Assembly: GCF_024700885.2 (NCBI RefSeq)
Contig: NZ_CP117016.1
Strand: one strand, 5' to 3'
Origin: Escherichia coli
Lineage (GTDB): Bacteria; Pseudomonadota; Gammaproteobacteria; Enterobacterales; Enterobacteriaceae
Length of the DNA: 64,000 nt
Shown piece after piece: positions 1-64,000 of this stretch; positions within the stretch are counted from its first letter, which is position 1, and the number at the start of each line of letters is the position of its first letter. The position numbers and the translations under genes were made by a program. The notes beneath the pieces were generated by a model. That model was not told the DNA's origin. It did no database searches and was given only the letters and a program-made list of their open reading frames with translations.

Positions 1-215
1 AGTCAAATTTGTCCAACTTCCCTTGATTAAAAACAACGAGTTTTTTTATAGAAAAGAAAAACTTTCTCGCATAAGCTGAACTAAAATTCACAGCAGTATA
101 GGCAAGGGTCTCTTTTATAGATGCTAATAAGATAGCATTAATGTTTCTTTCAAAATATGAGAAATTTAATTTAACATCTTTGCTGAGAAACCAAACACTA
201 TCATGTAAACTAAAA

Positions 216-1547
216 TTATTTCTGCTGTCTTTTGCCTTTAATACCAAGTAATTTTCTAACATTAATGCTTTCATCTATTTCTCCTTCAATTTTATTTATG
301 ATTTCTTGATTCACTAAATCTGCCTCTTCAAAAGCTTTTAAAGTTTCTTCACTAATATAACGATTGTTATAAATCAAAGCCGTTTTGGAGTTCATTTTCC
401 ACCCCATTCTTACGCATCTGATTCTATCTAATTGGGTCAATCTATATTGATCAGTGACTCCTATGTATTTTAAACTGTAAATATAGTTCCATGTGTGCCG
501 TAGACAATGCCCTGTGAAATTTTGAAAAGATACTCCATTGAATTCAATTCTACTTATTTGCTTAATTACTTTATGATATGCACTTATTGACAGAGGAAAT
601 CCTTCCGTAGGACCAGATTTTTGAGTAATAAATAAGTAATTATGATTTAAGCTTTTCGAATAGAAAGACCTATCATTGTCTATATATGAAGAGATTTGCA
701 TAGACAATTTTTTGCTAATATTTAATTCTCGTTCAAATGTTTTAACAAGTGGTTGAAAAACTCTTGGGTCTGCTGGATCATTTATTCTTTTACAAACTTT
801 CAGATATCTTTTTTCCTTGTTAAAATCAGTAATTTTCAAGTTCAATAGCTCACCCCCTCGCATTCCAGTTTCCTGAAGAATGAGGATTATGAGTTGATTT
901 CTTTTACGGCAACTGATATCAACAAATGGATTGTATTGGCTTTCAGGTTCTATACATTGCAATAGAATGTCTAAGCTTTCTTTTTCTAATGATTTAAAAT
1001 CATTATTCAAATAGAATTGAGAGTTTAATTTTGGTTTATGTTTACGAAAAAGCAAACTAACACTTTTTGATATAATGTTTGTCTCATATATTGTAGTGCT
1101 AAAATATGATTCATAAATCCAAGAAATGTAGGAACTAATTACTGTCAATCTATAATGAAGATTTTCTTGATTGATCTTTTTATACTCTTTTATATCTATA
1201 ACTTTTTGTTTTTTATTTTTAACTCTAAGTTGTTCTGACAATGAATAGATTTCAGTAAAGCTAAGGAAGGTCTTAGATCTAATTCTTTCGATAAGATTTA
1301 TATTTGATTCTATTAGATAATTTTCAAAAGCAATCAAAGTGTAAGCATTTCTCAATACTGTATTAAATGACTTATTCTTTTGCTTATATAGCAAACTAAG
1401 ATATATATTTTGATAATACAATGGCAAACCGTTTTTTGAATCCAAAATCATACAAAATCTGCTTCCATCACTCGCCATTAACTTCTTTACTGAATATCTC
1501 CTATTCATTATCACCCCATAATTTATTTTTTTATTTATAGGTAACAT
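216..1547 (-). mobile_element. Tyrosine site-specific recombinase (phage integrase family), AT-rich foreign gene
   Basis: 443 aa ORF; recombinase motifs seen in translation: ETGMRGGELLNL (box I Arg), GHCLRHTWNY (H-x-x-R), LIYNNRY (candidate catalytic Tyr). Strongly AT-rich codon usage unlike flanking core genes. ATG at 1545-1547. Confidence 0.6.
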
Positions 1548-1626
1548 AATTTTTTAGCAAGTTACAAATTTATTTGCTATTATTTTCAATGACCTTATTA
1601 CTCGCGACTCTAATAAAGAATCGGCC

Positions 1627-1652
1627 ATATATTCACCTTAAGGTGAATATAT
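1627..1652. promoter_or_regulatory. Perfect 26-bp palindrome ATATATTCACCTTAAGGTGAATATAT just upstream of the tRNA cluster; candidate operator or recombinase site
   Basis: Read directly: 11-bp inverted arms around a TTAA centre, followed by TTGACG at 1661-1666. Function unverified. Confidence 0.3.
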
Positions 1653-1680
1653 ATTCCCTCTTGACGCTCCAAAAAACAAT

Positions 1681-1757
1681 GCGGTAGTAGTTCAGTTGGT
1701 CAGAATATTCCCCTGTCACGGGAATGGTCGTGGGTTCGAGTCCCATCTATCGCGCCA
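1681..1757 (+). tRNA. tRNA-Asp (anticodon GUC), island-borne
   Basis: Manual cloverleaf fold: acceptor GCGGTAG/CTATCGC, D arm GTTC/GAAT, anticodon stem TTCCC/GGGAA with loop CTGTCAC, T arm GTGGG-TTCGAGT-CCCAT, discriminator G, encoded CCA. Confidence 0.7.
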
Positions 1758-1761
1758 GAAA

Positions 1762-1836
1762 GGGCAATTAACTCATTGGTAGAGTGTATCTCTTACAAAG
1801 ATATGGCGGTTGGTTCGATTCCAACATTGCCCACCA
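1762..1836 (+). tRNA. tRNA-Val (anticodon UAC), island-borne
   Basis: Manual fold: acceptor GGGCAAT/ATTGCCC, D arm ACTC/GAGT, anticodon stem TATCT/AGATA with loop CTTACAA, T arm GTTGG-TTCGATT-CCAAC, encoded CCA. Differs from the chromosomal E. coli tRNA-Val sequence as recalled. Confidence 0.7.
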
Positions 1837-1847
1837 AAACATAAAAT

Positions 1848-1918
1848 GCGTCAGTATTTCAATGGTAGAATAAAACATTGCCAATGTTTAGGTGAGGGTT
1901 CGATCCCCCTATATTTAC
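1848..1918 (+). tRNA. tRNA-like element with Gly (GCC) anticodon arm; 3-prime acceptor strand not complementary, so possible pseudo-tRNA or recombination remnant
   Basis: D arm TTTC/GAAT, anticodon stem AAACA/TGTTT with loop TTGCCAA, T loop TTCGATC present. 5-prime acceptor GCGTCAG has no complementary 3-prime strand (ATATTTA) and no CCA. Confidence 0.3.
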
Positions 1919-2104
1919 TTTAGTTAGTAACTCATTGATATAAAATAAATAATAGAAAAGTGTAATTTGTTTTGTAAAGCACAAATAAGAAATTAGAAAA
2001 TATTTAAATGTACAGTGTACGAAAAATTAACCAACTATGTTAATGGCAACTATATGATGATAAAATTACTCATCTAACGATCTATATTATATGAGTAATG
2101 TTTC

Positions 2105-2680
2105 ATGGTACGAAAAATCTCTACATTTTTAAAGATAATAGGAGTTATAGGTTCTTTATGCGGGATTATTGCGACAGTATTCACAATCTATGCGTACTAC
2201 AACCCGACCTCCCCTTCTACTCAGAGATATGACAGTATTGTAGGAAGCTGGCTATCTGATTACTCTTACACCGTAAAAGGGAATACCGTTAGGGTTAATG
2301 GAAAAACGACCTTCTTCTCTAATGGAAAATACAACTTTCATGGCAGTATCTCTATTGACTCTAATGCTCCAGGTGACCATATATTAATAGATTATCTTTC
2401 TGATGGTGCTGGTGATTGGGAACTATATGATAATGAGTTAATTACATCATTAAATAGCCTAAAAACAAAACCTATGAAGCTGGCTTTAAATAACGAAGAT
2501 CTTGATCCACTGAAAATAGAGGTGATAAACAATAAAAAGTTACCAACTATTGAGGAGAATATGGCTGATGGGAAAAACCAATCCTATAAAATAATAAAAT
2601 CTTCAAAAAGCCAGTTAACATTGGAGGTTATTAACGAAATCGGAAGCAATTTCAACTTTACTATGCAAAAAACAAAATAG
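2105..2680 (+). CDS. Hypothetical membrane-anchored protein (single N-terminal TM helix), island cargo
   Basis: 191 aa ORF; hydrophobic N-terminus FLKIIGVIGSLCGIIATVFTIYAYY; AT-rich; convergent with the helicase gene and sharing a terminator with it. Confidence 0.45.
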   Translation: MVRKISTFLKIIGVIGSLCGIIATVFTIYAYYNPTSPSTQRYDSIVGSWLSDYSYTVKGNTVRVNGKTTFFSNGKYNFHGSISIDSNAPGDHILIDYLSDGAGDWELYDNELITSLNSLKTKPMKLALNNEDLDPLKIEVINNKKLPTIEENMADGKNQSYKIIKSSKSQLTLEVINEIGSNFNFTMQKTK

Positions 2681-2682
2681 AA

Positions 2683-2714
2683 ATGATGGCGATCTGAAAT
2701 CGCCATCATTTTTC
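2683..2714. terminator. Bidirectional rho-independent terminator between convergent genes
   Basis: Hairpin TGATGGCGAT-cugaa-ATCGCCATCA followed by TTTTT. Confidence 0.5.
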
Positions 2715-4560
2715 AACCTTGATAATCTTCAGCCTCGATACCACAATAAGTTATCATGTTTGTTATTAACGGTATATCATTACAATTCTGCTTGAAAGAC
2801 CTGCCATAACTATTGTTTCTTATTTTACAACGAGTCATTAATACTTCTTCAATGGCTCTTGAAAATGCCACAAAGACTGTTTTTTGATTTTCTATTTGCT
2901 CTTCTTCTTTACCAAAATAGGCACCAGGTTCAAGCCCCACAACGATGACCTTCCTGAACTCTAACCCTTTACTTTTATGGATGGTCATAAGAGGTATTGT
3001 TTTATTGCCAAGTAATAAATCAATGGCTTCTGATGTGTTTTCTTTTACATCTAACTTATCGAGGTGGCGAGAAAGTAATTCTATGCTATATTCTAAAACA
3101 TTCCCACTCATATACTGCGGAAAGTAAGACTTTATTTTATCGACACCAAATATACTTAATAATGAATATAAATAATCGACAATTTCTCCTTTAATTACCC
3201 GATGAGATTTAATAAACTGGCTAAGTTCTTTTTCTAACCGTGTAACATCACCTCTTTTACTTACTCCTCTTATATTACATAGAAGCTCCATTGTAGTGGC
3301 CCAGCTTTCTATGGATTTTCTATTACAGACAAACATTAGCATTTGTAAAAGTAACTGTACTACAGCTTCATTTAAAAGATCCTGATACTCGTTCTCAAGG
3401 CGACATTGTATTTTCAAATATTGCAATGCTGAAATGATATCGTCTGTATATTGTTTAGCCGGGTTTCTTAGCAGTATACATATATCTCTTTCATTTACTC
3501 CTTCAGCAATCCATTGCTGGATACATAATGCTATATATGCCCCTTCAATACTACTTTCGTCAAATTGTAGTAACTTAGCTGAACCTTCATTTTCAATCAA
3601 CATCATATCAGGCTTTATATCAGCATGATTCATGAAAGCTTCCATCATGCGTTGATAATTTATGAGGTTTTTTAATGACCTTCTATTGCTAACTAATTCA
3701 TTAGATTGTTCGATTCCAAAATCTTTTTTAAACACATCAAAAGCATTGTGCATTGCACCTGCCCAACCCATTATTCTTTGTTTTGTATCACCGACTGCTG
3801 TTATTTTTATTTTTTTACCCAAGAAAATGCTCTTAAAAATCTCATATTGCCTATATGTTGTGTCCTGAAACTCATCGATAAAAGCATAGTCATATGTTGA
3901 ATTTATAGCATTAGATAAATATTGATTCCTACTAATAATATAATTAGCAAGAAAATTAATCATCTTGAATGAAATCCTTGATTTTGGTTTTAATAAGTGT
4001 AACCACACAAACCGTCTTATCCTGCCATCAACAGAATGTTCTAATGCTTTATTATAAGGAGTTACTATATAATTCTCTTCAAAATTATAAGGTTGTAATT
4101 TATTTAATTCTTCAGATGTTAAACCTTCAAAGCCTACGGCCTCTCTTTTAATTTCTTCAACTAAATCATTATTATTTGGAAAGATTATTTCATAGTCATT
4201 TGATGGACGATAAGATTCCGGAATAGTGCTTTTAAAGCGATCAACAATACTTTTACAGAATGCATCAAATGTTGTTGATTCAAATTTGTGTCTATATTTT
4301 GTATCAAGCCGTGAGTTTACTCTATCTTGAAGATTTTTGGCCGCATCTTTTTTAAAGGATAATGCAATTATTTTTTTATTGCTGCATTTTCCTGTCTCAA
4401 TCAAGAAACAAGCTTTCTGAGCCAATAATTCTGTTTTACCTGCACCGGGACCAGCAAGAACGAGATTATGCCCTGTACTATTTCGAATTACCCTCATAGC
4501 CTCGTCTTCTACTTCTTGGATATCCTTTAAAACCCAATCGGCATCTTTAATAGTCGGCAT
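2713..4560 (-). CDS. UvrD/PcrA-like superfamily 1 helicase (GajB-like)
   Basis: 615 aa; SF1 helicase motifs in translation: LAGPGAGKTELL (I), IDEFQDTT (II), GDTKQRIMGW (III), VSNRRS (IV), TIHKSKGLEF (V), VAFSRA (VI). ATG overlaps the upstream stop by 1 nt (TAATG). Confidence 0.8.
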   Translation of the reverse strand: MPTIKDADWVLKDIQEVEDEAMRVIRNSTGHNLVLAGPGAGKTELLAQKACFLIETGKCSNKKIIALSFKKDAAKNLQDRVNSRLDTKYRHKFESTTFDAFCKSIVDRFKSTIPESYRPSNDYEIIFPNNNDLVEEIKREAVGFEGLTSEELNKLQPYNFEENYIVTPYNKALEHSVDGRIRRFVWLHLLKPKSRISFKMINFLANYIISRNQYLSNAINSTYDYAFIDEFQDTTYRQYEIFKSIFLGKKIKITAVGDTKQRIMGWAGAMHNAFDVFKKDFGIEQSNELVSNRRSLKNLINYQRMMEAFMNHADIKPDMMLIENEGSAKLLQFDESSIEGAYIALCIQQWIAEGVNERDICILLRNPAKQYTDDIISALQYLKIQCRLENEYQDLLNEAVVQLLLQMLMFVCNRKSIESWATTMELLCNIRGVSKRGDVTRLEKELSQFIKSHRVIKGEIVDYLYSLLSIFGVDKIKSYFPQYMSGNVLEYSIELLSRHLDKLDVKENTSEAIDLLLGNKTIPLMTIHKSKGLEFRKVIVVGLEPGAYFGKEEEQIENQKTVFVAFSRAIEEVLMTRCKIRNNSYGRSFKQNCNDIPLITNMITYCGIEAEDYQG

Positions 4561-6548
4561 TAAAGTAATCCTCTTACTGTTTCGATAATTTCATTAAGAA
4601 CTTCAGGACTATCATCTCTTAACTTATCGTCTTCCATTTTTGATAGAACATAATTGTGCGATAATGGTTTACCTCTTCCTAAAAATAGGTAACGATACCA
4701 AAAATATTTTTCATAATCATCGAACTCACTAATATCAATATCTTTCTCTTCTTTTTTCAAAACTGCAGCAATTGCCGATTTAACTTTATTATCATATTCA
4801 TGATCGTCATCTTTTGGCAATCTTGGCCCACCATTTTTGGGAACAAATGTCTTATAATCCTCAAAGAATTTATTAAGCATTAGCCAATCTAAATCGTAGG
4901 GGTAAGAAAAATAAACATTATAATCTTTTAGACAATTAATCCATGCCGATTCATTATCTTGATCCTCATCCCATGTATGCATTTTTTCAAGCTCTTCATC
5001 ACTTAAAGTTCCTGAAGTAATACTTAACAATTCATTTTTATCTGCACCTATAGATATTAATTGTTTGACTGCATATTTAATTCTTCCCCAACCACCACCT
5101 CCTCCTCTCTTGAAATCATAGTCGAGAAGAGTCACATGTGGAATTGAAAGCTCATTGAGTAACTTCCAAAAATGATTAACATATCGCCCTCCTAATGGAG
5201 CAAATGTTATCAATGAAGTGTCAAGCTCTATACCATTTACTTGAGCTATTTTAGGTATTACTATTTCTTCGCTATCACCTTCACCAAGTATTACAACTTT
5301 TGCAAAATAAATTTCTGGATATGCCTTCACTGCTTCTTTTACATAAGTGAAAGTATCAACATTGTCTCCATCGTCTTCATCTTCGCTTGGTAATAATATT
5401 GGTTTGACAACAGTATTTTTATTATCATGTAGACGAAAATACCTTATATTTTCTGGTTCTACTCTATTGAGTAATGAAGGTGCGTGTGTTGTTAAAACAA
5501 CCTGTGCTCGATCATTCTCAGATATATCTTCACATAGTTTAACTATTCTTCCTAAATATTGGGGTGAAAGATGATTTTCTGGTTCTTCGATTAATATTAT
5601 CGTTAAATTTGGAGGATCTAATGCTTCTACTGATATTGATAATTCATTTTCTCCTGAATTAATGATCTCATCTTCAATATCAAATGCAGATTTGACTAAC
5701 GAAAGATAAAACAATGACTTCATACCATCACTCAATCTTTCAGTTGGTAATGGCTGAGTCACCGGAGTAGGCATAAATACAGTATCTATATGCTTTAATA
5801 CATCTTCTATTCCATTCATTACTGGCTGAATTTTAAGCTGTTCAAAATACCCTCCGCTAAAAAGAGTTTTCCAATTTCTGCCCAATGAAGATGTTATTGT
5901 CTGAACCCCAATTTCTTCTTGGAACTGGTTTCCGATTGATTCTGCAACCTCATCAACCGTTGAACTCATCTGTTCAGACCATTCAACTGCATTTATCAAA
6001 CGGTGCATGATGGTTCCGGCTGTTTGCTTCAGTTGTTGAGCAGGATCGCGATAAGCAGGGACATAATGAACATGGATTTTTGATCTTTCATATGCTGTAA
6101 TATTTTTTTCATATTCTCCTATTTCCCATACTAAATCACTATCTATATCCCCTTCTGCAAGATTAGTTTTTGTCCATTTAGCTTTTAATTTTGCTATACA
6201 GTATGGGATCTGGTCTGCTTCATTTGAGACCAAATGCTTAAAGAAATCAGCGACTGAATCGTCCTCACCATCTTGCAGATCTGCAAATTCAAATTTTACA
6301 CGAACTGATAATTCTCTTTCATCTTGAGTATCGATTTCATCTCCAGGAGGAACATAAAAATCATCAACTTGAACAATTCTATCGGAGCTTTTGACACCAA
6401 ACATCCTTGTCAATGCGAGGAGAACAGCCGTCTTACCTGTTCCATTCCCTCCAATTAAGCTGGTGAATGAATTTATATTTATAGTTTGCCCTACATTATC
6501 AAAGCTCTTAAAACCTTTGATCTCCATTTGTGTAATTTTCATTATCAC
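4560..6548 (-). CDS. OLD-family ABC-type ATPase with C-terminal TOPRIM nuclease domain (GajA-like)
   Basis: 662 aa ORF from a GTG; likelier ATG start at 6542 with GAGGTG Shine-Dalgarno. Walker A GGNGTGKT, ILIEEPENHLSP (Walker B/D-loop typical of OLD ATPases), VLTTHAP (H-loop), TOPRIM-like VVILGEGDSEEIV and LLDYDFKRGGGGGWG. Confidence 0.8.
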   Translation of the reverse strand: MIMKITQMEIKGFKSFDNVGQTININSFTSLIGGNGTGKTAVLLALTRMFGVKSSDRIVQVDDFYVPPGDEIDTQDERELSVRVKFEFADLQDGEDDSVADFFKHLVSNEADQIPYCIAKLKAKWTKTNLAEGDIDSDLVWEIGEYEKNITAYERSKIHVHYVPAYRDPAQQLKQTAGTIMHRLINAVEWSEQMSSTVDEVAESIGNQFQEEIGVQTITSSLGRNWKTLFSGGYFEQLKIQPVMNGIEDVLKHIDTVFMPTPVTQPLPTERLSDGMKSLFYLSLVKSAFDIEDEIINSGENELSISVEALDPPNLTIILIEEPENHLSPQYLGRIVKLCEDISENDRAQVVLTTHAPSLLNRVEPENIRYFRLHDNKNTVVKPILLPSEDEDDGDNVDTFTYVKEAVKAYPEIYFAKVVILGEGDSEEIVIPKIAQVNGIELDTSLITFAPLGGRYVNHFWKLLNELSIPHVTLLDYDFKRGGGGGWGRIKYAVKQLISIGADKNELLSITSGTLSDEELEKMHTWDEDQDNESAWINCLKDYNVYFSYPYDLDWLMLNKFFEDYKTFVPKNGGPRLPKDDDHEYDNKVKSAIAAVLKKEEKDIDISEFDDYEKYFWYRYLFLGRGKPLSHNYVLSKMEDDKLRDDSPEVLNEIIETVRGLL

Positions 6549-7195
6549 CTCAATTGCTGTTTTAAAAAATTATAATCACTAATTATTTCTGCGTTTGTAA
6601 TGATTTCTTGTGAGCACAGCTTAAAACATTCTAAAAATATATTTTTATTATCGTTATGTTCCCAATGTTTTTTCAAAGCTTCTTCAATTGAAATCCAAAT
6701 AACTTGAAAATCGTTATTAGATATTTGGCTTGTTAAAACTGTTTCTTCCACACAAAGTATATGCCCTAAGATGACATCATCGTATATGTCAGTATCTGAA
6801 TCTCTAACTCCTAACCTTTTTATTTTCCTTTTTTGGATGATTTTATTTTTAACAATAAAAGGATGTTCTTCTATAAAATCGGTCAATGATGTAAAAGCCA
6901 AGCCACGAACCTGAGCACCATGCATTGAACTATTTACTTTATGGATATCTCTCCAAACTCGCAGATCACCTAATACATAGAGAACCCGCTGATTTCTCGC
7001 TTTCGTATCTTCTGCTTGGTATTGGATATAAGGTGGCCCTCCCCCATTTTGTCTATATCGGGCAAGGGTTTTGATGCTTATGCCAAGAAAGACAGAAGCA
7101 AGCTCACTATTTACAGTGGCAGAATCAGGCATTTGACCAAATAGTTTCCATACCTCTGAATACTCCCGCAAAACTTCCACCACACTCATCTTCAC
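6545..7195 (-). CDS. HTH-domain protein (excisionase/MerR-like N-terminus plus uncharacterised ~130 aa C-terminal domain), first gene of the defense operon
   Basis: 216 aa ORF (GTG at 7195 or ATG at 7189). N-terminal ELASVFLGISIKTLARYRQNGGGPPYIQY resembles excisionase-type HTH. Starts within 2 nt of the integrase stop and ends 2 nt before the GajA-like start. Confidence 0.5.
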   Translation of the reverse strand: MKMSVVEVLREYSEVWKLFGQMPDSATVNSELASVFLGISIKTLARYRQNGGGPPYIQYQAEDTKARNQRVLYVLGDLRVWRDIHKVNSSMHGAQVRGLAFTSLTDFIEEHPFIVKNKIIQKRKIKRLGVRDSDTDIYDDVILGHILCVEETVLTSQISNNDFQVIWISIEEALKKHWEHNDNKNIFLECFKLCSQEIITNAEIISDYNFLKQQLR

Positions 7196-8655
7196 TCCCT
7201 CGTTTCAGGTAATGGAGGATACTTAGCCGAAGCAAGTAACACATTGTATAATTTAGGAGCAGTCATAAGCATATGCAACTCAATCCTTTGTAATGCTTCA
7301 AAAATCCGTTCTTGATCAGGTTCTGCATACCTTTCTGTTGGATCTGTTGTATTTCTGTGATTGAGCAGTCTCTTAACGACGGCATATGAAACAAGTTCTT
7401 CAGCAACCCTACCAAATGTCCTTCGTAGATCATGCATACCAAGCTTCAGGATTCCCGCCTCTTGGCAGATATATTCCCTTAGACTTTTACTATCGGAATA
7501 GTGACCAACTTTACTTCGAGAAGAACGGGCCGGGAAAACCCACTTCTGTTTGTCCTTCTGGGTTACCGTATCGTTTACTATGTCTCTTCTATCTTCCAAA
7601 ATTCTTTTGACAGCATCACAAATCGGAAGCTCGTGATCGTTTCGATTCTTAGTGTCGTAAAAACGGATAGTTCTGTTACTCAGGTCAACATAGCTTGTCG
7701 TTTTAGCTTCTTCCTTTGTAAGAGACTCTCGCCAACACAGAGAAGCTGTTTCTTCCTTACGAGCACCTAAGAGAACGGTAAGTAGCAGATAATCGCACCC
7801 AAGCCGGTTGAAGCTTCTCTTGTTGAACAATGCAGTCAAGAACCGACCAAGTGTATCCTTTGGTGATAAGGGGTTTCTGACACCTTTTGCCCGATAACTA
7901 TCCTCAAGCTCAGAACGTGTCCTAAACTTTTTCTGTACCTTTAAGATACTGAAAGGGTTGTAAGATAGAGAAGGTTGTCGTTGCTGGGTCTGAGCATTCC
8001 CAGCTTCAATCTCTATTGCGTGTTTTACAGCAACATTCGCCCACCTAAAGGTCTGTTCCGCTGCTGTTCTGGCTCTTGAAGCAATCTCATCAAACTTCCT
8101 AAGAATTTCATTACCAGTAAGATCTTTAACTCGCAAACCAGCCCACTCAGAAAGCCTGTTTTCTGCTTTATCTAATACAGCCAAGGTGTTGGGTTTAGCT
8201 GGTTTCGCTCTACCCAGCAGATGCTGGCGGTATTGTGCAAACACTTCACTGATAGTGAGTTCAGAAGCATCGGACTCCCGTTTTATTTTGTTAGGGTTCC
8301 TTTTGGTCAACTTCATGGTTTGAACTAAATTGCGAGCAACCTCGCGGGCTTGATCGATGTTAGCGAAATCAGAGACATTGCCAATTGTAGACCTGATAAC
8401 CTCAGATGGGGATTTTCCCCCTGTCTTAGGGCGATTGCCAGGAGAAGAGACTCGTCGCTGAACGATATAGGTCTTTTTCGTTGCACTGATTTTGACACCA
8501 AAACCAACGGGTGAATCCCGGTGATTATCAGTGATAAGATACGGTTTTCGCTCTGGATTGGGTAAGTAGACTACTCTGCCTTGCGGATCAAGGCTCGGTT
8601 TCACGTCGATAGATAACTTATTGATTATAATCGACTGATTGAGTGTCATTTTCAT
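7192..8655 (-). mobile_element. int: P4-type tyrosine integrase
   Basis: ORF track 7192..8763; trimmed to internal ATG (MKMTLNQ...) at 8653-8655. N-terminal arm-binding-like region (YLITDNHRDSPVGFGVKISATKKTYIVQRR), box I ARKEE, HDLRRTF, C-terminal ERY. Near-host GC, unlike the cargo. Confidence 0.8.
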
Positions 8656-8658
8656 CGA

Positions 8659-8717
8659 TGTATACCAGTGGTTCAAGTGTGTATACCAGATAGTAGCTAG
8701 AATACTTCTGGTATACA
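8659..8717. repeat. Three copies of TGTATACCAG (two direct, one inverted) at the integrase 5-prime end; candidate integrase-binding or att-associated sites
   Basis: Exact 10-mers at 8659-8668 and 8680-8689 (direct) and 8708-8717 (inverted), between the integrase start and mutS. Confidence 0.45.
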
Positions 8718-8787
8718 AATTTATGGGTTTATGTGAGTTTAAAGGGGTATCACTTGGGGCCACATAAGTACTCAGAAGACTTTAAAA

Positions 8788-11370
8788 ATGAGTAAAATCA
8801 ATATGAAAGAGTCTGCAAGCAAGGATCTATCAGACCACACTCCTATGATGCAGCAATATCTCAAGCTGAAAGCCCAGCATCCCGAGATCCTGCTGTTTTA
8901 CCGGATGGGTGATTTTTATGAACTGTTTTATGACGACGCAAAACGCGCGTCGCAACTGCTGGATATTTCACTGACCAAACGCGGTGCTTCGGCGGGAGAG
9001 CCGATCCCGATGGCGGGGATCCCCTACCATGCGGTGGAAAACTACCTCGCCAAACTGGTGAATCAGGGCGAGTCCGTTGCCATCTGCGAACAAATTGGCG
9101 ATCCGGCGACCAGCAAAGGTCCGGTTGAGCGCAAAGTTGTGCGTATCGTTACGCCAGGCACCATCAGCGATGAAGCCCTGTTGCAGGAGCGTCAGGACAA
9201 CCTGCTGGCGGCTATCTGGCAGGACAGCAAAGGTTTCGGCTACGCGACGCTGGATATCAGTTCCGGGCGTTTTCGCCTGAGCGAACCGGCTGACCGCGAA
9301 ACGATGGCGGCAGAGCTGCAACGCACTAATCCGGCAGAGCTGTTGTATGCAGAAAATTTCGCCGAGATGTCGCTGATTGAAGGTCGTCGCGGACTGCGCC
9401 GTCGCCCGCTATGGGAGTTTGAAATCGACACCGCGCGCCAGCAGTTGAATCTGCAATTTGGCACCCGCGATCTGGTCGGTTTTGGCGTCGAGAACGCGCC
9501 GCGCGGACTTTGTGCTGCCGGTTGTCTGTTGCAGTATGCGAAAGATACCCAACGTACGACTCTGCCGCATATTCGTTCCATCACCATGGAACGTGAGCAG
9601 GACAGCATCATTATGGATGCCGCGACGCGTCGTAATCTGGAAATCACCCAGAACCTGGCGGGTGGTGCGGAAAATACGCTGGCTTCTGTGCTCGACTGCA
9701 CCGTCACGCCGATGGGCAGCCGTATGCTGAAACGCTGGCTGCATATGCCAGTGCGCGATACCCGCGTCTTGCTTGAGCGCCAGCAAACTATTGGCGCATT
9801 GCAGGATTTCACCGCCGAGCTGCAGCCGGTACTGCGTCAGGTCGGCGACCTGGAACGTATTCTGGCGCGTCTGGCTTTACGAACTGCTCGCCCACGCGAT
9901 CTGGCCCGTATGCGTCACGCTTTCCAGCAACTGCCGGAGCTGCGTGCGCTATTAGAAAATGTCGATAGCGCTCCGGTACAGGCGCTGCGTGAAAAAATGG
10001 GCGAGTTTGCCGAGCTGCGCGATCTGCTGGAGCGAGCAATCATCGACACACCGCCAGTGCTGGTACGCGACGGTGGTGTTATCGCACCGGGCTATAACGA
10101 AGAGCTGGATGAGTGGCGCGCGCTGGCTGACGGCGCGACCGATTATCTGGAGCGTCTGGAAGTCCGCGAGCGTGAACGTACTGGCCTGGACACCCTGAAA
10201 GTCGGCTTTAACGCGGTTCATGGTTATTACATTCAGATCAGCCGTGGACAAAGCCATCTGGCACCCATCAATTACATGCGTCGCCAGACGCTGAAAAACG
10301 CCGAGCGCTACATTATTCCAGAGCTAAAAGAGTACGAAGACAAAGTTCTCACTTCAAAAGGCAAAGCACTGGCACTGGAAAAACAGCTTTATGAAGAGTT
10401 GTTCGACCTGCTGTTGCCGCATCTGGAAGCGTTGCAACAGAGCGCGAGCGCGCTGGCGGAACTCGACGTGCTGGTGAACCTGGCAGAACGGGCCTATACG
10501 CTGAACTACACCTGCCCGACCTTTATTGATAAACCGGGTATTCGCATCACCGAAGGCCGCCATCCGGTGGTTGAACAGGTGCTGAATGAGCCGTTTATCG
10601 CCAACCCGCTGAACCTGTCGCCGCAGCGTCGCATGTTGATCATTACCGGTCCGAATATGGGCGGTAAAAGTACCTATATGCGCCAGACCGCACTGATTGC
10701 GCTGATGGCCTACATCGGCAGCTATGTACCGGCACAAAAAGTCGAGATTGGACCTATCGATCGCATCTTTACCCGCGTAGGGGCAGCGGATGATCTGGCA
10801 TCCGGGCGTTCAACCTTTATGGTGGAAATGACCGAAACCGCCAATATTTTACATAACGCCACCGAGTACAGTCTGGTGCTGATGGATGAGATTGGGCGCG
10901 GGACGTCCACTTACGATGGTCTGTCGCTGGCGTGGGCGTGCGCGGAAAATCTGGCGAATAAGATTAAAGCGTTGACACTGTTTGCCACCCACTATTTCGA
11001 GCTGACCCAGTTACCGGAGAAAATGGAAGGCGTCGCCAACGTGCATCTCGATGCGCTGGAGCACGGCGACACCATTGCCTTTATGCACAGCGTGCAGGAT
11101 GGCGCGGCGAGCAAAAGCTACGGCCTGGCGGTTGCAGCTCTGGCAGGCGTGCCAAAAGAGGTTATTAAGCGCGCACGGCAAAAACTGCGTGAGCTGGAAA
11201 GCATTTCGCCGAACGCCGCCGCTACGCAAGTGGATGGTACGCAAATGTCTTTGCTGTCAGTGCCAGAAGAAACGTCGCCTGCGGTCGAGGCACTGGAAAA
11301 CCTCGACCCGGATTCACTGACTCCGCGTCAGGCGCTGGAGTGGATTTATCGCTTGAAGAGTCTGGTGTAA
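8788..11370 (+). CDS. mutS: DNA mismatch repair protein MutS, with a non-K-12 N-terminus
   Basis: 860 aa; near-identical to E. coli MutS from about residue 17 (HTPMMQQYL...). First ~16 residues ([16 protein letters not shown]) differ from the K-12 N-terminus (MSAIENFDA, from memory). Confidence 0.95.
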
Positions 11371-11376
11371 TAACAA

Positions 11377-11403
11377 TTCCCGATAGTCTTTTGCTATCGG
11401 GAA
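11377..11403. terminator. Hairpin downstream of mutS
   Basis: TTCCCGATAG-tcttttg-CTATCGGGAA inverted repeat. Confidence 0.4.
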
Positions 11404-11475
11404 TATTAACGACAACTGACGAATCAAATAAAAACACCCTGTATAATAGGAAATCTTATTTTACAGGGTAAAACC

Positions 11476-12132
11476 ATGCCATCTACACGCTATCAAAAAA
11501 TTAATGCCCATCACTATCGTTATATATGGGCCGTTGGTGATATTCATGGTGACTATCAATTATTACAATCCCGCTTACATCAACTCTCTTTTTGCCCTGA
11601 AACCGACTTACTTATTTCTGTCGGCGATAATATTGATCGTGGGCCGGAGAGTCTTAACGTACTACGCCTGTTAAACCAGCCCTGGTTTACATCGGTTAAA
11701 GGCAACCATGAAGCGATGGCGCTTGATGCATTCGAAACTGGCGATGGAAATATGTGGCTTGCCAGCGGCGGCGACTGGTTCTTTGAATTAAATGAGACGG
11801 AACAACAAGAAGCAATAAATCTGTTGCTGAAATTTCATCGCCTTCCACATATTATTGAAATCACTAACGATATAATAAAATATGTCATCGCACATGCAGA
11901 TTATCCGGGGAATGAATATCTCTTTGGCAAAGAAATAGCGGAGAGAGAACTACTCTGGCCTGTTGATCGTGTGCAGAAATCGCTTAATGGCGAGTTACAA
12001 CAAATAAACGGCGCTGATTATTTTATATTTGGACATATGATGTTTGATAACATTCAGACGTTCGCAAACCAGATTTATATTGATACCGGATCGCCGAAAA
12101 GCGGGCGGCTGTCATTTTATAAAATAAAGTAG
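11476..12132 (+). CDS. pphB: Serine/threonine protein phosphatase 2
   Basis: 218 aa, metallophosphatase motifs GDIHGD, GDNIDRG, GNHE; position after mutS as in K-12. Confidence 0.9.
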   Translation: MPSTRYQKINAHHYRYIWAVGDIHGDYQLLQSRLHQLSFCPETDLLISVGDNIDRGPESLNVLRLLNQPWFTSVKGNHEAMALDAFETGDGNMWLASGGDWFFELNETEQQEAINLLLKFHRLPHIIEITNDIIKYVIAHADYPGNEYLFGKEIAERELLWPVDRVQKSLNGELQQINGADYFIFGHMMFDNIQTFANQIYIDTGSPKSGRLSFYKIK

Positions 12133-12133
12133 T

Positions 12134-12159
12134 CTCATGCTTCTTCTGTGAAGCATGAG
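12134..12159. terminator. Bidirectional hairpin between pphB and ygbI
   Basis: CTCATGCTTC-ttctgt-GAAGCATGAG perfect inverted repeat. Confidence 0.4.
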
Positions 12160-12182
12160 TAACCCGGTGTTATTGCAGGCCA

Positions 12183-12980
12183 TTATTCATTTTTCGCTAC
12201 CAGCAAAGAGAGATCCTGCTTCGCCAGCGCGCGACTGGCACTCTCCGGCAAACCGTCGTCTGTAATAATCTGATCAAACTCGCTTAATGGTAACGCCAGC
12301 CATGTCGCCACCTGACCATATTTCGTCGCATCACAGACCAAAACTCGCTGGCGGCTGGCACTGGCAATCGCCCGTTTCACCGTGACTTTATCTTCCGCTG
12401 GCGTAGAAATCCCCCGCACACTCCATGACGATGCAGAAATAAAAGCCTGATCAATCATCAGGCTGCGCAGCATGGTCGCAGCGGCTTCCCCGACACAGGA
12501 ACGGTTTTCCCGACACACTGCACCGCCAGTGTGAATAATTGTGCAATTACTGTTGTCGAGCAAGTAGTCCGCAATAACGAAATCGTTTGTGACCACAGTC
12601 AGTGACTCCATGTGAATCAGATGCTGTGCTATCGCTAGCGTGGTCGTTCCCGCATCCAGATAGATACAACTTCCCGGCTGAACAAGACTTGCCGCCAGCT
12701 TGCCAATAGCCGCTTTTTGCGTCATTGCCAGCGCAGTTTTTACCTGATGAGAAGGTTCATGCGCCACGCGTCCCGGAGACTGGACGCCTCCGGACACCAG
12801 CACAACGGCTCCCTGCTGCTCCAGTTTTTGTAAATCCCGACGAATGGTCATATGTGACACATTCATTCTGTCCGTTAGTTCAGCAATACTGACAATGCCT
12901 TTTTCAGCTACCATCTCAAGGATGATTTGGCGACGCTCTACGGGTATCAACTTTTGCTCCTTCCTTTGTCCTGCTGACAT
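12183..12980 (-). CDS. ygbI: DeoR-family transcriptional regulator
   Basis: N-terminal HTH (MNVSHMTIRRDLQKLE) plus sugar-binding domain; ORF start may be over-extended by ~10 codons. Confidence 0.85.
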   Translation of the reverse strand: MSAGQRKEQKLIPVERRQIILEMVAEKGIVSIAELTDRMNVSHMTIRRDLQKLEQQGAVVLVSGGVQSPGRVAHEPSHQVKTALAMTQKAAIGKLAASLVQPGSCIYLDAGTTTLAIAQHLIHMESLTVVTNDFVIADYLLDNSNCTIIHTGGAVCRENRSCVGEAAATMLRSLMIDQAFISASSWSVRGISTPAEDKVTVKRAIASASRQRVLVCDATKYGQVATWLALPLSEFDQIITDDGLPESASRALAKQDLSLLVAKNE

Positions 12981-13145
12981 TCTACGCTATTTGCCTGCGA
13001 AACGTGCGCGGCGCAACTAACGCTTAGTTCACATAAAATAACACACAATGTTAATTTTTGTGAATCAGCTCACCATATCGTTATCTTTCAGCGCTTATAT
13101 TCACAATATCAAACAAAATATCACTTAAATTAACAAGGAGAGCAG

Positions 13146-14054
13146 ATGAAAACGGGATCTGAGTTTCATGTCGGTATCGTTGGCTTAGGGTCAATGGGAA
13201 TGGGAGCAGCACTGTCATGTGTCCGCGCAGGTCTTTCTACCTGGGGCGCAGACCTGAACAGCAATGCCTGCGCTACGTTGAAAGAGGCAGGTGCTTGCGG
13301 GGTTTCTGATAACGCCGCGACGTTTGCCGAAAAACTGGACGCTCTGCTGGTGCTGGTGGTCAATGCGGCCCAGGTTAAACAGGTGCTGTTTGGTGAAACA
13401 GGCGTTGCACAACATCTGAAACCCGGTACGGCAGTAATGGTTTCTTCCACTATCGCTAGTGCTGATGCGCAAGAAATTGCTACCGCTCTGGCTGGATTCG
13501 ATCTGGAAATGCTGGATGCGCCAGTTTCTGGTGGTGCAGTAAAAGCCGCTAACGGTGAAATGACTGTCATGGCCTCCGGTAGCGATATTGCCTTTGAACG
13601 ACTGGCACCCGTGCTGGAAGCCGTTGCCGGAAAAGTTTATCGCATAGGTGCAGAACCGGGACTAGGTTCGACCGTAAAAATTATTCACCAGTTGTTAGCG
13701 GGCGTACATATTGCTGCCGGAGCCGAAGCGATGGCACTTGCAGCCCGTGCGGGGATCCCGCTGGATGTGATGTATGACGTCGTGACCAATGCCGCCGGAA
13801 ATTCCTGGATGTTCGAAAACCGGATGCGTCATGTGGTGGATGGCGATTACACCCCGCATTCAGCCGTCGATATTTTTGTTAAGGATCTTGGTCTGGTTGC
13901 CGATACAGCCAAAGCCCTGCACTTCCCGCTGCCATTGGCCTCAACAGCATTGAATATGTTCACCAGCGCCAGTAACGCGGGTTACGGGAAAGAAGACGAT
14001 AGCGCAGTTATCAAGATTTTCTCTGGCATCACTCTACCGGGAGCGAAATCATGA
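13146..14054 (+). CDS. ygbJ: 3-hydroxyisobutyrate dehydrogenase-family oxidoreductase (L-threonate dehydrogenase)
   Basis: 302 aa, Rossmann GLGSMG motif; synteny with ygbK. Confidence 0.85.
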   Translation: MKTGSEFHVGIVGLGSMGMGAALSCVRAGLSTWGADLNSNACATLKEAGACGVSDNAATFAEKLDALLVLVVNAAQVKQVLFGETGVAQHLKPGTAVMVSSTIASADAQEIATALAGFDLEMLDAPVSGGAVKAANGEMTVMASGSDIAFERLAPVLEAVAGKVYRIGAEPGLGSTVKIIHQLLAGVHIAAGAEAMALAARAGIPLDVMYDVVTNAAGNSWMFENRMRHVVDGDYTPHSAVDIFVKDLGLVADTAKALHFPLPLASTALNMFTSASNAGYGKEDDSAVIKIFSGITLPGAKS

Positions 14055-15313
14055 TCAAGATTGGCGTTATCGCCGATGATTTTACCGGCGCGACGGATAT
14101 CGCCAGTTTTCTGGTGGAAAACGGTCTACCAACGGTACAAATTAACGGTGTTCCAACAGGTAAAATGCCGGAAGCAATCGACGCACTGGTGATCAGCCTG
14201 AAAACGCGTTCCTGTCCGGTGGTTGAAGCCACACAGCAATCGCTGGCGGCTCTGAGCTGGTTGCAACAGCAAGGTTGCAAACAGATCTATTTCAAATACT
14301 GCTCTACTTTCGACAGTACGGCGAAAGGTAATATCGGCCCGGTTACCGATGCATTAATGGATGCTCTCGACACGCCGTTTACGGTCTTCTCTCCGGCCCT
14401 GCCGGTCAACGGACGTACGGTTTATCAGGGGTATTTGTTCGTAATGAATCAACTGCTGGCCGAATCTGGGATGCGCCATCACCCGGTAAATCCCATGACC
14501 GACAGCTATCTTCCCCGTCTGGTTGAAGCGCAATCCACAGGGCGCTGCGGCGTCGTTTCGGCACATGTTTTCGAACAAGGTGTGGATGCCGTTCGTCAAG
14601 AGCTGGCTCGCTTACAGCAAGAGGGCTACCGCTACGCGGTGCTTGATGCGCTGACCGAACACCATCTGGAAATTCAGGGAGAAGCCTTGCGCGATGCCCC
14701 ACTGGTAACGGGCGGTTCTGGTCTGGCGATTGGCCTTGCCCGGCAGTGGGCGCAAGAAAACGGTAACCAGGCTCGCAAAGCAGGGCATCCGCTCGCTGGG
14801 CGCGGCGTAGTGCTCTCCGGTTCATGCTCTCAAATGACCAACCGCCAGGTAGCACATTACCGTCAAATTGCACCAGCCCGTGAAGTTGATGTGGCACGCT
14901 GCCTCTCAATTGAAACTCTGGCCGCTTATGCACACGAACTGGCAGAGTGGGTTCTGGGCCAGGAAAGTGTACTTGCTCCACTGGTTTTTGCCACCGCCAG
15001 CACTGACGCATTGGCAGCAATTCAACAGCAATACGGTGCACAAAAAGCCAGTCAGGCAGTAGAAACACTGTTTTCTCAACTAGCGACGCGGTTAGCCGCG
15101 GAAGGCGTGACACGCTTTATTGTCGCAGGCGGTGAGACCTCCGGCGTAGTCACACAGAGCCTGGGAATAAAAGGGTTTCATATTGGCCCAACCATTTCCC
15201 CCGGCGTGCCGTGGGTAAACGCACTGGATAAGCCTGTCTCACTCGCCCTTAAATCTGGCAACTTCGGTGATGAAGCCTTTTTTTCACGAGCCCAAAGAGA
15301 GTTTTTATCATGA
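14051..15313 (+). CDS. ygbK: Four-carbon acid sugar kinase (3-oxo-tetronate kinase)
   Basis: 420 aa; 4-nt overlap with ygbJ; K-12 synteny. Confidence 0.85.
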   Translation: MIKIGVIADDFTGATDIASFLVENGLPTVQINGVPTGKMPEAIDALVISLKTRSCPVVEATQQSLAALSWLQQQGCKQIYFKYCSTFDSTAKGNIGPVTDALMDALDTPFTVFSPALPVNGRTVYQGYLFVMNQLLAESGMRHHPVNPMTDSYLPRLVEAQSTGRCGVVSAHVFEQGVDAVRQELARLQQEGYRYAVLDALTEHHLEIQGEALRDAPLVTGGSGLAIGLARQWAQENGNQARKAGHPLAGRGVVLSGSCSQMTNRQVAHYRQIAPAREVDVARCLSIETLAAYAHELAEWVLGQESVLAPLVFATASTDALAAIQQQYGAQKASQAVETLFSQLATRLAAEGVTRFIVAGGETSGVVTQSLGIKGFHIGPTISPGVPWVNALDKPVSLALKSGNFGDEAFFSRAQREFLS

Positions 15314-15948
15314 GCGATTTCGCAAAAGTAGAGCAGTCTTTGCGAGAGGAGATGACGCGGATTGCCAGTTCATTCTTTCAGCGCGGCTATGCAACCGGTT
15401 CGGCTGGCAATCTGTCGCTGCTTTTACCTGACGGGAATTTACTGGCGACACCGACAGGTTCATGCCTGGGCAATCTCGATCCGCAGCGGCTTTCCAAAGT
15501 CGCCGCGGATGGCGAATGGTTAAGTGGTGACAAACCCTCGAAAGAGGTGCTCTTTCATCTGGCGCTGTATCGCAACAATCCGCGCTGTAAAGCGGTGGTG
15601 CATTTGCACAGCACATGGTCGACGGCGCTTTCCTGCCTGCAAGGGCTGGACAGCAGCAACGTTATTCGTCCGTTCACACCATACGTGGTGATGCGGATGG
15701 GAAATATCCCGCTGGTGCCTTATTACCGACCGGGCGATAAACGCATCGCACAGGATCTGGCGGAACTGGCAGCAGACAATCAGGCTTTTTTACTGGCAAA
15801 TCATGGCCCAGTGGTTTGCGGTGAAAGCCTGCAAGAAGCCGCCAACAATATGGAAGAGCTGGAGGAAACGGCAAAGCTGATTTTTATTCTCGGTGACCGC
15901 CCGATCCGTTATCTGACCGCAGGTGAAATTGCGGAATTAAGGAGTTAA
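15310..15948 (+). CDS. ygbL: Class II aldolase/adducin-family protein (3-oxo-tetronate 4-phosphate decarboxylase)
   Basis: 212 aa; overlaps ygbK stop; K-12 synteny. Confidence 0.85.
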
Positions 15949-15952
15949 TGCA

Positions 15953-16729
15953 ATGCCTCGTTTTGCAGCTAATTTATCCATGATGTTCACCGAAGTGCCT
16001 TTTATTGAACGCTTCGCCGCAGCGCGAAAAGCCGGGTTCGATGCTGTGGAATTTCTGTTTCCCTATAACTACTCCACCCTGCAAATCCAAAAGCAACTGG
16101 AGCAAAACCATCTGACACTGGCGCTGTTCAATACCGCTCCCGGAGATATTAATGCGGGGGAATGGGGATTATCCGCCCTTCCCGGACGTGAGCACGAAGC
16201 ACACGCAGACATCGACCTGGCACTGGAATATGCATTGGCGCTCAATTGTGAACAAGTCCATGTGATGGCAGGCGTCGTGCCCGCTGGCGAAGATGCTGAA
16301 CGGTACAGGGCAGTATTTATCGATAATATCCGCTACGCTGCCGACCGCTTTGCACCACACGGCAAGCGAATATTAGTTGAAGCACTCAGCCCCGGCGTTA
16401 AGCCTCATTATCTCTTCTCCAGCCAGTATCAGGCACTGGCTATTGTTGAAGAAGTTGCGCGAGATAACGTGTTTATTCAACTAGATACTTTTCATGCGCA
16501 AAAAGTAGATGGCAACCTGACGCATTTAATCCGCGACTACGCCGGGAAATATGCGCACGTACAAATTGCCGGACTACCTGATCGACATGAACCGGACGAT
16601 GGAGAAATCAACTATCCGTGGCTGTTCCGCCTGTTCGATGAGGTGGGATATCAGGGCTGGATCGGTTGTGAATATAAACCTCGTGGCCTCACCGAAGAAG
16701 GGCTTGGCTGGTTTGACGCCTGGCGCTAA
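15953..16729 (+). CDS. ygbM: Hydroxypyruvate isomerase-like TIM-barrel protein
   Basis: 258 aa; K-12 synteny. Confidence 0.85.
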
Positions 16730-16817
16730 TTCGTTAAATCCCTAATTACAACGTACCCATACATCCCCCCATCTACGGATGGGGTAGGTTAACTATAACT
16801 TTCAGACAGGGTTTCCC

Positions 16818-18182
16818 ATGTCCACAATTACATTGTTATGCATTGCGTTAACTGGCGTAATCATGCTGTTGCTGCTGGTCATCAAGGCAAAGGTACAACC
16901 ATTCGTTGCTCTGCTCCTCGTCAGCCTGTTAGTCGCACTTGCGGCGGGTATACCAGCGGGCGAAGTGGGTAAAGTGATGATCGCCGGGATGGGCGGTGTG
17001 CTTGGTTCCGTCACTATTATTATTGGTCTGGGCGCTATGCTGGGGCGTATGATCGAACACTCTGGTGGTGCAGAGTCACTGGCTAATTATTTCAGTCGCA
17101 AGTTAGGTGACAAACGAACTATCGCTGCGCTGACTCTGGCAGCGTTCTTCCTCGGTATTCCCGTCTTCTTTGATGTCGGCTTTATTATTCTTGCGCCAAT
17201 CATTTACGGTTTTGCCAAGGTTGCCAAAATATCGCCACTCAAATTTGGCCTGCCTGTCGCTGGAATCATGCTAACTGTTCATGTGGCGGTACCGCCGCAT
17301 CCAGGCCCTGTCGCCGCAGCGGGGTTACTCCACGCAGACATCGGCTGGCTAACCATCATCGGTATTGCGATTTCTATTCCAGCAGGGATTGTTGGCTACT
17401 TTGCAGCGAAAATAATCAATAAGCGCCAATATGCGATGTCGGTGGAAGTACTGGAACAGATGCAACTGGCTCCGGCCAGTGAGGAAGGCGCGACAAAATT
17501 AAGCGATAAAATAAATCCACCGGGCGTCGCGCTGGTCACCTCGCTAATTGTTATTCCTATCGCGATTATCATGGCGGGTACGGTTTCCGCAACACTGATG
17601 CCGCCTTCGCATCCCCTGCTTGGTACGCTACAGCTGATCGGCTCACCAATGGTAGCTCTAATGATTGCGCTGGTGCTGGCATTCTGGTTATTGGCTTTAC
17701 GTCGCGGCTGGAGCTTACAACACACCAGCGACATTATGGGCTCAGCCCTTCCCACTGCGGCGGTAGTGATTTTGGTTACTGGTGCTGGAGGGGTATTTGG
17801 CAAAGTGCTGGTGGAATCGGGCGTCGGCAAAGCCCTTGCCAACATGCTACAAATGATTGACCTGCCTCTGTTACCAGCCGCATTTATTATTTCACTGGCG
17901 CTGCGTGCATCGCAGGGGTCAGCAACCGTAGCAATCCTGACAACCGGCGGGTTACTCTCAGAAGCGGTGATGGGATTGAATCCGATTCAGTGCGTATTGG
18001 TGACGCTGGCAGCCTGCTTTGGTGGGCTTGGCGCGTCACATATTAATGACTCAGGGTTCTGGATTGTGACCAAATATCTGGGGTTGTCGGTAGCAGACGG
18101 TCTGAAAACCTGGACAGTGTTAACGACCATTCTCGGTTTTACCGGATTCTTAATTACCTGGTGCGTATGGGCGGTAATTTGA
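16818..18182 (+). CDS. ygbN: GntP-family permease
   Basis: 454 aa polytopic membrane protein; K-12 synteny. Confidence 0.85.
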   Translation: MSTITLLCIALTGVIMLLLLVIKAKVQPFVALLLVSLLVALAAGIPAGEVGKVMIAGMGGVLGSVTIIIGLGAMLGRMIEHSGGAESLANYFSRKLGDKRTIAALTLAAFFLGIPVFFDVGFIILAPIIYGFAKVAKISPLKFGLPVAGIMLTVHVAVPPHPGPVAAAGLLHADIGWLTIIGIAISIPAGIVGYFAAKIINKRQYAMSVEVLEQMQLAPASEEGATKLSDKINPPGVALVTSLIVIPIAIIMAGTVSATLMPPSHPLLGTLQLIGSPMVALMIALVLAFWLLALRRGWSLQHTSDIMGSALPTAAVVILVTGAGGVFGKVLVESGVGKALANMLQMIDLPLLPAAFIISLALRASQGSATVAILTTGGLLSEAVMGLNPIQCVLVTLAACFGGLGASHINDSGFWIVTKYLGLSVADGLKTWTVLTTILGFTGFLITWCVWAVI

Positions 18183-18190
18183 CCTTAATA

Positions 18191-18220
18191 AAAAGGTCCG
18201 ATGGGCATCGGACCTTTTAT
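18191..18220. terminator. Bidirectional rho-independent terminator between ygbN and the decarboxylase operon
   Basis: AGGTCCGATG-gg-CATCGGACCT hairpin with A-tract before and T-tract after. Confidence 0.5.
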
Positions 18221-18457
18221 TTAGCGCTTACCTTCCGCCAGCAGCGGCGGGATGCTCGGCACCATCGGCGCGTCATCAATATCTTTCTGCGTCATGCGGA
18301 ACGCTTCGGGATAATGTTCGCGGCTGGTGCGGCGTAGCGGTTCGGTATCGCGCCAGGTATAGAGGCAATGCTGGCACTGATAGATCGTCCAGACATCTTT
18401 TACCGGCGATTTCGCCATCACTTCAATCTGTTCATCAGCACAACGTGGACAAATCAT
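18221..18457 (-). CDS. Small zinc-ribbon subunit of hydroxyarylic acid decarboxylase (BsdD/EcdD-like)
   Basis: 78 aa with CPRC...CQHC cysteine pairs; directly downstream of the UbiD-family gene. Confidence 0.7.
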   Translation of the reverse strand: MICPRCADEQIEVMAKSPVKDVWTIYQCQHCLYTWRDTEPLRRTSREHYPEAFRMTQKDIDDAPMVPSIPPLLAEGKR

Positions 18458-18467
18458 CTTGTTCTCC

Positions 18468-19895
18468 TTATTTACGTGCGGCCAGCATAGCGGTCAGTTT
18501 TTCAGCCCAGGCTTTGGTTTCCGGTAAATCCACCACCGGCTGGCTGTAGTGACCACGGTTGTCCGGGGCGACAGGCGTGGTGGCGTCGATAATCAGCTTG
18601 TCGGTGATACCGGCCGGGCTTGAGCCGGGGTCGAGTTCCAGCACGGACATATTCGGCAACTGCACCAAATCCCCTGCCGGGTTCACTTTCGAAGAGAGCG
18701 CCCACATCACCTGCGGCAGGTTGAACGGATCAACGTCTTCATCGACCATAATCACCATCTTCACGTAGCCCAGACCGTGTGGCGTGGTCATCGCACGCAG
18801 GCCCACCGCGCGGGCAAAGCCACCGTAGCGTTTTTTGGTGGAGATAATCGCCAGCAGGCCGTGGGTGTACATGGCGTTCACCGCCTGCACTTCCGGGAAC
18901 TCGGCTTTCAGTTGCTGATACAGCGGCACGCAGGTGGCTGGCCCCATCAGGTAGTCGATTTCTGTCCACGGCATGCCGAGGTACAGCGATTCGAAAATCG
19001 GCCTGGTGCGGTAAGAGACTTTATCGATACGCACCACGGTCATGTTACGCCCGCCGGAGTAGTGCCCGGTAAACTCACCGAACGGCCCTTCGATTTCGCG
19101 TTTACGGCTTTCGATGACCCCTTCGAGGATCACCTCCGAGCCCCACGGCACATCAAAACCGGTCAATGGCGCGGTGGCGATCGGATACGGGCTTTCGCGC
19201 AGCGCGCCTGCCATTTCATACTCAGACTGATCGTATTTCAGCGGCGTGGCCCCCATCAGGGTGATGATCGGATCGTTACCGAGCGTGATTGCAATCGGCA
19301 GATCTTCACCGCGCTCTTCTGCTTTATGCAGATGCAGGGCGATATCGTGCATCGGCACCGGTTGCAGGCCGAGCTTACGCTTGCCCTTCACTTCCATGCG
19401 GTAGATGCCGACGTTCTGCTTGCCGAAGTTATCCGGATCAAGCGGATCGCGGGAAACCACGCACGCTTTGTCGAGATAGAAACCGCCATCGCCATCGTTT
19501 AAACGAAACAGCGGCAGGATATCGAACAGGTTGATCTCGTCGCCATCGACGGTGTTCTGCGCCCAGGCTGGATTGGCGCGGCGCTCCGGGGCAATCGGGA
19601 AGTTATCCCAGCGGCGGATAAACTCATCAATCTGCTTTTTGACCGGGGTGTTTGGCGGCAGGCCGAGGGAAATCGCGTGGTTCTGCCAGGAACCGATGGT
19701 ATTCATCGCCACACGGGCATCGGTAAAGCCGCGAATATTATCAAACCACAGCGCGGGCGCGCCGTCGCCGATACGCCCGGTGGCGTTAGCTGCTGCTGCC
19801 AGATCCGGTTCCGCGTTCACCTCTTCGCTGATTTTCAGTAACTGTCCGTGGTCATCAAGCGCCTGTAAAAAGCTGCGTAAATCATCAAATGCCAT
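18468..19895 (-). CDS. UbiD-family (prenyl-FMN-dependent) aromatic acid decarboxylase subunit
   Basis: 475 aa; UbiD-like throughout; overlaps upstream UbiX-like gene by 1 nt. Confidence 0.85.
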   Translation of the reverse strand: MAFDDLRSFLQALDDHGQLLKISEEVNAEPDLAAAANATGRIGDGAPALWFDNIRGFTDARVAMNTIGSWQNHAISLGLPPNTPVKKQIDEFIRRWDNFPIAPERRANPAWAQNTVDGDEINLFDILPLFRLNDGDGGFYLDKACVVSRDPLDPDNFGKQNVGIYRMEVKGKRKLGLQPVPMHDIALHLHKAEERGEDLPIAITLGNDPIITLMGATPLKYDQSEYEMAGALRESPYPIATAPLTGFDVPWGSEVILEGVIESRKREIEGPFGEFTGHYSGGRNMTVVRIDKVSYRTRPIFESLYLGMPWTEIDYLMGPATCVPLYQQLKAEFPEVQAVNAMYTHGLLAIISTKKRYGGFARAVGLRAMTTPHGLGYVKMVIMVDEDVDPFNLPQVMWALSSKVNPAGDLVQLPNMSVLELDPGSSPAGITDKLIIDATTPVAPDNRGHYSQPVVDLPETKAWAEKLTAMLAARK

Positions 19896-20488
19896 TATTC
19901 ATTCTCCTGAGAAAAATTCCGGACCTGCGGCAATCCTTGCCAGCGCCTGGCGTGGGGATGTTCGAGGCCAAATTGATCCAGCACGCGGGCTACCACGTGG
20001 TGGACAATGTCATCTACCGTTTCGGGATGGTTATAAAAGGCAGGCATCGGCGGCACCATCGCCACGCCCATGCGTGAAAGTGCGAGCATATTTTCGAGAT
20101 GGATGGTGCTAAGCGGCATTTCACGCGGCACCAGCACTAGTTTGCGGCCTTCTTTGAGCACGACGTCCGCCGCGCGCCCTACCAGGCCATCGGCGTAACC
20201 GGCACGGATACCGGCGAGCGTTTTCATACTGCACGGAATAACGATCATGCCGTCGGTACGAAAGGAACCTGAGGAGATGGTCGCCGCCTGATCCGCCGGG
20301 TTATGACTGAAGTCTGCGAGGGCAGCAACATCGCGAGCGCTGTAAGGCGTTTCCAGTTCAATGGTGGTTTTCGCCCACTTCGACATCACCAGATGAGTCT
20401 CGACATTCGGCATCTCCCGCAGCGCTTGCAGTAATGCCACCCCAAGAGGCGCACCGGTAGCCCCTGTCATCCCGACGATCAGTCTCAT
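19895..20488 (-). CDS. UbiX/Pad1-family flavin prenyltransferase
   Basis: 197 aa, N-terminal MRLIVGMTGATGAPLG flavoprotein motif. Confidence 0.85.
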   Translation of the reverse strand: MRLIVGMTGATGAPLGVALLQALREMPNVETHLVMSKWAKTTIELETPYSARDVAALADFSHNPADQAATISSGSFRTDGMIVIPCSMKTLAGIRAGYADGLVGRAADVVLKEGRKLVLVPREMPLSTIHLENMLALSRMGVAMVPPMPAFYNHPETVDDIVHHVVARVLDQFGLEHPHARRWQGLPQVRNFSQENE

Positions 20489-20601
20489 TGTTTATTCTCT
20501 TAATTGTTCGTATACGAACGTTATTATTAAAATACGCCTCTGTTTTCATCGCGGCAAGCACTGAAAAGTAACAACATCTTCTTCGTCACTGAAAAACCGC
20601 T

Positions 20602-21042
20602 ATGATAGCCACAGATAGTTTGCCCGGAGTTTACATGGCGTTACGAAATAAAGCGTTCCATCAGTTACGACAGCTTTTTCAGCAGCACACGGCTCGCTGG
20701 CAGCACGAGTTACCTGACCTCACCAAACCACAGTACGCGGTGATGCGCGCCATTGCTGATAAGCCTGGTATCGAACAGGTGGCACTGATGGAAGCAGCAG
20801 TCAGCACCAAAGCAACGCTGGCAGAAATGCTGGCAAGAATGGAAAATCGTGGCTTAGTCAGACGAGAACATGACACCGCTGATAAGCGGCGACGCTTTGT
20901 CTGGCTGACTGCCGAAGGAGAAAAGGTACTTGCTGCGGCGATACCGATTGGTGACAGCGTGGATGAGGAATTTTTGGGGCGTTTGAGTGCAGAAGAGCAG
21001 GAGCTGTTTATGCAGCTGGTGCGCAAGATGATGAACGCATAG
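20602..21042 (+). CDS. MarR/SlyA-family transcriptional regulator
   Basis: 146 aa winged-helix; divergent from the decarboxylase operon. Confidence 0.8.
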   Translation: MIATDSLPGVYMALRNKAFHQLRQLFQQHTARWQHELPDLTKPQYAVMRAIADKPGIEQVALMEAAVSTKATLAEMLARMENRGLVRREHDTADKRRRFVWLTAEGEKVLAAAIPIGDSVDEEFLGRLSAEEQELFMQLVRKMMNA

Positions 21043-21114
21043 GGGGCAAATTTCCGGATGCGACGCTATCGCGTCTTATCCAGACTACAAATACACCGAC
21101 TCACCAACCGAAAG

Positions 21115-21146
21115 AAAAAAGGCCAGCCTCGCTTGAGACTGGCCTT
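21115..21146. terminator. rpoS terminator hairpin (shared with convergent MarR gene)
   Basis: GGCCAG...CTGGCC stem with flanking A/T tracts immediately downstream of the rpoS stop. Confidence 0.5.
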
Positions 21147-21162
21147 TCTGACAGATGCTTAC

Positions 21163-22155
21163 TTACTCGCGGAACAGCGCTTCGATATTCAGCCCCTGCG
21201 TTTGCAGGATTTCGCGCAAACGGCGCAGGCCTTCAACCTGAATCTGGCGAACACGTTCACGGGTGAGGCCAATTTCACGACCTACATCTTCCAGTGTTGC
21301 CGCTTCGTACCCCAGCAAACCGAATCGACGTGCCAGTACTTCACGCTGTTTGGCGTTCAGCTCGAACAGCCATTTGACGATGCTCTGCTTCATATCGTCA
21401 TCTTGCGTGGTATCTTCCGGACCGTTCTCTTTTTCATCGGCCAGGATGTCCAGCAACGCTTTTTCGGAATCACCACCTAGCGGGGTGTCTACCGAGGTAA
21501 TGCGCTCGTTAAGACGAAGCATACGGCTGACGTCATCAACTGGCTTATCCAGTTGCTCTGCGATCTCTTCCGCACTTGGTTCGTGGTCCAGTTTATGGGA
21601 CAACTCGCGTGCGGTTCGCAGGTAAACGTTCAGCTCCTTTACGATGTGAATCGGCAAACGAATAGTACGGGTTTGGTTCATAATCGCCCGTTCGATCGTC
21701 TGGCGAATCCACCAGGTTGCGTATGTTGAGAAGCGGAAACCACGTTCCGGGTCAAACTTCTCTACCGCGCGGATCAGCCCCAGGTTGCCCTCTTCGATCA
21801 GGTCCAGCAACGCCAGACCACGATTGCCATAACGGCGGGCAATTTTTACCACCAGACGCAAGTTACTCTCGATCATCCGGCGGCGGGAGGCAACATCTCC
21901 ACGCAGTGCGCGACGCGCAAAATAAACTTCTTCTTCGGCCGTTAACAGTGGTGAATAACCAATCTCACCAAGGTAAAGCTGAGTCGCGTCCAACACACGC
22001 TGTGTGGCTCCCTGCGATAACAGTTCCTCTTCGGCCAAATCGTTATCACTGGGTTCCTCTTCTACTAAGGCCTTTTCGTCAAAAACCTCAACTCCGTTCT
22101 CATCAAATTCCGCATCTTCATTTAAATCATGAACTTTCAGCGTATTCTGACTCAT
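21163..22155 (-). CDS. rpoS: RNA polymerase sigma factor RpoS (sigma-38)
   Basis: ORF track gives 342 aa; trimmed to [11 protein letters not shown]... (330 aa) matching RpoS. Confidence 0.95.
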
Positions 22156-22217
22156 AAGGTGGCTCCTACCCGTGATCCCTTGACGGAACATTCAAGCAAA
22201 AGCCTGGTTCCGCCGAT

Positions 22218-23357
22218 TTATCGCTGCGGCAAATAACGCAGCGGGTTTACGGATTTCCCCTTGTAACGAATTTCAAAATGCAAGCGTGTTGAACTGGTTC
22301 CGGTGCTACCCATGGTTGCTATTTTTTGCCCCGCCTTCACTTCTTGTTGTTCCCGGACCAGCATTGTGTCGTTATGGGCGTAGGCACTCAGGTAATCATC
22401 ATTATGTTTGATGATAATCAGATTACCGTAGCCGCGCAGCGCGTTACCGGCATAAACAACGCGGCCATCTGCGGTCGCGATAATTGCCTGTCCTTTGCTG
22501 CCTGCGATATCAATCCCCTTGTTGCCCCCCTCAGAAGCGCCAAAGGTTTCGATCACTTTGCCCTCAGTCGGCCAGCGCCAGGTGGAGATAGGCGTACTGG
22601 TTGATGTACTGCTGACAGTCGGCTCGGTTGTGCTTGCTGTTGGCACCGTTACAGGCGCTGTGACCGTGGTCGCAGTTGGCTTGTTGTTCGGCAACATTTT
22701 GTTAGCACTCTGTTCACCCGAAGACTCAGAATACGTAATTGTCGGTTGCGACGCAACAGCAACGGTGGAATTTTGTGCAGGCTTGATCACAACTCCTTGC
22801 TCTGCTGCGTCGGCCTGGGTAATGGCATTTCCGCCAGTGATTGGCGTACCGGAAGCATTACCCACCTGCAAGGTCTGACCAACGTTCAGCGCGTATGGTG
22901 CCTGAATATTGTTGCGCTGAGCAAGGTCACGGAAATCGTTGCCAGTAATCCAGGCGATATAGAAAAGTGTGTCGCCTTTTTTCACGGTATAGGTACTGCC
23001 GCTATAACTGCCTTTCGGAATGTTCCCATACTGACGGTTATAGACGATGCGTCCGTTTTCCATCTGTACCGGCTGCTGAGCTACTGGCTGCACCGGCTGG
23101 ATTTGCGGTTGTTGAGTGGCCTGAATTTGTGGCTGCTGTACCGGCTGAATTTGCGGTTGCTGAGCTGTAGACGTCGTTCCCATTTTCGGCGGCGGCGTAA
23201 TCAACATACCAGAATTGGTATTTGCAGGCGCATTGCCATTAACGGAGCTGACCGGTGCCGGTGGATTTGAAGTGTCAGAACAGCCTGCCAGCCATAGCGA
23301 AACCAGTGACAAAGCCGCAATGCGGCGAACGGTGAATTTTGGGCTTCCCGCGCTCAT
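22218..23357 (-). CDS. nlpD: Murein hydrolase activator lipoprotein NlpD (LysM plus M23 domains)
   Basis: 379 aa; lipobox LAGC; internal QPQIQ repeats; upstream of rpoS as in K-12. Confidence 0.9.
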
Positions 23358-23496
23358 TTATCCCCCAGGAAAAATTGGTTAATAACCAGTGACATAATTA
23401 CCGTGCAAGGCACCATACTGAACACTGGAAAAGATGTTCACGATACGCTGACCTGCGGCAAAATAACCAGGAAAAATCCAGGTATTTCCTCACGTT

Positions 23497-24858
<1,362 letters not shown>

Positions 24859-24878
<20 letters not shown>

Positions 24879-25908
24879 AATCACCTGTTGTGTTGATAAG
24901 TTCCCTGACAACGCTGGTTGCAAAACTACCCGCCGGAAGCCAGAAACGGATTTCTACGGTGACGTCATCCCACCAGTTCCAGCTTAATTGTTGCGGATAC
25001 AGCAGCATCGCTCTGCGCGCTGCTTCAACTTTTTCGCGCACCAGTAAGGCTTGTAATTCAGTTTCTTCGGCGATAGCTGCTTGTTCGAATGCCAGCGCTT
25101 CACGCTGAGTTCCCCATTCACCACTGCCCGGCAATGCGGCGGTTATCATCAGCTCTTTATCGTTGACGCGACGCTGTAATTCCGCCAGTTCTTCGGTGGT
25201 TGCAACAAACCAGCTACCACGTCCGGCTAATTGTAGCGCATCGCCGTCAACAACTTGATTAACGTCTGCTTTTTTGAGGCGCTCAGCAACAATCTGATTA
25301 AACAACGCACTGCGGGCGGCCGACAACCAAAAACTCCGTTTATTGCGATCGCGCACCGGAGTATTGGTTTGCGCCCAGCGCAGCGCGCCCTGCAAGTTGC
25401 TACCGCCAATCCCAAAACGTTGGGCACCAAAATAGTTAGGCACGCCTTTTACGCAAATATCGATCAGACGTTGTTCAACGTCATCGCGATTGCTCACTTC
25501 GCGCAGAACCAGGGTAAAGGCGTTACCTTTCAGCGCGCCTAAACGCAGCTTGCGCTTGTGCCGCGCATACTCCAGCACCTGGCAGCCTTCCAGTTGAAAG
25601 GCGCTCAGATCGGGCATTTCCTTGCCCGGCACGCGAGCGCATAACCACTGTTCCGTAACAGCATGTTTGTCTTTTTGCCCAGCGAAGCTGACTTCACGGG
25701 CATGAATTTTAAGGAATTTTGCCAGTGCATCCGCCACAAAACGGGTATTGCAGCCGTTTTTGAGGATTCTAACCAGAATATGCTCACCTTCACCATCAGG
25801 CTCAAAGCCCAAATCTTCCACCACCACAAAGTCTTCCGGATTGGCTTTCAGCAGCCCGGTGCCTTGCGGTTTACCGTGGAGGTAAGTGAGATTATCAAAC
25901 TCAATCAT
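24859..25908 (-). CDS. truD: tRNA pseudouridine(13) synthase
   Basis: 349 aa; K-12 synteny. Confidence 0.9.
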
Positions 25909-26384
25909 TTTGTTGCCTTAATGAGTAGCGCCACCGCTTCACAGGCAATCCCTTCCCCACGTCCGGTAAATCCAAGTTTTTCCGTAGTAGTGGCTTTCAC
26001 GTTAACATCATCCATATGGCAGCCGAGATCTTCGGCAATAAACACGCGCATTTGTGGAATGTGCGGCAACATCTTCGGTGCCTGAGCGATGATAGTGACA
26101 TCGACGTTGCCAAGGGTATAACCCTTCGCCTGAATACGACGCCAGGCTTCGCGTAGCAGCTCGCGGCTATCGGCACCTTTAAATGCCGGATCGGTATCCG
26201 GGAACAGTTTGCCGATATCCCCCAGCGCCGCCGCGCCAAGCAATGCATCGGTCAACGCATGGAGCGCCACGTCGCCATCAGAATGCGCCAGCAATCCTTT
26301 TTCGTAAGGAATGCGTACGCCACCAATGATAATTGGGCCTTCACCGCCAAAGGCGTGTACGTCAAAACCGTGTCCAATTCGCAT
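25905..26384 (-). CDS. ispF: 2-C-methyl-D-erythritol 2,4-cyclodiphosphate synthase
   Basis: 159 aa, [10 protein letters not shown] start. Confidence 0.9.
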
Positions 26385-27094
26385 TATGTATTCTCCTGAT
26401 GGATGGTTCGGGTGAGGTAAAACTCGGCCAGTGCCAAATCTTCCGGTCGCGTGACTTTAATGTTATCCGCGCGGCCTTCGACCAACTGCGGATGGAATCC
26501 GCAATATTCCAGCGCCGAGGCTTCGTCGGTAATGGTAGCGCCTTCATTTAGAGCGCGCGTCAGGCAGTCATGTAACAGCTCGCGAGGGAAAAATTGCGGC
26601 GTCAGCGCGTGCCATAAGCCGTTGCGATCAACGGTATGAGCAATGGCATTTTTGCCCGGTTCGGCACGTTTCATCGTATCGCGCACTGGTGCGGCGAGGA
26701 TCCCCCCCGTGCGGCTGGTTTCGCTCAACGCCAACAATCGCGCGAGGTCATCCTGATGCAGACAAGGACGAGCGGCGTCATGCACCAATACCCACTGCGC
26801 GTCGCCAGCGGCTTTCAGACCTGCCAGCACCGAATCGGCACGCTCATCACCGCCATCTACAACGGTGATTTGCGGATGATTCGCCAGAGGAAGTTGTGCA
26901 AAACGGCTATCGCCAGGACTTATGGCAATGACGACACGTTTCACCCGGGGATGCGCCAGCAGCGCATGCACCGAGTGTTCAAGAATGGTTTGATTACCGA
27001 TTGAGAGATATTGCTTAGGACATTCCGTTTGCATTCGACGGCCAAATCCGGCCGCCGGAACCACGGCGCAAACATCCAAATGAGTGGTTGCCAT
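26384..27094 (-). CDS. ispD: 2-C-methyl-D-erythritol 4-phosphate cytidylyltransferase
   Basis: 236 aa; overlaps ispF. Confidence 0.9.
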
Positions 27095-27112
27095 GTTAAT
27101 TCCCGGGCTGAT

Positions 27113-27424
27113 TTATCGATTGTTTTGCCCCGCAGACTGTGCGCGCTTCGACGCGTCAGGCACCAGACGATAAAAAGTTTCGCCCGGCCTGGTCATGCTG
27201 AGTTCATTACGCGCACGCTCTTCGAGCGCCTCCTGGCCGCCATTGAGATCGTCAATTTCGGCAAAAAGTTGATCGTTTCGCGCTTTAAGTTTCGCGTTTG
27301 TAGCTTGCTGTGCCGCCACATCATCATTGACGCGGGTATAGTCATGTATACCGTTCTTACCGAACCACAGCGAATACTGTAGCCAGACCAGAATAGCCAG
27401 CAACAGCAGCGTTAGTTTACCCAT
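27113..27424 (-). CDS. ftsB: Cell division protein FtsB
   Basis: 103 aa, N-terminal TM plus coiled coil. Confidence 0.9.
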
Positions 27425-27617
27425 CCTGCCCCCTGAAAAACGGCATCATCATCCCATGCATCCGAAGACGACTCTACATCCTCTGTTGGGGATACCGCGA
27501 CAACGCGGGCAAATGTACCACATTTGTCCATTGTTACGTATACCCAGGGCGTGCAGAACATAATCTCATTATTAGTTACGGTTTGAATTATGAACAGAGG
27601 AGACAAGAAAGTACAAA

Positions 27618-27941
27618 TTAGCCCAGTAGCCACATAAACAGTGCGCCAAACATAATGCCTACTGTCATCAGGGTGAAAACAATACTGTAGCGTAGCTTTC
27701 CGTCCATCAATGAATGCAGCGCAATCCCCACCACTACCGCGACGGGCATCAGCGCCAGAAAGAAAGGCCAGGTGTAGATAAAGAAGAACAGCGTGTTAGA
27801 GCCATAAATCAACATCGGCATCGCCAGCGCAAATAACCAGGAGATAAAACCGACCACGGCACCAGGCAGTGACCATGTGGTTTCTTCATCCTCAGTAAGG
27901 CTGTCGTTATTTGTTAGTGTAATGTTATGGCTATTACGCAT
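27618..27941 (-). CDS. ygbE: DUF3561 inner membrane protein
   Basis: 107 aa hydrophobic protein; K-12 synteny. Confidence 0.8.
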   Translation of the reverse strand: MRNSHNITLTNNDSLTEDEETTWSLPGAVVGFISWLFALAMPMLIYGSNTLFFFIYTWPFFLALMPVAVVVGIALHSLMDGKLRYSIVFTLMTVGIMFGALFMWLLG

Positions 27942-27990
27942 ATTTGATCCTGTTACTTTGACGAACCGGGCATGGAAACCCGGTGGTGTC

Positions 27991-28596
27991 TCAGGATCTG
28001 ATAATATCGTTCTGTCTCAACAGATCTAATAATTGCTGTACCAAATTTGTTACTAATTGTTCACCATTGAGATGAATTTCTGCCGATTCAGGCGCTTCGT
28101 AAACAGAATCTATTCCCGTAAAGTTACGCAGTTCACCGGCACGCGCTTTCTTATATAAGCCTTTTGGATCGCGGGCTTCGCAAATCGCCAGCGGTGTATC
28201 GACAAACACTTCGATAAAGCGCCCTTCTCCTACGCGTTCGCGAACCATCTGGCGTTCGGCGCGGTGTGGCGAGATGAATGCGGTCAGCACCACCAGTCCG
28301 GCTTCAACCATCAAATTCGCCACTTCACCGACGCGACGGATATTCTCTTTACGATCGGCATCGCTAAAACCGAGATCGCTGCATAATCCGTGGCGAACAT
28401 TGTCGCCATCCAGCAGATACGTACTGACGCCGAGTTTATGTAACGCCTCCTCCAGCGCCCCGGCGACCGTTGATTTACCGGACCCGGAGAGGCCGGTAAA
28501 CCACAGCACTACACCACGATGACCGTGGTGTAGCTCGCGTTGTTGCACAGTGACCGGATGGCTATGCCAGACGACGTTTTCGTCATGCAGCGCCAT
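27991..28596 (-). CDS. cysC: Adenylyl-sulfate kinase
   Basis: 201 aa, Walker [10 protein letters not shown]. Confidence 0.9.
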
Positions 28597-30023
28597 TATT
28601 TATCCCCCAGCAAATCGCGCGCGCCCCAGTGCGGAAAGTGGCGACGAACCAGGGCATTCAATTCCAGTTCGAATGCACTGAATTCAGATGGCGCAGCAGT
28701 TGCCTGGCTAACTGGCTCGTGCACCATACCGGCACCCACGGTCACATTGCTCAGGCGATCGATAAAAATCAGCCCACCGGTAACCGGGTTTTGCTGATAA
28801 CGATCTAACACCAGTGGCTCGTCAAAAGTGAGATCCACCAGGCCGATGCCGTTCAGCGGCAGGTTTTCAACTTCGCGTTGGGTAAGGTTATTAATATCAA
28901 CCTGATAACGAATGCCATCAACACGAGCACGCGTCTTCTTACCGGCAATTTTGATGTCGTAACTCTGGCCTGGGGAAAGCGGCTGTTCCGCCATCCATAC
29001 CACATCCACCGACGCGCTCTGCACAGCCGGTAACGCTTCGTCTGCCGCCAGCAGCAGATCGCCACGGCTGATGTCGATCTCATCCGTTAGCACCAGGGTG
29101 ATCGCTTCTTCGGCAAAGGCTTCTTCGCGATCGCCATCAAAAGTCACGATCCGCGCGACGTTTGATTCCACACCAGAGGGCAGCACTTTGACACGTTGCC
29201 CGACTTCCACTCGACCGGATGCCAGCGTTCCGGCGTAGCCACGAAAATCGAGATTCGGGCGATTAACGTACTGCACCGGGAAGCGCATTGGCTGGGCATC
29301 CACCACTCGCTGGATCTCCACGGTTTCCAGCACTTCGAGCAGTGTCGGACCGCTGTACCACGGCATACTTTCACTTTGCGAAGCCACGTTGTCGCCTTCC
29401 AGTGCAGAGAGCGGCACAAAGCGGATATCCAGATTACCCGGCAGCTGCCCGGCAAACGTCAGATAATCTTCGCGAATACGGGTGAACGTCTCTTCACTGT
29501 AACCCACCAGATCCATTTTGTTGATCGCCACGACCAGATGTTTGATCCCCAACAGTGTGGAGATAAAACTGTGACGACGGGTTTGATCGAGCACGCCTTT
29601 ACGGGCGTCGATCAGTAAGATCGCCAGTTCGCATGTCGATGCGCCGGTCGCCATATTGCGGGTGTACTGCTCGTGCCCAGGGGTGTCGGCGATAATAAAT
29701 TTGCGCTTCTCGGTAGAGAAATAACGGTAAGCCACGTCAATGGTGATGCCCTGTTCGCGCTCAGCTTGCAGGCCGTCCACCAGCAGTGCCAGATCCAGTT
29801 TTTCGCCCTGGGTGCCGTGACGTTTACTGTCGTTATGCAGCGATGAGAGCTGATCTTCGTAGATTTGGCGGGTATCGTGCAGCAGGCGACCAATCAGGGT
29901 ACTTTTGCCGTCATCGACGCTACCACAGGTCAGAAAACGCAGCAGGCTTTTATGTTGTTGCGCAATCATCCAGGCTTCGACGCCGCCTTCATTGGCGATT
30001 TGTTGTGCTAGTGCGGTGTTCAT
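28596..30023 (-). CDS. cysN: Sulfate adenylyltransferase subunit 1 (GTPase)
   Basis: 475 aa, GTP-binding GSVDDGKST. Confidence 0.9.
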
Positions 30024-30024
30024 C

Positions 30025-30933
30025 TTAAAAATACCCCTGACGTTTTTTCAGCTCCATAGACCCCGCCTGGTCGCGGTCAATCACGCGGCCCTGACGTTCA
30101 CTGGTGGTGGAAACCAGCATCTCTTCGATGATCTCCGGCAGTGTTTGTGCATTTGACTCCACCGCGCCGGTCAGCGGCCAGCAGCCCAGCGTACGGAAAC
30201 GCACCATCCGTTTTTTAATCACTTCGCCCGGTTGCAGGTCGATACGGTTGTCATCAATCATCATCAACATACCGTCGCGTTCCAGAACCGGACGTTCCGC
30301 AGCGAGATACAGCGGCACAATGTCGATATTTTCCAGCCAGATGTATTGCCAGATATCCTGCTCGGTCCAGTTAGAGAGCGGGAAGACGCGGATGCTTTCG
30401 CCTTTGTTAATTTGCCCGTTGTAGTTGTGCCACAGCTCCGGGCGCTGATTTTTCGGATCCCAGCGATGGAAGCGGTCACGGAAAGAGTAAATTCGCTCTT
30501 TAGCGCGGGATTTCTCTTCGTCACGGCGCGCACCACCGAAGGCGGCATCAAAACCGTATTTGTTCAGCGCCTGTTTCAGGCCTTCAGTTTTCATAATATC
30601 GGTATGTTTCGCGCTGCCGTGCACGAATGGATTAATCCCCATCGCCACGCCTTCCGGGTTTTTATGCACCAGCAGCTCGCAGCCGTAGGCTTTCGCCGTA
30701 CGATCGCGGAACTCATACATCTCGCGGAATTTCCAGCCGGTATCGACATGCAGCAACGGGAAAGGCAGCGTACCTGGATAAAACGCCTTGCGCGCCAGAT
30801 GCAACATGACGCTGGAATCTTTACCGATAGAGTAGAGCATCACCGGATTTGAGAATTCTGCCGCCACCTCGCGAATAATGTGGATGCTTTCCGCCTCCAG
30901 TTGCCGCAGGTGAGTAAGTCGTTTTTGATCCAT
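30025..30933 (-). CDS. cysD: Sulfate adenylyltransferase subunit 2
   Basis: 302 aa, PAPS-reductase-like fold. Confidence 0.9.
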
Positions 30934-31184
30934 AACCGTTCCTTTGCAATACCGCTATTTTCTTGCCATCAGATGTTTCGACTATAGGGAGCGTAAGAGA
31001 ACGAATGAAATTACCAATTAGAATGAGTAGTTCCTTAACGGAATAACGATTTGGCAAAGCTAATATCAAAAAGTGCTTAAGGCACCGGATTTCGGGCGTT
31101 TAGGAAGATTTGAAATTGTTTTAGCGCAGCGGCAGTTTCATACTATGGCGGTAAAAAAATTTGCATGGTATTTAAGGACTCACT

Positions 31185-32222
31185 ATGTTTTCCGCATTGC
31201 GCCACCGTACCGCTGCCCTGGCGCTCGGCGTATGCTTTATTCTCCCCGTACACGCCTCGTCACCTAAACCTGGCGATTTTGCTAATACCCAGGCACGACA
31301 TATTGCTACTTTCTTTCCGGGACGCATGACCGGAACTCCTGCAGAAATGTTATCTGCCGATTATATTCGCCAACAGTTTCAGCAAATGGGTTATCGCAGT
31401 GATATTCGGACATTTAATAGTCGGTATATTTATACCGCCCGCGATAATCGCAAGAGCTGGCATAACGTGACGGGAAGTACGGTGATTGCCGCTCATGAAG
31501 GCAAAGCGCCGCAGCAGATCATCATTATGGCGCATCTGGATACTTACGCCCCGCTGAGCGATGCTGACGCCGATGCCAATCTCGGCGGGCTGACGTTACA
31601 AGGAATGGATGATAATGCCGCAGGTTTAGGTGTCATGCTGGAACTGGCAGAACGCCTGAAAAATACGCCTACCGAGTATGGTATTCGATTTGTGGCGACC
31701 AGTGGTGAAGAGGAAGGGAAATTAGGTGCTGAGAATTTACTCAAGCGGATGAGTGACACCGAAAAGAAAAATACGCTGCTGGTGATTAATCTCGATAACT
31801 TAATTGTTGGCGATAAATTGTATTTCAACAGTGGTGTAAAAACCCCTGAAGCAGTAAGGAAATTAACGCGCGACAGGGCACTGGCAATTGCGCGTAGTCA
31901 TGGAATTGCCGCAACGACCAATCCGGGTTTGAATAAAAATTATCCGAAGGGTACTGGCTGTTGTAATGACGCCGAAGTTTTCGACAAAGCCGGTATTGCC
32001 GTACTTTCGGTAGAAGCAACAAATTGGAATCTTGGGAATAAGGATGGTTATCAGCAACGCGCAAAAACAGCAGCATTCCCTGCGGGAAATAGCTGGCATG
32101 ACGTAAGACTGGATAATCAACAACATATTGATAAGGCACTTCCAGGAAGAATAGAACGTCGCTGCCGTGATGTTATGCGGATAATGCTACCGCTGGTGAA
32201 GGAGCTGGCGAAGGCGTCTTGA
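31185..32222 (+). CDS. iap: Alkaline phosphatase isozyme conversion aminopeptidase
   Basis: 345 aa with signal peptide; divergent from cysD as in K-12. Confidence 0.85.
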   Translation: MFSALRHRTAALALGVCFILPVHASSPKPGDFANTQARHIATFFPGRMTGTPAEMLSADYIRQQFQQMGYRSDIRTFNSRYIYTARDNRKSWHNVTGSTVIAAHEGKAPQQIIIMAHLDTYAPLSDADADANLGGLTLQGMDDNAAGLGVMLELAERLKNTPTEYGIRFVATSGEEEGKLGAENLLKRMSDTEKKNTLLVINLDNLIVGDKLYFNSGVKTPEAVRKLTRDRALAIARSHGIAATTNPGLNKNYPKGTGCCNDAEVFDKAGIAVLSVEATNWNLGNKDGYQQRAKTAAFPAGNSWHDVRLDNQQHIDKALPGRIERRCRDVMRIMLPLVKELAKAS

Positions 32223-32348
32223 TGGGTTTGAAATGATTACTCCCTTGCCTGCAGGAAATCAATGCCACCAGAAACAGAGTATAAAAAAGGGGTGCAGGAG
32301 GCCAAACTTTAACAATTCAATACGCGGGGTTTTACCCCCGCGTGGTGG

Positions 32349-32501
32349 CTACTTCTTCGATTCGTAAGCGAGAACTGCCTTAAACTCCATACCACGTTCT
32401 CTGATACTCAACTCACACAACGAGTCGCCTACCATCAGCGTGAATCCCAGTACTGTACAACACAGTACGATGATTGCCACAAGGGCATATTTTGTCAGCA
32501 T
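32349..32501 (-). CDS. Hok/Gef-family type I toxin (small membrane peptide), apparently intact
   Basis: 50 aa [53 protein letters not shown] with the SLCE...AYES signature of Hok/Gef toxins; GGAGG Shine-Dalgarno 6 nt upstream. Not in the ORF track (under 60 aa). Confidence 0.6.
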
Positions 32502-32765
32502 GTCTTGCCTCCCTGCAAAGAAGAGACTAACATTCGAATTGCTTAGGTTCGAACGCTGGCCTCAGGTTGATAGAAATATCGCCTGGGGCTTTTGTCCATC
32601 TGGAACCTCGCGAATGCTTAACGCCAGACAGCCTCAAGCACCCAACTCCATTCTATACCTGTTAATTCTCCCTGCGATGTTCACCTTTAAATGCCGGAAT
32701 GCTGCTCGCAAAATAAAAACGCCCCCATCATTTCTGACAGAGGCGTTTAATTTATCCGGCAATAT

Positions 32766-33500
32766 TTACCCTTCGTGTAACCCACATTCCCTTTTTAAGC
32801 CAAAGAAACGCGTTTCTTCTTCCGCCATGCCGGGTTCCCATTTACGGGTTGTATGGGTATCGCCCACCGATAAATATCCTTCGTCCCATAATGGGTGATA
32901 TTTCAGGCCATGTTTTTGCAGGTACTGATAAATAGTTCGGTTATCCCAGTCGATAATCGGCAGCACTTTAAATACGCCACGCTGAATTGCCAGCACCGGT
33001 AAATTGGCGCGGCTGCCGGATTGTTCACGGCGCAGGCCAGCAAACCAGGTTTGCGCGTTAAGTTCTTTCAGCGCCCGGTTCATCGGTTCGACTTTGTTGA
33101 TGTCATTGTACTTTTCAATGCCTTCAACGCCCTGCTCCCACAGTTTGCCGTAGCGCGCTTCCTGCCAGGCGGCGCTTTCGGTAGCGCGGTACACTTTCAG
33201 GTTGAGCTTGAGTTTGTCCGTTAACTCGTCAATAAAGCGGTAGGTTTCCGGGAACAGATAACCCGTATCGGTCAGGATCACCGGGATATCCGGGTGAATC
33301 TGATTCACCAGATGCAGGCTCACCGCCGCCTGAATGCCGAAACTGGAAGAAAGTACATATTCACCGGGCAGATTATCCAGCGCCCAGGCAACGCGGCCTT
33401 CAGCATCCAGTTTTTCCAGTTCGGCGTTAGTTTCTGCCAGCGCCAGAATGCGATCTACCTTCGGCAGTTCGTTCAGGGCGTTTAGATCGAGTTTGGACAT
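32766..33500 (-). CDS. cysH: Phosphoadenosine phosphosulfate reductase
   Basis: ORF trimmed to [12 protein letters not shown]... (244 aa); the track extension reads through a REP element. Confidence 0.9.
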
Positions 33501-33521
33501 AGATTCCTCACTGTTTGCCTT

Positions 33522-33557
33522 GCCTGATGCGACGCTCACGCGTCTTATCAGGCCTAC
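33522..33557. repeat. REP (repetitive extragenic palindromic) element between cysI and cysH
   Basis: GCCTGATGCGACGCTCACGCGTCTTATCAGGCCTAC, the typical E. coli REP consensus shape. Confidence 0.5.
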
Positions 33558-33573
33558 AAGACCGGGCTGATGG

Positions 33574-35286
33574 TTAATCCCACAAATCGCGCGCCGGATC
33601 GAGCACCGGGCGAATGATGCCCGCACGCACCGTAAAGTCGCCGAAGCCTTCACCCGCTTCGCGCTCTTTCGCCCAGCGCCCTATCAGTTCATCAAGCGAC
33701 GCCAGGATTTCCGGCTCGGTGATGTTTTCTTTATACATCCGTGGGATACGTGTCCCAATGCGGTTGCCGCCAAGATGCAGGTTGTAGCGACCCGGCGCTT
33801 TCCCCACCAGACCCACTTCCGCCAGCATCGCGCGACCACAACCGTTCGGGCAGCCTGTTACACGCATCACGATATGCTCATCGCTGACACCATGTTTCGC
33901 CATTAAATTATCGATGTTGTCGATAAAAGACGGCAGGAAACGCTCCGCTTCCGCCATCGCCAGCGGGCAAGTCGGGAATGACACGCAGGCCATTGAGTTT
34001 TCACGTTGCGGCGTGACGGCATTCATTAACCCGCTTTCTTTGGCGATCTTATCGATCTTCGCTTTCTCGCTTTCCGGCACTCCGGCGATGATCAGATTCT
34101 GGTTCGCCGTAATGCGGAAATCACCTTTGTGGATCTTCGCGATCTCCAGCAGGCCGGTTTTCAGCGGACGCCCAGGATAATCAAGGATACGACCATTTTC
34201 GATAAACAGCGTCAGATGCCAGTTATCATCAATGCCCTTAACCCAGCCAATACGATCGCCGCGTCCGGTGAACTCATACGGGCGGATCGGTTCAAATTTG
34301 ATCCCCGCGCGACGTTCAACTTCCGCTTTAAACGTCTCAACCCCTACGCGCTCCAGCGTGTATTTGGTTTTGGCATTTTTACGATCGGTTCGGTTACCCC
34401 AGTCGCGCTGAGTCGTCACGACGGCTTCTGCCACCGCCAGCGTATGCTCCAGCGGCAGATAACCAAACTCACTCGCCGTGCGGGCATAGGTTTTCTTGTT
34501 GCCGTGCTCGATGGAAAGCCCACCGCCCACCAGCAGGTTAAAGCCCACCAGCTTGCCGTTTTCGGCGATCGCCACGAAGTTCATGTCGTTGGCGTGCAGA
34601 TCGATATCGTTCTGCGGCGGGATCACTACCGTGGTTTTGAACTTACGCGGCAGGTAGGTCTGACCAAGGATCGGCTCTTCATCAGTAGTGGCGACTTTTT
34701 CCTGATCGAGCCAGATCTCCGCATACGCGCGGGTACGTGGCAGCAGATGTTCAGAGATTTTCTTCGCCCATTCATATGCTTCCGCGTGCAACTGCGACTC
34801 GTAAGGGTTCGAAGTGCACAGCACGTTACGGTTCATATCGTTGGCGGTCGCCAGCGCATCAAGACCGACCGAGTGCAGCATCTGGTGCACCGGTTTGACG
34901 TTCTTTTTCAGAATGCCGTGGAACTGGAACGTCTGGCGGTTGGTCAGGCGAATGCTGCCATAGATGGTGTTTTCACCGGCAAATTTATCGATCGCCTGCC
35001 ACTGTTTGGTGGTAATCACCCCACCCGGCAGACGACAGCGCAACAGCATTGCATGACGTGGCTCCAGCTTCTGTTCAGCACGTTCGGCGCGGATGTCGCG
35101 GTCATCCTGCTGATACATGCCGTGGAAGCGGATCAGCAGGAAGTTATCGCCCTTAAAGCCGCCGGTCAGACCGTCGTTTAAATCTTCCGCAATGGTGCCG
35201 CGCAGGTAGTTGCTTTCAAGCTTCATGCGCTCGGCGTCTGTCAGTTTTCCTTCGACCACTAAAGGCCCTGGATGTTTTTCGCTCAT
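33574..35286 (-). CDS. cysI: Sulfite reductase hemoprotein beta subunit
   Basis: 570 aa; K-12 synteny. Confidence 0.9.
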
Positions 35287-37085
35287 TAGTAGACATCTCG
35301 CTGATAACGGCGCTCTACGCGCAGCTCACTTAAAAATTCATCCGCCGCTTCGGTGTCCATGCCACCAAATTCGGCAATCACTTCCAGAAGTGCCTGCTCA
35401 ACGTCTTTCGCCATGCGATTAGCGTCGCCGCAGACATAAATGTGGGCACCGTCATTGATCCAGCGCCACAGCTCCGCGCCCTGTTCGCGCAGTTTGTCTT
35501 GTACATAAACTTTTTCTTTTTGGTCGCGCGACCAGGCAAGATCGATGCGGCTCAATACGCCTTCTTTCACGTAGCGCTGCCACTCCACCTGGTAGAGGAA
35601 ATCTTCCGTAAAGTGCGGGTTGCCAAAGAACAGCCAGTTTTTACCTGGCGCTTCGTCAGCGGCGCGTTGCTGCATAAAGGCGCGGAACGGCGCGATGCCG
35701 GTGCCTGGGCCAATCATAATCACCGGGGTTTCCGGGTTGGCTGGCAGGCGGAAGTTATCGTTATGTTCGATAAAGACGCGGACTTCGCCCTCTTCTTCCA
35801 CGCGATCCGCGAGGAAGCTGGAGGCACCACCGGCACGGGCTCGGCCTTCCACGTCGTAACGCACCACACCAACGGTGACATGTACTTCGTTCTCGACTTC
35901 CGCCTGCGAGGAGGCGATGGAATACAGGCGCGGGGTCAGCGGGCGCAGCAGGTTAATCAGCGCTTCGGCATCCAGTTGCGCCGGAGAGAAACGCACCATG
36001 TCAACAATCGGCGTGGTCGCGGCGTAATGCTGTAACTTCGCTTTATCGCCCACCAGCGGCAGCAGCGTTTCGCTGCGGGTAAGCGTGGCGTAGTTCTCAA
36101 CAATATTCGCGGTGTTGACGGTGAGTTCAAAGTGCCACTGGAGCGCTTCGCTCAGGGTCAGCGTTTTGCCCTCAACGGTGACAGGTTCATCGCCTTTCAG
36201 CCACAGCAGTTCGACAAGTTCTTTCACCAGTGCCGGATCGTTCTGATACCAGATGCCCAGCGCGTCACCCGGCTGATAACGCAGGCCAGAGTCACCTAAG
36301 TCAATTTCGATATGGCGAACGTCTTTTTCAGAGTTACGCCCGGTAATTTTCTGGTTAACCGAAAGGCTCGCCACCAGCGGCGCGTCTTTGCTGTACGGGC
36401 TGGTGTGGATTTCATTTACCGCGCCAGTAGCGACGGATTGCGAAGGTGCCGCGACAGGCGCACGGGACTTCAGAACATCAACCACGCGGGCGCGCCACTC
36501 GCTGGCAGCAGCCTGGTATTCAACGTCGGCATCGACACGGTCGAGCAGGCGTTCACCGCCCAGTTCCGCCAGCTTGCTGTCAAAATCTTTCCCGGACTGG
36601 CAGAAAAATTCATAAGAGCTATCGCCGAGGCTAAACACGGCAAATGCAGTGTTTTCCAGCTTTGGCGCTTTTTTGGAGAACAGGAACTTATGCAGCGCGA
36701 CGGCTTCTTCCGGCGGTTCCCCTTCCCCTTGCGTTGACGTCACCACGATGAGCAGTTTTTCGCTGGCGATTTGTTTGAATTTATAGTCGCCCGCGTTCAC
36801 CAGCTTAACGTTCAGTTTTGCCGCTAATAAATCATCGCGTAATGCTTCAGCAACCCGGCGCGCATTGCCGGTTTGCGAAGCGGAGATAATAGTTATACCC
36901 GGCATTTCTGCGGCGGGCGCAGGCGTCGCTGCAAGCGCTGCAGGCTGCTGGTTGAGTACGCCCCAGAAATAGCCAGAAACCCAGGCAAGCTGGGTGGGAG
37001 TTAAATCGGTCGTGGCCGCCTGAAGGCGTGCCAGTTGCTCCGGGTTCAACGGAAGCAACGCGGAAGGTGGGACCTGTGTCGTCAT
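35286..37085 (-). CDS. cysJ: Sulfite reductase flavoprotein alpha subunit
   Basis: 599 aa, flavodoxin plus FAD/NADPH domains. Confidence 0.9.
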
Positions 37086-37400
37086 GCGTCGTTATGTTCC
37101 AGTAAGCAAAGCTGTTTCTGCGCCCTGTCAGCGCCCATAAAACAGAAGAGAAGGTAAGGTTAACGGGGTGAACGGTGTGGATTAAAGACGGGATAGCGAT
37201 AACTAATAACCAAATCGACTAACCTGTTTTAGCAATAGTCTTTAACAACAAAACAGATTAACCAACCCAATGAAAAACAAATGAAATTAGCCAATCATTA
37301 AGATAAATTAGCGATTTTGCGCAACAAAGTCGTTTTAGATAATGCGAAAAAACAGCCTTTCCGGTACTCTACGGCGGTTTTATCGTCCTGTAGAGAAATT

Positions 37401-37766
37401 ATGATGTCCACCACGTTATTTAAAGATTTCACCTTCGAAGCCGCTCACCGCTTACCACACGTCCCGGAAGGGCATAAATGTGGTCGCCTGCACGGGCATT
37501 CCTTTATGGTGCGACTGGAAATTACCGGGGAAGTCGATCCGCATACGGGCTGGATTATCGATTTCGCTGAACTGAAAGCGGCGTTTAAGCCAACTTATGA
37601 GCGCCTCGATCACCATTATCTCAATGATATTCCAGGTCTGGAAAACCCAACCAGCGAAGTTTTAGCAAAATGGATTTGGGATCAGGTTAAACCGGTTGTT
37701 CCGCTGTTAAGTGCGGTTATGGTGAAAGAAACCTGCACCGCAGGTTGCATCTATCGCGGCGAATGA
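37401..37766 (+). CDS. queD: 6-carboxy-5,6,7,8-tetrahydropterin synthase
   Basis: ORF trimmed to [10 protein letters not shown]... (121 aa). Confidence 0.85.
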
Positions 37767-37843
37767 TAAGAGTGTGTCGGCGGTCAATTTCCCTTAAGTA
37801 ACGCTATGTTAGGGTGTTGCGCTCTGGATATATGGGGCACGAC

Positions 37844-39115
37844 ATGGAAGACGACTGCGACATTATTATTATCGGTGCCGGCATTGCGGGCACCGCTTGT
37901 GCGTTACGCTGCGCGCGGGCAGGTTTATCCGTTCTGTTACTGGAACGTGCTGAAACCCCTGGCAGCAAAAATCTTTCTGGCGGGCGTTTATACACCCATG
38001 CGCTCGCGGAACTCCTCCCGCAATTTCATCTGACCGCGCCTCTTGAACGACGCATCACTCACGAAAGCCTTTCCCTGTTAACGCCGGATGGCGCAACGAC
38101 GTTTTCCAGCTTACAGCCCGGCGGAGAATCCTGGAGCGTATTACGTGCACGGTTCGATCCGTGGCTGGTTGCCGAAGCCGAAAAAGAAGGTGTCGAATGC
38201 ATCCCTGGTGCGACGGTGGATGCGCTGTATGAAGAAAACGGCAGGGTGTGTGGTGTCATTTGTGGTGACGATATTCTCCGCGCCCGTTATGTGGTGCTGG
38301 CAGAAGGTGCCAACAGCGTCCTGGCTGAGCGTCACGGGTTAGTGACTCGTCCTGCTGGCGAAGCGATGGCGTTGGGGATCAAAGAAGTGCTGGCGCTGGA
38401 AACATCCGCTATTGAAGAACGTTTTCATCTGGAGAATAACGAAGGCGCAGCGTTGCTGTTCAGCGGCGGAATCTGTGATGACTTACCCGGCGGCGCATTT
38501 CTTTATACTAATCAACAAACGCTCTCGTTAGGGATTGTTTGCCCGCTCTCTTCACTTACGCAAAGTCGTGTTCCAGCAAGCGAGCTGCTGGCTCGCTTTA
38601 AAACGCATCCGGCAGTGCACCCGCTTATCAAAAACACGGAATCACTGGAGTATGGTGCGCATCTGGTGCCAGAAGGTGGCTTGCACAGTATGCCAGTGCA
38701 ATACGCCGGTAACGGCTGGCTGCTGGTGGGCGATGCGTTGCGCAGTTGCGTCAATACCGGAATTTCCGTGCGCGGTATGGATATGGCGCTGGCTGGCGCA
38801 CAGGCGGCGGCACAAACGCTGATAAGCGCCTGCCTGCACCGCGAGCCGCAAAATCTGTTTCCGCTTTATCATCACAACGTCGAGCGCAGCCTGCTATGGG
38901 ATGTTCTACAACGTTATCAGCATGTTCCGGCGCTTTTGCAACGACCTGGCTGGTATCGGGCGTGGCCTGCGTTAATGCAGGATATTTCCCGTGATTTATG
39001 GGATCAGGGTGATAAACCTGTTCCGCCGCTGCGCCAGTTATTCTGGCGTCATTTACGTCGTCACGGCCTGTGGCATCTGGCGGGCGATGTTATCAGGAGT
39101 CTGCGATGTCTGTAG
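37844..39115 (+). CDS. ygcN: FAD-dependent oxidoreductase (ETF-QO/FixC-like)
   Basis: Trimmed to MEDDCDIIIIGAGIAG... (423 aa), Rossmann FAD motif. Confidence 0.8.
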   Translation: MEDDCDIIIIGAGIAGTACALRCARAGLSVLLLERAETPGSKNLSGGRLYTHALAELLPQFHLTAPLERRITHESLSLLTPDGATTFSSLQPGGESWSVLRARFDPWLVAEAEKEGVECIPGATVDALYEENGRVCGVICGDDILRARYVVLAEGANSVLAERHGLVTRPAGEAMALGIKEVLALETSAIEERFHLENNEGAALLFSGGICDDLPGGAFLYTNQQTLSLGIVCPLSSLTQSRVPASELLARFKTHPAVHPLIKNTESLEYGAHLVPEGGLHSMPVQYAGNGWLLVGDALRSCVNTGISVRGMDMALAGAQAAAQTLISACLHREPQNLFPLYHHNVERSLLWDVLQRYQHVPALLQRPGWYRAWPALMQDISRDLWDQGDKPVPPLRQLFWRHLRRHGLWHLAGDVIRSLRCL

Positions 39116-39366
39116 CCCGTAATCTCTGGCGCGTTGCCGATGCGCCGCACATTGTTCCGGCTGACTCCGTTGAGCGCCAGACGGTACAACGGTTGATTAA
39201 CGCTTGTCCGGCTGGTCTTTTTTCGCTCACACCGGAAGGTGATTTACGCGTTGATTATCGCGGCTGCCTGGAGTGTGGCACCTGCCGTTTGCTGTGCGAC
39301 GAATCAACACTACAACAGTGGCGCTATCCGCCTTCCGGATTCGGCATCACCTACCGTTTTGGATAA
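39106..39366 (+). CDS. ygcO: Ferredoxin-like protein (FixX-like)
   Basis: Trimmed to MSVARNLW... (86 aa); cysteine motif CLECGTCRLLC. Confidence 0.75.
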   Translation: MSVARNLWRVADAPHIVPADSVERQTVQRLINACPAGLFSLTPEGDLRVDYRGCLECGTCRLLCDESTLQQWRYPPSGFGITYRFG

Positions 39367-39382
39367 ATAATAAGGATAATTT

Positions 39383-39958
39383 ATGCCCCTCTTACACCTG
39401 CTCCGCCAGAATCCGGTGATTGCTGCCGTTAAAGATAATGCCAGCCTGCAACTGGCAATCGACTCTGAATGCCAGTTTATTTCCGTGTTGTACGGCAATA
39501 TCTGCACCATTAGTCAAATCGTTAAAAAGATTAAAAATGCCGGAAAATATGCTTTTATTCATGTTGATTTGCTGGAAGGCGCGTCAAATAAAGAAGTGGT
39601 GATTCAGTTTTTGAAACTGGTGACAGAGGCGGACGGAATTATCAGTACCAAAGCCTCAATGCTGAAAGCAGCAAGAGCGGAAGGTTTTTTCTGTATTCAT
39701 CGCCTGTTTATTGTTGATTCAATTTCGTTTCACAACATTGATAAGCAAGTTGCGCAATCGAATCCGGATTGTATTGAGATCCTGCCAGGCTGTATGCCCA
39801 AAGTGCTGGGCTGGGTGACGGAGAAAATCCGCCAACCGCTGATTGCTGGCGGGCTGGTGTGCGATGAAGAAGATGCGCGTAATGCGATTAACGCAGGTGT
39901 CGTGGCGCTTTCCACCACGAATACCGGGGTCTGGACGCTAGCGAAAAAATTGCTTTGA
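39383..39958 (+). CDS. ygcP: GlpP-family glycerol-3-phosphate-responsive antiterminator-like protein
   Basis: 191 aa; K-12 synteny. Confidence 0.8.
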   Translation: MPLLHLLRQNPVIAAVKDNASLQLAIDSECQFISVLYGNICTISQIVKKIKNAGKYAFIHVDLLEGASNKEVVIQFLKLVTEADGIISTKASMLKAARAEGFFCIHRLFIVDSISFHNIDKQVAQSNPDCIEILPGCMPKVLGWVTEKIRQPLIAGGLVCDEEDARNAINAGVVALSTTNTGVWTLAKKLL

Positions 39959-39989
39959 CGGGATAATCGTAACGAATTGAATTTGTGTG

Positions 39990-40062
39990 ATTTGTAGGCT
40001 GCACGCCACATCCGACATTCAGCGCCTGATGCGACGCTTGACGCGTCTTATCAGGCCTACAA
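39990..40062. repeat. REP/BIME palindromic element between ygcP and ygcQ
   Basis: GCCTGATGCGACGCTTGACGCGTCTTATCAGGCCTAC preceded by a second REP-like arm. Confidence 0.45.
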
Positions 40063-40104
40063 GTCCCCAGCCCAGAACCGTAGGCAGGATCATCCGGCAA
40101 CACG

Positions 40105-40965
40105 TTATTGGCAATCTGCGTGAATGTTTGTCACCAGTGCCTCCAGCACCACTTTCCAGTCATCAACCACGCCAACATCTGCCTGTGAAAATACCGCTGC
40201 GCTGGCGTCATGATTAATCGCCACCACAAACTTGCTATTGCGTACGCCCGCCATTAACGCTGCTGCGCCGGAAGCGCCAACAACAATACACACCTCAGGT
40301 GCCAGCAGATGTCCGGAAATACCAATCACTTTTTCAGCATCAACGCCACCGTTCATCACTCGCGCCCGACTGTAGCCCACTTCGGCTCCCAGCTTTTCTG
40401 CCAGCATAGCGATTTCCTGGTTATCTGCCTCTCCGCCCTGCCCCACCACCAGCACCCGTCTGGCTTCAGCTAATGGGTCGCGGGTAACATTTTTCAGGTT
40501 TTCTATGCTAACCAGCCAGTCGGGAAGCGCACCTGGGACAATGTTCAGTTGCTGCATACCAGAGGGCAACGTGGCGTTTTTATCTGCTCCCGCCTGACGT
40601 GCCAGCGAAAGGCATAGCGGGCGTTTTTCTGTTTGCAGCGTCGCCGTTAGCGCATTTCCCCAGTGGGATTTGCGCACGCTTACGGTTGGAATATCTAACG
40701 AAGTCACCTGGCAGATGCTTGCACCATGTAAACGCCAGGCCAGCCGGGTCGACAGTTCATCGCCAAACGTTCCCGGCGGAAAGAGAACAACGTCCGCTGG
40801 CGTTCGCTGCCACTGTTCCACCAGCGCATCCAGCACCTGTTCCGCCACTACGGGCTGAGGTTCAATATGCCAGTGTGCCAGGGTACAACCGCTGAAATCC
40901 TGTTCTGCCAGCCAGCTCGCTATTGCGGCATTCTCCTGATTTATTGTCACAATTGCGATATTCAT
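40105..40965 (-). CDS. ygcQ: Electron transfer flavoprotein alpha-subunit-like protein
   Basis: Trimmed to MNIAIVTINQ... (286 aa); ATGA overlap with ygcR. Confidence 0.8.
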   Translation of the reverse strand: MNIAIVTINQENAAIASWLAEQDFSGCTLAHWHIEPQPVVAEQVLDALVEQWQRTPADVVLFPPGTFGDELSTRLAWRLHGASICQVTSLDIPTVSVRKSHWGNALTATLQTEKRPLCLSLARQAGADKNATLPSGMQQLNIVPGALPDWLVSIENLKNVTRDPLAEARRVLVVGQGGEADNQEIAMLAEKLGAEVGYSRARVMNGGVDAEKVIGISGHLLAPEVCIVVGASGAAALMAGVRNSKFVVAINHDASAAVFSQADVGVVDDWKVVLEALVTNIHADCQ

Positions 40966-41741
40966 GGCTGCATCCTTTGGCGTAAATAGTCCTGCCATAG
41001 CTTTTGCGCTTTTTCTGCTACCGTTTGCCCATCAATCAGCGTCGCTCCGCGTTGTTGCTCTGCTCTTGCCAGTTGCAGACACTGCATCGCTGGCGATTCG
41101 GCAGCAACAGTTTTACGGATAATTTCTGCTTTCCCCGCCGCCATACGCTGGCGCATTCCCGGTACTGGCAAGGCCACTTCACCGCACTGACGCACGGCAA
41201 TCACCGCAGGCAAGCGAACCCGGCAACAGCGCAGCCCGTTTTCAGTACGCTGTTCGAGGGTGATAAACGGCGCGTCGAGAGTAAAACGCTCCACCTGGGT
41301 GAAGCAGGGCCAGCCCAGCATTTCCGCCAGCAAAAATGGCGTTTGCCCATTCTGCCCTTCGCTGCTTTGGCAGCCGGTAATTATCAGATCCAGCGGATTC
41401 TGACGCTGCCATTCGGCAATATGGCGAGCGACAAATTCCGGCGCAAAGCGCAGATCTGCCGCCGTCTCCAGCAATACAGCTTCCTCAAACCCAAGCGCCA
41501 TGAGATAGCGCAGCCAGTGCAACGCCCGTTCATCCCCCATGCTCAACGCGGTTAAGGACATCGACGTACCGTTTTTTCTCTGCGCCAACAGCAGCGCGGC
41601 GGCAGCCTGTTCATCAGCACCGAGTAAACTTCGCAGAAGCGAAACATCCGGTCCGCTATTACCCTGAGCCGCCGCCTGCCACTCTTTTTCCGCCAGCATT
41701 CCGGCATCCGGTTCGGCTTTAAACGCTAACAGAATGTTCAT
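40962..41741 (-). CDS. ygcR: Electron transfer flavoprotein beta-subunit-like protein
   Basis: 259 aa from MNILLAFKAEPD. Confidence 0.8.
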   Translation of the reverse strand: MNILLAFKAEPDAGMLAEKEWQAAAQGNSGPDVSLLRSLLGADEQAAAALLLAQRKNGTSMSLTALSMGDERALHWLRYLMALGFEEAVLLETAADLRFAPEFVARHIAEWQRQNPLDLIITGCQSSEGQNGQTPFLLAEMLGWPCFTQVERFTLDAPFITLEQRTENGLRCCRVRLPAVIAVRQCGEVALPVPGMRQRMAAGKAEIIRKTVAAESPAMQCLQLARAEQQRGATLIDGQTVAEKAQKLWQDYLRQRMQP

Positions 41742-43056
41742 TCGCACCTCCTACATTTCCCGCCGCCACCAGCGGGAGTGCTTTGGTTTCTGGTGCCCAT
41801 AGCCAGGTCACAACAAAACCAACCAACAACACTGCCGCCAGGAGCATTAAGGTGACTTGCATTCCCCACTGCGCCAGCACCCACGGCAGCAGGCCAGTAC
41901 TTACCGCCGCCCCCAACCGACTCATGGCGGTGGCAAAACCGACGCCCAGCGAGCGAATGTCAGTAGGAAAACTTTCCGCAGGCAAAATGCCCACCAGATT
42001 ACTGACTGCCGAAATGGTGGTGCTGAAGAGAACAAAAAGCAGCAGCGTTAATGAACTGCCGGAAGGCAAACAAGCCATCACTACCAGCGTTGCCGCCAGC
42101 AGCAAAAAACTTCCCAGCAAAAATTTGCGATGTGCCAGCAGGTGCGTCAGAACTAATCCCAGCAGCGCACCCACAATTAACAACGCATTAAGCATCAGGC
42201 TAGCGGTCAACGCATCTTCCAGACCAATAGTCTGGGCGATAGTTGGCAGCCAGGTATAAATCACAAACCATGGGATTACGAGGCAGACAAAGAAGACGCT
42301 GTTAAACGCCGTGCGCCGCCAGTAGCGCGAAGAGAACAAGGTTTTGATGTGTTTATGGGTCGCCGTTGCCACTTCATCGCCCAGTAAAACATGGGGACCA
42401 AAATAGCGATGCACGATAGCGTGAGCTTCTGCAAAACGCCCCTGCCGCAGTAGCCAGCGTGGCGATTCTGGCGTTCCCCAGCGTAATAACGTAATCAACA
42501 ATGCGGGCAGAGCTGCCGATGCCAGCAGCCAGCGCCAGGCCTCCGGGCTTTCGCTAATAAAGTGATGTCCGGCAATACTTGCCAGCACATAGCCTACGGT
42601 CCACACCACGCTGAATGCGCCCAGCAAAATACCGCGATGGCGGCGCGGAGAAAATTCAGCCAGCAAGGTGTGGCCTACTGAGTAATCGCCTCCCAGACCA
42701 ATGCCGATCAAAATGCGCAGTCCAATAAGATGCTCTGGCGTGGTGGCAAAAAATTGTAAGAACGAAGCGAGCGTAATCAGCAAAAAGCTGAAGGTGAAGA
42801 TTTTTTGCCGACCAATATGGTCGGAGATCCACCCCAAAACCAGGCTACCGATAAACAGGCCAAGTAGCGCCGAGCCGCCAATCATTCCCGCCATAAACGG
42901 CGTCAGTTGCATGGCGGGTGTAAGCTGAATAATGGCGTAACCAATGACGCCGAGAACATAACCGTCGGTCAGGTGCGCGCCGAAAGTGAGCGCAGCAATT
43001 CGACAGTGAAAACGGTTAAGCGGTAAATCATCCATTCGCACCGGTGAAGTGTTCAT
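41719..43056 (-). CDS. ygcS: MFS transporter
   Basis: Trimmed to MNTSPVRMDD... (445 aa). Confidence 0.8.
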   Translation of the reverse strand: MNTSPVRMDDLPLNRFHCRIAALTFGAHLTDGYVLGVIGYAIIQLTPAMQLTPFMAGMIGGSALLGLFIGSLVLGWISDHIGRQKIFTFSFLLITLASFLQFFATTPEHLIGLRILIGIGLGGDYSVGHTLLAEFSPRRHRGILLGAFSVVWTVGYVLASIAGHHFISESPEAWRWLLASAALPALLITLLRWGTPESPRWLLRQGRFAEAHAIVHRYFGPHVLLGDEVATATHKHIKTLFSSRYWRRTAFNSVFFVCLVIPWFVIYTWLPTIAQTIGLEDALTASLMLNALLIVGALLGLVLTHLLAHRKFLLGSFLLLAATLVVMACLPSGSSLTLLLFVLFSTTISAVSNLVGILPAESFPTDIRSLGVGFATAMSRLGAAVSTGLLPWVLAQWGMQVTLMLLAAVLLVGFVVTWLWAPETKALPLVAAGNVGGANEHSVSV

Positions 43057-43148
43057 CTTTACCCCTTCATTGTCCGGTAATAAGAACGGCTTCTCGCCTG
43101 AGAAGCCGAAAAGGCAACGCCCCTCATAGCGGAACGCTGCCTCACACA

Positions 43149-44603
43149 TTATTTTTCAATCGGATAGATAGTACCCGTATTCATAATGCCGTTAGGATCG
43201 AACTGTTTTTTCAGACCTTCCAGCAACGTCCACGCGCTGCCGTGTTCCAGTTTGCTCCAGTGAACGCGATGTTTACCAATACCGTGGTGGTGCACCATCG
43301 AACCGCCGAGGCGAATGGTTTCTTCGCAGATGATTTTGTTGAGCGGATTGTGGTACTTGTCGATTTCCTCTTCCGGCTTACAGTCGACAACGTTGTAGTC
43401 GTAAACGAAGTACATGTTGGTGCCGTTCTGGTAGCTGTGAGAGGAGTGACCGCCCAGCATGGTGATGTCGTCGGCGTGCGGGAACTCGGTACGAATACGG
43501 TTAATAACGCTTTCGTAGATTTCGTGGATGCAGCTCCAGCAGCCGGACACTTCGGTGGTAAAGCCCATGTTGCCGGTTTTGAGGATCTGCACACGTTCAG
43601 CGGCCACTTTATCCGGCCCCCAGTTCAGGTGATTAAACCAGGTTTCGATCAGCTTGCTGTCCACTCGCTGGCATTGCGGGTAACGTGCCACGATTTCCGC
43701 AATCCCTTCGCCTGTCGCCTTCGCAATGCGAGGGTTACCTTCAGCCATAAAGATCAGCACACATTTACCATCGGCAAAATGGGTGAAGTGTTGGGTGCCA
43801 TCTTCAGCGTCATACAAACGAGCGATCGACGGACGATACCCTTCCACCATGATTTCACGCAGGATGTTGAAGCCGGTTTTCATGTCTTCCAGGATATAGC
43901 CGTAGAAGAGGTTGTTTTCCGGGGTGAACTTAAAGATTTTCACAGTTACTTCAGTGATATAGCACAATGCACCTTCGTTGCCGATGATGATGTGACGAAT
44001 GTCCGGGCCTGCCGCGCGGCGTGGTACGTTTTTAATGCGTGTTACGGTGCCATCAGCCAATACTGCTTCCAGACCAACGACCATATCTTCGATTGCGCCG
44101 TAGAGTGTGGAGAACTGCCCGATACTGCGGGTTGCTACCAGGCCGCCCATCTGCGCCAGCGGCTTTGACTGCGGAGAATGCCCCGTGGTGTAACCTTTTT
44201 CACGCAACGCGTTTTCCAGCACCTCCAGCGGAACGCCACATTGCGCCGTCGCCTGCATATTCTCAATATCAATATTAATGATTTGATTCATGGCGGAGCC
44301 GTCGAGCACCACCGAGTTTTCCACAACGGTTTCCAGCCCACCTTCAGTGGCGGAAGCGCCGGTACGCGGCACACCGTTAATTTTGTGCGCATTCATAAAA
44401 TTCAGCACACGGGAGACTTGTTCTGTGGAACCGAGTTTTACGACCGCTGCCGGAATCGGCAAAGTATAAATACCATGAATATCCGGAAATTTACGAAAAC
44501 GGTCAATACTGTTTTTCTTTAATACTGTTTCATCGGTAATTACGCGATCTGCACCAACAATTTCCTTTAGCTGGTCGACAATCGCTGCGCGAGATAAAGA
44601 CAT
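43149..44603 (-). CDS. ygcU: FAD-linked oxidase (alkyl-DHAP synthase-like)
   Basis: 484 aa; K-12 synteny. Confidence 0.8.
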   Translation of the reverse strand: MSLSRAAIVDQLKEIVGADRVITDETVLKKNSIDRFRKFPDIHGIYTLPIPAAVVKLGSTEQVSRVLNFMNAHKINGVPRTGASATEGGLETVVENSVVLDGSAMNQIINIDIENMQATAQCGVPLEVLENALREKGYTTGHSPQSKPLAQMGGLVATRSIGQFSTLYGAIEDMVVGLEAVLADGTVTRIKNVPRRAAGPDIRHIIIGNEGALCYITEVTVKIFKFTPENNLFYGYILEDMKTGFNILREIMVEGYRPSIARLYDAEDGTQHFTHFADGKCVLIFMAEGNPRIAKATGEGIAEIVARYPQCQRVDSKLIETWFNHLNWGPDKVAAERVQILKTGNMGFTTEVSGCWSCIHEIYESVINRIRTEFPHADDITMLGGHSSHSYQNGTNMYFVYDYNVVDCKPEEEIDKYHNPLNKIICEETIRLGGSMVHHHGIGKHRVHWSKLEHGSAWTLLEGLKKQFDPNGIMNTGTIYPIEK

Positions 44604-44672
44604 AGTAATTCCTTCCTGATAATAAAAATGGAATAATCATTAATAAGAGAAAACAGAAACCACCGTTATGGA

Positions 44673-45458
44673 TTAGCGCACTAAATAACCGCCATCGACC
44701 ACTAATAAATGCCCGTTAACATAATTTGAAGCCGGACTTGCGAGGAATACGGCTGCGCCCATTAAATCCTGAGTATCGCCCCAACGGTTTGCCGGAATAT
44801 GATCAAGAACGCGCTGGTTAGTTTCTGGATTACTACGGGTCGCCAGAGTGATATCGGTAGCGTAATATCCCGGGGCAATACCATTCACCTGAATATTATA
44901 TTGACCTAATTCATCGCAATAGGCTTTGGTGAATCCGGCAAGAGCATGTTTAGTGGCAGAATAAGCAGGTGACCATTGTCCACCTAAGTAAGAGAACAAT
45001 GAACAGATATTAATGATTTTACCGCTTTTCTGCGGGATCATAATTTTTGCAGCTTCATAGCTTAACTCGAATGCGGCGGTCAGGTTCACATCAATCATTG
45101 GATCCCAGTCGGCACGACCGAAGTCCAGCACCTTATTCAGCTTACAAATACCGGCATTGTTAACCAGAATATCGACGGTACCGAAACGTTCGCAACAGGC
45201 GGCGATTATCTTCTGCGGCGCGCCTTTTGCGGTGATATCCACCTGCATGAAGTCTACTTCAACACCCTGTTTTTCAATCATTTCCTTTGTTTCGCCGTTA
45301 TCTTTGACGAAGCTTGGAATAAAGATATTTGCGCCTGCTTTGGCCAGCGCCATGGCAAATGCCTGGCCTAAACCGCTATTCCCGCCGGTAACAATTGCGG
45401 TTTTACCTTTCAGGGAGAAAAAATCCATTGAGAACGCATTGAGAGATTCGATTGACAT
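44673..45458 (-). CDS. ygcW: Short-chain dehydrogenase/reductase
   Basis: Trimmed to MSIESLNAF... (261 aa), GGNSGLG Rossmann motif. Confidence 0.8.
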   Translation of the reverse strand: MSIESLNAFSMDFFSLKGKTAIVTGGNSGLGQAFAMALAKAGANIFIPSFVKDNGETKEMIEKQGVEVDFMQVDITAKGAPQKIIAACCERFGTVDILVNNAGICKLNKVLDFGRADWDPMIDVNLTAAFELSYEAAKIMIPQKSGKIINICSLFSYLGGQWSPAYSATKHALAGFTKAYCDELGQYNIQVNGIAPGYYATDITLATRSNPETNQRVLDHIPANRWGDTQDLMGAAVFLASPASNYVNGHLLVVDGGYLVR

Positions 45459-45776
45459 AGTTAGCTCCAATTTCCGTAAGGCAAAAAAAAAGAAAGGTAA
45501 CTTCCCCCGCGAGAGGGAAGTTACCTTTCTCATTATCTCTGGTAACTGGAGATAATTTTTATCATAAGGGCATAATCGCTAATGTGATCGTAATCACAGT
45601 GTGATATTCGAATTGTCAAATAATTTTAAAAAGCAGAAGCGTGATTACTCTCACACAACACCACTGCTTTCCATGTTATTTCTTATTGCAATTACTAGAG
45701 ACCTGAGAAAAGTAATCCACCTGAAAGGGCGGCTTACTTTTCTCTTTTTTTTGTCTATTACAAATGGGAATACGAT

Positions 45777-47054
45777 ATGCAACACAACTCATGTCGCCGT
45801 TGGATAACCCTCGCGATAATTAGTTTTAGCGGCGGCGTTAGTTTCGACCTGGCTTATTTACGTTATATTTATCAAATTCCCATGGCGAAATTTATGGGAT
45901 TCAGCAATACCGAGATAGGTTTAATAATGAGTACCTTTGGTATTGCGGCTATTATTCTTTATGCCCCCAGCGGCGTTATTGCCGATAAATTTTCACACCG
46001 CAAAATGATTACTTCCGCGATGATCATTACCGGATTACTGGGTCTGTTAATGGCAACATATCCACCGCTGTGGGTAATGCTCTGTATTCAGGTCGCCTTT
46101 GCGATAACGACGATTTTAATGCTGTGGTCGGTGTCGATTAAAGCCGCCTCGTTGCTGGGCGATCATAGCGAGCAAGGGAAAATTATGGGCTGGATGGAAG
46201 GGCTGCGCGGCGTCGGTGTAATGTCGCTGGCGGTGTTTACCATGTGGGTCTTTTCTCGCTTTGCACCGGATGACAGCGCCAGCCTGAAAACGGTCATTAT
46301 TATCTATAGTGTGGTTTACATTCTGCTGGGCATTTTGTGTTGGTTTTTTGTTAGCGATAACAACAACCTGCGCAATACCAATAACGAAGAAAAACATTCA
46401 TTCCAGCTTAGCGACATCCTGGCCGTTTTGCGCATCAGAACCACCTGGTATTGCAGCATGGTGATTTTTGGTGTCTTCACCATCTACGCCATTCTGAGTT
46501 ACTCCACCAACTATCTGACCGAAATGTACGGCATGTCGCTGGTGGCGGCGAGCTACATGGGGATTGTGATCAACAAAATCTTCCGCGCGCTGTGCGGCCC
46601 ACTTGGTGGCATTATCACCACCTACAGCAAAGTGAAATCCCCTACCCGCGTGATCCAAATCCTTTCCGTACTCGGCTTGCTGGCGTTAACTGCCCTGCTC
46701 GTCACGAACTCTAACCCGCAATCGGTCGCGATGGGGATTGGCCTGATTTTACTGCTGGGATTCACCTGTTACGCCTCACGCGGGCTGTACTGGGCCTGCC
46801 CTGGCGAAGCGAGAACACCGTCTTACATTATGGGCACCACGGTAGGTATTTGTTCGGTGATTGGATTCCTGCCGGATGTCTTCGTTTACCCGATTATCGG
46901 CTACTGGCAAGACACCCTGCCCGCTGCAGAAGCCTACCGCAATATGTGGCTGATGGGCATGGCGGCGCTTGCCATGGTGATCGTCTTTACCTTTTTGCTG
47001 TTCCAAAAAATTCGTACTGCTGATAGCGCCCCTGCTATGGCTAGCAGCAAGTAA
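45777..47054 (+). CDS. yqcE: MFS transporter
   Basis: 425 aa; K-12 synteny. Confidence 0.8.
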   Translation: MQHNSCRRWITLAIISFSGGVSFDLAYLRYIYQIPMAKFMGFSNTEIGLIMSTFGIAAIILYAPSGVIADKFSHRKMITSAMIITGLLGLLMATYPPLWVMLCIQVAFAITTILMLWSVSIKAASLLGDHSEQGKIMGWMEGLRGVGVMSLAVFTMWVFSRFAPDDSASLKTVIIIYSVVYILLGILCWFFVSDNNNLRNTNNEEKHSFQLSDILAVLRIRTTWYCSMVIFGVFTIYAILSYSTNYLTEMYGMSLVAASYMGIVINKIFRALCGPLGGIITTYSKVKSPTRVIQILSVLGLLALTALLVTNSNPQSVAMGIGLILLLGFTCYASRGLYWACPGEARTPSYIMGTTVGICSVIGFLPDVFVYPIIGYWQDTLPAAEAYRNMWLMGMAALAMVIVFTFLLFQKIRTADSAPAMASSK

Positions 47055-47080
47055 GTCCAGAAAATTACAGGAGAAAAATC

Positions 47081-48559
47081 ATGTCGAAAAAATACATCAT
47101 AGGGATTGATGGCGGAAGTCAGAGCACAAAAGTGGTGATGTACGATCTGGAAGGTAACGTGGTTTGCGAAGGCAAAGGCTTATTACAGCCGATGCACACG
47201 CCAGATGCCGATACTGCAGAACATCCTGACGACGATTTATGGGCATCATTATGTTTTGCCGGTCACGATTTGATGAGTCAGTTTGCCGGAAATAAAGAAG
47301 ATATTGTCGGTATTGGTCTGGGATCCATCCGTTGCTGCCGTGCGTTATTGAAAGCCGATGGCACGCCAGCTGCGCCGTTGATTAGCTGGCAGGATGCTCG
47401 CGTTACACGCCCTTACGAACATACGAATCCTGACGTGGCATATGTCACCTCTTTTTCGGGTTATCTGACGCATCGCTTAACCGGCGAGTTTAAAGATAAT
47501 ATCGCCAACTATTTTGGTCAGTGGCCGGTGGATTATAAGAGCTGGGCATGGAGCGAAGAGGCTGCGGTAATGGATAAGTTTAATATCCCCCGTCATATGC
47601 TGTTTGATGTGCAAATGCCTGGCACCGTCCTCGGACATATCACACCACAAGCCGCGCTGGCGACACATTTCCCGGCTGGGCTGCCGGTTGTTTGTACCAC
47701 CAGTGATAAACCGGTAGAAGCACTGGGAGCCGGGTTACTGGATGATGAAACTACGGTAATTTCTCTTGGCACTTACATCGCGTTGATGATGAACGGCAAA
47801 GCACTGCCGAAAGATCCGGTAGCGTACTGGCCGATTATGTCTTCTATTCCGCAAACATTGCTGTATGAAGGTTACGGTATCCGCAAAGGCATGTGGACAG
47901 TGAGCTGGCTGCGCGACATGTTAGGCGAGTCGTTAATTCAGGATGCCAAAGCACAGGATCTTTCACCGGAAGATTTGCTCAACAAAAAAGCGTCTTGTGT
48001 GCCGCCTGGCTGTAATGGTCTGATGACGGTGCTGGACTGGCTGACCAATCCGTGGGAACCGTACAAACGCGGGATTATGATCGGCTTTGATTCCAGCATG
48101 GATTACGCATGGATATATCGTTCGATACTGGAAAGCGTGGCGCTGACGCTGAAGAACAATTACGACAATATGTGTAATGAAATGAATCACTTTGCAAAGC
48201 ATGTGATCATTACTGGCGGCGGTTCGAACAGCGATCTGTTTATGCAGATTTTTGCCGACGTGTTCAACCTTCCGGCACGCCGTAACGCCATTAATGGTTG
48301 TGCAAGTCTGGGGGCAGCGATTAATACGGCGGTAGGTCTGGGGCTATACCCGGATTACGCAACGGCTGTCGACAAAATGGTTCGCGTGAAAGATATCTTT
48401 ATGCCTGTTGAGAGCAACGCCAAACGCTACGACGCGATGAATAAAGGCATTTTCAAAGACCTAACCAAGCACACTGATGTGATCCTGAAAAAATCGTATG
48501 AAGTGATGCATGGTGAGCTGGGGAATGAAGATTCGATCCAGAGCTGGTCGAATGCGTAA
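47081..48559 (+). CDS. ygcE: FGGY-family carbohydrate kinase
   Basis: 492 aa; K-12 synteny. Confidence 0.8.
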   Translation: MSKKYIIGIDGGSQSTKVVMYDLEGNVVCEGKGLLQPMHTPDADTAEHPDDDLWASLCFAGHDLMSQFAGNKEDIVGIGLGSIRCCRALLKADGTPAAPLISWQDARVTRPYEHTNPDVAYVTSFSGYLTHRLTGEFKDNIANYFGQWPVDYKSWAWSEEAAVMDKFNIPRHMLFDVQMPGTVLGHITPQAALATHFPAGLPVVCTTSDKPVEALGAGLLDDETTVISLGTYIALMMNGKALPKDPVAYWPIMSSIPQTLLYEGYGIRKGMWTVSWLRDMLGESLIQDAKAQDLSPEDLLNKKASCVPPGCNGLMTVLDWLTNPWEPYKRGIMIGFDSSMDYAWIYRSILESVALTLKNNYDNMCNEMNHFAKHVIITGGGSNSDLFMQIFADVFNLPARRNAINGCASLGAAINTAVGLGLYPDYATAVDKMVRVKDIFMPVESNAKRYDAMNKGIFKDLTKHTDVILKKSYEVMHGELGNEDSIQSWSNA

Positions 48560-48605
48560 GTGAGGAAGGCCGGGCGGGAAACTGCCCGGCCTGAACATAC
48601 CTGAA

Positions 48606-48877
48606 TGGTTATCCCCGCTGACGCGGGGAACTCGCCAGTGCCTGGTCATATGTGTAACACCTATCCGGTTTATCCCCGCTCGCGCGGGGAACTCTTGCTG
48701 TATAGAGATTATCGGCGTGGGATTGTCGGTTTATCCCCGCTCGCGCGGGGAACTCGTTTGCGGCTTGCAAACATTTTAATGCGTATTCGGTTTATCCCCG
48801 CTCGCGCGGGGAACTCCCAGCCCGACACAAATAATGCAGCATTGCGCGCGGTTTATCCCCGCTCGCGCGGGGAACTC
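48606..48877 (-). CRISPR. Orphan type I-E-like CRISPR array: 4 intact 29-bp repeats plus 1 degenerate terminal repeat, four 32-bp spacers; AT-rich leader on the right (transcribed on minus strand)
   Basis: Repeats CGGTTTATCCCCGCTCGCGCGGGGAACTC at 48666-48694, 48727-48755, 48788-48816, 48849-48877; degenerate copy at 48606-48633. Spacers at 48634-48665, 48695-48726, 48756-48787, 48817-48848. Reverse complement matches the E. coli I-E repeat except one loop base. No cas genes in the window. Confidence 0.9.
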
Positions 48878-49216
48878 TCTAAACATAACCTATTATTAAT
48901 TAATGATTTTTTAAGCCAGTCACAATCTACCAACTTTACAGTATCACACAAACAACACATCTATTATGTTAAAGAGCACTTAATCCATTGATTGAAAAGG
49001 TAAATATTTAAAATAACTCTATACAAACTAAAATCTACCAAACTCCGACGTAATAATTTTCACCTCAGAGAAAAATTAACGCCACAGAATTTGTAGAGAA
49101 TGACAATGATTAGTCCGGAATGGGCAAAATGGATGAGTTTTCAGAGGCGACAAAAAATATAAATGAGTGGAAGTCTTTACAGGTTCCACCCATTTATAAC
49201 GCATATAAATGTGTAA

Positions 49217-49888
49217 TCAGGCAATATTTAAATATTTATGTGTTTGCATCGACAAACGCCAGTTACGCGCAATGCAAGTTTCAATGCACAAACGTGTGGC
49301 ATCATCCTTTTGGCTAATCGGCTGCAGTGCAATGACTCGCGGTTTATCATCGGTCAGCGTCGCAAGCAATTCATCCAGTGCTTCGATATCACGTACGCGT
49401 CCAACTGGGTGTTTGATTTCGTTAGCTCGCTCCAGGGCTTGCGACAATACTTCATAACCACCACGCATATTTAGCTTTGGCGACACGGTGACCCAGGTAT
49501 TCGACGTACAACGCACTTCATGAGTACCGCTGGTTTCTATCTGGCAACTGAAACCGTTCTTTTCGAGCAGATCAGTTAGTGGCATCAAGTCATGAATACA
49601 AGGTTCACCACCCGTAATCACCACGTGACGCGCGGTGTATCCCTGACGACCGATGACTGCGAGTAAGTCTTCACTGCTTGCTGCTCCCCACTTATCACTC
49701 TCTTTCGTTTTACCCAGAATGCTGAAAAGGGAAACTTCCCGATCCTCAAGCTTTTCCCATGTGTGTTTGGTGTCGCACCAGGCACAGCCGACCGGGCATC
49801 CCTGTAAACGAATAAAAATGGCGGGAACGCCGGTAAAGTAACCCTCACCTTGCAGGGTCTGGAACATCTCGTTAATCGGGTACTGCAT
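49217..49888 (-). CDS. queE: 7-carboxy-7-deazaguanine synthase (radical SAM)
   Basis: 223 aa, radical-SAM cysteine motif CPVGCAWCD. Confidence 0.9.
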   Translation of the reverse strand: MQYPINEMFQTLQGEGYFTGVPAIFIRLQGCPVGCAWCDTKHTWEKLEDREVSLFSILGKTKESDKWGAASSEDLLAVIGRQGYTARHVVITGGEPCIHDLMPLTDLLEKNGFSCQIETSGTHEVRCTSNTWVTVSPKLNMRGGYEVLSQALERANEIKHPVGRVRDIEALDELLATLTDDKPRVIALQPISQKDDATRLCIETCIARNWRLSMQTHKYLNIA

Positions 49889-50181
49889 AGCATTCTCTGT
49901 GAAGTGGATAATTGTTAATTATTGCAGATCCTGCCACAACAATCATGTCTTATTAACATTCTGTTACAGGCAGGTTTAAAGAAAAATGAGAAACAGATCG
50001 TTAATAATAAAAGGGAGTAACGTATTATGTCAGAAATAAATAAAGTAAAGGGATTTAATCATGTCAAAAACATTCACCAAAATTATACTTATTTTTTCTG
50101 TGTTCGTTTTTAATTATAACGAATCTCAAATTACCGATGCCGCCGTCAATTTATTTATCCAGCTTTAATGGGACATTTATA

Positions 50182-51054
50182 ATGCGCTATTTCATACCAA
50201 TATTCACATTCGTGTGTTCCTTTGTTGCAGCCCAACCAACTATTGTCCCATCATTACAGCAACAAGTTACGGATCTTACGAGTAGCTTAAACTCACAAGA
50301 AAAGAAAGAACTGACGTACAAGTTAGAATCTATTTTCAATAATACCCAAGTGCAAATTGCTGTATTAATTGTTCCCACAACCAAAGACGAGACAATTGAA
50401 AAATATGCTACACGGGTTTTTGACAATTGGCGTTTAGGAGATGCCAAACGTAATGATGGGATACTGATCATTGTTGCCTGGTCGGATCGTACTGTCCGCA
50501 TCCAGGTAGGTTATGGGCTGGAAGAAAAGGTAACCGATGCTCTGGCTGGAGATATCATCCGTAGCAACATGATACCCGCATTTAAACAACAAAAATTAGC
50601 TCAGGGATTAGAGCTAGCTATAAACGCTTTGAATAACCAACTCACTTCACAACACCAATATCCGGCTAATCCTTCAGAAATTGAATCAGCGTCTTCCAGT
50701 GATCATTATTACTTTGCTATTTTTTGGGTATTTGCAGTGATGTTCTTCCCTTTCTGGTTTTTTCATCAAGGCAGTAATTTTTGTCGCGCATGTAAAAGCA
50801 GTGTCTGTATTTCAGCAATCTATCTTTTAGATTTATTCCTGTTCTCCGATAAAACTTTTTCCATTGCTGTATTTTTCTTCTTTTTTACTTTCACCACCAT
50901 TATGGTCTTTACCTGTTTATGTGTACTTCAGAAAAAAGCATCTGGTAGAAGTTATCATTCAGACAACAGCGGTTCCGGTGGCGGCTCAAGTGGCGGCGGA
51001 TTTAGCGGCGGGGGCGGTTCTTCTGGCGGTGGCGGCGCGTCCGGTCGCTGGTAA
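50182..51054 (+). CDS. ygcG: TPM-domain membrane protein with Gly/Ser-rich C-terminal tail
   Basis: Trimmed to MRYFIPIF... (290 aa). Confidence 0.8.
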
Positions 51055-51113
51055 CTCAACCATAAAAAATGCCAGCCCGAAGGCTGGCATTTTTAAATCA
51101 GATAAAGTCAGAC

Positions 51114-52427
<1,314 letters not shown>

Positions 52428-52499
52428 TCACTAGTTAAACTGAAACTCCAGACAAACAACGCGTACCCAGGGTACGCGTTGCCGTTCTAACTTTTTTAC

Positions 52500-54152
<1,653 letters not shown>

Positions 54153-54363
54153 TTAGGTTGAAAAGACGATGGAATAACCAGGACGGGAAAGCAGTATACC
54201 CGAACATGACCTGTGCCACAAACTTTCATTATCCCTCCTCTTCGCCAGCGCACTATTGAAATCAGGAGTGAGAAAATAGCCCCTTTGGGGTAAATGTTTT
54301 TGACGCAAATCAAGCGCTTGTCATTTAAAAATGACACAAATGGCGCTTGACCGCGTAATTCCC

Positions 54364-55155
54364 TTAGAGATCAATTTCCTGCCGTTTTACCTGTTGCCAG
54401 ACTTCTTCCATTGTTTCGAGGTCAACACCTGTCATTTCCAGTCCACGCGCGGCAACAATACGCTCCACTTCGCGAAAACGACGCTCGAATTTTTCGTTCG
54501 CTTTTTGCAATGCGATTTCCGCTTTTGTCCCTAAATGACGAGCCAGATTGACTGTGGCAAACAGCAGGTCACCCATTTCCTCCTCCAGTTTAGCCTGGTC
54601 GACAACAGCCTGCCGCGCTTCGTACATCACCTCATCGATCTCTTCGTAGACTTTATCGACTACCGGGCCAAGCGTCGTCCAGTCGAAGCCAACGTTGGCG
54701 CAACGTTTCTGGATTTTTTGTGCGCGCATTAAGGCGGGTAAACTACGAGGAATATCGTCCAGCGCCGAATGCTGCGCTTTTTGCGCGCGCTCTTCGGTTT
54801 TGATCTCCTCCCAACGGGCGAGAACTTCGCGGCTGTTTCCGGCAGAACTGTCAGCAAAAACATGCGGATGGCGACGTTCTAATTTATCGCTGATCGCGGC
54901 GCAAATATCATTAAAGTCAAAGCGCCCTTCTTCCTGGGCCATTTGTGCGTAAAACACCACCTGGAACAGCAGATCGCCGAGTTCACCGCGCAGATCGTCA
55001 AAATCTTCACGGGCAATGGCGTCCAGCACTTCGTAGGTTTCTTCAAGGGTGTAAGGCGCAATGGTGGCAAATGTCTGCTCTTTATCCCACGGGCAGCCGT
55101 TTTCCGGGTCGCGCAGGCGCTGCATAATAGTGAGCAAACGGTCGATTTGATTCAT
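54364..55155 (-). CDS. mazG: Nucleoside triphosphate pyrophosphohydrolase MazG
   Basis: 263 aa; downstream of mazEF. Confidence 0.9.
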   Translation of the reverse strand: MNQIDRLLTIMQRLRDPENGCPWDKEQTFATIAPYTLEETYEVLDAIAREDFDDLRGELGDLLFQVVFYAQMAQEEGRFDFNDICAAISDKLERRHPHVFADSSAGNSREVLARWEEIKTEERAQKAQHSALDDIPRSLPALMRAQKIQKRCANVGFDWTTLGPVVDKVYEEIDEVMYEARQAVVDQAKLEEEMGDLLFATVNLARHLGTKAEIALQKANEKFERRFREVERIVAARGLEMTGVDLETMEEVWQQVKRQEIDL

Positions 55156-55225
55156 TGAATTGTCCTGAAAATTGCGGGTCTGTCAGGTGGAAACCTGTGA
55201 CCAGAATAGAAGTGAGTAAGTAACA

Positions 55226-55561
55226 CTACCCAATCAGCACGTTAATTTTGGCTTTAATGAGCTGTAATTCCTCTGGGGCAACCTTTCCTTTCTTCGTTGC
55301 TCCTCTTGCCCGCCAGGCGATACTTTTTACCTGATCAGCTAACGCTACGCCATCACGTTCCTGACCGGATAGAACAACTTCGAACGGATATCCTTTTGAT
55401 TGCGTTGTACAAGGAACACACAGACACATACCTGTTTTGTTGTTGTACATGAACGGACTCAGGACAACAGCCGGACGATGTCCGGCTTGCTCGCTACCTT
55501 TTGTCGGGTCAAAATCAACCCAAATCAGATCGCCCATATCGGGTACGTATCGGCTTACCAT
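55226..55561 (-). CDS. mazF: mRNA interferase toxin MazF
   Basis: 111 aa, [19 protein letters not shown]. Confidence 0.9.
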   Translation of the reverse strand: MVSRYVPDMGDLIWVDFDPTKGSEQAGHRPAVVLSPFMYNNKTGMCLCVPCTTQSKGYPFEVVLSGQERDGVALADQVKSIAWRARGATKKGKVAPEELQLIKAKINVLIG

Positions 55562-55809
55562 TACCAGACTTCCTTATCTTTCGGCTCTCCCCAGTCGATA
55601 TTCTCGTGGAGGTTTTCCGGCGTGATGTCGTTGACCAGTTCAGCAAGCGTAAATACGGGCTCTTTACGCACTGGCTCAATAATTAATTTGCCATCCACCA
55701 GGTCAATCTTCACTTCATCATCAATATTCAGATTGAGCGCCTGCATTAACGTAGCCGGGATCCGCACCGCTGGTGAATTTCCCCAACGCTTTACGCTACT
55801 GTGGATCAT
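55561..55809 (-). CDS. mazE: Antitoxin MazE
   Basis: 82 aa, [18 protein letters not shown]; 1-nt overlap with mazF. Confidence 0.9.
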
Positions 55810-55830
55810 AACCCTTTCCTCAAACCGCTA

Positions 55831-55880
55831 TCATATGTAGATACAGTATATATCAATCTACATTGTAGATACGAGCTAAT
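55831..55880. promoter_or_regulatory. mazEF promoter/operator region with alternating palindrome
   Basis: TGTAGATA direct and inverted copies (ATCATATGTAGATACAGTATATATCAATCTACATTGTAGATAC) between relA and mazE. Confidence 0.4.
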
Positions 55881-55886
55881 TTCGGC

Positions 55887-58121
55887 CTAACTCCCGTGCA
55901 ACCGACGCGCGTCGATAACGTCTGGCACCTGATTGAGTTTACCCAGCACGCGGCCCAGCACTTGCAGATTGTAAATCTCAATGGTCATGTCGATGGTCGC
56001 CAGTTGCTGTTTGGTGTCGCTACGGCTGGCAACGCCAAGTACGTTCACCTTCTCGTTGGCGAGAATGGTCGTGATATCACGTAACAACCCACTACGATCA
56101 TTAGCCACCACGCGGACCACCAGCGAATATCCGGCGGAGTAGCTCTCGCCCCATACCGCGTCAACAATGCGTTCTGGCGCATGGGAGCGCAGTTCCGCCA
56201 GTTGCTCACAGTCTGCACGATGCACTGAAATACCGCGTCCCTGAGTAATGAAACCAACAATTTCATCACCAGGAATCGGCTGACAGCAGCGCGCGATGTG
56301 GTGCATCAGGTTACCGACCCCTTCAACCACCACACGACCGTTATCTTTACTGCGGTTTTGCGGCGTATAGCTTTTTTGCTGAAGTTGCTTCAGCGCGGCG
56401 GCATCCTGCTCTTCGGCACTCGGCTTATTAAATTGCGATTGCAGGAAGTTCACCATCTGATTGAGACGGATATCCCCGCCACCAATTGCCGCCAGCAACT
56501 CGTCGACATCATTGAAGTTGTAACGCGGCAGCAGATGTTTTTCTGCTTCTTTCAGGCTGATCCCCAGATGTTCCAGCTCGTCGTCAAGGATTTGCCGCCC
56601 AGCCAGAATGTTTTTGTCACGGTCCTGTTTACGGAACCAGGCGTGAATTTTCGAACGCCCACGGCTGGTTGTGACGTAACCGAGGTTTGGGTTTAACCAG
56701 TCACGGCTGGGGTTCGGCTGTTTCTGGGTAATAATTTCAATCTGGTCTCCCATCTGCAGCTGGTAGGTGAACGGCACAATGCGCCCGCCTATTTTTGCCC
56801 CGATGCAGCGGTGCCCGACATCACTGTGGATGTGGTAAGCGAAGTCCAGCGGCGTTGATCCCGCAGGCAAATCAACGACGTCACCTTTCGGCGTAAAGAC
56901 GTACACCCGGTCGTCAAAGACCTGGCTGCGTACTTCGTCGAGCATTTCGCCGGAATCAGCCATCTCTTCCTGCCACGCAATCAGTTTACGCAGCCAGGCA
57001 ATTCGGTCTTCATGTCCCGAACGTGCGCCGCCAGCTGCCGCGCCCTCTTTATATTTCCAGTGCGCAGCAACACCCAACTCTGCATCTTCATGCATCTGTT
57101 TGGTGCGGATTTGGATCTCTACGGTTTTGCCACCTGGTCCCAGAACCACGGTATGAATAGACTGATAACCGTTTGGTTTCGGGTTAGCGACGTAATCGTC
57201 AAACTCATCCGGCAGGTGGCGATAGTGAGTGTGCACTATCCCCAGTGCGGCATAACAATCCTGTAAACGCTCGGCGACAATACGTACCGCACGCACATCA
57301 AACAGCTCATCGAAGGCGAGGTTCTTTTTCTGCATTTTGCGCCAGATGCTGTAGATGTGTTTCGGACGACCATACACTTCAGCTTTAACGCCTTCAGCTT
57401 TCATCTCAGCGCGCAGATGGCCGACAAACTCTTCGATATAGTGTTCGCGGTCGAGACGGCGTTCATGCAGCAGTTTTGCGATGCGTTTGTATTCGGTCGG
57501 GTGGAGATAACGGAAGCAGTAATCTTCCAGCTCCCATTTCAGTTGTCCAATCCCAAGACGGTTCGCCAACGGCGCGTAGATATTGGTGCACTCTTTTGCC
57601 GCCAGTACGCGTTCATCTTCCGGCGCGTCTTTTACTTCGCGCAGATGAGCAATACGCTCTGCCAGTTTGATGACCACGCAGCGAAAATCATCGACCATCG
57701 CCAATAACATCCGGCGAACGTTATCGACCTGTTCGGAGGAAACAGAATCGGTATGCGTCGCTTTCAGCTGGCGGATCGCCGCCATATCACGCACGCCGTG
57801 AATAAGGTTAACGACCGACTTACCGACGCACTCACGCAGCACATCTTCGCTGACTACGTTGGCATCCGCCAGAGGGAACAGCAGCGCCGCCCGCAGCGTG
57901 TCAATGTCCATACTTAATGTCGAGAGGATCTCCACCATCTCAACACCACGCCACAATAACAGACTGGCATCCGGATGCCCCTGCGTCTGTTGCAGACAAT
58001 ACGCCCAGGTTTCGGCTAAGCACTCACACGACTTCTGGCTGGTAATACCCAGACTTGCGATCCATTTTTCCGGATCAAATTCACCAGCCTTATTGATATG
58101 TGCACTTCTTACCGCAACCAT
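55887..58121 (-). CDS. relA: GTP pyrophosphokinase ((p)ppGpp synthetase I)
   Basis: 744 aa; K-12 synteny. Confidence 0.95.
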   Translation of the reverse strand: MVAVRSAHINKAGEFDPEKWIASLGITSQKSCECLAETWAYCLQQTQGHPDASLLLWRGVEMVEILSTLSMDIDTLRAALLFPLADANVVSEDVLRECVGKSVVNLIHGVRDMAAIRQLKATHTDSVSSEQVDNVRRMLLAMVDDFRCVVIKLAERIAHLREVKDAPEDERVLAAKECTNIYAPLANRLGIGQLKWELEDYCFRYLHPTEYKRIAKLLHERRLDREHYIEEFVGHLRAEMKAEGVKAEVYGRPKHIYSIWRKMQKKNLAFDELFDVRAVRIVAERLQDCYAALGIVHTHYRHLPDEFDDYVANPKPNGYQSIHTVVLGPGGKTVEIQIRTKQMHEDAELGVAAHWKYKEGAAAGGARSGHEDRIAWLRKLIAWQEEMADSGEMLDEVRSQVFDDRVYVFTPKGDVVDLPAGSTPLDFAYHIHSDVGHRCIGAKIGGRIVPFTYQLQMGDQIEIITQKQPNPSRDWLNPNLGYVTTSRGRSKIHAWFRKQDRDKNILAGRQILDDELEHLGISLKEAEKHLLPRYNFNDVDELLAAIGGGDIRLNQMVNFLQSQFNKPSAEEQDAAALKQLQQKSYTPQNRSKDNGRVVVEGVGNLMHHIARCCQPIPGDEIVGFITQGRGISVHRADCEQLAELRSHAPERIVDAVWGESYSAGYSLVVRVVANDRSGLLRDITTILANEKVNVLGVASRSDTKQQLATIDMTIEIYNLQVLGRVLGKLNQVPDVIDARRLHGS

Positions 58122-58168
58122 CGTCCTCTCCTTTAGGGACCAGACCTGCCGAAATCGGCAAATCGCAA

Positions 58169-59470
58169 CTATTTAACGCGCGAGAAAAGTACCATCGATT
58201 CCAGATGTCCCGTGTGTGGGAACATATCCAGCATCGCCAGTCGCGCAATGGTATATCCTGCTTTTAATAACGCTTCGCTATCCCGAGCCAGCGTTGCAGG
58301 GTTACAGGATACATAAACTATACGAATAGGTTCCAGTTTTATAATTTGCTGCATAACACCTGCGGCACCTGCTCGCGCCGGGTCCAGCAACACTTTATCG
58401 AAGCCGTTTTTCGCCCACGGCTGCTTTGTGACATCTTCTTCAAGATTTTCGTGATAAAACGTCACATTGTGTAAGCCATTAAGACGCGCATTCTGCTGGC
58501 CTTTTTCCACCAGCGCCGGAACACCTTCTACACCCACCACACTGGCAGCTTGTGTCGCTAATGGCAGTGTAAAGTTGCCCATACCGCAGAACAAATCCAG
58601 TACGCGATCTTCAGGTTGCACATCCAGCCATTCCAACGCACGCGCTACCATTTTTTGGTTCACACCCGCATTGACCTGAATAAAATCGCGCGGGCTAAAA
58701 GTTAAGCGCAACCCGTTTGAGTCATACCAGGGCATCTCACCAGCGACGGTTTCGAGTATCTCACTATCGGGGGCGAGATACAGATCCAGGCCTTCAGAAT
58801 GCGAAAAGCGTTCCAGTTTTTCGCGATCAGCCGAACTTAGCGGTGCGGTATGGCGCAAAATCATCAGCGTGCCGCTGGTTGCCTGTACCAGTTCAACATG
58901 ACCAAGATGGCGCATAGCTTGTAAGCTGTCCAGGCATGCCCTGACTTTGGGCAGCAATGCTTCAAGTTGGGGCACTAAAATGGGGCATTGTTTAACGTCG
59001 ACAATGTCACTGGAGCCCGCTTTGCGAAACCCCATCTGAAGTTGCTGTGTTTTCGGTAAGTAGTTCAGACTTAAACGCGCGCGACGGCGATAGCCCCAGG
59101 GAACATCGGCGATCACTTCAGAGACTTCGTGTTTCATTAATCGGGCGAGTGCCGCACTTTTGCTTCGCTGCTGTAAATCCACGCTGGCGTGTTGTTGCTG
59201 ACAGCCGCCGCATACGCCAAAATGAGGGCAGCGTGGCGTTTCGCGTTCCGGGCTATCGCTTAACCGGCGCACGACTTTAGCGCGGGCGTATTGTTTTTTA
59301 TCTTCAGTAACAGTAACTTCCGCGTTTTCCTGTGGCAATAATCCAGGAATAAATAACGCTTTGCCGTTATGTCGTGCCACGCCCTGACCAAAAGAGTCGA
59401 GGTCGTTGACTGAAACAGTTATGATCTGACGCGTCGTCGTGCGTCGTTTTGCAGAGTAGAATTGCGCCAT
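58169..59470 (-). CDS. rlmD: 23S rRNA (uracil1939-C5)-methyltransferase
   Basis: 433 aa, TRAM plus methyltransferase domains. Confidence 0.9.
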
Positions 59471-59526
59471 TGGCGAGACTTTCTCAATTTAACAGTGTGA
59501 CCTTAATTGTCCCATAACGGAACTCC

Positions 59527-62283
59527 ATGACCAACTACAGCCTGCGCGCACGCATGATGATTCTGATCCTGGCACCGACCGTCCTTATTGGTTTATTGCT
59601 GAGTATCTTTTTCGTTGTGCATCGCTATAACGACTTGCAGCGTCAACTGGAAGATGCCGGAGCCAGCATTATTGAGCCGCTTGCAGTTTCTACTGAATAT
59701 GGCATGAGCCTGCAAAATCGCGAATCTATCGGTCAGTTAATAAGCGTACTGCATCGTCGCCATTCCGATATTGTTCGCGCGATTTCGGTTTATGATGAAA
59801 ATAATCGACTCTTTGTCACCTCCAATTTTCATCTTGATCCCTCATCAATGCAGCTCGGCAGCAACGTGCCGTTTCCTCGCCAGCTCACTGTCACCCGTGA
59901 CGGCGATATTATGATCCTCCGCACGCCGATTATTTCTGAGAGTTACTCCCCCGACGAATCGCCCAGTAGCGATGCCAAAAATAGTCAAAATATGCTGGGA
60001 TATATTGCGCTGGAGCTGGATCTTAAATCGGTTCGCTTGCAGCAATATAAAGAGATCTTTATTTCCAGCGTGATGATGCTGTTTTGTATCGGTATTGCGC
60101 TTATTTTTGGCTGGCGCTTAATGCGCGATGTAACCGGTCCGATTCGCAATATGGTGAATACCGTCGACCGCATCCGTCGCGGGCAACTCGACAGCCGGGT
60201 GGAAGGATTTATGCTCGGCGAGCTGGATATGCTGAAAAACGGTATCAACTCGATGGCAATGTCGCTGGCTGCTTATCACGAAGAGATGCAGCACAATATC
60301 GACCAGGCGACGTCCGATCTGCGTGAAACGCTGGAGCAGATGGAAATTCAGAACGTTGAGTTGGATCTGGCGAAAAAGCGCGCCCAGGAAGCGGCGCGTA
60401 TTAAATCCGAGTTTCTTGCAAATATGTCACACGAGCTGCGTACACCACTGAATGGTGTTATTGGCTTTACCCGCCTGACGCTGAAAACAGAATTAACACC
60501 AACACAGCGCGATCACCTGAATACGATTGAACGTTCGGCAAATAATTTGCTGGCAATTATTAATGATGTTCTCGACTTCTCGAAACTGGAAGCAGGTAAG
60601 CTGATTCTGGAAAGTATTCCATTCCCACTACGCAGCACGCTGGATGAAGTCGTTACCCTGCTGGCACATTCTTCTCACGATAAAGGGTTGGAACTGACGC
60701 TCAATATTAAGAGCGACGTGCCCGATAACGTGATCGGCGACCCACTGCGATTACAGCAAATCATCACTAACCTGGTGGGGAATGCAATTAAATTCACCGA
60801 GAATGGCAACATTGATATTCTGGTAGAAAAACGTGCGCTGAGTAATACTAAAGTGCAGATTGAAGTGCAGATTCGGGATACCGGCATTGGTATTCCTGAA
60901 CGCGATCAATCGCGCTTATTCCAGGCCTTCCGACAGGCTGATGCCAGTATTTCCCGCCGTCATGGTGGCACCGGGCTGGGGCTGGTGATTACACAAAAAC
61001 TGGTTAATGAAATGGGCGGCGATATTTCGTTCCATAGCCAGCCGAATCGCGGTTCAACTTTCTGGTTCCACATTAATCTCGATCTGAACCCGAACATTAT
61101 TATCGAAGGGCCATCCACCCAGTGCCTAGCCGGCAAGCGCCTGGCCTATGTCGAACCAAACTCCGCAGCAGCGCAATGCACGCTGGATATTTTAAGTGAA
61201 ACGCCGCTGGAAGTGGTTTATAGCCCAACGTTCTCCGCGCTGCCTCCCGCGCATTACGACATGATGTTGTTAGGCATCGCGGTGACCTTCCGCGAGCCGT
61301 TAACAATGCAACATGAGCGATTAGCGAAAGCGGTATCGATGACCGATTTCCTGATGCTGGCACTTCCTTGCCATGCACAAGTCAATGCTGAAAAACTTAA
61401 GCAAGATGGTATCGGCGCGTGTCTGCTGAAACCATTAACACCTACGCGCCTGTTACCTGCCCTGACGGAATTTTGTCATCACAAACAAAACACGCTTTTG
61501 CCTGTAACCGATGAAAGTAAGCTGGCAATGACAGTCATGGCGGTTGATGACAACCCCGCTAACCTGAAACTTATCGGCGCATTGCTGGAAGATATGGTGC
61601 AACATGTGGAACTTTGCGATAGCGGGCATCAGGCGGTTGAACGGGCGAAACAGATGCCGTTCGATTTGATCTTAATGGATATTCAAATGCCGGACATGGA
61701 CGGCATTCGGGCCTGCGAACTCATCCACCAGCTCCCCCATCAGCAACAAACGCCAGTTATCGCGGTAACGGCGCATGCAATGGCCGGGCAAAAAGAGAAG
61801 CTGCTTGGCGCAGGGATGAGCGATTATCTGGCGAAACCGATTGAAGAAGAGCGATTGCATAATTTGTTGTTGCGCTACAAGCCTGGCAGCGGTATTTCCT
61901 CTCGCGTCGTGACGCCCGAAGTCAACGAAATTGTGGTGAACCCGAATGCGACCCTCGACTGGCAACTGGCACTACGCCAGGCAGCAGGAAAAACCGATTT
62001 AGCGCGCGATATGCTGCAAATGTTACTCGATTTCCTGCCTGAAGTTCGCAACAAAGTTGAGGAACAGCTGGTTGGAGAAAACCCGGAAGGCCTGGTTGAT
62101 TTGATTCATAAACTGCATGGCAGTTGCGGCTATAGCGGTGTGCCGCGTATGAAGAATCTCTGCCAACTGATCGAACAACAGCTACGTAGCGGTACTAAAG
62201 AAGAAGATTTGGAGCCGGAGCTGCTGGAACTGTTGGACGAGATGGATAATGTAGCGCGCGAAGCCAGCAAAATTCTCGGGTAA
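59527..62283 (+). CDS. barA: Hybrid sensor histidine kinase BarA
   Basis: 918 aa: TM, HAMP, HisKA ([12 protein letters not shown]), receiver (VDDN...DIQMPDMDG), HPt. Confidence 0.95.
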
Positions 62284-62345
62284 CGGACGTCTTGTCGAGT
62301 AGCAATCGGCTTTTTATGACGCTGGTTTCAGATTGGTGACAAAGT

Positions 62346-62391
62346 GCCTGTGTTTATTCCGGATGCGGCGTTAACGCCTTATCCGGCCTAC
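62346..62391. repeat. REP-like palindromic element downstream of barA
   Basis: GCCTGTGTTTATTCCGGATGCGGCGTTAACGCCTTATCCGGCCTAC. Confidence 0.45.
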
Positions 62392-62513
62392 AAAACCAAT
62401 TAAATTCAATGAATTAAAAAGTATGTTGGCCTGATACGTAGCGCAACAGGCAATTTTGCGTTTGGCATCAGTCTCAAACCGGCTCCTGACAGAGCCGGTT
62501 TTGGTTTTCTGTC

Positions 62514-63854
62514 TTAACGCACCATGCACGGACGCTTGTTATCGAACGTCCAGCCAGGAATCAGATACTGCATTCCCATTGCATCGTCACGCGCGCCAAG
62601 CCCGTGTTTCTGATACAGCTCGTGGGCTTTCATCACCTGATCCATATCGATTTCTACGCCCAATCCTGGTTTTTGCGGCACCTGTACCAGCCCGCCTTTG
62701 ATCTCAAACGGTTCTTTGGTCAGACGCTGATTGCCTTCCTGCCAGATCCAGTGCGTATCAATAGCAGTAATTTTACCCGGTGCAGCAGCGGCTACATGGG
62801 TAAACATCGCCAGGGAAATATCGAAGTGGTTGTTAGAGTGTGAACCCCAGGTCAGGCCAAATTCATGGCACATTTGCGCCACACGTACCGAACCTTGCAT
62901 CGTCCAGAAATGCGGATCCGCCAGCGGGATATCAACGGATTGTAACGAGAGCGTATGGCCCATCTGCCGCCAGTCGGTGGCGATCATATTGGTTGCAGTC
63001 GGCAGACCTGTCGCGCGGCGGAACTCTGCCATCACTTCACGCCCGGAAAAACCTTGCTCCGCACCACACGGATCTTCTGCATAAGCCAGCGAACCTTTCA
63101 GGTATTTACCGATTTTAATCGCTTCGTTCAGCGACCAGGCACCGTTAGGATCGAGGGTAATACGCGCCTGCGGGAAGCGTTGCGCCAGTGCCACAATAGA
63201 TTCTGCTTCTTCTTCCCCGGCCAGTACACCGCCCTTCAGTTTGAAATCGTTGAAGCCATATTTTTCATATGCCGCTTCCGCCAGGCGCACCACCGCATCC
63301 GGCGTCATCGCTTCTTCGTGACGCAGGCGATACCAGTCACATGAGTCATCCGGCTGGCTTTGATACGGCAGCGGTGTGGCTTTGCGATTACCGACGAAGA
63401 ACAGATAACCGAGCATTTCGACTTCGCTACGCTGTTGACCATCGCCCAGCAGCGATGCCACGTTAACCCCCAGATGCTGCCCCAGCAGATCCAGCATTGC
63501 CGCTTCTATCCCGGTAACCACATGAATAGTGGTCCGCAGGTCAAATGTCTGCAAACCGCGCCCGCCGGCATCACGATCGGCAAATGTATTACGCACCAGC
63601 GTCAGAACGTTTTTGTATTCACCCAGCGTTTTACCCACCACTAGCGGAATCGCATCTTCCAGCGTTTTACGGATTTTCTCGCCGCCGGGAATTTCCCCTA
63701 CGCCGGTGTGACCAGAATTATCTTTGATAATCACAATATTACGCGTGAAGAACGGTGCGTGTGCACCACTCAGATTCATCAGCATACTGTCATGGCCCGC
63801 CACCGGGATGACCTGCATTTCAGTAACAACAGGCGTCGTAAATTGAGAACTCAT
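62514..63854 (-). CDS. gudD: Glucarate dehydratase
   Basis: Trimmed to [15 protein letters not shown]... (446 aa). Confidence 0.9.
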
Positions 63855-63874
63855 ATTTATGTCCTTTTTCAAAA

Positions 63875-64000
63875 TCAATGACGGCCGAAAACGGGACGTT
63901 TACGGTCAAAGGTCCAGCCGGGGATCAGGTACTGCATCGGGCCCGCGTCGTTACGCGCACCGCCAGGCAGACGTTTATAGGCCTCATGCGCCTTTTGTAC
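63875..64000 (-). CDS. gudX: Glucarate dehydratase-related protein, 3-prime end only (runs off window)
   Basis: Minus-strand reading ends ...[20 protein letters not shown], a paralogous C-terminus to gudD. Confidence 0.75.

Follow-up and report, generated by a model that had tools for sequence, protein, structure and literature searches.

Described systems related to the ygc block

In the GlpP system of Bacillus subtilis, the glpD, glpFK and glpTQ leaders are controlled by glycerol-3-phosphate-dependent antitermination. Glycerol (GlpK/GlpD) and erythritol (EryA/EryB, in Brucella) are first phosphorylated by an FGGY kinase, and the phosphorylated polyol is then oxidized by a GlpD-type (DAO family) dehydrogenase, from which electrons may go to the respiratory chain. 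FixABCX, YdiQRST and LctBCD (Ldh-EtfAB) each place an ETF alpha/beta pair beside a flavin dehydrogenase. AGPS (alkyl-dihydroxyacetonephosphate synthase, EC 2.5.1.26; PDB 4bby, 2uuu) has a two-domain FAD_binding_4 and FAD-oxidase_C fold and needs no external electron acceptor; in eukaryotic ether-lipid synthesis the enzyme of the following step, alkyl-DHAP reductase, is an SDR.

The Escherichia coli ygc block resembles these systems in part. It encodes an FGGY kinase that would likewise act first, an ETF pair beside a flavin dehydrogenase, YgcN and YgcO resembling FixC and FixX, and YgcU, which shares the AGPS fold and adjoins an SDR that could likewise perform the neighbouring step. The differences are equally clear. 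The leaders are unlike those of the GlpP system in sequence, glpFK, glpD and glpTQ are not among the regulated genes, and the host is Gram-negative. The single dehydrogenase of the glycerol and erythritol systems is replaced by an SDR plus an AGPS-like enzyme, and no isomerase like EryC, EryH or EryI is conserved in ygc clusters. YgcQ and YgcR have diverged strongly from FixB and FixA (60–70 bits), the active site of YgcU is of the AGPS and not the LctD type, and, unlike in the three ETF systems, the ETF and FixCX parts of ygc clusters can be dropped while the core is kept.

Organization and conservation of the locus

The window, a 64,000-nucleotide stretch of E. coli DNA (contig NZ_CP117016.1), contains ten intact genes (ygcNOP, ygcQRSUW and yqcE-ygcE), bounded exactly by the ygcN start at 37844 and the ygcE stop at 48559. 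The same ten genes are annotated in a 100%-identical RefSeq region, and all gene families named in the initial annotation were recovered with Pfam:

37844–39115, plus strand: ygcN, FixC/ETF-QO-like flavoprotein (Pfam DAO and ETFQO_UQ-bd)
39106–39366, plus strand: ygcO, FixX-like ferredoxin (Fer4, weak Fer4_9 match)
39383–39958, plus strand: ygcP, GlpP-family RNA-binding antiterminator (G3P_antiterm, PF04309)
40105–40965, minus strand: ygcQ, ETF alpha subunit (ETF_alpha, partial ETF match)
40962–41741, minus strand: ygcR, ETF beta subunit (ETF)
41719–43056, minus strand: ygcS, MFS porter (Sugar_tr)
43149–44603, minus strand: ygcU, AGPS-like flavoenzyme (FAD_binding_4 and FAD-oxidase_C)
44673–45458, minus strand: ygcW, SDR, KduD/gluconate-5-dehydrogenase-like (adh_short)
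45478–45553, minus strand: ygcW leader RNA switch (terminator scan, fold z-score, covariance model R1)
45584–45599, no strand assigned: CRP site TGTGATCGTAATCACA, common to two divergent promoters (sequence, published ChIP and Kd)
45684–45756, plus strand: yqcE leader RNA switch (fold z-score, covariance model R1, published small RNA)
45777–47054, plus strand: yqcE, transporter (MFS_1)
47081–48559, plus strand: ygcE, FGGY kinase (FGGY_N and FGGY_C)

The block is conserved, as had been claimed: of 5426 complete E. coli genomes, 5060 cover it to at least 80%, mostly with 95–99% identity, and about 7% fall below this coverage. None of its ten proteins reaches an NCBIfam equivalog cut-off. We found no published function for the block in the full-text literature and, in agreement with the initial annotation, no assigned pathway; the literature searched reports neither a growth phenotype nor an inducer.

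A high-affinity CRP site was located between ygcW and yqcE by ChIP in ETEC (PMC4287617), CRP binds there in vitro with a Kd of 1.7 nM (PMC12871828), and yqcE-ygcE is activated by CRP (PMC8085971). These data support the catabolic role suggested earlier. Catabolite control is superimposed on the block by CRP, as it is on the B. subtilis GlpP regulon by CcpA. A phosphorylated intermediate, also suggested earlier, would be central because the FGGY kinase sits in one block with a glycerol-3-phosphate-type antiterminator.

Leader RNAs of the two divergent operons

Both divergent operons are headed by a conserved, previously unannotated 76-nt leader RNA with two alternative folds, one a strong intrinsic terminator and the other a weak antiterminator hairpin. 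The terminator hairpins and their U-runs lie 20–25 nt upstream of the ygcW and yqcE start codons. In the ygcW leader, the antiterminator box AGUUACC (45547–45541) pairs with GGUAACU (45525–45519); alternatively, a terminator stem forms (45531–45490), followed by nine uridines. The yqcE leader has the box AAUUACU, a terminator stem at about 45705–45744 and a run of eight uridines that stops 25 nt short of the start codon. Fold z-scores are −5.6 (ygcW) and −3.4 (yqcE), and covariance model R1, built from ygc-type leaders only, scores the two at 83.7 and 75.3 bits. The antiterminator hairpins (−6.7 kcal/mol for ygcW, −1.4 for yqcE) are weak relative to the terminators (−29.3 and −20.5 kcal/mol), which implies that a protein is needed to form them.

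In an alignment of 53 sequences, the terminator helix is 91% paired and 8 of its pairs differ on both sides; the antiterminator is 96% paired, with exchanges between GC and AU (36/16) and between UA and CG (37/13). In slid controls, the two pairing values do not exceed 65% and 53%. A switch should show covariation of a position with each of its competing partners, and alignment column 36 does so. There are only a few covariation events; they are inherited and lie mainly between ygcW-type, yqcE-type and Firmicute-type leaders, and this shared descent means that shuffle statistics overstate their independence. Outside Enterobacterales, the motif is present in all nine loci that encode YgcP and in none of the eight that do not. 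No Rfam family matches it. The yqcE leader occurs as a single, unannotated copy in 5063 of the 5426 E. coli genomes, and published RNA-seq revealed a small RNA "upstream of yqcE on the same strand", which is also named in a northern-blot figure legend (PMC4681348).

YgcP matches PF04309, the family model that B. subtilis GlpP also fits, over its full length (E 1.4e-62). The initial annotation was therefore right to call it GlpP-like, but it missed the two leader terminators, its likely targets. These leaders are laid out like the glpD 5'UTR, a known GlpP target: a box comes first, then a GAGA-rich linker, then a terminator with the box complement in its 5' arm, and lastly a U-run. We conclude that regulation of the block by an antiterminator and leaders is well supported. 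We propose YgcP as the putative regulator of both leaders, through which it appears to switch the block on. As in the GlpP system, a kinase of the regulon would make the phosphorylated inducer. E. coli has a separate, GlpR-controlled glycerol 3-phosphate regulon, and the putative YgcP ligand is for this reason probably a compound other than glycerol 3-phosphate itself.

The switch could operate as follows. cAMP-CRP bound at 45584–45599 would turn on the two divergent promoters; by default, each 76-nt leader would fold into a terminator just before the first start codon, leaving the operon off and producing only a short RNA. Phosphorylation of an imported substrate by YgcE would yield a glycerol 3-phosphate analogue able to bind YgcP, which would then stabilize the weak hairpin, pairing the box A[G/A]UUAC[U/C] with [A/G]GUAA[C/U]U and closing a purine-rich AGAG...GAGAAA loop. 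Because this hairpin would consume the 5' arm of the terminator, polymerase would read through into ygcWUSRQ and yqcE-ygcE.

Resemblance of YgcU to AGPS

YgcU matches AGPS best in both sequence and fold, at an identity of only about 25%. The top 29 PDB matches of YgcU in Foldseek are all AGPS; D-lactate dehydrogenase and LctD come next (E 7e-26 versus 5e-29), and D-lactate dehydrogenases and the LctD-EtfAB complex superpose at TM 0.76–0.78. YgcU R262, Y398 and H438–H440 align with AGPS R419, Y578 and H615–617, catalytic positions established from mutant structures (PDB 4bc7 and 4bca). YgcU has a VHHHGIG motif, and the GlcD/LDHD Glu-His motif of D-2-hydroxyacid dehydrogenases is absent; the catalytic motifs are kept in 71–73 of 73 orthologues. 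YgcU, probably the key enzyme of the core, resembles AGPS more closely than a sugar-acid dehydrogenase.

The AGPS residues point away from a hexonate or pentitol and towards a DHAP-like three-carbon phosphate that is substituted at C1, and this likeness yields specific candidate substrates. The residues speak against the sugar alcohol or sugar acid substrate given in the initial annotation, as they are not typical of a sugar-acid or 2-hydroxyacid dehydrogenase. YgcU differs from AGPS in its length (484 residues, lacking an N-terminal region of about 150 residues), in its catabolic, soluble-substrate context with no genes of long-chain acyl or alkyl metabolism nearby, and in being paired with an ETF in many genomes. 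Given the redox-neutral catalysis of AGPS, a dedicated ETF would be unexpected; its frequent presence suggests that YgcU may carry out a net oxidation, like D-lactate dehydrogenase and LctD, a GlcD-family ETF partner.

YgcW scores 351 bits against KduD in NCBIfam (cut-off 369), and its closest relatives, KduD and gluconate 5-dehydrogenase, act on sugar acids; we propose it as the oxidant of a C2 hydroxyl. The best solved relative of YgcE is LsrK, and YgcE is nearer LsrK and XylB than glycerol kinase: it keeps GlpK residues R83, W103 and D245, not E84, Y135, Q246 and F270. These affinities of YgcW and YgcE count against the pathway favoured below. We propose that YgcE makes the phosphorylated compound that serves as inducer and intermediate.

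A proposed pathway and its alternatives

The explanation that we tentatively favour is a CRP-activated, inducible two-layer catabolic system that would convert a C1-substituted glycerol-like compound to a triose phosphate. We infer its chemistry and the order of its steps. A glycerol-like compound carrying a C1 substituent X would be imported by YgcS and/or YqcE and phosphorylated by YgcE at its free primary hydroxyl. The SDR YgcW would oxidize C2 to a ketone, yielding a C1-substituted DHAP, and the YgcU flavin would attack C1 and expel X, releasing DHAP or a closely related triose phosphate. In E. coli, the flavin could be re-oxidized through the ETF YgcRQ and the FixCX-like YgcN/YgcO to quinone. 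No conserved aldolase, dehydratase or isomerase that could finish a C4–C6 pathway occurs in the cluster loci, and a DHAP-type product would explain why an aldolase or isomerase is not needed.

The ten genes are present together in E. coli, as initially described, but the block is divisible. Across phyla, the conserved core of the sampled loci is YgcP, YgcW, YgcU and YgcE. The SDR always adjoins YgcU, and both are 65–80% identical in most phyla sampled (YgcU 65–73% in Firmicutes, Desulfobacterota and Vibrionaceae; YgcW 70–80% in most other-phylum loci). The ETF pair is frequent yet dispensable, missing from about a dozen loci, and the link to quinone, YgcN/YgcO, was found only in Enterobacterales among those sampled. 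Complete clusters without either occur in Pantoea, Erwinia, Serratia proteamaculans, Thalassobacillus, Alkalihalobacillus and SAR324; the minimal Thalassobacillus module has YgcP with SDR-FGGY-YgcU-BCCT and no other enzymes. YgcN scores 381 bits against PRK10015 and 365 bits against FixC, and YgcO matches FixX (E 5e-24), all below NCBIfam cut-offs; YgcQ is divergent, with a shortened N-terminal domain and about 30% identity to ETFs of non-enteric clusters. The earlier idea of electron transfer to quinone is thus partly retained: YgcN would be a lineage-specific, accessory ETF-to-quinone link, with YgcO its proposed partner.

This distribution bears on the initial annotation's model, possible but in our view doubtful, in which an imported sugar alcohol or acid is phosphorylated by YgcE and oxidized by YgcW with NAD+, YgcU serves as an ETF-linked polyol phosphate or D-2-hydroxyacid dehydrogenase (cf. 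GlpD, EryB, LctD), and quinone receives the electrons by way of YgcRQ and YgcN/YgcO. ETF genes do adjoin ygcU in most loci, and CRP activation, the affinities of YgcW, the strong structural relatives of YgcU and the weak likeness of YqcE to the D-galactonate-transporter subfamily agree with it. Against it stand the AGPS Arg, Tyr and HHH in place of the Glu-His motif, the ETF-free clusters and the missing C4–C6 enzymes. Regulation in other phyla also departs from what one would expect of a simple route for polyols or sugar acids: there, the leader motif stands ahead of BCCT, OpuA and MttB genes as well, which places quaternary-amine transporters and methyltransferases, not sugar transporters, in its regulon. 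The E. coli cluster contains no BCCT, OpuA or MttB gene, and the onium link may therefore not apply to it.

It is unlikely that the E. coli block is a cryptic, effectively silent remnant whose substrate is no longer met or whose pathway is incomplete, kept by drift or moonlighting. Such a remnant would suit the silent literature, default termination at both leaders, the detection of only the short leader RNA in laboratory media, the E. coli genomes with low coverage, and the lack of the cluster in Salmonella and most Klebsiella in a species-level scan. Yet the ten reading frames are intact here and in the 5060 genomes, Enterobacterales keep the leaders, CRP site and catalytic residues, with compensatory changes, and the adjacency to queD is kept from Escherichia to Cedecea and Buttiauxella.

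We regard as rather improbable a role in anaerobic respiration or redox balancing like that of caiTABCDE-fixABCX, with YgcRQ and YgcN/YgcO feeding electrons from quinol or NADH to YgcU for the reduction of an imported onium-type compound, the electron sink. YgcN and YgcO are paralogous to FixC and FixX, the module lies elsewhere beside BCCT carriers, the family of the carnitine antiporter CaiT, and our impression from the sampled loci is that strict anaerobes and gut facultative anaerobes often carry ETF versions, several ETF-less hosts being presumed aerobes. However, it is carbon catabolism, not an electron sink, that is typically marked by a kinase, a G3P-type inducer sensor and CRP activation; CoA-transferase, CoA-ligase and acyl-CoA dehydrogenase genes of the cai type are absent, and many genomes use the core without an ETF. 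That YgcU is a true alkyl-DHAP synthase for ether lipids, with YgcW as alkyl-DHAP reductase, is very improbable despite the AGPS residues, the fold match and the SDR next step of eukaryotes, given the transporters, kinase, CRP site and catabolic-type antiterminator of the cluster, the absence from it of DHAP acyltransferase and fatty-acyl reductase, the missing AGPS N-terminal domain, the co-regulation with solute importers and the fact that E. coli is not known to produce ether lipids.

In the favoured pathway for a C1-substituted glycerol-like compound, YgcS is a candidate importer. Its sub-threshold NCBIfam matches (among them TIGR00895, TIGR00879, cation-transport TIGR00898 and SV2) span subfamilies of sugar porters, aromatic-acid transporters and organic-cation (SLC22-like) transporters. 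NiaP, the niacin transporter, shares 26.5% identity with YgcS, and more nicotinamide mononucleotide (NMN) was produced when YgcS was overexpressed (PMC8601175). YqcE matches the D-galactonate-transporter subfamily TIGR00893 at E 1e-19, far below the cut-off. In Enterococcus canis, an Fe-ADH replaces the SDR, and anaerobe loci carry a second FAD oxidase with a GlcD-type (S/G/N/T)EHG(V/L/I)G motif. The pairing of yqcE with the kinase gene is kept as far as Photobacterium, and in one locus (L004) a 58% identical YqcE homologue adjoins an FGGY gene, with the leader motif upstream.

A conserved ten-gene block without an assigned pathway

The window is E. coli chromosomal DNA, with the gene order cysJIH, queD, ygcNOP / ygcQRSUW / yqcE-ygcE, a CRISPR array, queE, ygcG, eno and pyrG. 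ORF calling and a 100%-identical annotated RefSeq region both delimit ten intact ygc genes, bounded exactly by positions 37844 and 48559, and Pfam and NCBIfam recovered the protein families that the initial annotation had named there. The conservation it proposed was also found, with at least 80% coverage in 5060 of 5426 complete E. coli genomes, as was the lack of an assigned pathway, since a full-text literature search yielded none. No protein of the block (0/10) reached an NCBIfam equivalog cut-off, which is why curated resources offer generic names only. The observation is real; as it was framed, it describes an already-annotated gene set of unassigned function, and these ten genes are among the larger conserved E. 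coli blocks still in that position. Horizontal acquisition of the block was considered and set aside: the genes have 48–58% GC and the regulatory intergenic region alone is AT-rich, so that there is no clear foreign signature.

Published data touch single genes. Expression of ygcU rises 1.69-fold with D-serine, and its deletion is without effect on D-serine repression of the type 3 secretion system. YgcS, a distant NiaP homologue, raised NMN yield when overexpressed (PMC8601175). The ygc cluster was not involved in the Citrobacter and Eubacterium proteomics papers on quaternary amines.

The block is divided into three transcription units, ygcN-O-P (+), ygcW-U-S-R-Q (-) and yqcE-ygcE (+). The ygcW and yqcE units diverge from an AT-rich 318-bp region (45459–45776) with the following features.

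45584–45599, between ygcW and yqcE: near-perfect CRP palindrome, TGTGATCGTAATCACA, from the sequence
45531–45490, - strand: terminator stem of the ygcW leader, followed by nine uridines and ending 20–25 nt ahead of the ygcW start codon
~45705–45744, + strand: terminator stem of the yqcE leader, followed by eight uridines and ending 25 nt ahead of the yqcE start codon

The CRP site is occupied in vivo in ETEC (PMC4287617) and bound in vitro with a Kd of 1.7 nM (PMC12871828), and yqcE-ygcE has been grouped with the CRP-activated operons (PMC8085971). From the site, its occupancy, its affinity and the activation data, we therefore conclude that the ygc cluster is catabolic, in line with this part of the initial annotation.

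Two leader RNAs with the signature of a switch

The ygcW and yqcE leaders gave folding z-scores of -5.6 and -3.4, respectively. A pattern scan of 63 species-level loci fetched with YgcU, together with the loci fetched earlier, returned 94 matches, nearly all directly 5' of ygcW and yqcE orthologues, with the consensus cA[G/A]UUAC[U/C]-AGAG-N3-6-GAGAAA[A/G]GUAA[C/U]UUCC...loop...GGAAGnU[A/G]CUUUUCUC-U8. About 18 bare metagenome matches to the pattern, which had no known neighbours and did not pass the covariance model, were deemed chance.

Pairing in alignment A1 (53 leader sequences; control, slid pairings); the covarying changes are few and inherited within lineages, and shuffle counts overstate their independence
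Terminator helix: 91% of cells paired; 8 pairs changed on both sides; best slid control 65%
Antiterminator helix, 7 bp: 96% of cells paired; GC<->AU 36/16 and UA<->CG 37/13; best slid control 53%

In the antiterminator helix an upstream box pairs with the first nucleotides of the 5' arm of the terminator, and column 36 of A1 covaries with each of two partners that exclude one another, as is characteristic of a switch. Each of the two operons accordingly has what GlpP systems have, an intrinsic terminator in the 5' leader and an overlapping, exclusive antiterminator helix. The antiterminators are weak (-6.7 and -1.4 kcal/mol for ygcW and yqcE) beside terminators of -29.3 and -20.5 kcal/mol, so that termination would be the default and a protein would be required to shift the balance.

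R1, the covariance model of the 76-nt leader built from A1, matched the window twice only, at 83.7 bits (ygcW) and 75.3 bits (yqcE), and found no copy within it 5' of ygcN or ygcS. A scan of 37000–49600 against Rfam 15 (E<=1) gave no credible family; its only hits were a sub-threshold rliE match over the ygcW leader (26 bits, E 0.93), which was discarded, and a weak naRNA4 match between ygcP and ygcQ. The yqcE leader, over which no feature is annotated, occurs in 5063 of 5426 E. coli genomes. In MG1655, RNA-seq picked up a small RNA “upstream of yqcE on the same strand”, which was included in a northern-blot figure (PMC4681348); a prematurely terminated leader in uninduced cells would look like this.

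The ygcW leader also carries, at 45532–45556 (-), an extra 11-bp inverted repeat, AUUAUCUCCAGUUACCAGAGAUAAU, with the antiterminator box inside its loop. This repeat, which might sequester the box, is found in E. coli; its upstream arm is not kept in the Citrobacter or Klebsiella leaders.

YgcP is the probable antiterminator of both leaders

Residues 12–184 of YgcP align with positions 1–173 of the 173 of PF04309 (G3P_antiterm; Pfam, E 1.4e-62). When R1 was run against the fetched loci, copies were found in all nine non-enteric loci that encode a YgcP homologue (L003, L004, L009, L062, L066, L070, L071, L073 and L074) and in none of the eight enzyme-bearing loci with another or no visible regulator (L002, L005, L006, L007, L059, L061, L069 and L072; Fisher p ~4e-5). 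In Enterobacterales the motif lies 5' of the ygcW and yqcE orthologues. The 5'UTR of B. subtilis glpD, a known GlpP target (sequence from PMC9604022, Table S4), has a like layout and a different sequence: a GGUC box, a GAGAUGAGGAGA linker, then a terminator arm beginning GAGAGACC.

We consider, with fairly high confidence from this comparison, that YgcP is a GlpP-type antiterminator working on both leaders, and infer that its ligand is what the kinase YgcE produces. Comparative evidence supports the regulatory model well, and with it the view that a conserved GlpP-type RNA switch absent from Rfam governs two E. coli operons. This would make the motif the first described E. coli target of GlpP-type antitermination; it might also be used as a portable inducible switch, and the leader RNAs could serve as ready-made biosensors for the inducer of the ygc operons.

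YgcU resembles alkyl-DHAP synthases

YgcU combines a VAO/PCMH-type FAD domain with a FAD-oxidase_C cap (Pfam). Its nearest solved relatives by sequence are alkyl-DHAP synthases (AGPS; phmmer E 5e-40 to 4bby), which rank above glycolate oxidase, D-lactate dehydrogenase and LctD. Residues R262, Y398 and H438-H440 align with AGPS R419, Y578 and H615-H617, positions that were anchored by the mutant entries R419H (4bc7) and Y578F (4bca), as given in the entry titles. The YgcU motifs are PSIARLYD and VHHHGIG, at both of which the GlcD/LDHD family has Glu; neither the Glu-His motif of GlcD and D-lactate dehydrogenase (xEHGxG) nor the Glu of the P-x-x-x-E-x-x-D segment is present in YgcU. Glycolate oxidase 9qgz has GEHGVG at the VHHHGIG site in the residue alignment, and the second FAD oxidase that follows the ETF genes in anaerobe loci has AIEYID and SEHGVG, that is, the Glu type. 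The AGPS-type residues are kept in 71–73 of 73 orthologues and are invariant in A3, an alignment of 43 sequences. With the AlphaFold model of YgcU (pLDDT 84.7) as query, the top 29 Foldseek hits in the PDB were all AGPS (E ~5e-29, TM 0.80–0.83), followed by D-lactate dehydrogenases (E ~7e-26, TM 0.76–0.78). As a description of YgcU, a plain D-lactate or glycolate dehydrogenase was ranked lower on these active-site motifs.

AGPS replaces the acyl group on C1 of acyl-DHAP with a fatty alcohol; besides its N-terminal domain it has a hydrophobic tunnel that takes long acyl or alkyl chains. YgcU has 484 residues, as against 584–658 in AGPS, and no equivalent of the N-terminal domain, the alignment beginning at AGPS residue 215 (138 in the Dictyostelium enzyme). 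Because this domain is missing YgcU is not filed as AGPS, and genomic context argues against a role in lipid synthesis. The predicted active site speaks for a substrate that resembles DHAP and bears a leaving group on C1. As read from sequence and model, the AGPS-like catalytic core redefines the likely chemistry of the cluster.

Core and accessory genes across phyla

We classified the ORFs of the fetched neighbourhoods by BLASTP against a reference set. The recurring core consists of the SDR YgcW (usually 70–80% identical), YgcU (65–73% in Sporomusa, Alkalihalobacillus, Photobacterium, Desulfobacula and others), the FGGY kinase (45–57%) and YgcP (47–60%). Thalassobacillus has a minimal module, YgcP plus SDR-FGGY-YgcU-BCCT, and Enterococcus canis has an Fe-ADH in place of the SDR. 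An ETF pair is frequent among the loci and just ~30% identical to YgcRQ. Complete clusters lack it in the enteric Erwinia, Pantoea, Izhakiella, Ewingella and Serratia proteamaculans-type loci and, elsewhere, in Alkalihalobacillus, SAR324, Bacillus sp. SJS, Enterococcus canis and Thalassobacillus. YgcN and YgcO are confined to Enterobacterales among the sampled loci. Since the ETF can be missing and YgcN and YgcO are so restricted, the quinone link that had been proposed alongside catabolism is a lineage-specific addition. The E. coli block has all the domains concerned (ETF beta, ETF alpha, a FixC-like flavoprotein and a FixX-like ferredoxin), every NCBIfam score being below the family cut-off, and YgcQ and YgcR diverge strongly from FixB and FixA.

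YgcE keeps 3 of the 7 glycerol-binding residues of GlpK, with a ~40-residue deletion in the comparison. In Yersiniaceae, Budviciaceae and Erwiniaceae (L040–L063) YgcE is 43–50% identical to that of E. coli, the adjacent YqcE being 69–80% identical, and the Firmicute kinases are nearer to it (54–57%; 72% in L069). By these identities YgcE falls into two lineages, a pattern that suggests kinase gene replacement or horizontal exchange. Two loci, a “Planctomycetota MAG” (L011) and a “Chryseobacterium sp.” (L033), encode a YgcU with 99% and 89% identity to the E. coli protein, respectively, and show enterobacterial synteny; their ygc clusters are most likely contaminating Enterobacteriaceae contigs.

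The core often adjoins quaternary-amine genes outside enterics

In 14 of the 17 non-enteric loci a BCCT carrier, an OpuA-type ABC system or an MttB-family methyltransferase lies within 10 kb of the core; one locus, L005, has an MttB with corrinoid and pterin-binding partners. The leader motif occurs 5' of the BCCT gene in Sporomusa (L003, 16411–16481) and L070, 5' of the OpuA operon in L009, L124, L136 and L157, and 5' of MttB genes in L080/L126, L159 and L176, with OpuA-type transporter genes following in L126 and L176. The association is thus regulatory as well as positional. None of these BCCT, OpuAC and MttB neighbours attains an equivalog-level NCBIfam assignment, and the E. coli cluster has no BCCT, OpuA or MttB gene. 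YgcS itself shows sub-threshold similarity to organic-cation-type, sugar and aromatic-acid porters (NCBIfam). Since quaternary-amine genes accompany the core and share its leader motif, the substrate, at least outside enterics, is probably an onium-bearing compound, hydroxylated or glycerol-linked.

In the anaerobe locus L007, a divergent unit beside the ygc-like core (349–5317) encodes a GlpD-like glycerol-3-phosphate dehydrogenase (DAO + DAO_C) together with another FGGY kinase, the second of the locus, and a third FAD oxidase (561 residues, 29% identical to YgcU), a content that fits glycerol-related metabolism.

A candidate route from C1-substituted glycerols to DHAP

We propose a biochemical model as a reasoned hypothesis, tentative and slightly more apt to fail than to hold. 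YgcS and/or YqcE would import a glycerol-like compound with a substituent on C1. YgcE would phosphorylate its free primary hydroxyl, giving a glycerol-3-phosphate analogue that would activate YgcP, a feed-forward loop like that of the B. subtilis glp system. YgcW would then oxidise C2 to yield a substituted DHAP, running backwards the alkyl-DHAP reductase reaction, for which the enzyme is likewise an SDR. Finally, YgcU would expel the substituent by AGPS-type flavin chemistry, leaving DHAP or a related triose phosphate. The scheme would account for the sufficiency of three enzymes in Thalassobacillus and for the lack of any conserved aldolase or isomerase.

AGPS catalysis is redox-neutral, and despite this the ETF genes often lie beside YgcU. 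YgcU may perform a net two-electron oxidation, with O2 as acceptor in aerobes and ETF in anaerobes; our impression is that, in the sampled loci, ETF-bearing clusters are commoner in presumed anaerobes and ETF-less ones in presumed aerobes. Alternatively, the ETF may rescue adventitiously reduced flavin or, where a second GlcD-type oxidase is present, serve that enzyme. The model of the initial annotation, a dehydrogenase pathway for a polyol or sugar acid that delivers electrons to quinone, remains a serious rival, if a rather unlikely one, because the presence of ETF sits badly with redox-neutral AGPS chemistry.

Under the C1-substituent model, speculative candidate substrates are deacylated betaine-lipid head groups, e.g. 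glyceryl-trimethylhomoserine from DGTS, in whose head group homoserine betaine forms a true ether with glycerol, as well as glycerophosphocholine-type conjugates, trimethylammonio-propanediol and other C1-substituted glycerols. In Alkalihalobacillus (L002) a Zn-ADH, an aldehyde dehydrogenase and an aspartase-like lyase adjoin the core; they could convert homoserine betaine to aspartate betaine and this to fumarate and trimethylamine. In anaerobes MttB-family enzymes could instead demethylate the released homoserine betaine. We found no report of catabolism of betaine-lipid-type head groups in the literature. Taken at its broadest, the proposal is that the core of FGGY kinase, SDR and AGPS-like enzyme is a hitherto unrecognised catabolic route that reverses ether-lipid chemistry, stripping a non-hydrolysable or onium substituent from C1 and releasing DHAP, under a new class of GlpP-type leader switch spread over Proteobacteria, Firmicutes and other phyla; in this full form we hold it to be doubtful. 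If the cleavage of C1-substituted DHAP is true, it would be the first catabolic use of the AGPS flavin mechanism. It could explain how bacteria recycle glycerol from betaine-lipid or choline-linked head groups, and would bear on carbon and nitrogen cycles in the sea and in sediments, as well as on how quaternary amines and trimethylamine are metabolised in the gut.

Relative to the initial annotation, the gains are the RNA switch, the AGPS-like core and the cross-phylum tie to the uptake and demethylation of quaternary amines. Given a defined regulator–RNA pair, YgcP with the 76-nt motif, and a named type of chemistry for YgcU, a block of unassigned function becomes testable.

Neighbouring features

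Directly 3' of ygcE, at 48605–48877, lies a short type I-E-like CRISPR array of five ~29-nt repeats with 61-nt spacing and four spacers, annotated as CRISPR by RefSeq in the identical strain. The repeat is CGGTTTATCCCCGCT(G/C)(A/G)CGCGGGGAACTC, and the first copy deviates at two positions. About 5.5 kb 5' of ygcN (window ~32350–32500; 2506–2658 of L001, the locus of the identical annotated strain), a Hok/Gef toxin gene comes directly after iap, with cysH next. In K-12 the type I-E cas operon sits between iap and cysH; as this operon is absent from the identical strain, the array at ygcE is an orphan. The convergent ygcP/ygcQ intergenic region has a sub-threshold Rfam match to naRNA4 (39985–40057; 29.4 bits, E 0.06), probably a REP/BIME-type element that ends both operons. 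Further on, 3' of queE, a stretch of 37% GC (50000–51000) surrounds a frameshifted hypothetical ORF and ygcG.

Follow-up and report, generated by a model that had tools for sequence, protein, structure and literature searches.

The CRISPR array at positions 48606-48877 of the window (the whole 64,000-nucleotide stretch of Escherichia coli DNA analyzed here) is the E. coli CRISPR-II array (“CRISPR2.2-3”) of the subtype I-E system. It is very probably an inert relic, frozen since the cas genes were lost, although its cis elements are intact. The evidence comes from the anatomy of the array and its leader, from the phage genes matched by its spacers, from the absence of cas genes at their usual site and, in a search for cas1e and cas7e, elsewhere in 29 of 30 genomes of the same lineage, and from the invariance of the array across all 30.

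Anatomy of the array and its leader

The array lies between ygcE and queE and consists of five direct repeats of about 29 nt with four unique 32-mers between them, the organization of an I-E array (Table 1). The 29-nt repeat (CGGTTTATCCCCGCTCGCGCGGGGAACTC on the plus strand) is present in four perfect copies in the window, with a period of exactly 61 nt; no array-like repeats were found in 100 dinucleotide-preserving shuffles of the sequence. The functional orientation is the minus strand, with the leader on the queE side and the oldest end on the ygcE side. A single array thus runs through the ygcE-queE interval, from the terminal repeat to leader 2.3, a continuous configuration that has been termed CRISPR2.2-3 (PMC4489801). 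The array escaped Tandem Repeats Finder, as its spacers are unique, and a search of the array region with Rfam 15 returned no CRISPR repeat family at the gathering threshold or at E <= 1, with two sub-threshold chance matches. An open reading frame listed across the array (48605-48991) was rejected as an artefact of the repeats; the RefSeq annotation there is “CRISPR” only.

The fifth repeat (R1) carries three substitutions and a 1-nt deletion relative to the other four. This degeneracy is not a sign of decay, since R1 is the conserved end of the array: its sequence is identical to that of the degenerate repeat abutting ygcE in K-12, MEI003 and other strains. Compared with the K-12 CRISPR-I consensus (GAGTTCCCCGCGCCAGCGGGGATAAACCG), the perfect repeat is identical at 28 of 29 positions, and the sole difference, at position 14, turns the tetraloop GCCA into GCGA. 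The repeat has the 7-bp stem and tetraloop of the I-E repeat family, and both the predicted stem and the folding energy (-15.1 kcal/mol) are the same for the variant and for the K-12 CRISPR-I repeat.

The variant repeat is present in 40 of 5,426 complete genomes. It occurs in 17 copies in the CRISPR-II array of MEI003 and in 13 copies in that of 06-00048, two strains with a complete cas-E1 operon. The loop variant was considered as a mark of decay and rejected, since cas-positive strains expand arrays built of the same variant. New repeats are copied from the leader-proximal repeat (PMC3384332), and the only repeat elements essential for adaptation are the two inverted-repeat halves (PMC5039180). 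Because of this mode of copying, because the essential elements are limited to these halves, and because arrays of cas-positive strains have grown with the variant, we regard the loop substitution as a neutral lineage marker. The GCGA loop is compatible with adaptation and does not indicate decay.

The leader is AT-rich, and its positions -1 to -60 (48878-48937) are identical to those of the K-12 CRISPR2.3 leader and of the leaders of MEI003 and 06-00048. Spacer integration needs 60 bp of leader and one repeat (PMC3384332, from which the -10 position in Table 1 is also taken). The putative -10 hexamer reads TACTGT here and in the cas-positive MEI003, and TACTAT in K-12; a simple consensus scan of the leader detected no sigma-70 promoter and no terminator on the minus strand. 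An earlier note on this DNA had described five repeats and four spacers between ygcE and queE, an AT-rich leader, a degenerate terminal repeat, and a single loop substitution relative to the K-12 repeat. All of this agrees with our results, the substitution being single with respect to the CRISPR-I consensus of K-12.

Table 1. Positions in the window of the array, its leader, the cas-less iap-cysH site and the Gabija genes.
Feature	Position	Strand	Remarks
GajB	2713-4560	minus	PADLOC E 2.6e-198
GajA	4560-6548	minus	PADLOC E 1.9e-240
Empty cas site	32223-32765	none	48-nt junction segment, IG3, hok, sok; matches arrangement B (PMC3903273)
hok	32351-32503	minus	intact, 50 codons
sok RNA	32486-32643	minus	Rfam match, 111.7 bits
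R1, terminal (oldest) degenerate repeat	48606-48633	minus	reads GAGTTCCCCGCGTCAGCGGGGATAACCA; adjoins ygcE
S1 (oldest spacer)	48634-48665	minus	GATAGGTGTTACACATATGACCAGGCACTGGC
R2, repeat	48666-48694	minus	minus-strand reading GAGTTCCCCGCGCGAGCGGGGATAAACCG
S2	48695-48726	minus	ACAATCCCACGCCGATAATCTCTATACAGCAA
R3, repeat	48727-48755	minus	perfect copy
S3	48756-48787	minus	AATACGCATTAAAATGTTTGCAAGCCGCAAAC
R4, repeat	48788-48816	minus	perfect copy
S4 (newest spacer)	48817-48848	minus	CGCGCAATGCTGCATTATTTGTGTCGGGCTGG
R5, leader-proximal repeat	48849-48877	minus	perfect copy; template for any new repeat (role from PMC3384332)
Leader	48878-49216	minus	31% G+C, against 49% in the window
Putative -10 hexamer, TACTGT	48938-48943	minus	at the published -10 position

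Absence of cas genes

The earlier note had called the cas operon site near iap empty, and it is: only hok/sok lies between iap (ending at 32222) and cysH (starting at about 32766). We found no cas genes, CRISPR2.1, L1/L2 leader or repeats between these two genes in the window, which leaves an iap-cysH interval with hok/sok and intergenic remnants, as in arrangement B. The same interval of K-12 spans 9.7 kb and contains CRISPR2.1 and the cas operon. At the position of hok/sok, K-12 has only sokX and the first bases of a truncated hok.

A 48-nt junction segment (32234-32281) is covered in the genomes with the cas-less junction, and genomes with cas-E1 match the window from 32282 onward only; a search for its source in the cas loci of MEI003 and K-12 found no counterpart. 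The contiguous cas-less junction is present in 1,105 of the 5,426 complete genomes. In other cas-less lineages the junction is only about 96.6-96.9% identical, which suggests that the deletion is old or has been transferred.

E. coli MLI114 (human stool, Mali) matches the window at 100% identity over the stretches compared (1-9500 and 47081-49888), and strain 1190 matches it at 99.98-99.99% over 8835-64000. Genomes were searched for cas genes with a chimeric query, composed of a lineage-identical tag (the 2.8-kb ygcE-array-queE segment) and of cas1e and cas7e from both I-E variants. The tag was found at 100% identity in 30 of the 5,426 genomes. In 29 of these 30, including the chromosomes of MLI114 and strain 1190, there was no match to cas1e or cas7e at megablast sensitivity, a search that covers the two E. 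coli I-E variants only and that a very divergent cas set would escape. Within the complete-genome set, cas-E1 DNA is present in 2,793 genomes and cas-E2 DNA in 1,223 (of 5,426 in both cases), and neither was found on the plasmids of these genomes.

The I-F site (infA-serW-clpA) had no cas genes in strain 1190 or in MLI114. The site is empty in MLI114; strain 1190 has an orphan I-F mini-array between serW and clpA, with two repeats and one 32-nt spacer (4960-5050 of the fetched locus) and an annotated “RtT sRNA” just beside it. The description of the CRISPR-II array as an orphan, which the earlier note had limited to the window, can be extended to the MLI114 chromosome on the basis of the megablast search for cas1e and cas7e. 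The whole-genome check that the note had proposed, run on MLI114 and strain 1190 with cas1e and cas7e at megablast sensitivity, did not turn up a complete I-E cas operon (cas3, the Cascade genes, cas1 and cas2).

Spacers and their protospacers

AAG is the canonical PAM of the E. coli I-E system, and three of the four spacers match phage genes, two of them exactly and beside an AAG. The protospacer of S2, at 100% identity and with AAG in front, lies in the prophage terL gene (terminase large subunit) of STEC379. That of S3, also at 100% and with AAG in front, was found in an IMG/VR contig, inside a Mu Gam-like gene that adjoins an exonuclease gene and an integrase gene; S3 had no match in the phage and plasmid collections. 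S1 matches at 29 of 32 positions a tail protein gene of the lambdoid Stx2k phage phiSTEC1575, where the upstream bases are AAA and then G, and it had no exact match in IMG/VR. No protospacer was found for S4 in the phage collection, the plasmid collection or IMG/VR. An AWG PAM has been observed as well (PMC3384332). Since spacers of the array match phage genes, S2 and S3 next to an AAG PAM, a working I-E Cas1-Cas2 complex must have built it.

S2 is also the newest (leader-proximal) spacer of the CRISPR2.1 array of MSI001 (20031-20062 of the fetched locus) and of a few other cas-E2 strains. Its presence in both arrays implies that the terL protospacer was captured in two different arrays and lineages, or that the spacer was exchanged between arrays.

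Distribution of the array

All 30 tag-bearing genomes have one and the same array. Their sources are a dog (UK), humans (Mali, Japan, USA), chickens, lake water, seawater and an Australian mountain pygmy possum, and iap-cysH is equally empty in the lineage members checked. Given this constancy across several continents and hosts, we consider the array frozen; such invariance is expected for an array no longer able to acquire spacers. The comparison of spacer content with other strains, another check put forward in the earlier note, gave this one array in 30 genomes, and its CRISPR-II spacer set in no cas-positive genome among the 5,426. The array offers a clean natural case of orphan arrays remaining unchanged once Cas1-Cas2 is lost, and its identity in 30 complete genomes makes it useful as a lineage marker.

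Matches to cas-E genes outside the native site

One tag-bearing genome, GmM066 (NZ_CM183652.1), differs from the other 29 in its matches to cas genes. It combines the identical array with an empty iap-cysH interval (4105-6420 of the fetched locus), yet away from that interval its chromosome also matches cas1e and cas7e, at places a few kb from each other. This signal points either to an ectopic cas-E locus or to an artefact of the assembly. When the exact GmM066 Cas7e protein was looked up, only canonical iap-cysH contexts came back, and in GmM066 the island hotspot on the mutS side is empty.

We also observed cas-E1 genes on a plasmid. The conjugative IncHI2A plasmid pIOMTU792 (NZ_LC542972.1; 8400-20600 of the fetched segment) contains a 7.4-kb piece of the chromosomal CRISPR-I locus, with part of casA, casB through cas2e, a CRISPR2.1 array and iap, adjoining WbuC-blaCTX-M-15-ISEcp1. 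This partial cas-E1 operon includes cas1-cas2-cas6e and Cascade genes, and the piece is 100% identical to a native chromosomal locus. The contiguous ISEcp1-blaCTX-M-15-cas unit of pIOMTU792 was found in none of the complete genomes. An IncI1 plasmid (NZ_CP107157.1; about 14000-14150 of the fetched segment) has a few I-E repeats beside a WbuC-blaCTX-M-15-ISEcp1 unit. These arrangements suggest that ISEcp1 mobilises cas-E1 genes.

Origin and present state of the array

The history that we consider very probable would begin with an ancestor possessing Cas1-Cas2, which would have inserted 32-nt pieces of temperate phages, taken beside AAG PAMs, at the leader end of the array. Each insertion would have duplicated the leader-proximal repeat, with the GCGA loop variant already present. 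A deletion between iap and hok/sok would then have taken out CRISPR2.1 with its leader, along with the full set of eight cas genes. Lacking Cas1-Cas2, the array could no longer grow; lacking Cas6e, any transcript would presumably be left unprocessed; and lacking Cascade and Cas3, there would be no targeting. Since neither the 60-bp leader core nor the inverted-repeat halves of the first repeat have changed, a supply of cas-E genes would most likely restore the function of the array.

The alternatives that we weighed against an inert relic concern the present use of the array, its provenance and its function. The earlier note had proposed that short orphan arrays of this kind may be inert relics or may be used in trans, and it is the former part that our data support. 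In the latter, the array would be a dormant memory actually in use, processed and extended by cas-E genes from an ectopic chromosomal copy or from a plasmid. Its intact cis elements would allow this, BL21-AI provides an experimental precedent, GmM066 combines the identical array and a cas-less iap-cysH with cas1e and cas7e elsewhere on the chromosome, and pIOMTU792 shows that casB through cas2e, with the CRISPR2.1 array and iap, can sit beside ISEcp1-blaCTX-M-15 on a conjugative plasmid. However, MLI114 and 28 other members of the lineage have neither cas1e nor cas7e, no plasmid of the complete-genome set carries cas-E, and the array is the same in all 30 genomes including GmM066, hence no spacer has been gained; moreover, the plasmid copy has no cas3 and no intact casA, and the GmM066 signal could be artefactual. 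Use in trans is thus very unlikely, and for the present genome it is improbable given the lack of cas genes. A non-immune role, for instance as an anti-cas barrier or a regulatory RNA, we regard as exceedingly improbable. It has in its favor an analogy with the anti-cas spacers that orphan I-F arrays reportedly carry, but three of the four spacers here match phage genes, and none matches the cognate cas genes: blastn-short searches of S1-S4 against the cas-E1 loci of MEI003 and 06-00048 and the cas-E2 loci of K-12 and MSI001 returned chance 9-12-mers only. The same held for self-targeting, with no match beyond chance 9-12-mers in about 400 kb of fetched host DNA.

It is also very unlikely that the array is not a relic of the lineage's own immunity, having been imported by homologous recombination into a lineage already without cas. 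The same deletion junction, with the 48-nt filler included, is spread over the 1,105 genomes mentioned above, and a deletion that is old or was transferred means that the array could have come by recombination after the cas loss. S2 and S3 are still fully identical to sequences of extant phages, and CRISPR-I and CRISPR-II have been found to evolve independently (PMC3903273). Against this, the CRISPR-II spacer set is absent from the cas-positive genomes among the 5,426, and the flanks of the array are 2.7-3.5% divergent from those of the cas-positive strains with the same repeat variant, so that no donor was found. A recent import from a donor like MEI003 or 06-00048 was rejected on account of this divergence and because no spacers are shared. 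Under either history, the functional outcome is an inert array.

Beyond the state of the array in this lineage, a frozen array might serve as a reserve memory, re-armed in nature whenever cas-E genes reach a site other than their native one. We think it very unlikely that this happens. If it did, antibiotic-resistance transposition units would carry genes for CRISPR adaptation and processing from one E. coli lineage to another. The ectopic cas-E signal of GmM066 and the partial cas-E1 operon on pIOMTU792 bear on such re-use of orphan memories, and could matter more than the array itself.

Comparison with known CRISPR arrays

The closest characterized counterpart is the CRISPR-II of K-12 (CRISPR2.2 and CRISPR2.3), which has the same ygcE-queE/ygcF locus, orientation, degenerate terminal repeat, repeat family and first 60 leader nucleotides. 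In K-12, however, there are two arrays about 0.5 kb of AT-rich DNA apart, with six spacers in CRISPR2.3; here this separator is missing, and one continuous array holds four unrelated spacers. The CRISPR-II repeats of K-12 start with GTG and have a GCCA loop, whereas those described here start with GAG and have a GCGA loop. K-12 also has a cas-E2 operon, which is missing here.

The biology of this array is already known from E. coli strains that lack cas genes and keep a short CRISPR-II with a conserved leader (Almendros et al. 2014, PMC3903273; Garcia-Gutierrez et al. 2015, PMC4489801). Their arrangement B has the same iap-IG-hok/sok-cysH order and does not differ in kind from what we found; four spacers are kept here, whereas B2 strains such as IHE3034 match the last repeat and the leader only. 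CRISPR2.3 leaders are conserved in strains without cas-E (PMC3903273), and repeat numbers are reduced in cas-less strains of E. coli (PMC4489801). Taken alone, the finding therefore adds little, being one more instance of a documented state.

BL21-AI (Yosef et al. 2012, PMC3384332) is likewise a cas-less E. coli with an array on the ygcE side and a conserved leader, and its orphan array acquires spacers once Cas1-Cas2 is supplied (PMC3384332). By analogy, the present array may be competent in trans as well. The cas genes of BL21 were lost in a different arrangement, as its junction matches the window from 32327 onward only. Short arrays without cas are also known as the orphan I-F CRISPR4 arrays of E. 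coli, one of which is present in strain 1190, but they belong to a different repeat family and locus. Almendros et al. in 2016 reportedly described anti-cas spacers in such orphan I-F arrays of E. coli, and these spacers have no counterpart here.

Other features of the window

The first part of the window (1-8834) is an integrative island beside mutS, with 34% G+C, which is 100% identical in MLI114 and absent from strain 1190. It contains tyrosine recombinases, tRNA-Asp, tRNA-Val, a partial tRNA-like match and a Gabija defence system (GajA and GajB in Table 1). DRT3 occupies the same spot in another genome, so that the spot looks like a defence-island hotspot. Between rpoS and ygbN (18221-21042), an interval that we take to be a variable region of E. 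coli, the window encodes a MarR-family regulator and the B, C and D subunits of a hydroxyarylic acid decarboxylase; in the K-12-like strain MSI001, rpoS directly adjoins ygbN.

Follow-up and report, generated by a model that had tools for sequence, protein, structure and literature searches.

The CRISPR array at positions 48605-48877 of the 64,000-nt stretch of Escherichia coli DNA analyzed here (hereafter, the window) is the chromosomal type I-E array CRISPR 2.3, also named CRISPR-II or CRISPR2 (PMC3903273; PMC10910852). At a probability of about 85%, we regard it as an orphan array whose spacers were directed against temperate phages, whose cas genes have been lost and whose content persists as a frozen, non-functional memory.

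The array consists of five 29-nt type I-E repeats and four spacers, each of which is 32 nt long (Table 1). Four of the repeats are identical copies of CGGTTTATCCCCGCTCGCGCGGGGAACTC that start at 48666, 48727, 48788 and 48849 and thus recur with a start-to-start period of 61 nt; these four matches compare with none in 100 dinucleotide-preserving shuffles. The original prediction had reported four 32-nt spacers at this place; its sequences and coordinates were exact, and its reading of them as CRISPR spacers was right. The repeats belong to those of E. coli type I-E arrays, which have the 'type 2' sequence CGGTTTATCCCCGCTGGCGCGGGGAACTC or a close variant of it. Each of the four departs from the K-12-type repeat of UMNK88 at a single base, and this variant base falls in the tetraloop of the predicted hairpin (GCGA here vs. 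GCCA in the K-12-type repeat). The hairpin, with a 7-bp stem and a tetraloop, has a predicted energy of -15.1 kcal/mol, which is the same as that of the K-12-type repeat, and on this folding prediction the repeat RNA would present the stem-loop that Cas6e recognizes. Matches between the array and the phage reach 33 nt (query positions 61-93) and take in the PAM-derived base.

The location between ygcE and ygcF/queE, with an AT-rich leader toward queE, is that of CRISPR 2.3. Many complete E. coli chromosomes match positions 48000-49400 at 100% identity and have the region annotated as ygcE, CRISPR and queE. Over a larger scale, positions 8835-63999 are collinear with strain 1190 at 99.98-99.99% identity, while positions 1-8900 are 100% identical to strain MLI114. 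The left end of the window (within 1-8834) also contains a Gabija defense system on the minus strand (2713-6548), located in an integrase-rich island that adjoins mutS and has tRNA-Asp (1681-1757) and tRNA-Val (1762-1836); strain 1190 is without the island, whereas MLI114 and CFSAN061761 carry it at 100% identity.

The array emerged from find_repeats and a pattern search, but not from Tandem Repeats Finder, which is attributed to the 61-nt units being conserved over only about half of their length. No CRISPR family was found at the array by Rfam at gathering thresholds, which has no bearing on the identification. A 128-aa ATG open reading frame that runs across the array and leader on the plus strand (48605-48991) was rejected as a gene and is a mechanical product of the repeats. 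We also noticed that S3 holds a 7-bp inverted repeat, GTTTGCGGCTTGCAAAC (48756-48772), which looks terminator-like on the plus strand in our scan; it stems from the phage Gp157 gene and is probably incidental.

With the AT-rich leader at the right, queE end of the array (48878 onward) and the degenerate repeat at the left, ygcE end, the array would be transcribed from the minus strand. Consistent with this polarity, S1, the spacer common to related strains, sits at the ygcE end with the degenerate repeat, each AAG PAM found is 5' of the minus-strand spacer, and the leader starts with TCTAAA like the CRISPR 2.1 leader of UMNK88. The strings originally given were correct in sequence but written on the plus strand, and the functional spacers are thus their reverse complements. 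Judged by position in the array, spacer age increases from S4, the newest, to S1, the oldest. A simple promoter scan revealed no consensus sigma-70 promoter on the minus strand of the leader.

Table 1. Features of the CRISPR 2.3 array, its flanks and related loci; coordinates are those of the window unless another sequence is named.
Feature	Position	Strand	Remarks
GajB	2713-4560	-	E = 2.6e-198
GajA	4560-6548	-	E = 1.9e-240
iap-cysH gap, hok/sok only (sok 32486-32643)	32223-32765		empty site of CRISPR 2.1 and the type I-E cas genes
ygcE (FGGY carbohydrate kinase)	47081-48559	+	left flank defining the CRISPR-II locus
Degenerate leader-distal terminal repeat, ATGGTTATCCCCGCTGACGCGGGGAACTC (plus-strand sequence)	48605-48633	-	hairpin still predicted to fold
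Spacer S1 (oldest by position), crRNA sense GATAGGTGTTACACATATGACCAGGCACTGGC	48634-48665	-	best match lambdoid side-tail-fiber genes, 29/32
Type I-E repeat, crRNA sense GAGTTCCCCGCGCGAGCGGGGATAAACCG	48666-48694	-	
Spacer S2, crRNA sense ACAATCCCACGCCGATAATCTCTATACAGCAA	48695-48726	-	terL of STEC384/STEC379 ttcA prophage, 32/32, AAG PAM
Type I-E repeat	48727-48755	-	
Spacer S3, crRNA sense AATACGCATTAAAATGTTTGCAAGCCGCAAAC	48756-48787	-	Gp157-family gene, 31/32, AAG; IMG/VR, 32/32, AAG
Type I-E repeat	48788-48816	-	
Spacer S4 (newest by position), crRNA sense CGCGCAATGCTGCATTATTTGTGTCGGGCTGG	48817-48848	-	phrog_1072 gene of IMG/VR prophage, 31/32, AAG
Leader-proximal type I-E repeat	48849-48877	-	
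AT-rich leader 2.3, 31% GC	48878-49216	-	starts TCTAAA; PMC3903273, PMC3737337
queE (ygcF)	49217-49888	-	right flank defining the CRISPR-II locus
S2 in CRISPR 2.1 arrays of other lineages	UMNK88 (L012) 2501-2532; L034, L035 and L036, 1501-1533		

The four spacers were concatenated and searched against plasmids, GenBank phages and 5426 complete E. coli genomes, and IMG/VR was scanned too. The targets, originally described as unknown, can now be named for S2, S3 and S4, each of which has a protospacer in a prophage gene that is exact or matches at 31/32, with the canonical AAG PAM, at most one mismatch and none in the seed. Besides AAG, ATG serves less often as a type I-E PAM. For S1, the match is diverged, and its closest known alleles have AAA at the PAM position. 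In the plasmid collection there was no credible spacer target; a 26/29 match in a Pasteurella glycosyltransferase gene has E = 2 and was judged to be due to chance. Exact scans of IMG/VR found nothing for S4 or S1, nor for S2 preceded by AAG. The array itself was present in 31 of the 5426 complete E. coli genomes, 30 of which carry all four spacers, while 19KM1831 carries only S4-S3-S1.

S2 and S3 match the same prophage of STEC384 and STEC379. The S2 protospacer lies in terL, where the plus-strand match is followed by CTT, which corresponds to the AAG PAM, and the S3 protospacer lies 20.8 kb away in a Sipho_Gp157-family gene, with its single mismatch at PAM-distal position 32. An AAG-anchored scan of IMG/VR recovered the exact version of the latter in a contig with 91% identity to the early region of the STEC384 prophage across 4.1 kb. 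The prophage is present in 2 of the 5426 complete E. coli genomes and occupies ttcA, the Rac attachment site (NZ_CP091029.1, about 2638000-2681900). Its early region is lambdoid, with Gam, exonuclease VIII, the Gp157-family gene, replication protein P and NinG, and its late region encodes a baseplate-type contractile tail. It has no close relative in GenBank, where no phage TerL is more than about 70% identical to its own. A match of S2 to the terL of Klebsiella Drexlerviridae (22/24, E = 7) is too weak alone but consistent with the exact terL protospacer. Genes for a type I restriction endonuclease and a DNA methyltransferase are part of the prophage as well. Acquisition of S3 primed by S2 was considered and found unsupported, as the two protospacers are on opposite strands of the prophage and type I-E priming favors the same strand.

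S4 matches a single IMG/VR contig, which was found with one of three wobble-degenerate patterns; the other two phases gave nothing in IMG/VR. The one mismatch falls on the wobble base of an Ala codon (GCT/GCC), at position 11, and is synonymous. The target is a 182-aa phrog_1072 open reading frame located downstream of head-decoration and neck genes, i.e., in a neck/tail module, and in its E. coli homologues the gene under the same match is that of baseplate assembly protein V. Only such homologues, with about 65% identity, were found in the E. coli genomes.

The assignment of S1 is weaker than those of S2-S4. Among GenBank phages, the sole notable match falls in phiSTEC1575-Stx2k, in a gene for a tail protein (E = 0.01), and in the E. 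coli genome collection the match has E = 0.1. At the PAM position, AAA (Lys) was found in 17 of 17 IMG/VR alleles as well as in the Stx2k phage; no AAG allele of the site was found in genome, metagenome or viral collections, and PAM-anchored exact and codon-degenerate scans of the genome and metagenome collections returned nothing. These values, a match of only 29/32 and a non-canonical PAM in all 18 alleles despite four large scans for an AAG allele, would also be expected if the tail-fiber match were coincidental and S1 came from an unsampled element unrelated to lambdoid phages. We consider such a coincidence unlikely, because the match extends over the whole spacer in frame with the tail-fiber gene and all three differences are synonymous, so that both sequences encode DRCYTYDQALA; the probability that three random changes would all be synonymous in this frame is about 0.0065. 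In E. coli, the repeat base adjoining a spacer derives from the PAM and is inserted together with the spacer (PMC3737337). Given that the base adjoining S1 is G in crRNA sense, the source of S1 would have had G at position -1, which speaks for an unsampled source allele with AAG; relative to AAA, this would add a fourth synonymous difference (Lys). Thus, S1 is probably, if not provably, derived from a lambdoid side-tail-fiber gene.

The original prediction had overlooked that the cognate cas operon is missing. No cas genes were found in the 64-kb window, and the canonical site of CRISPR 2.1 and the type I-E cas genes, between iap (31185-32222) and cysH about 540 bp away, is empty. The gap contains sok (Rfam, 111.7 bits) and no repeat remnant, and homology of the window to the cas-positive UMNK88 stops about 10 nt past the iap stop codon. 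The same iap-hok/sok-cysH junction, with 1 SNP in 580 nt, is found in PCN033, which shares only S1 with the window, and the canonical cas site is also empty in strain 1190 and in GmM066, whose iap-hok-cysH site is without cas genes. Published CRISPR-I arrangements include ones that lack cas-E and contain hok/sok, and leader 2.3 is a conserved feature of the strains concerned (PMC3903273).

Whole chromosomes were examined by blastn with a single query, in which a repeat-free yqcE-ygcE anchor was joined to the cas1e gene of UMNK88 (E1-type); at this genome-wide scale, cas1e is the only probe from which the absence of cas genes is read. In 30 of the 31 array-bearing genomes, including MLI114, the query matched a single place, the anchor, and cas1e-like DNA was therefore absent, while two places (the anchor and one more) are the species median and were also seen in the next-closest ygcE lineage. 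Accordingly, no complete type I-E system (cas3, cse1, cse2, cas7, cas5, cas6e, cas1 and cas2) was found, with cas1e as the genome-wide probe. GmM066 (NZ_CM183652.1) is the sole array-bearing genome, of the 31, with a second match in this test, which may reflect either a duplication of part of the anchor or cas1e-like DNA at another place. With the cas operon absent, any match between spacer and target would be without consequence in the strain of the window.

The array in the window's strain is thus most likely an inert relic, as in the absence of Cas6e, Cascade and Cas3 its transcript would be neither processed nor used and would not confer immunity. We infer both this present-day inactivity and the order of events, with acquisition before cas loss. 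In the proposed history, an ancestor with cas genes would have captured the four spacers from temperate phages by means of its type I-E Cas1-Cas2 integrase and the usual selection of AAG: one prophage, which integrates at ttcA and has a contractile tail, would have supplied both S2 and S3, while S4 would stem from another prophage, which has a baseplate gene, and S1 from a lambdoid side-tail-fiber gene. CRISPR 2.1 and the whole cas-E operon would later have been lost, leaving iap-hok/sok-cysH, and the orphan array would since have changed solely by losing repeat-spacer units.

Comparison with sister arrays bears on this history. In 19KM1831 (L007, 2972-3182), S2 has been cleanly deleted from the array. 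In the arrays of PCN033 (L006, 3972-4122), 19KM1776 and 7CC, the leader-proximal position is taken by another spacer, ATCCAGCACGCCGATCGCCAGGTCGTGGTTTT, with S1 next in line; a point mutation (GGGAAAC) affects one of the PCN033 repeats. The PCN033 spacer had no match among the spacer-source loci compared. The differences between the arrays of the window and PCN033 could have arisen by loss of repeat-spacer units, as in 19KM1831. That PCN033 combines the same cas-less junction with a different leader-proximal spacer nevertheless counts against a firm relative timing of cas loss and spacer gain.

It could instead be proposed that the array still works and its spacers block lysogeny, with Cas proteins encoded by a cas-E operon, either at a non-canonical site or on a mobile element, or regained from time to time by recombination. 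Leader and repeats are indeed intact, with an unchanged hairpin energy, three of the four spacers have matches proficient for interference (AAG, at most one mismatch and none in the seed), CRISPR-I is known to exchange cas-E modules (PMC3903273) and GmM066 has the second match described above. Moreover, the S2, S3 and S4 protospacers are found in none of the array-bearing genomes, as if the phages were excluded; given the rarity of the S2/S3 prophage, however, its absence from 31 array genomes says little. Such activity is very unlikely in view of the lack of chromosomal cas1e-like DNA in 30 of the 31 genomes, and the empty canonical site in the window, strain 1190, GmM066 and PCN033. We therefore retain the reading of the array as a frozen relic.

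The original prediction had also raised the case of a chromosomal match, which would indicate self-targeting; this was searched for and not found in the window or in the array-bearing genomes covered. In the 64-kb window, no site is within 8 mismatches of any spacer, and the longest shared k-mers are 10-12 nt. For S2, S3 and S4, every array-bearing E. coli genome listed has one matching place, which is the array copy, and among the 13 array-bearing genomes listed for S1, none has a second place. In neither the window nor the array-bearing genomes covered is there a non-array match in the same genome, which would define a self-targeting array, and STEC384, which has the protospacers of both S2 and S3, is without S2 in any array. 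An action of any of the spacers on the chromosome of the host, by self-targeting or gene regulation, is thus highly improbable, even though about 10% of the E. coli genomes with CRISPR loci have some self-targeting event (PMC10910852) and S1-like sequences (29/32) are found in prophage tail-fiber genes of about 40 E. coli genomes, as these S1-like sites are mismatched at position 4, in the seed, their PAM is AAA and, by the cas1e test, the Cas effector is absent.

The array is the counterpart of E. coli K-12 CRISPR-II (2.2-2.3), with which it shares the locus, the ygcE and ygcF/queE flanks, the queE-side leader, the 29-nt repeat hairpin, spacers of 32 nt, or 33 nt if the co-inserted base is counted, and the AAG PAM (PMC3903273; PMC3737337). 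Compared to that array, the repeat in the window has one changed tetraloop base, and there are only four spacers. K-12 retains CRISPR 2.1 and a complete cas-E operon, which is H-NS-silenced and about 20 kb from CRISPR-II, whereas both are deleted in the lineage of the window. The cas-E-less CRISPR-I arrangements with hok/sok reported by Almendros et al. (2014; PMC3903273) have the same iap-hok/sok-cysH order and retain CRISPR 2.3 and its leader, and the window does not differ in substance from these arrangements, which are lettered A-I. In the type I-E repertoire studied by Dion et al. (2024; PMC10910852), the targets are likewise temperate phages and prophages, not virulent phages or plasmids, and there, too, spacers and their targets were not found in one genome. 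While that study sequenced CRISPR1 (2.1) arrays, the array in the window is the CRISPR2 (2.3) of a cas-less lineage. Spacers against prophages, the locus itself and the occurrence of orphan arrays in E. coli without cas genes are already known (PMC3903273; PMC10910852), and the array, which is annotated as 'CRISPR' in RefSeq genomes, is at the textbook CRISPR-II locus.

S2 is not restricted to the array described here. It is found in arrays of about 61 genomes outside the lineage of the window's array, and in UMNK88, EC-107, D72 and 2013C-4991 it occupies the leader-proximal position, that of the newest spacer, in the cas-adjacent CRISPR 2.1. It is flanked by K-12-type repeats in those CRISPR 2.1 arrays, while in CRISPR 2.3 of the window it is an internal spacer between variant repeats. 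Its occurrence in two arrays and in different lineages suggests either that one protospacer was captured independently or that the spacer was exchanged between arrays. S2 ends in AA, and a spacer-end AA is reportedly, from work by Yosef et al. in 2013, an acquisition-enhancing motif. Independent acquisitions, which would make the S2 site in terL of the rare ttcA prophage a natural 'hot' protospacer, are a tentative interpretation that we consider less likely than not.

The assignments of spacers to protospacers are a minor addition to what is known of this locus and provide a small record of the temperate phages met by the lineage, and self-targeting can be set aside. The presence of S2 in CRISPR 2.1 and CRISPR 2.3 of different lineages provides a natural example of either repeated protospacer capture or array exchange. 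If the S2 protospacer is indeed hot, the ttcA phage group would have repeatedly challenged unrelated E. coli, and cas-less lineages would hold intact, interference-grade memories that may be reactivated by exchange of cas modules.
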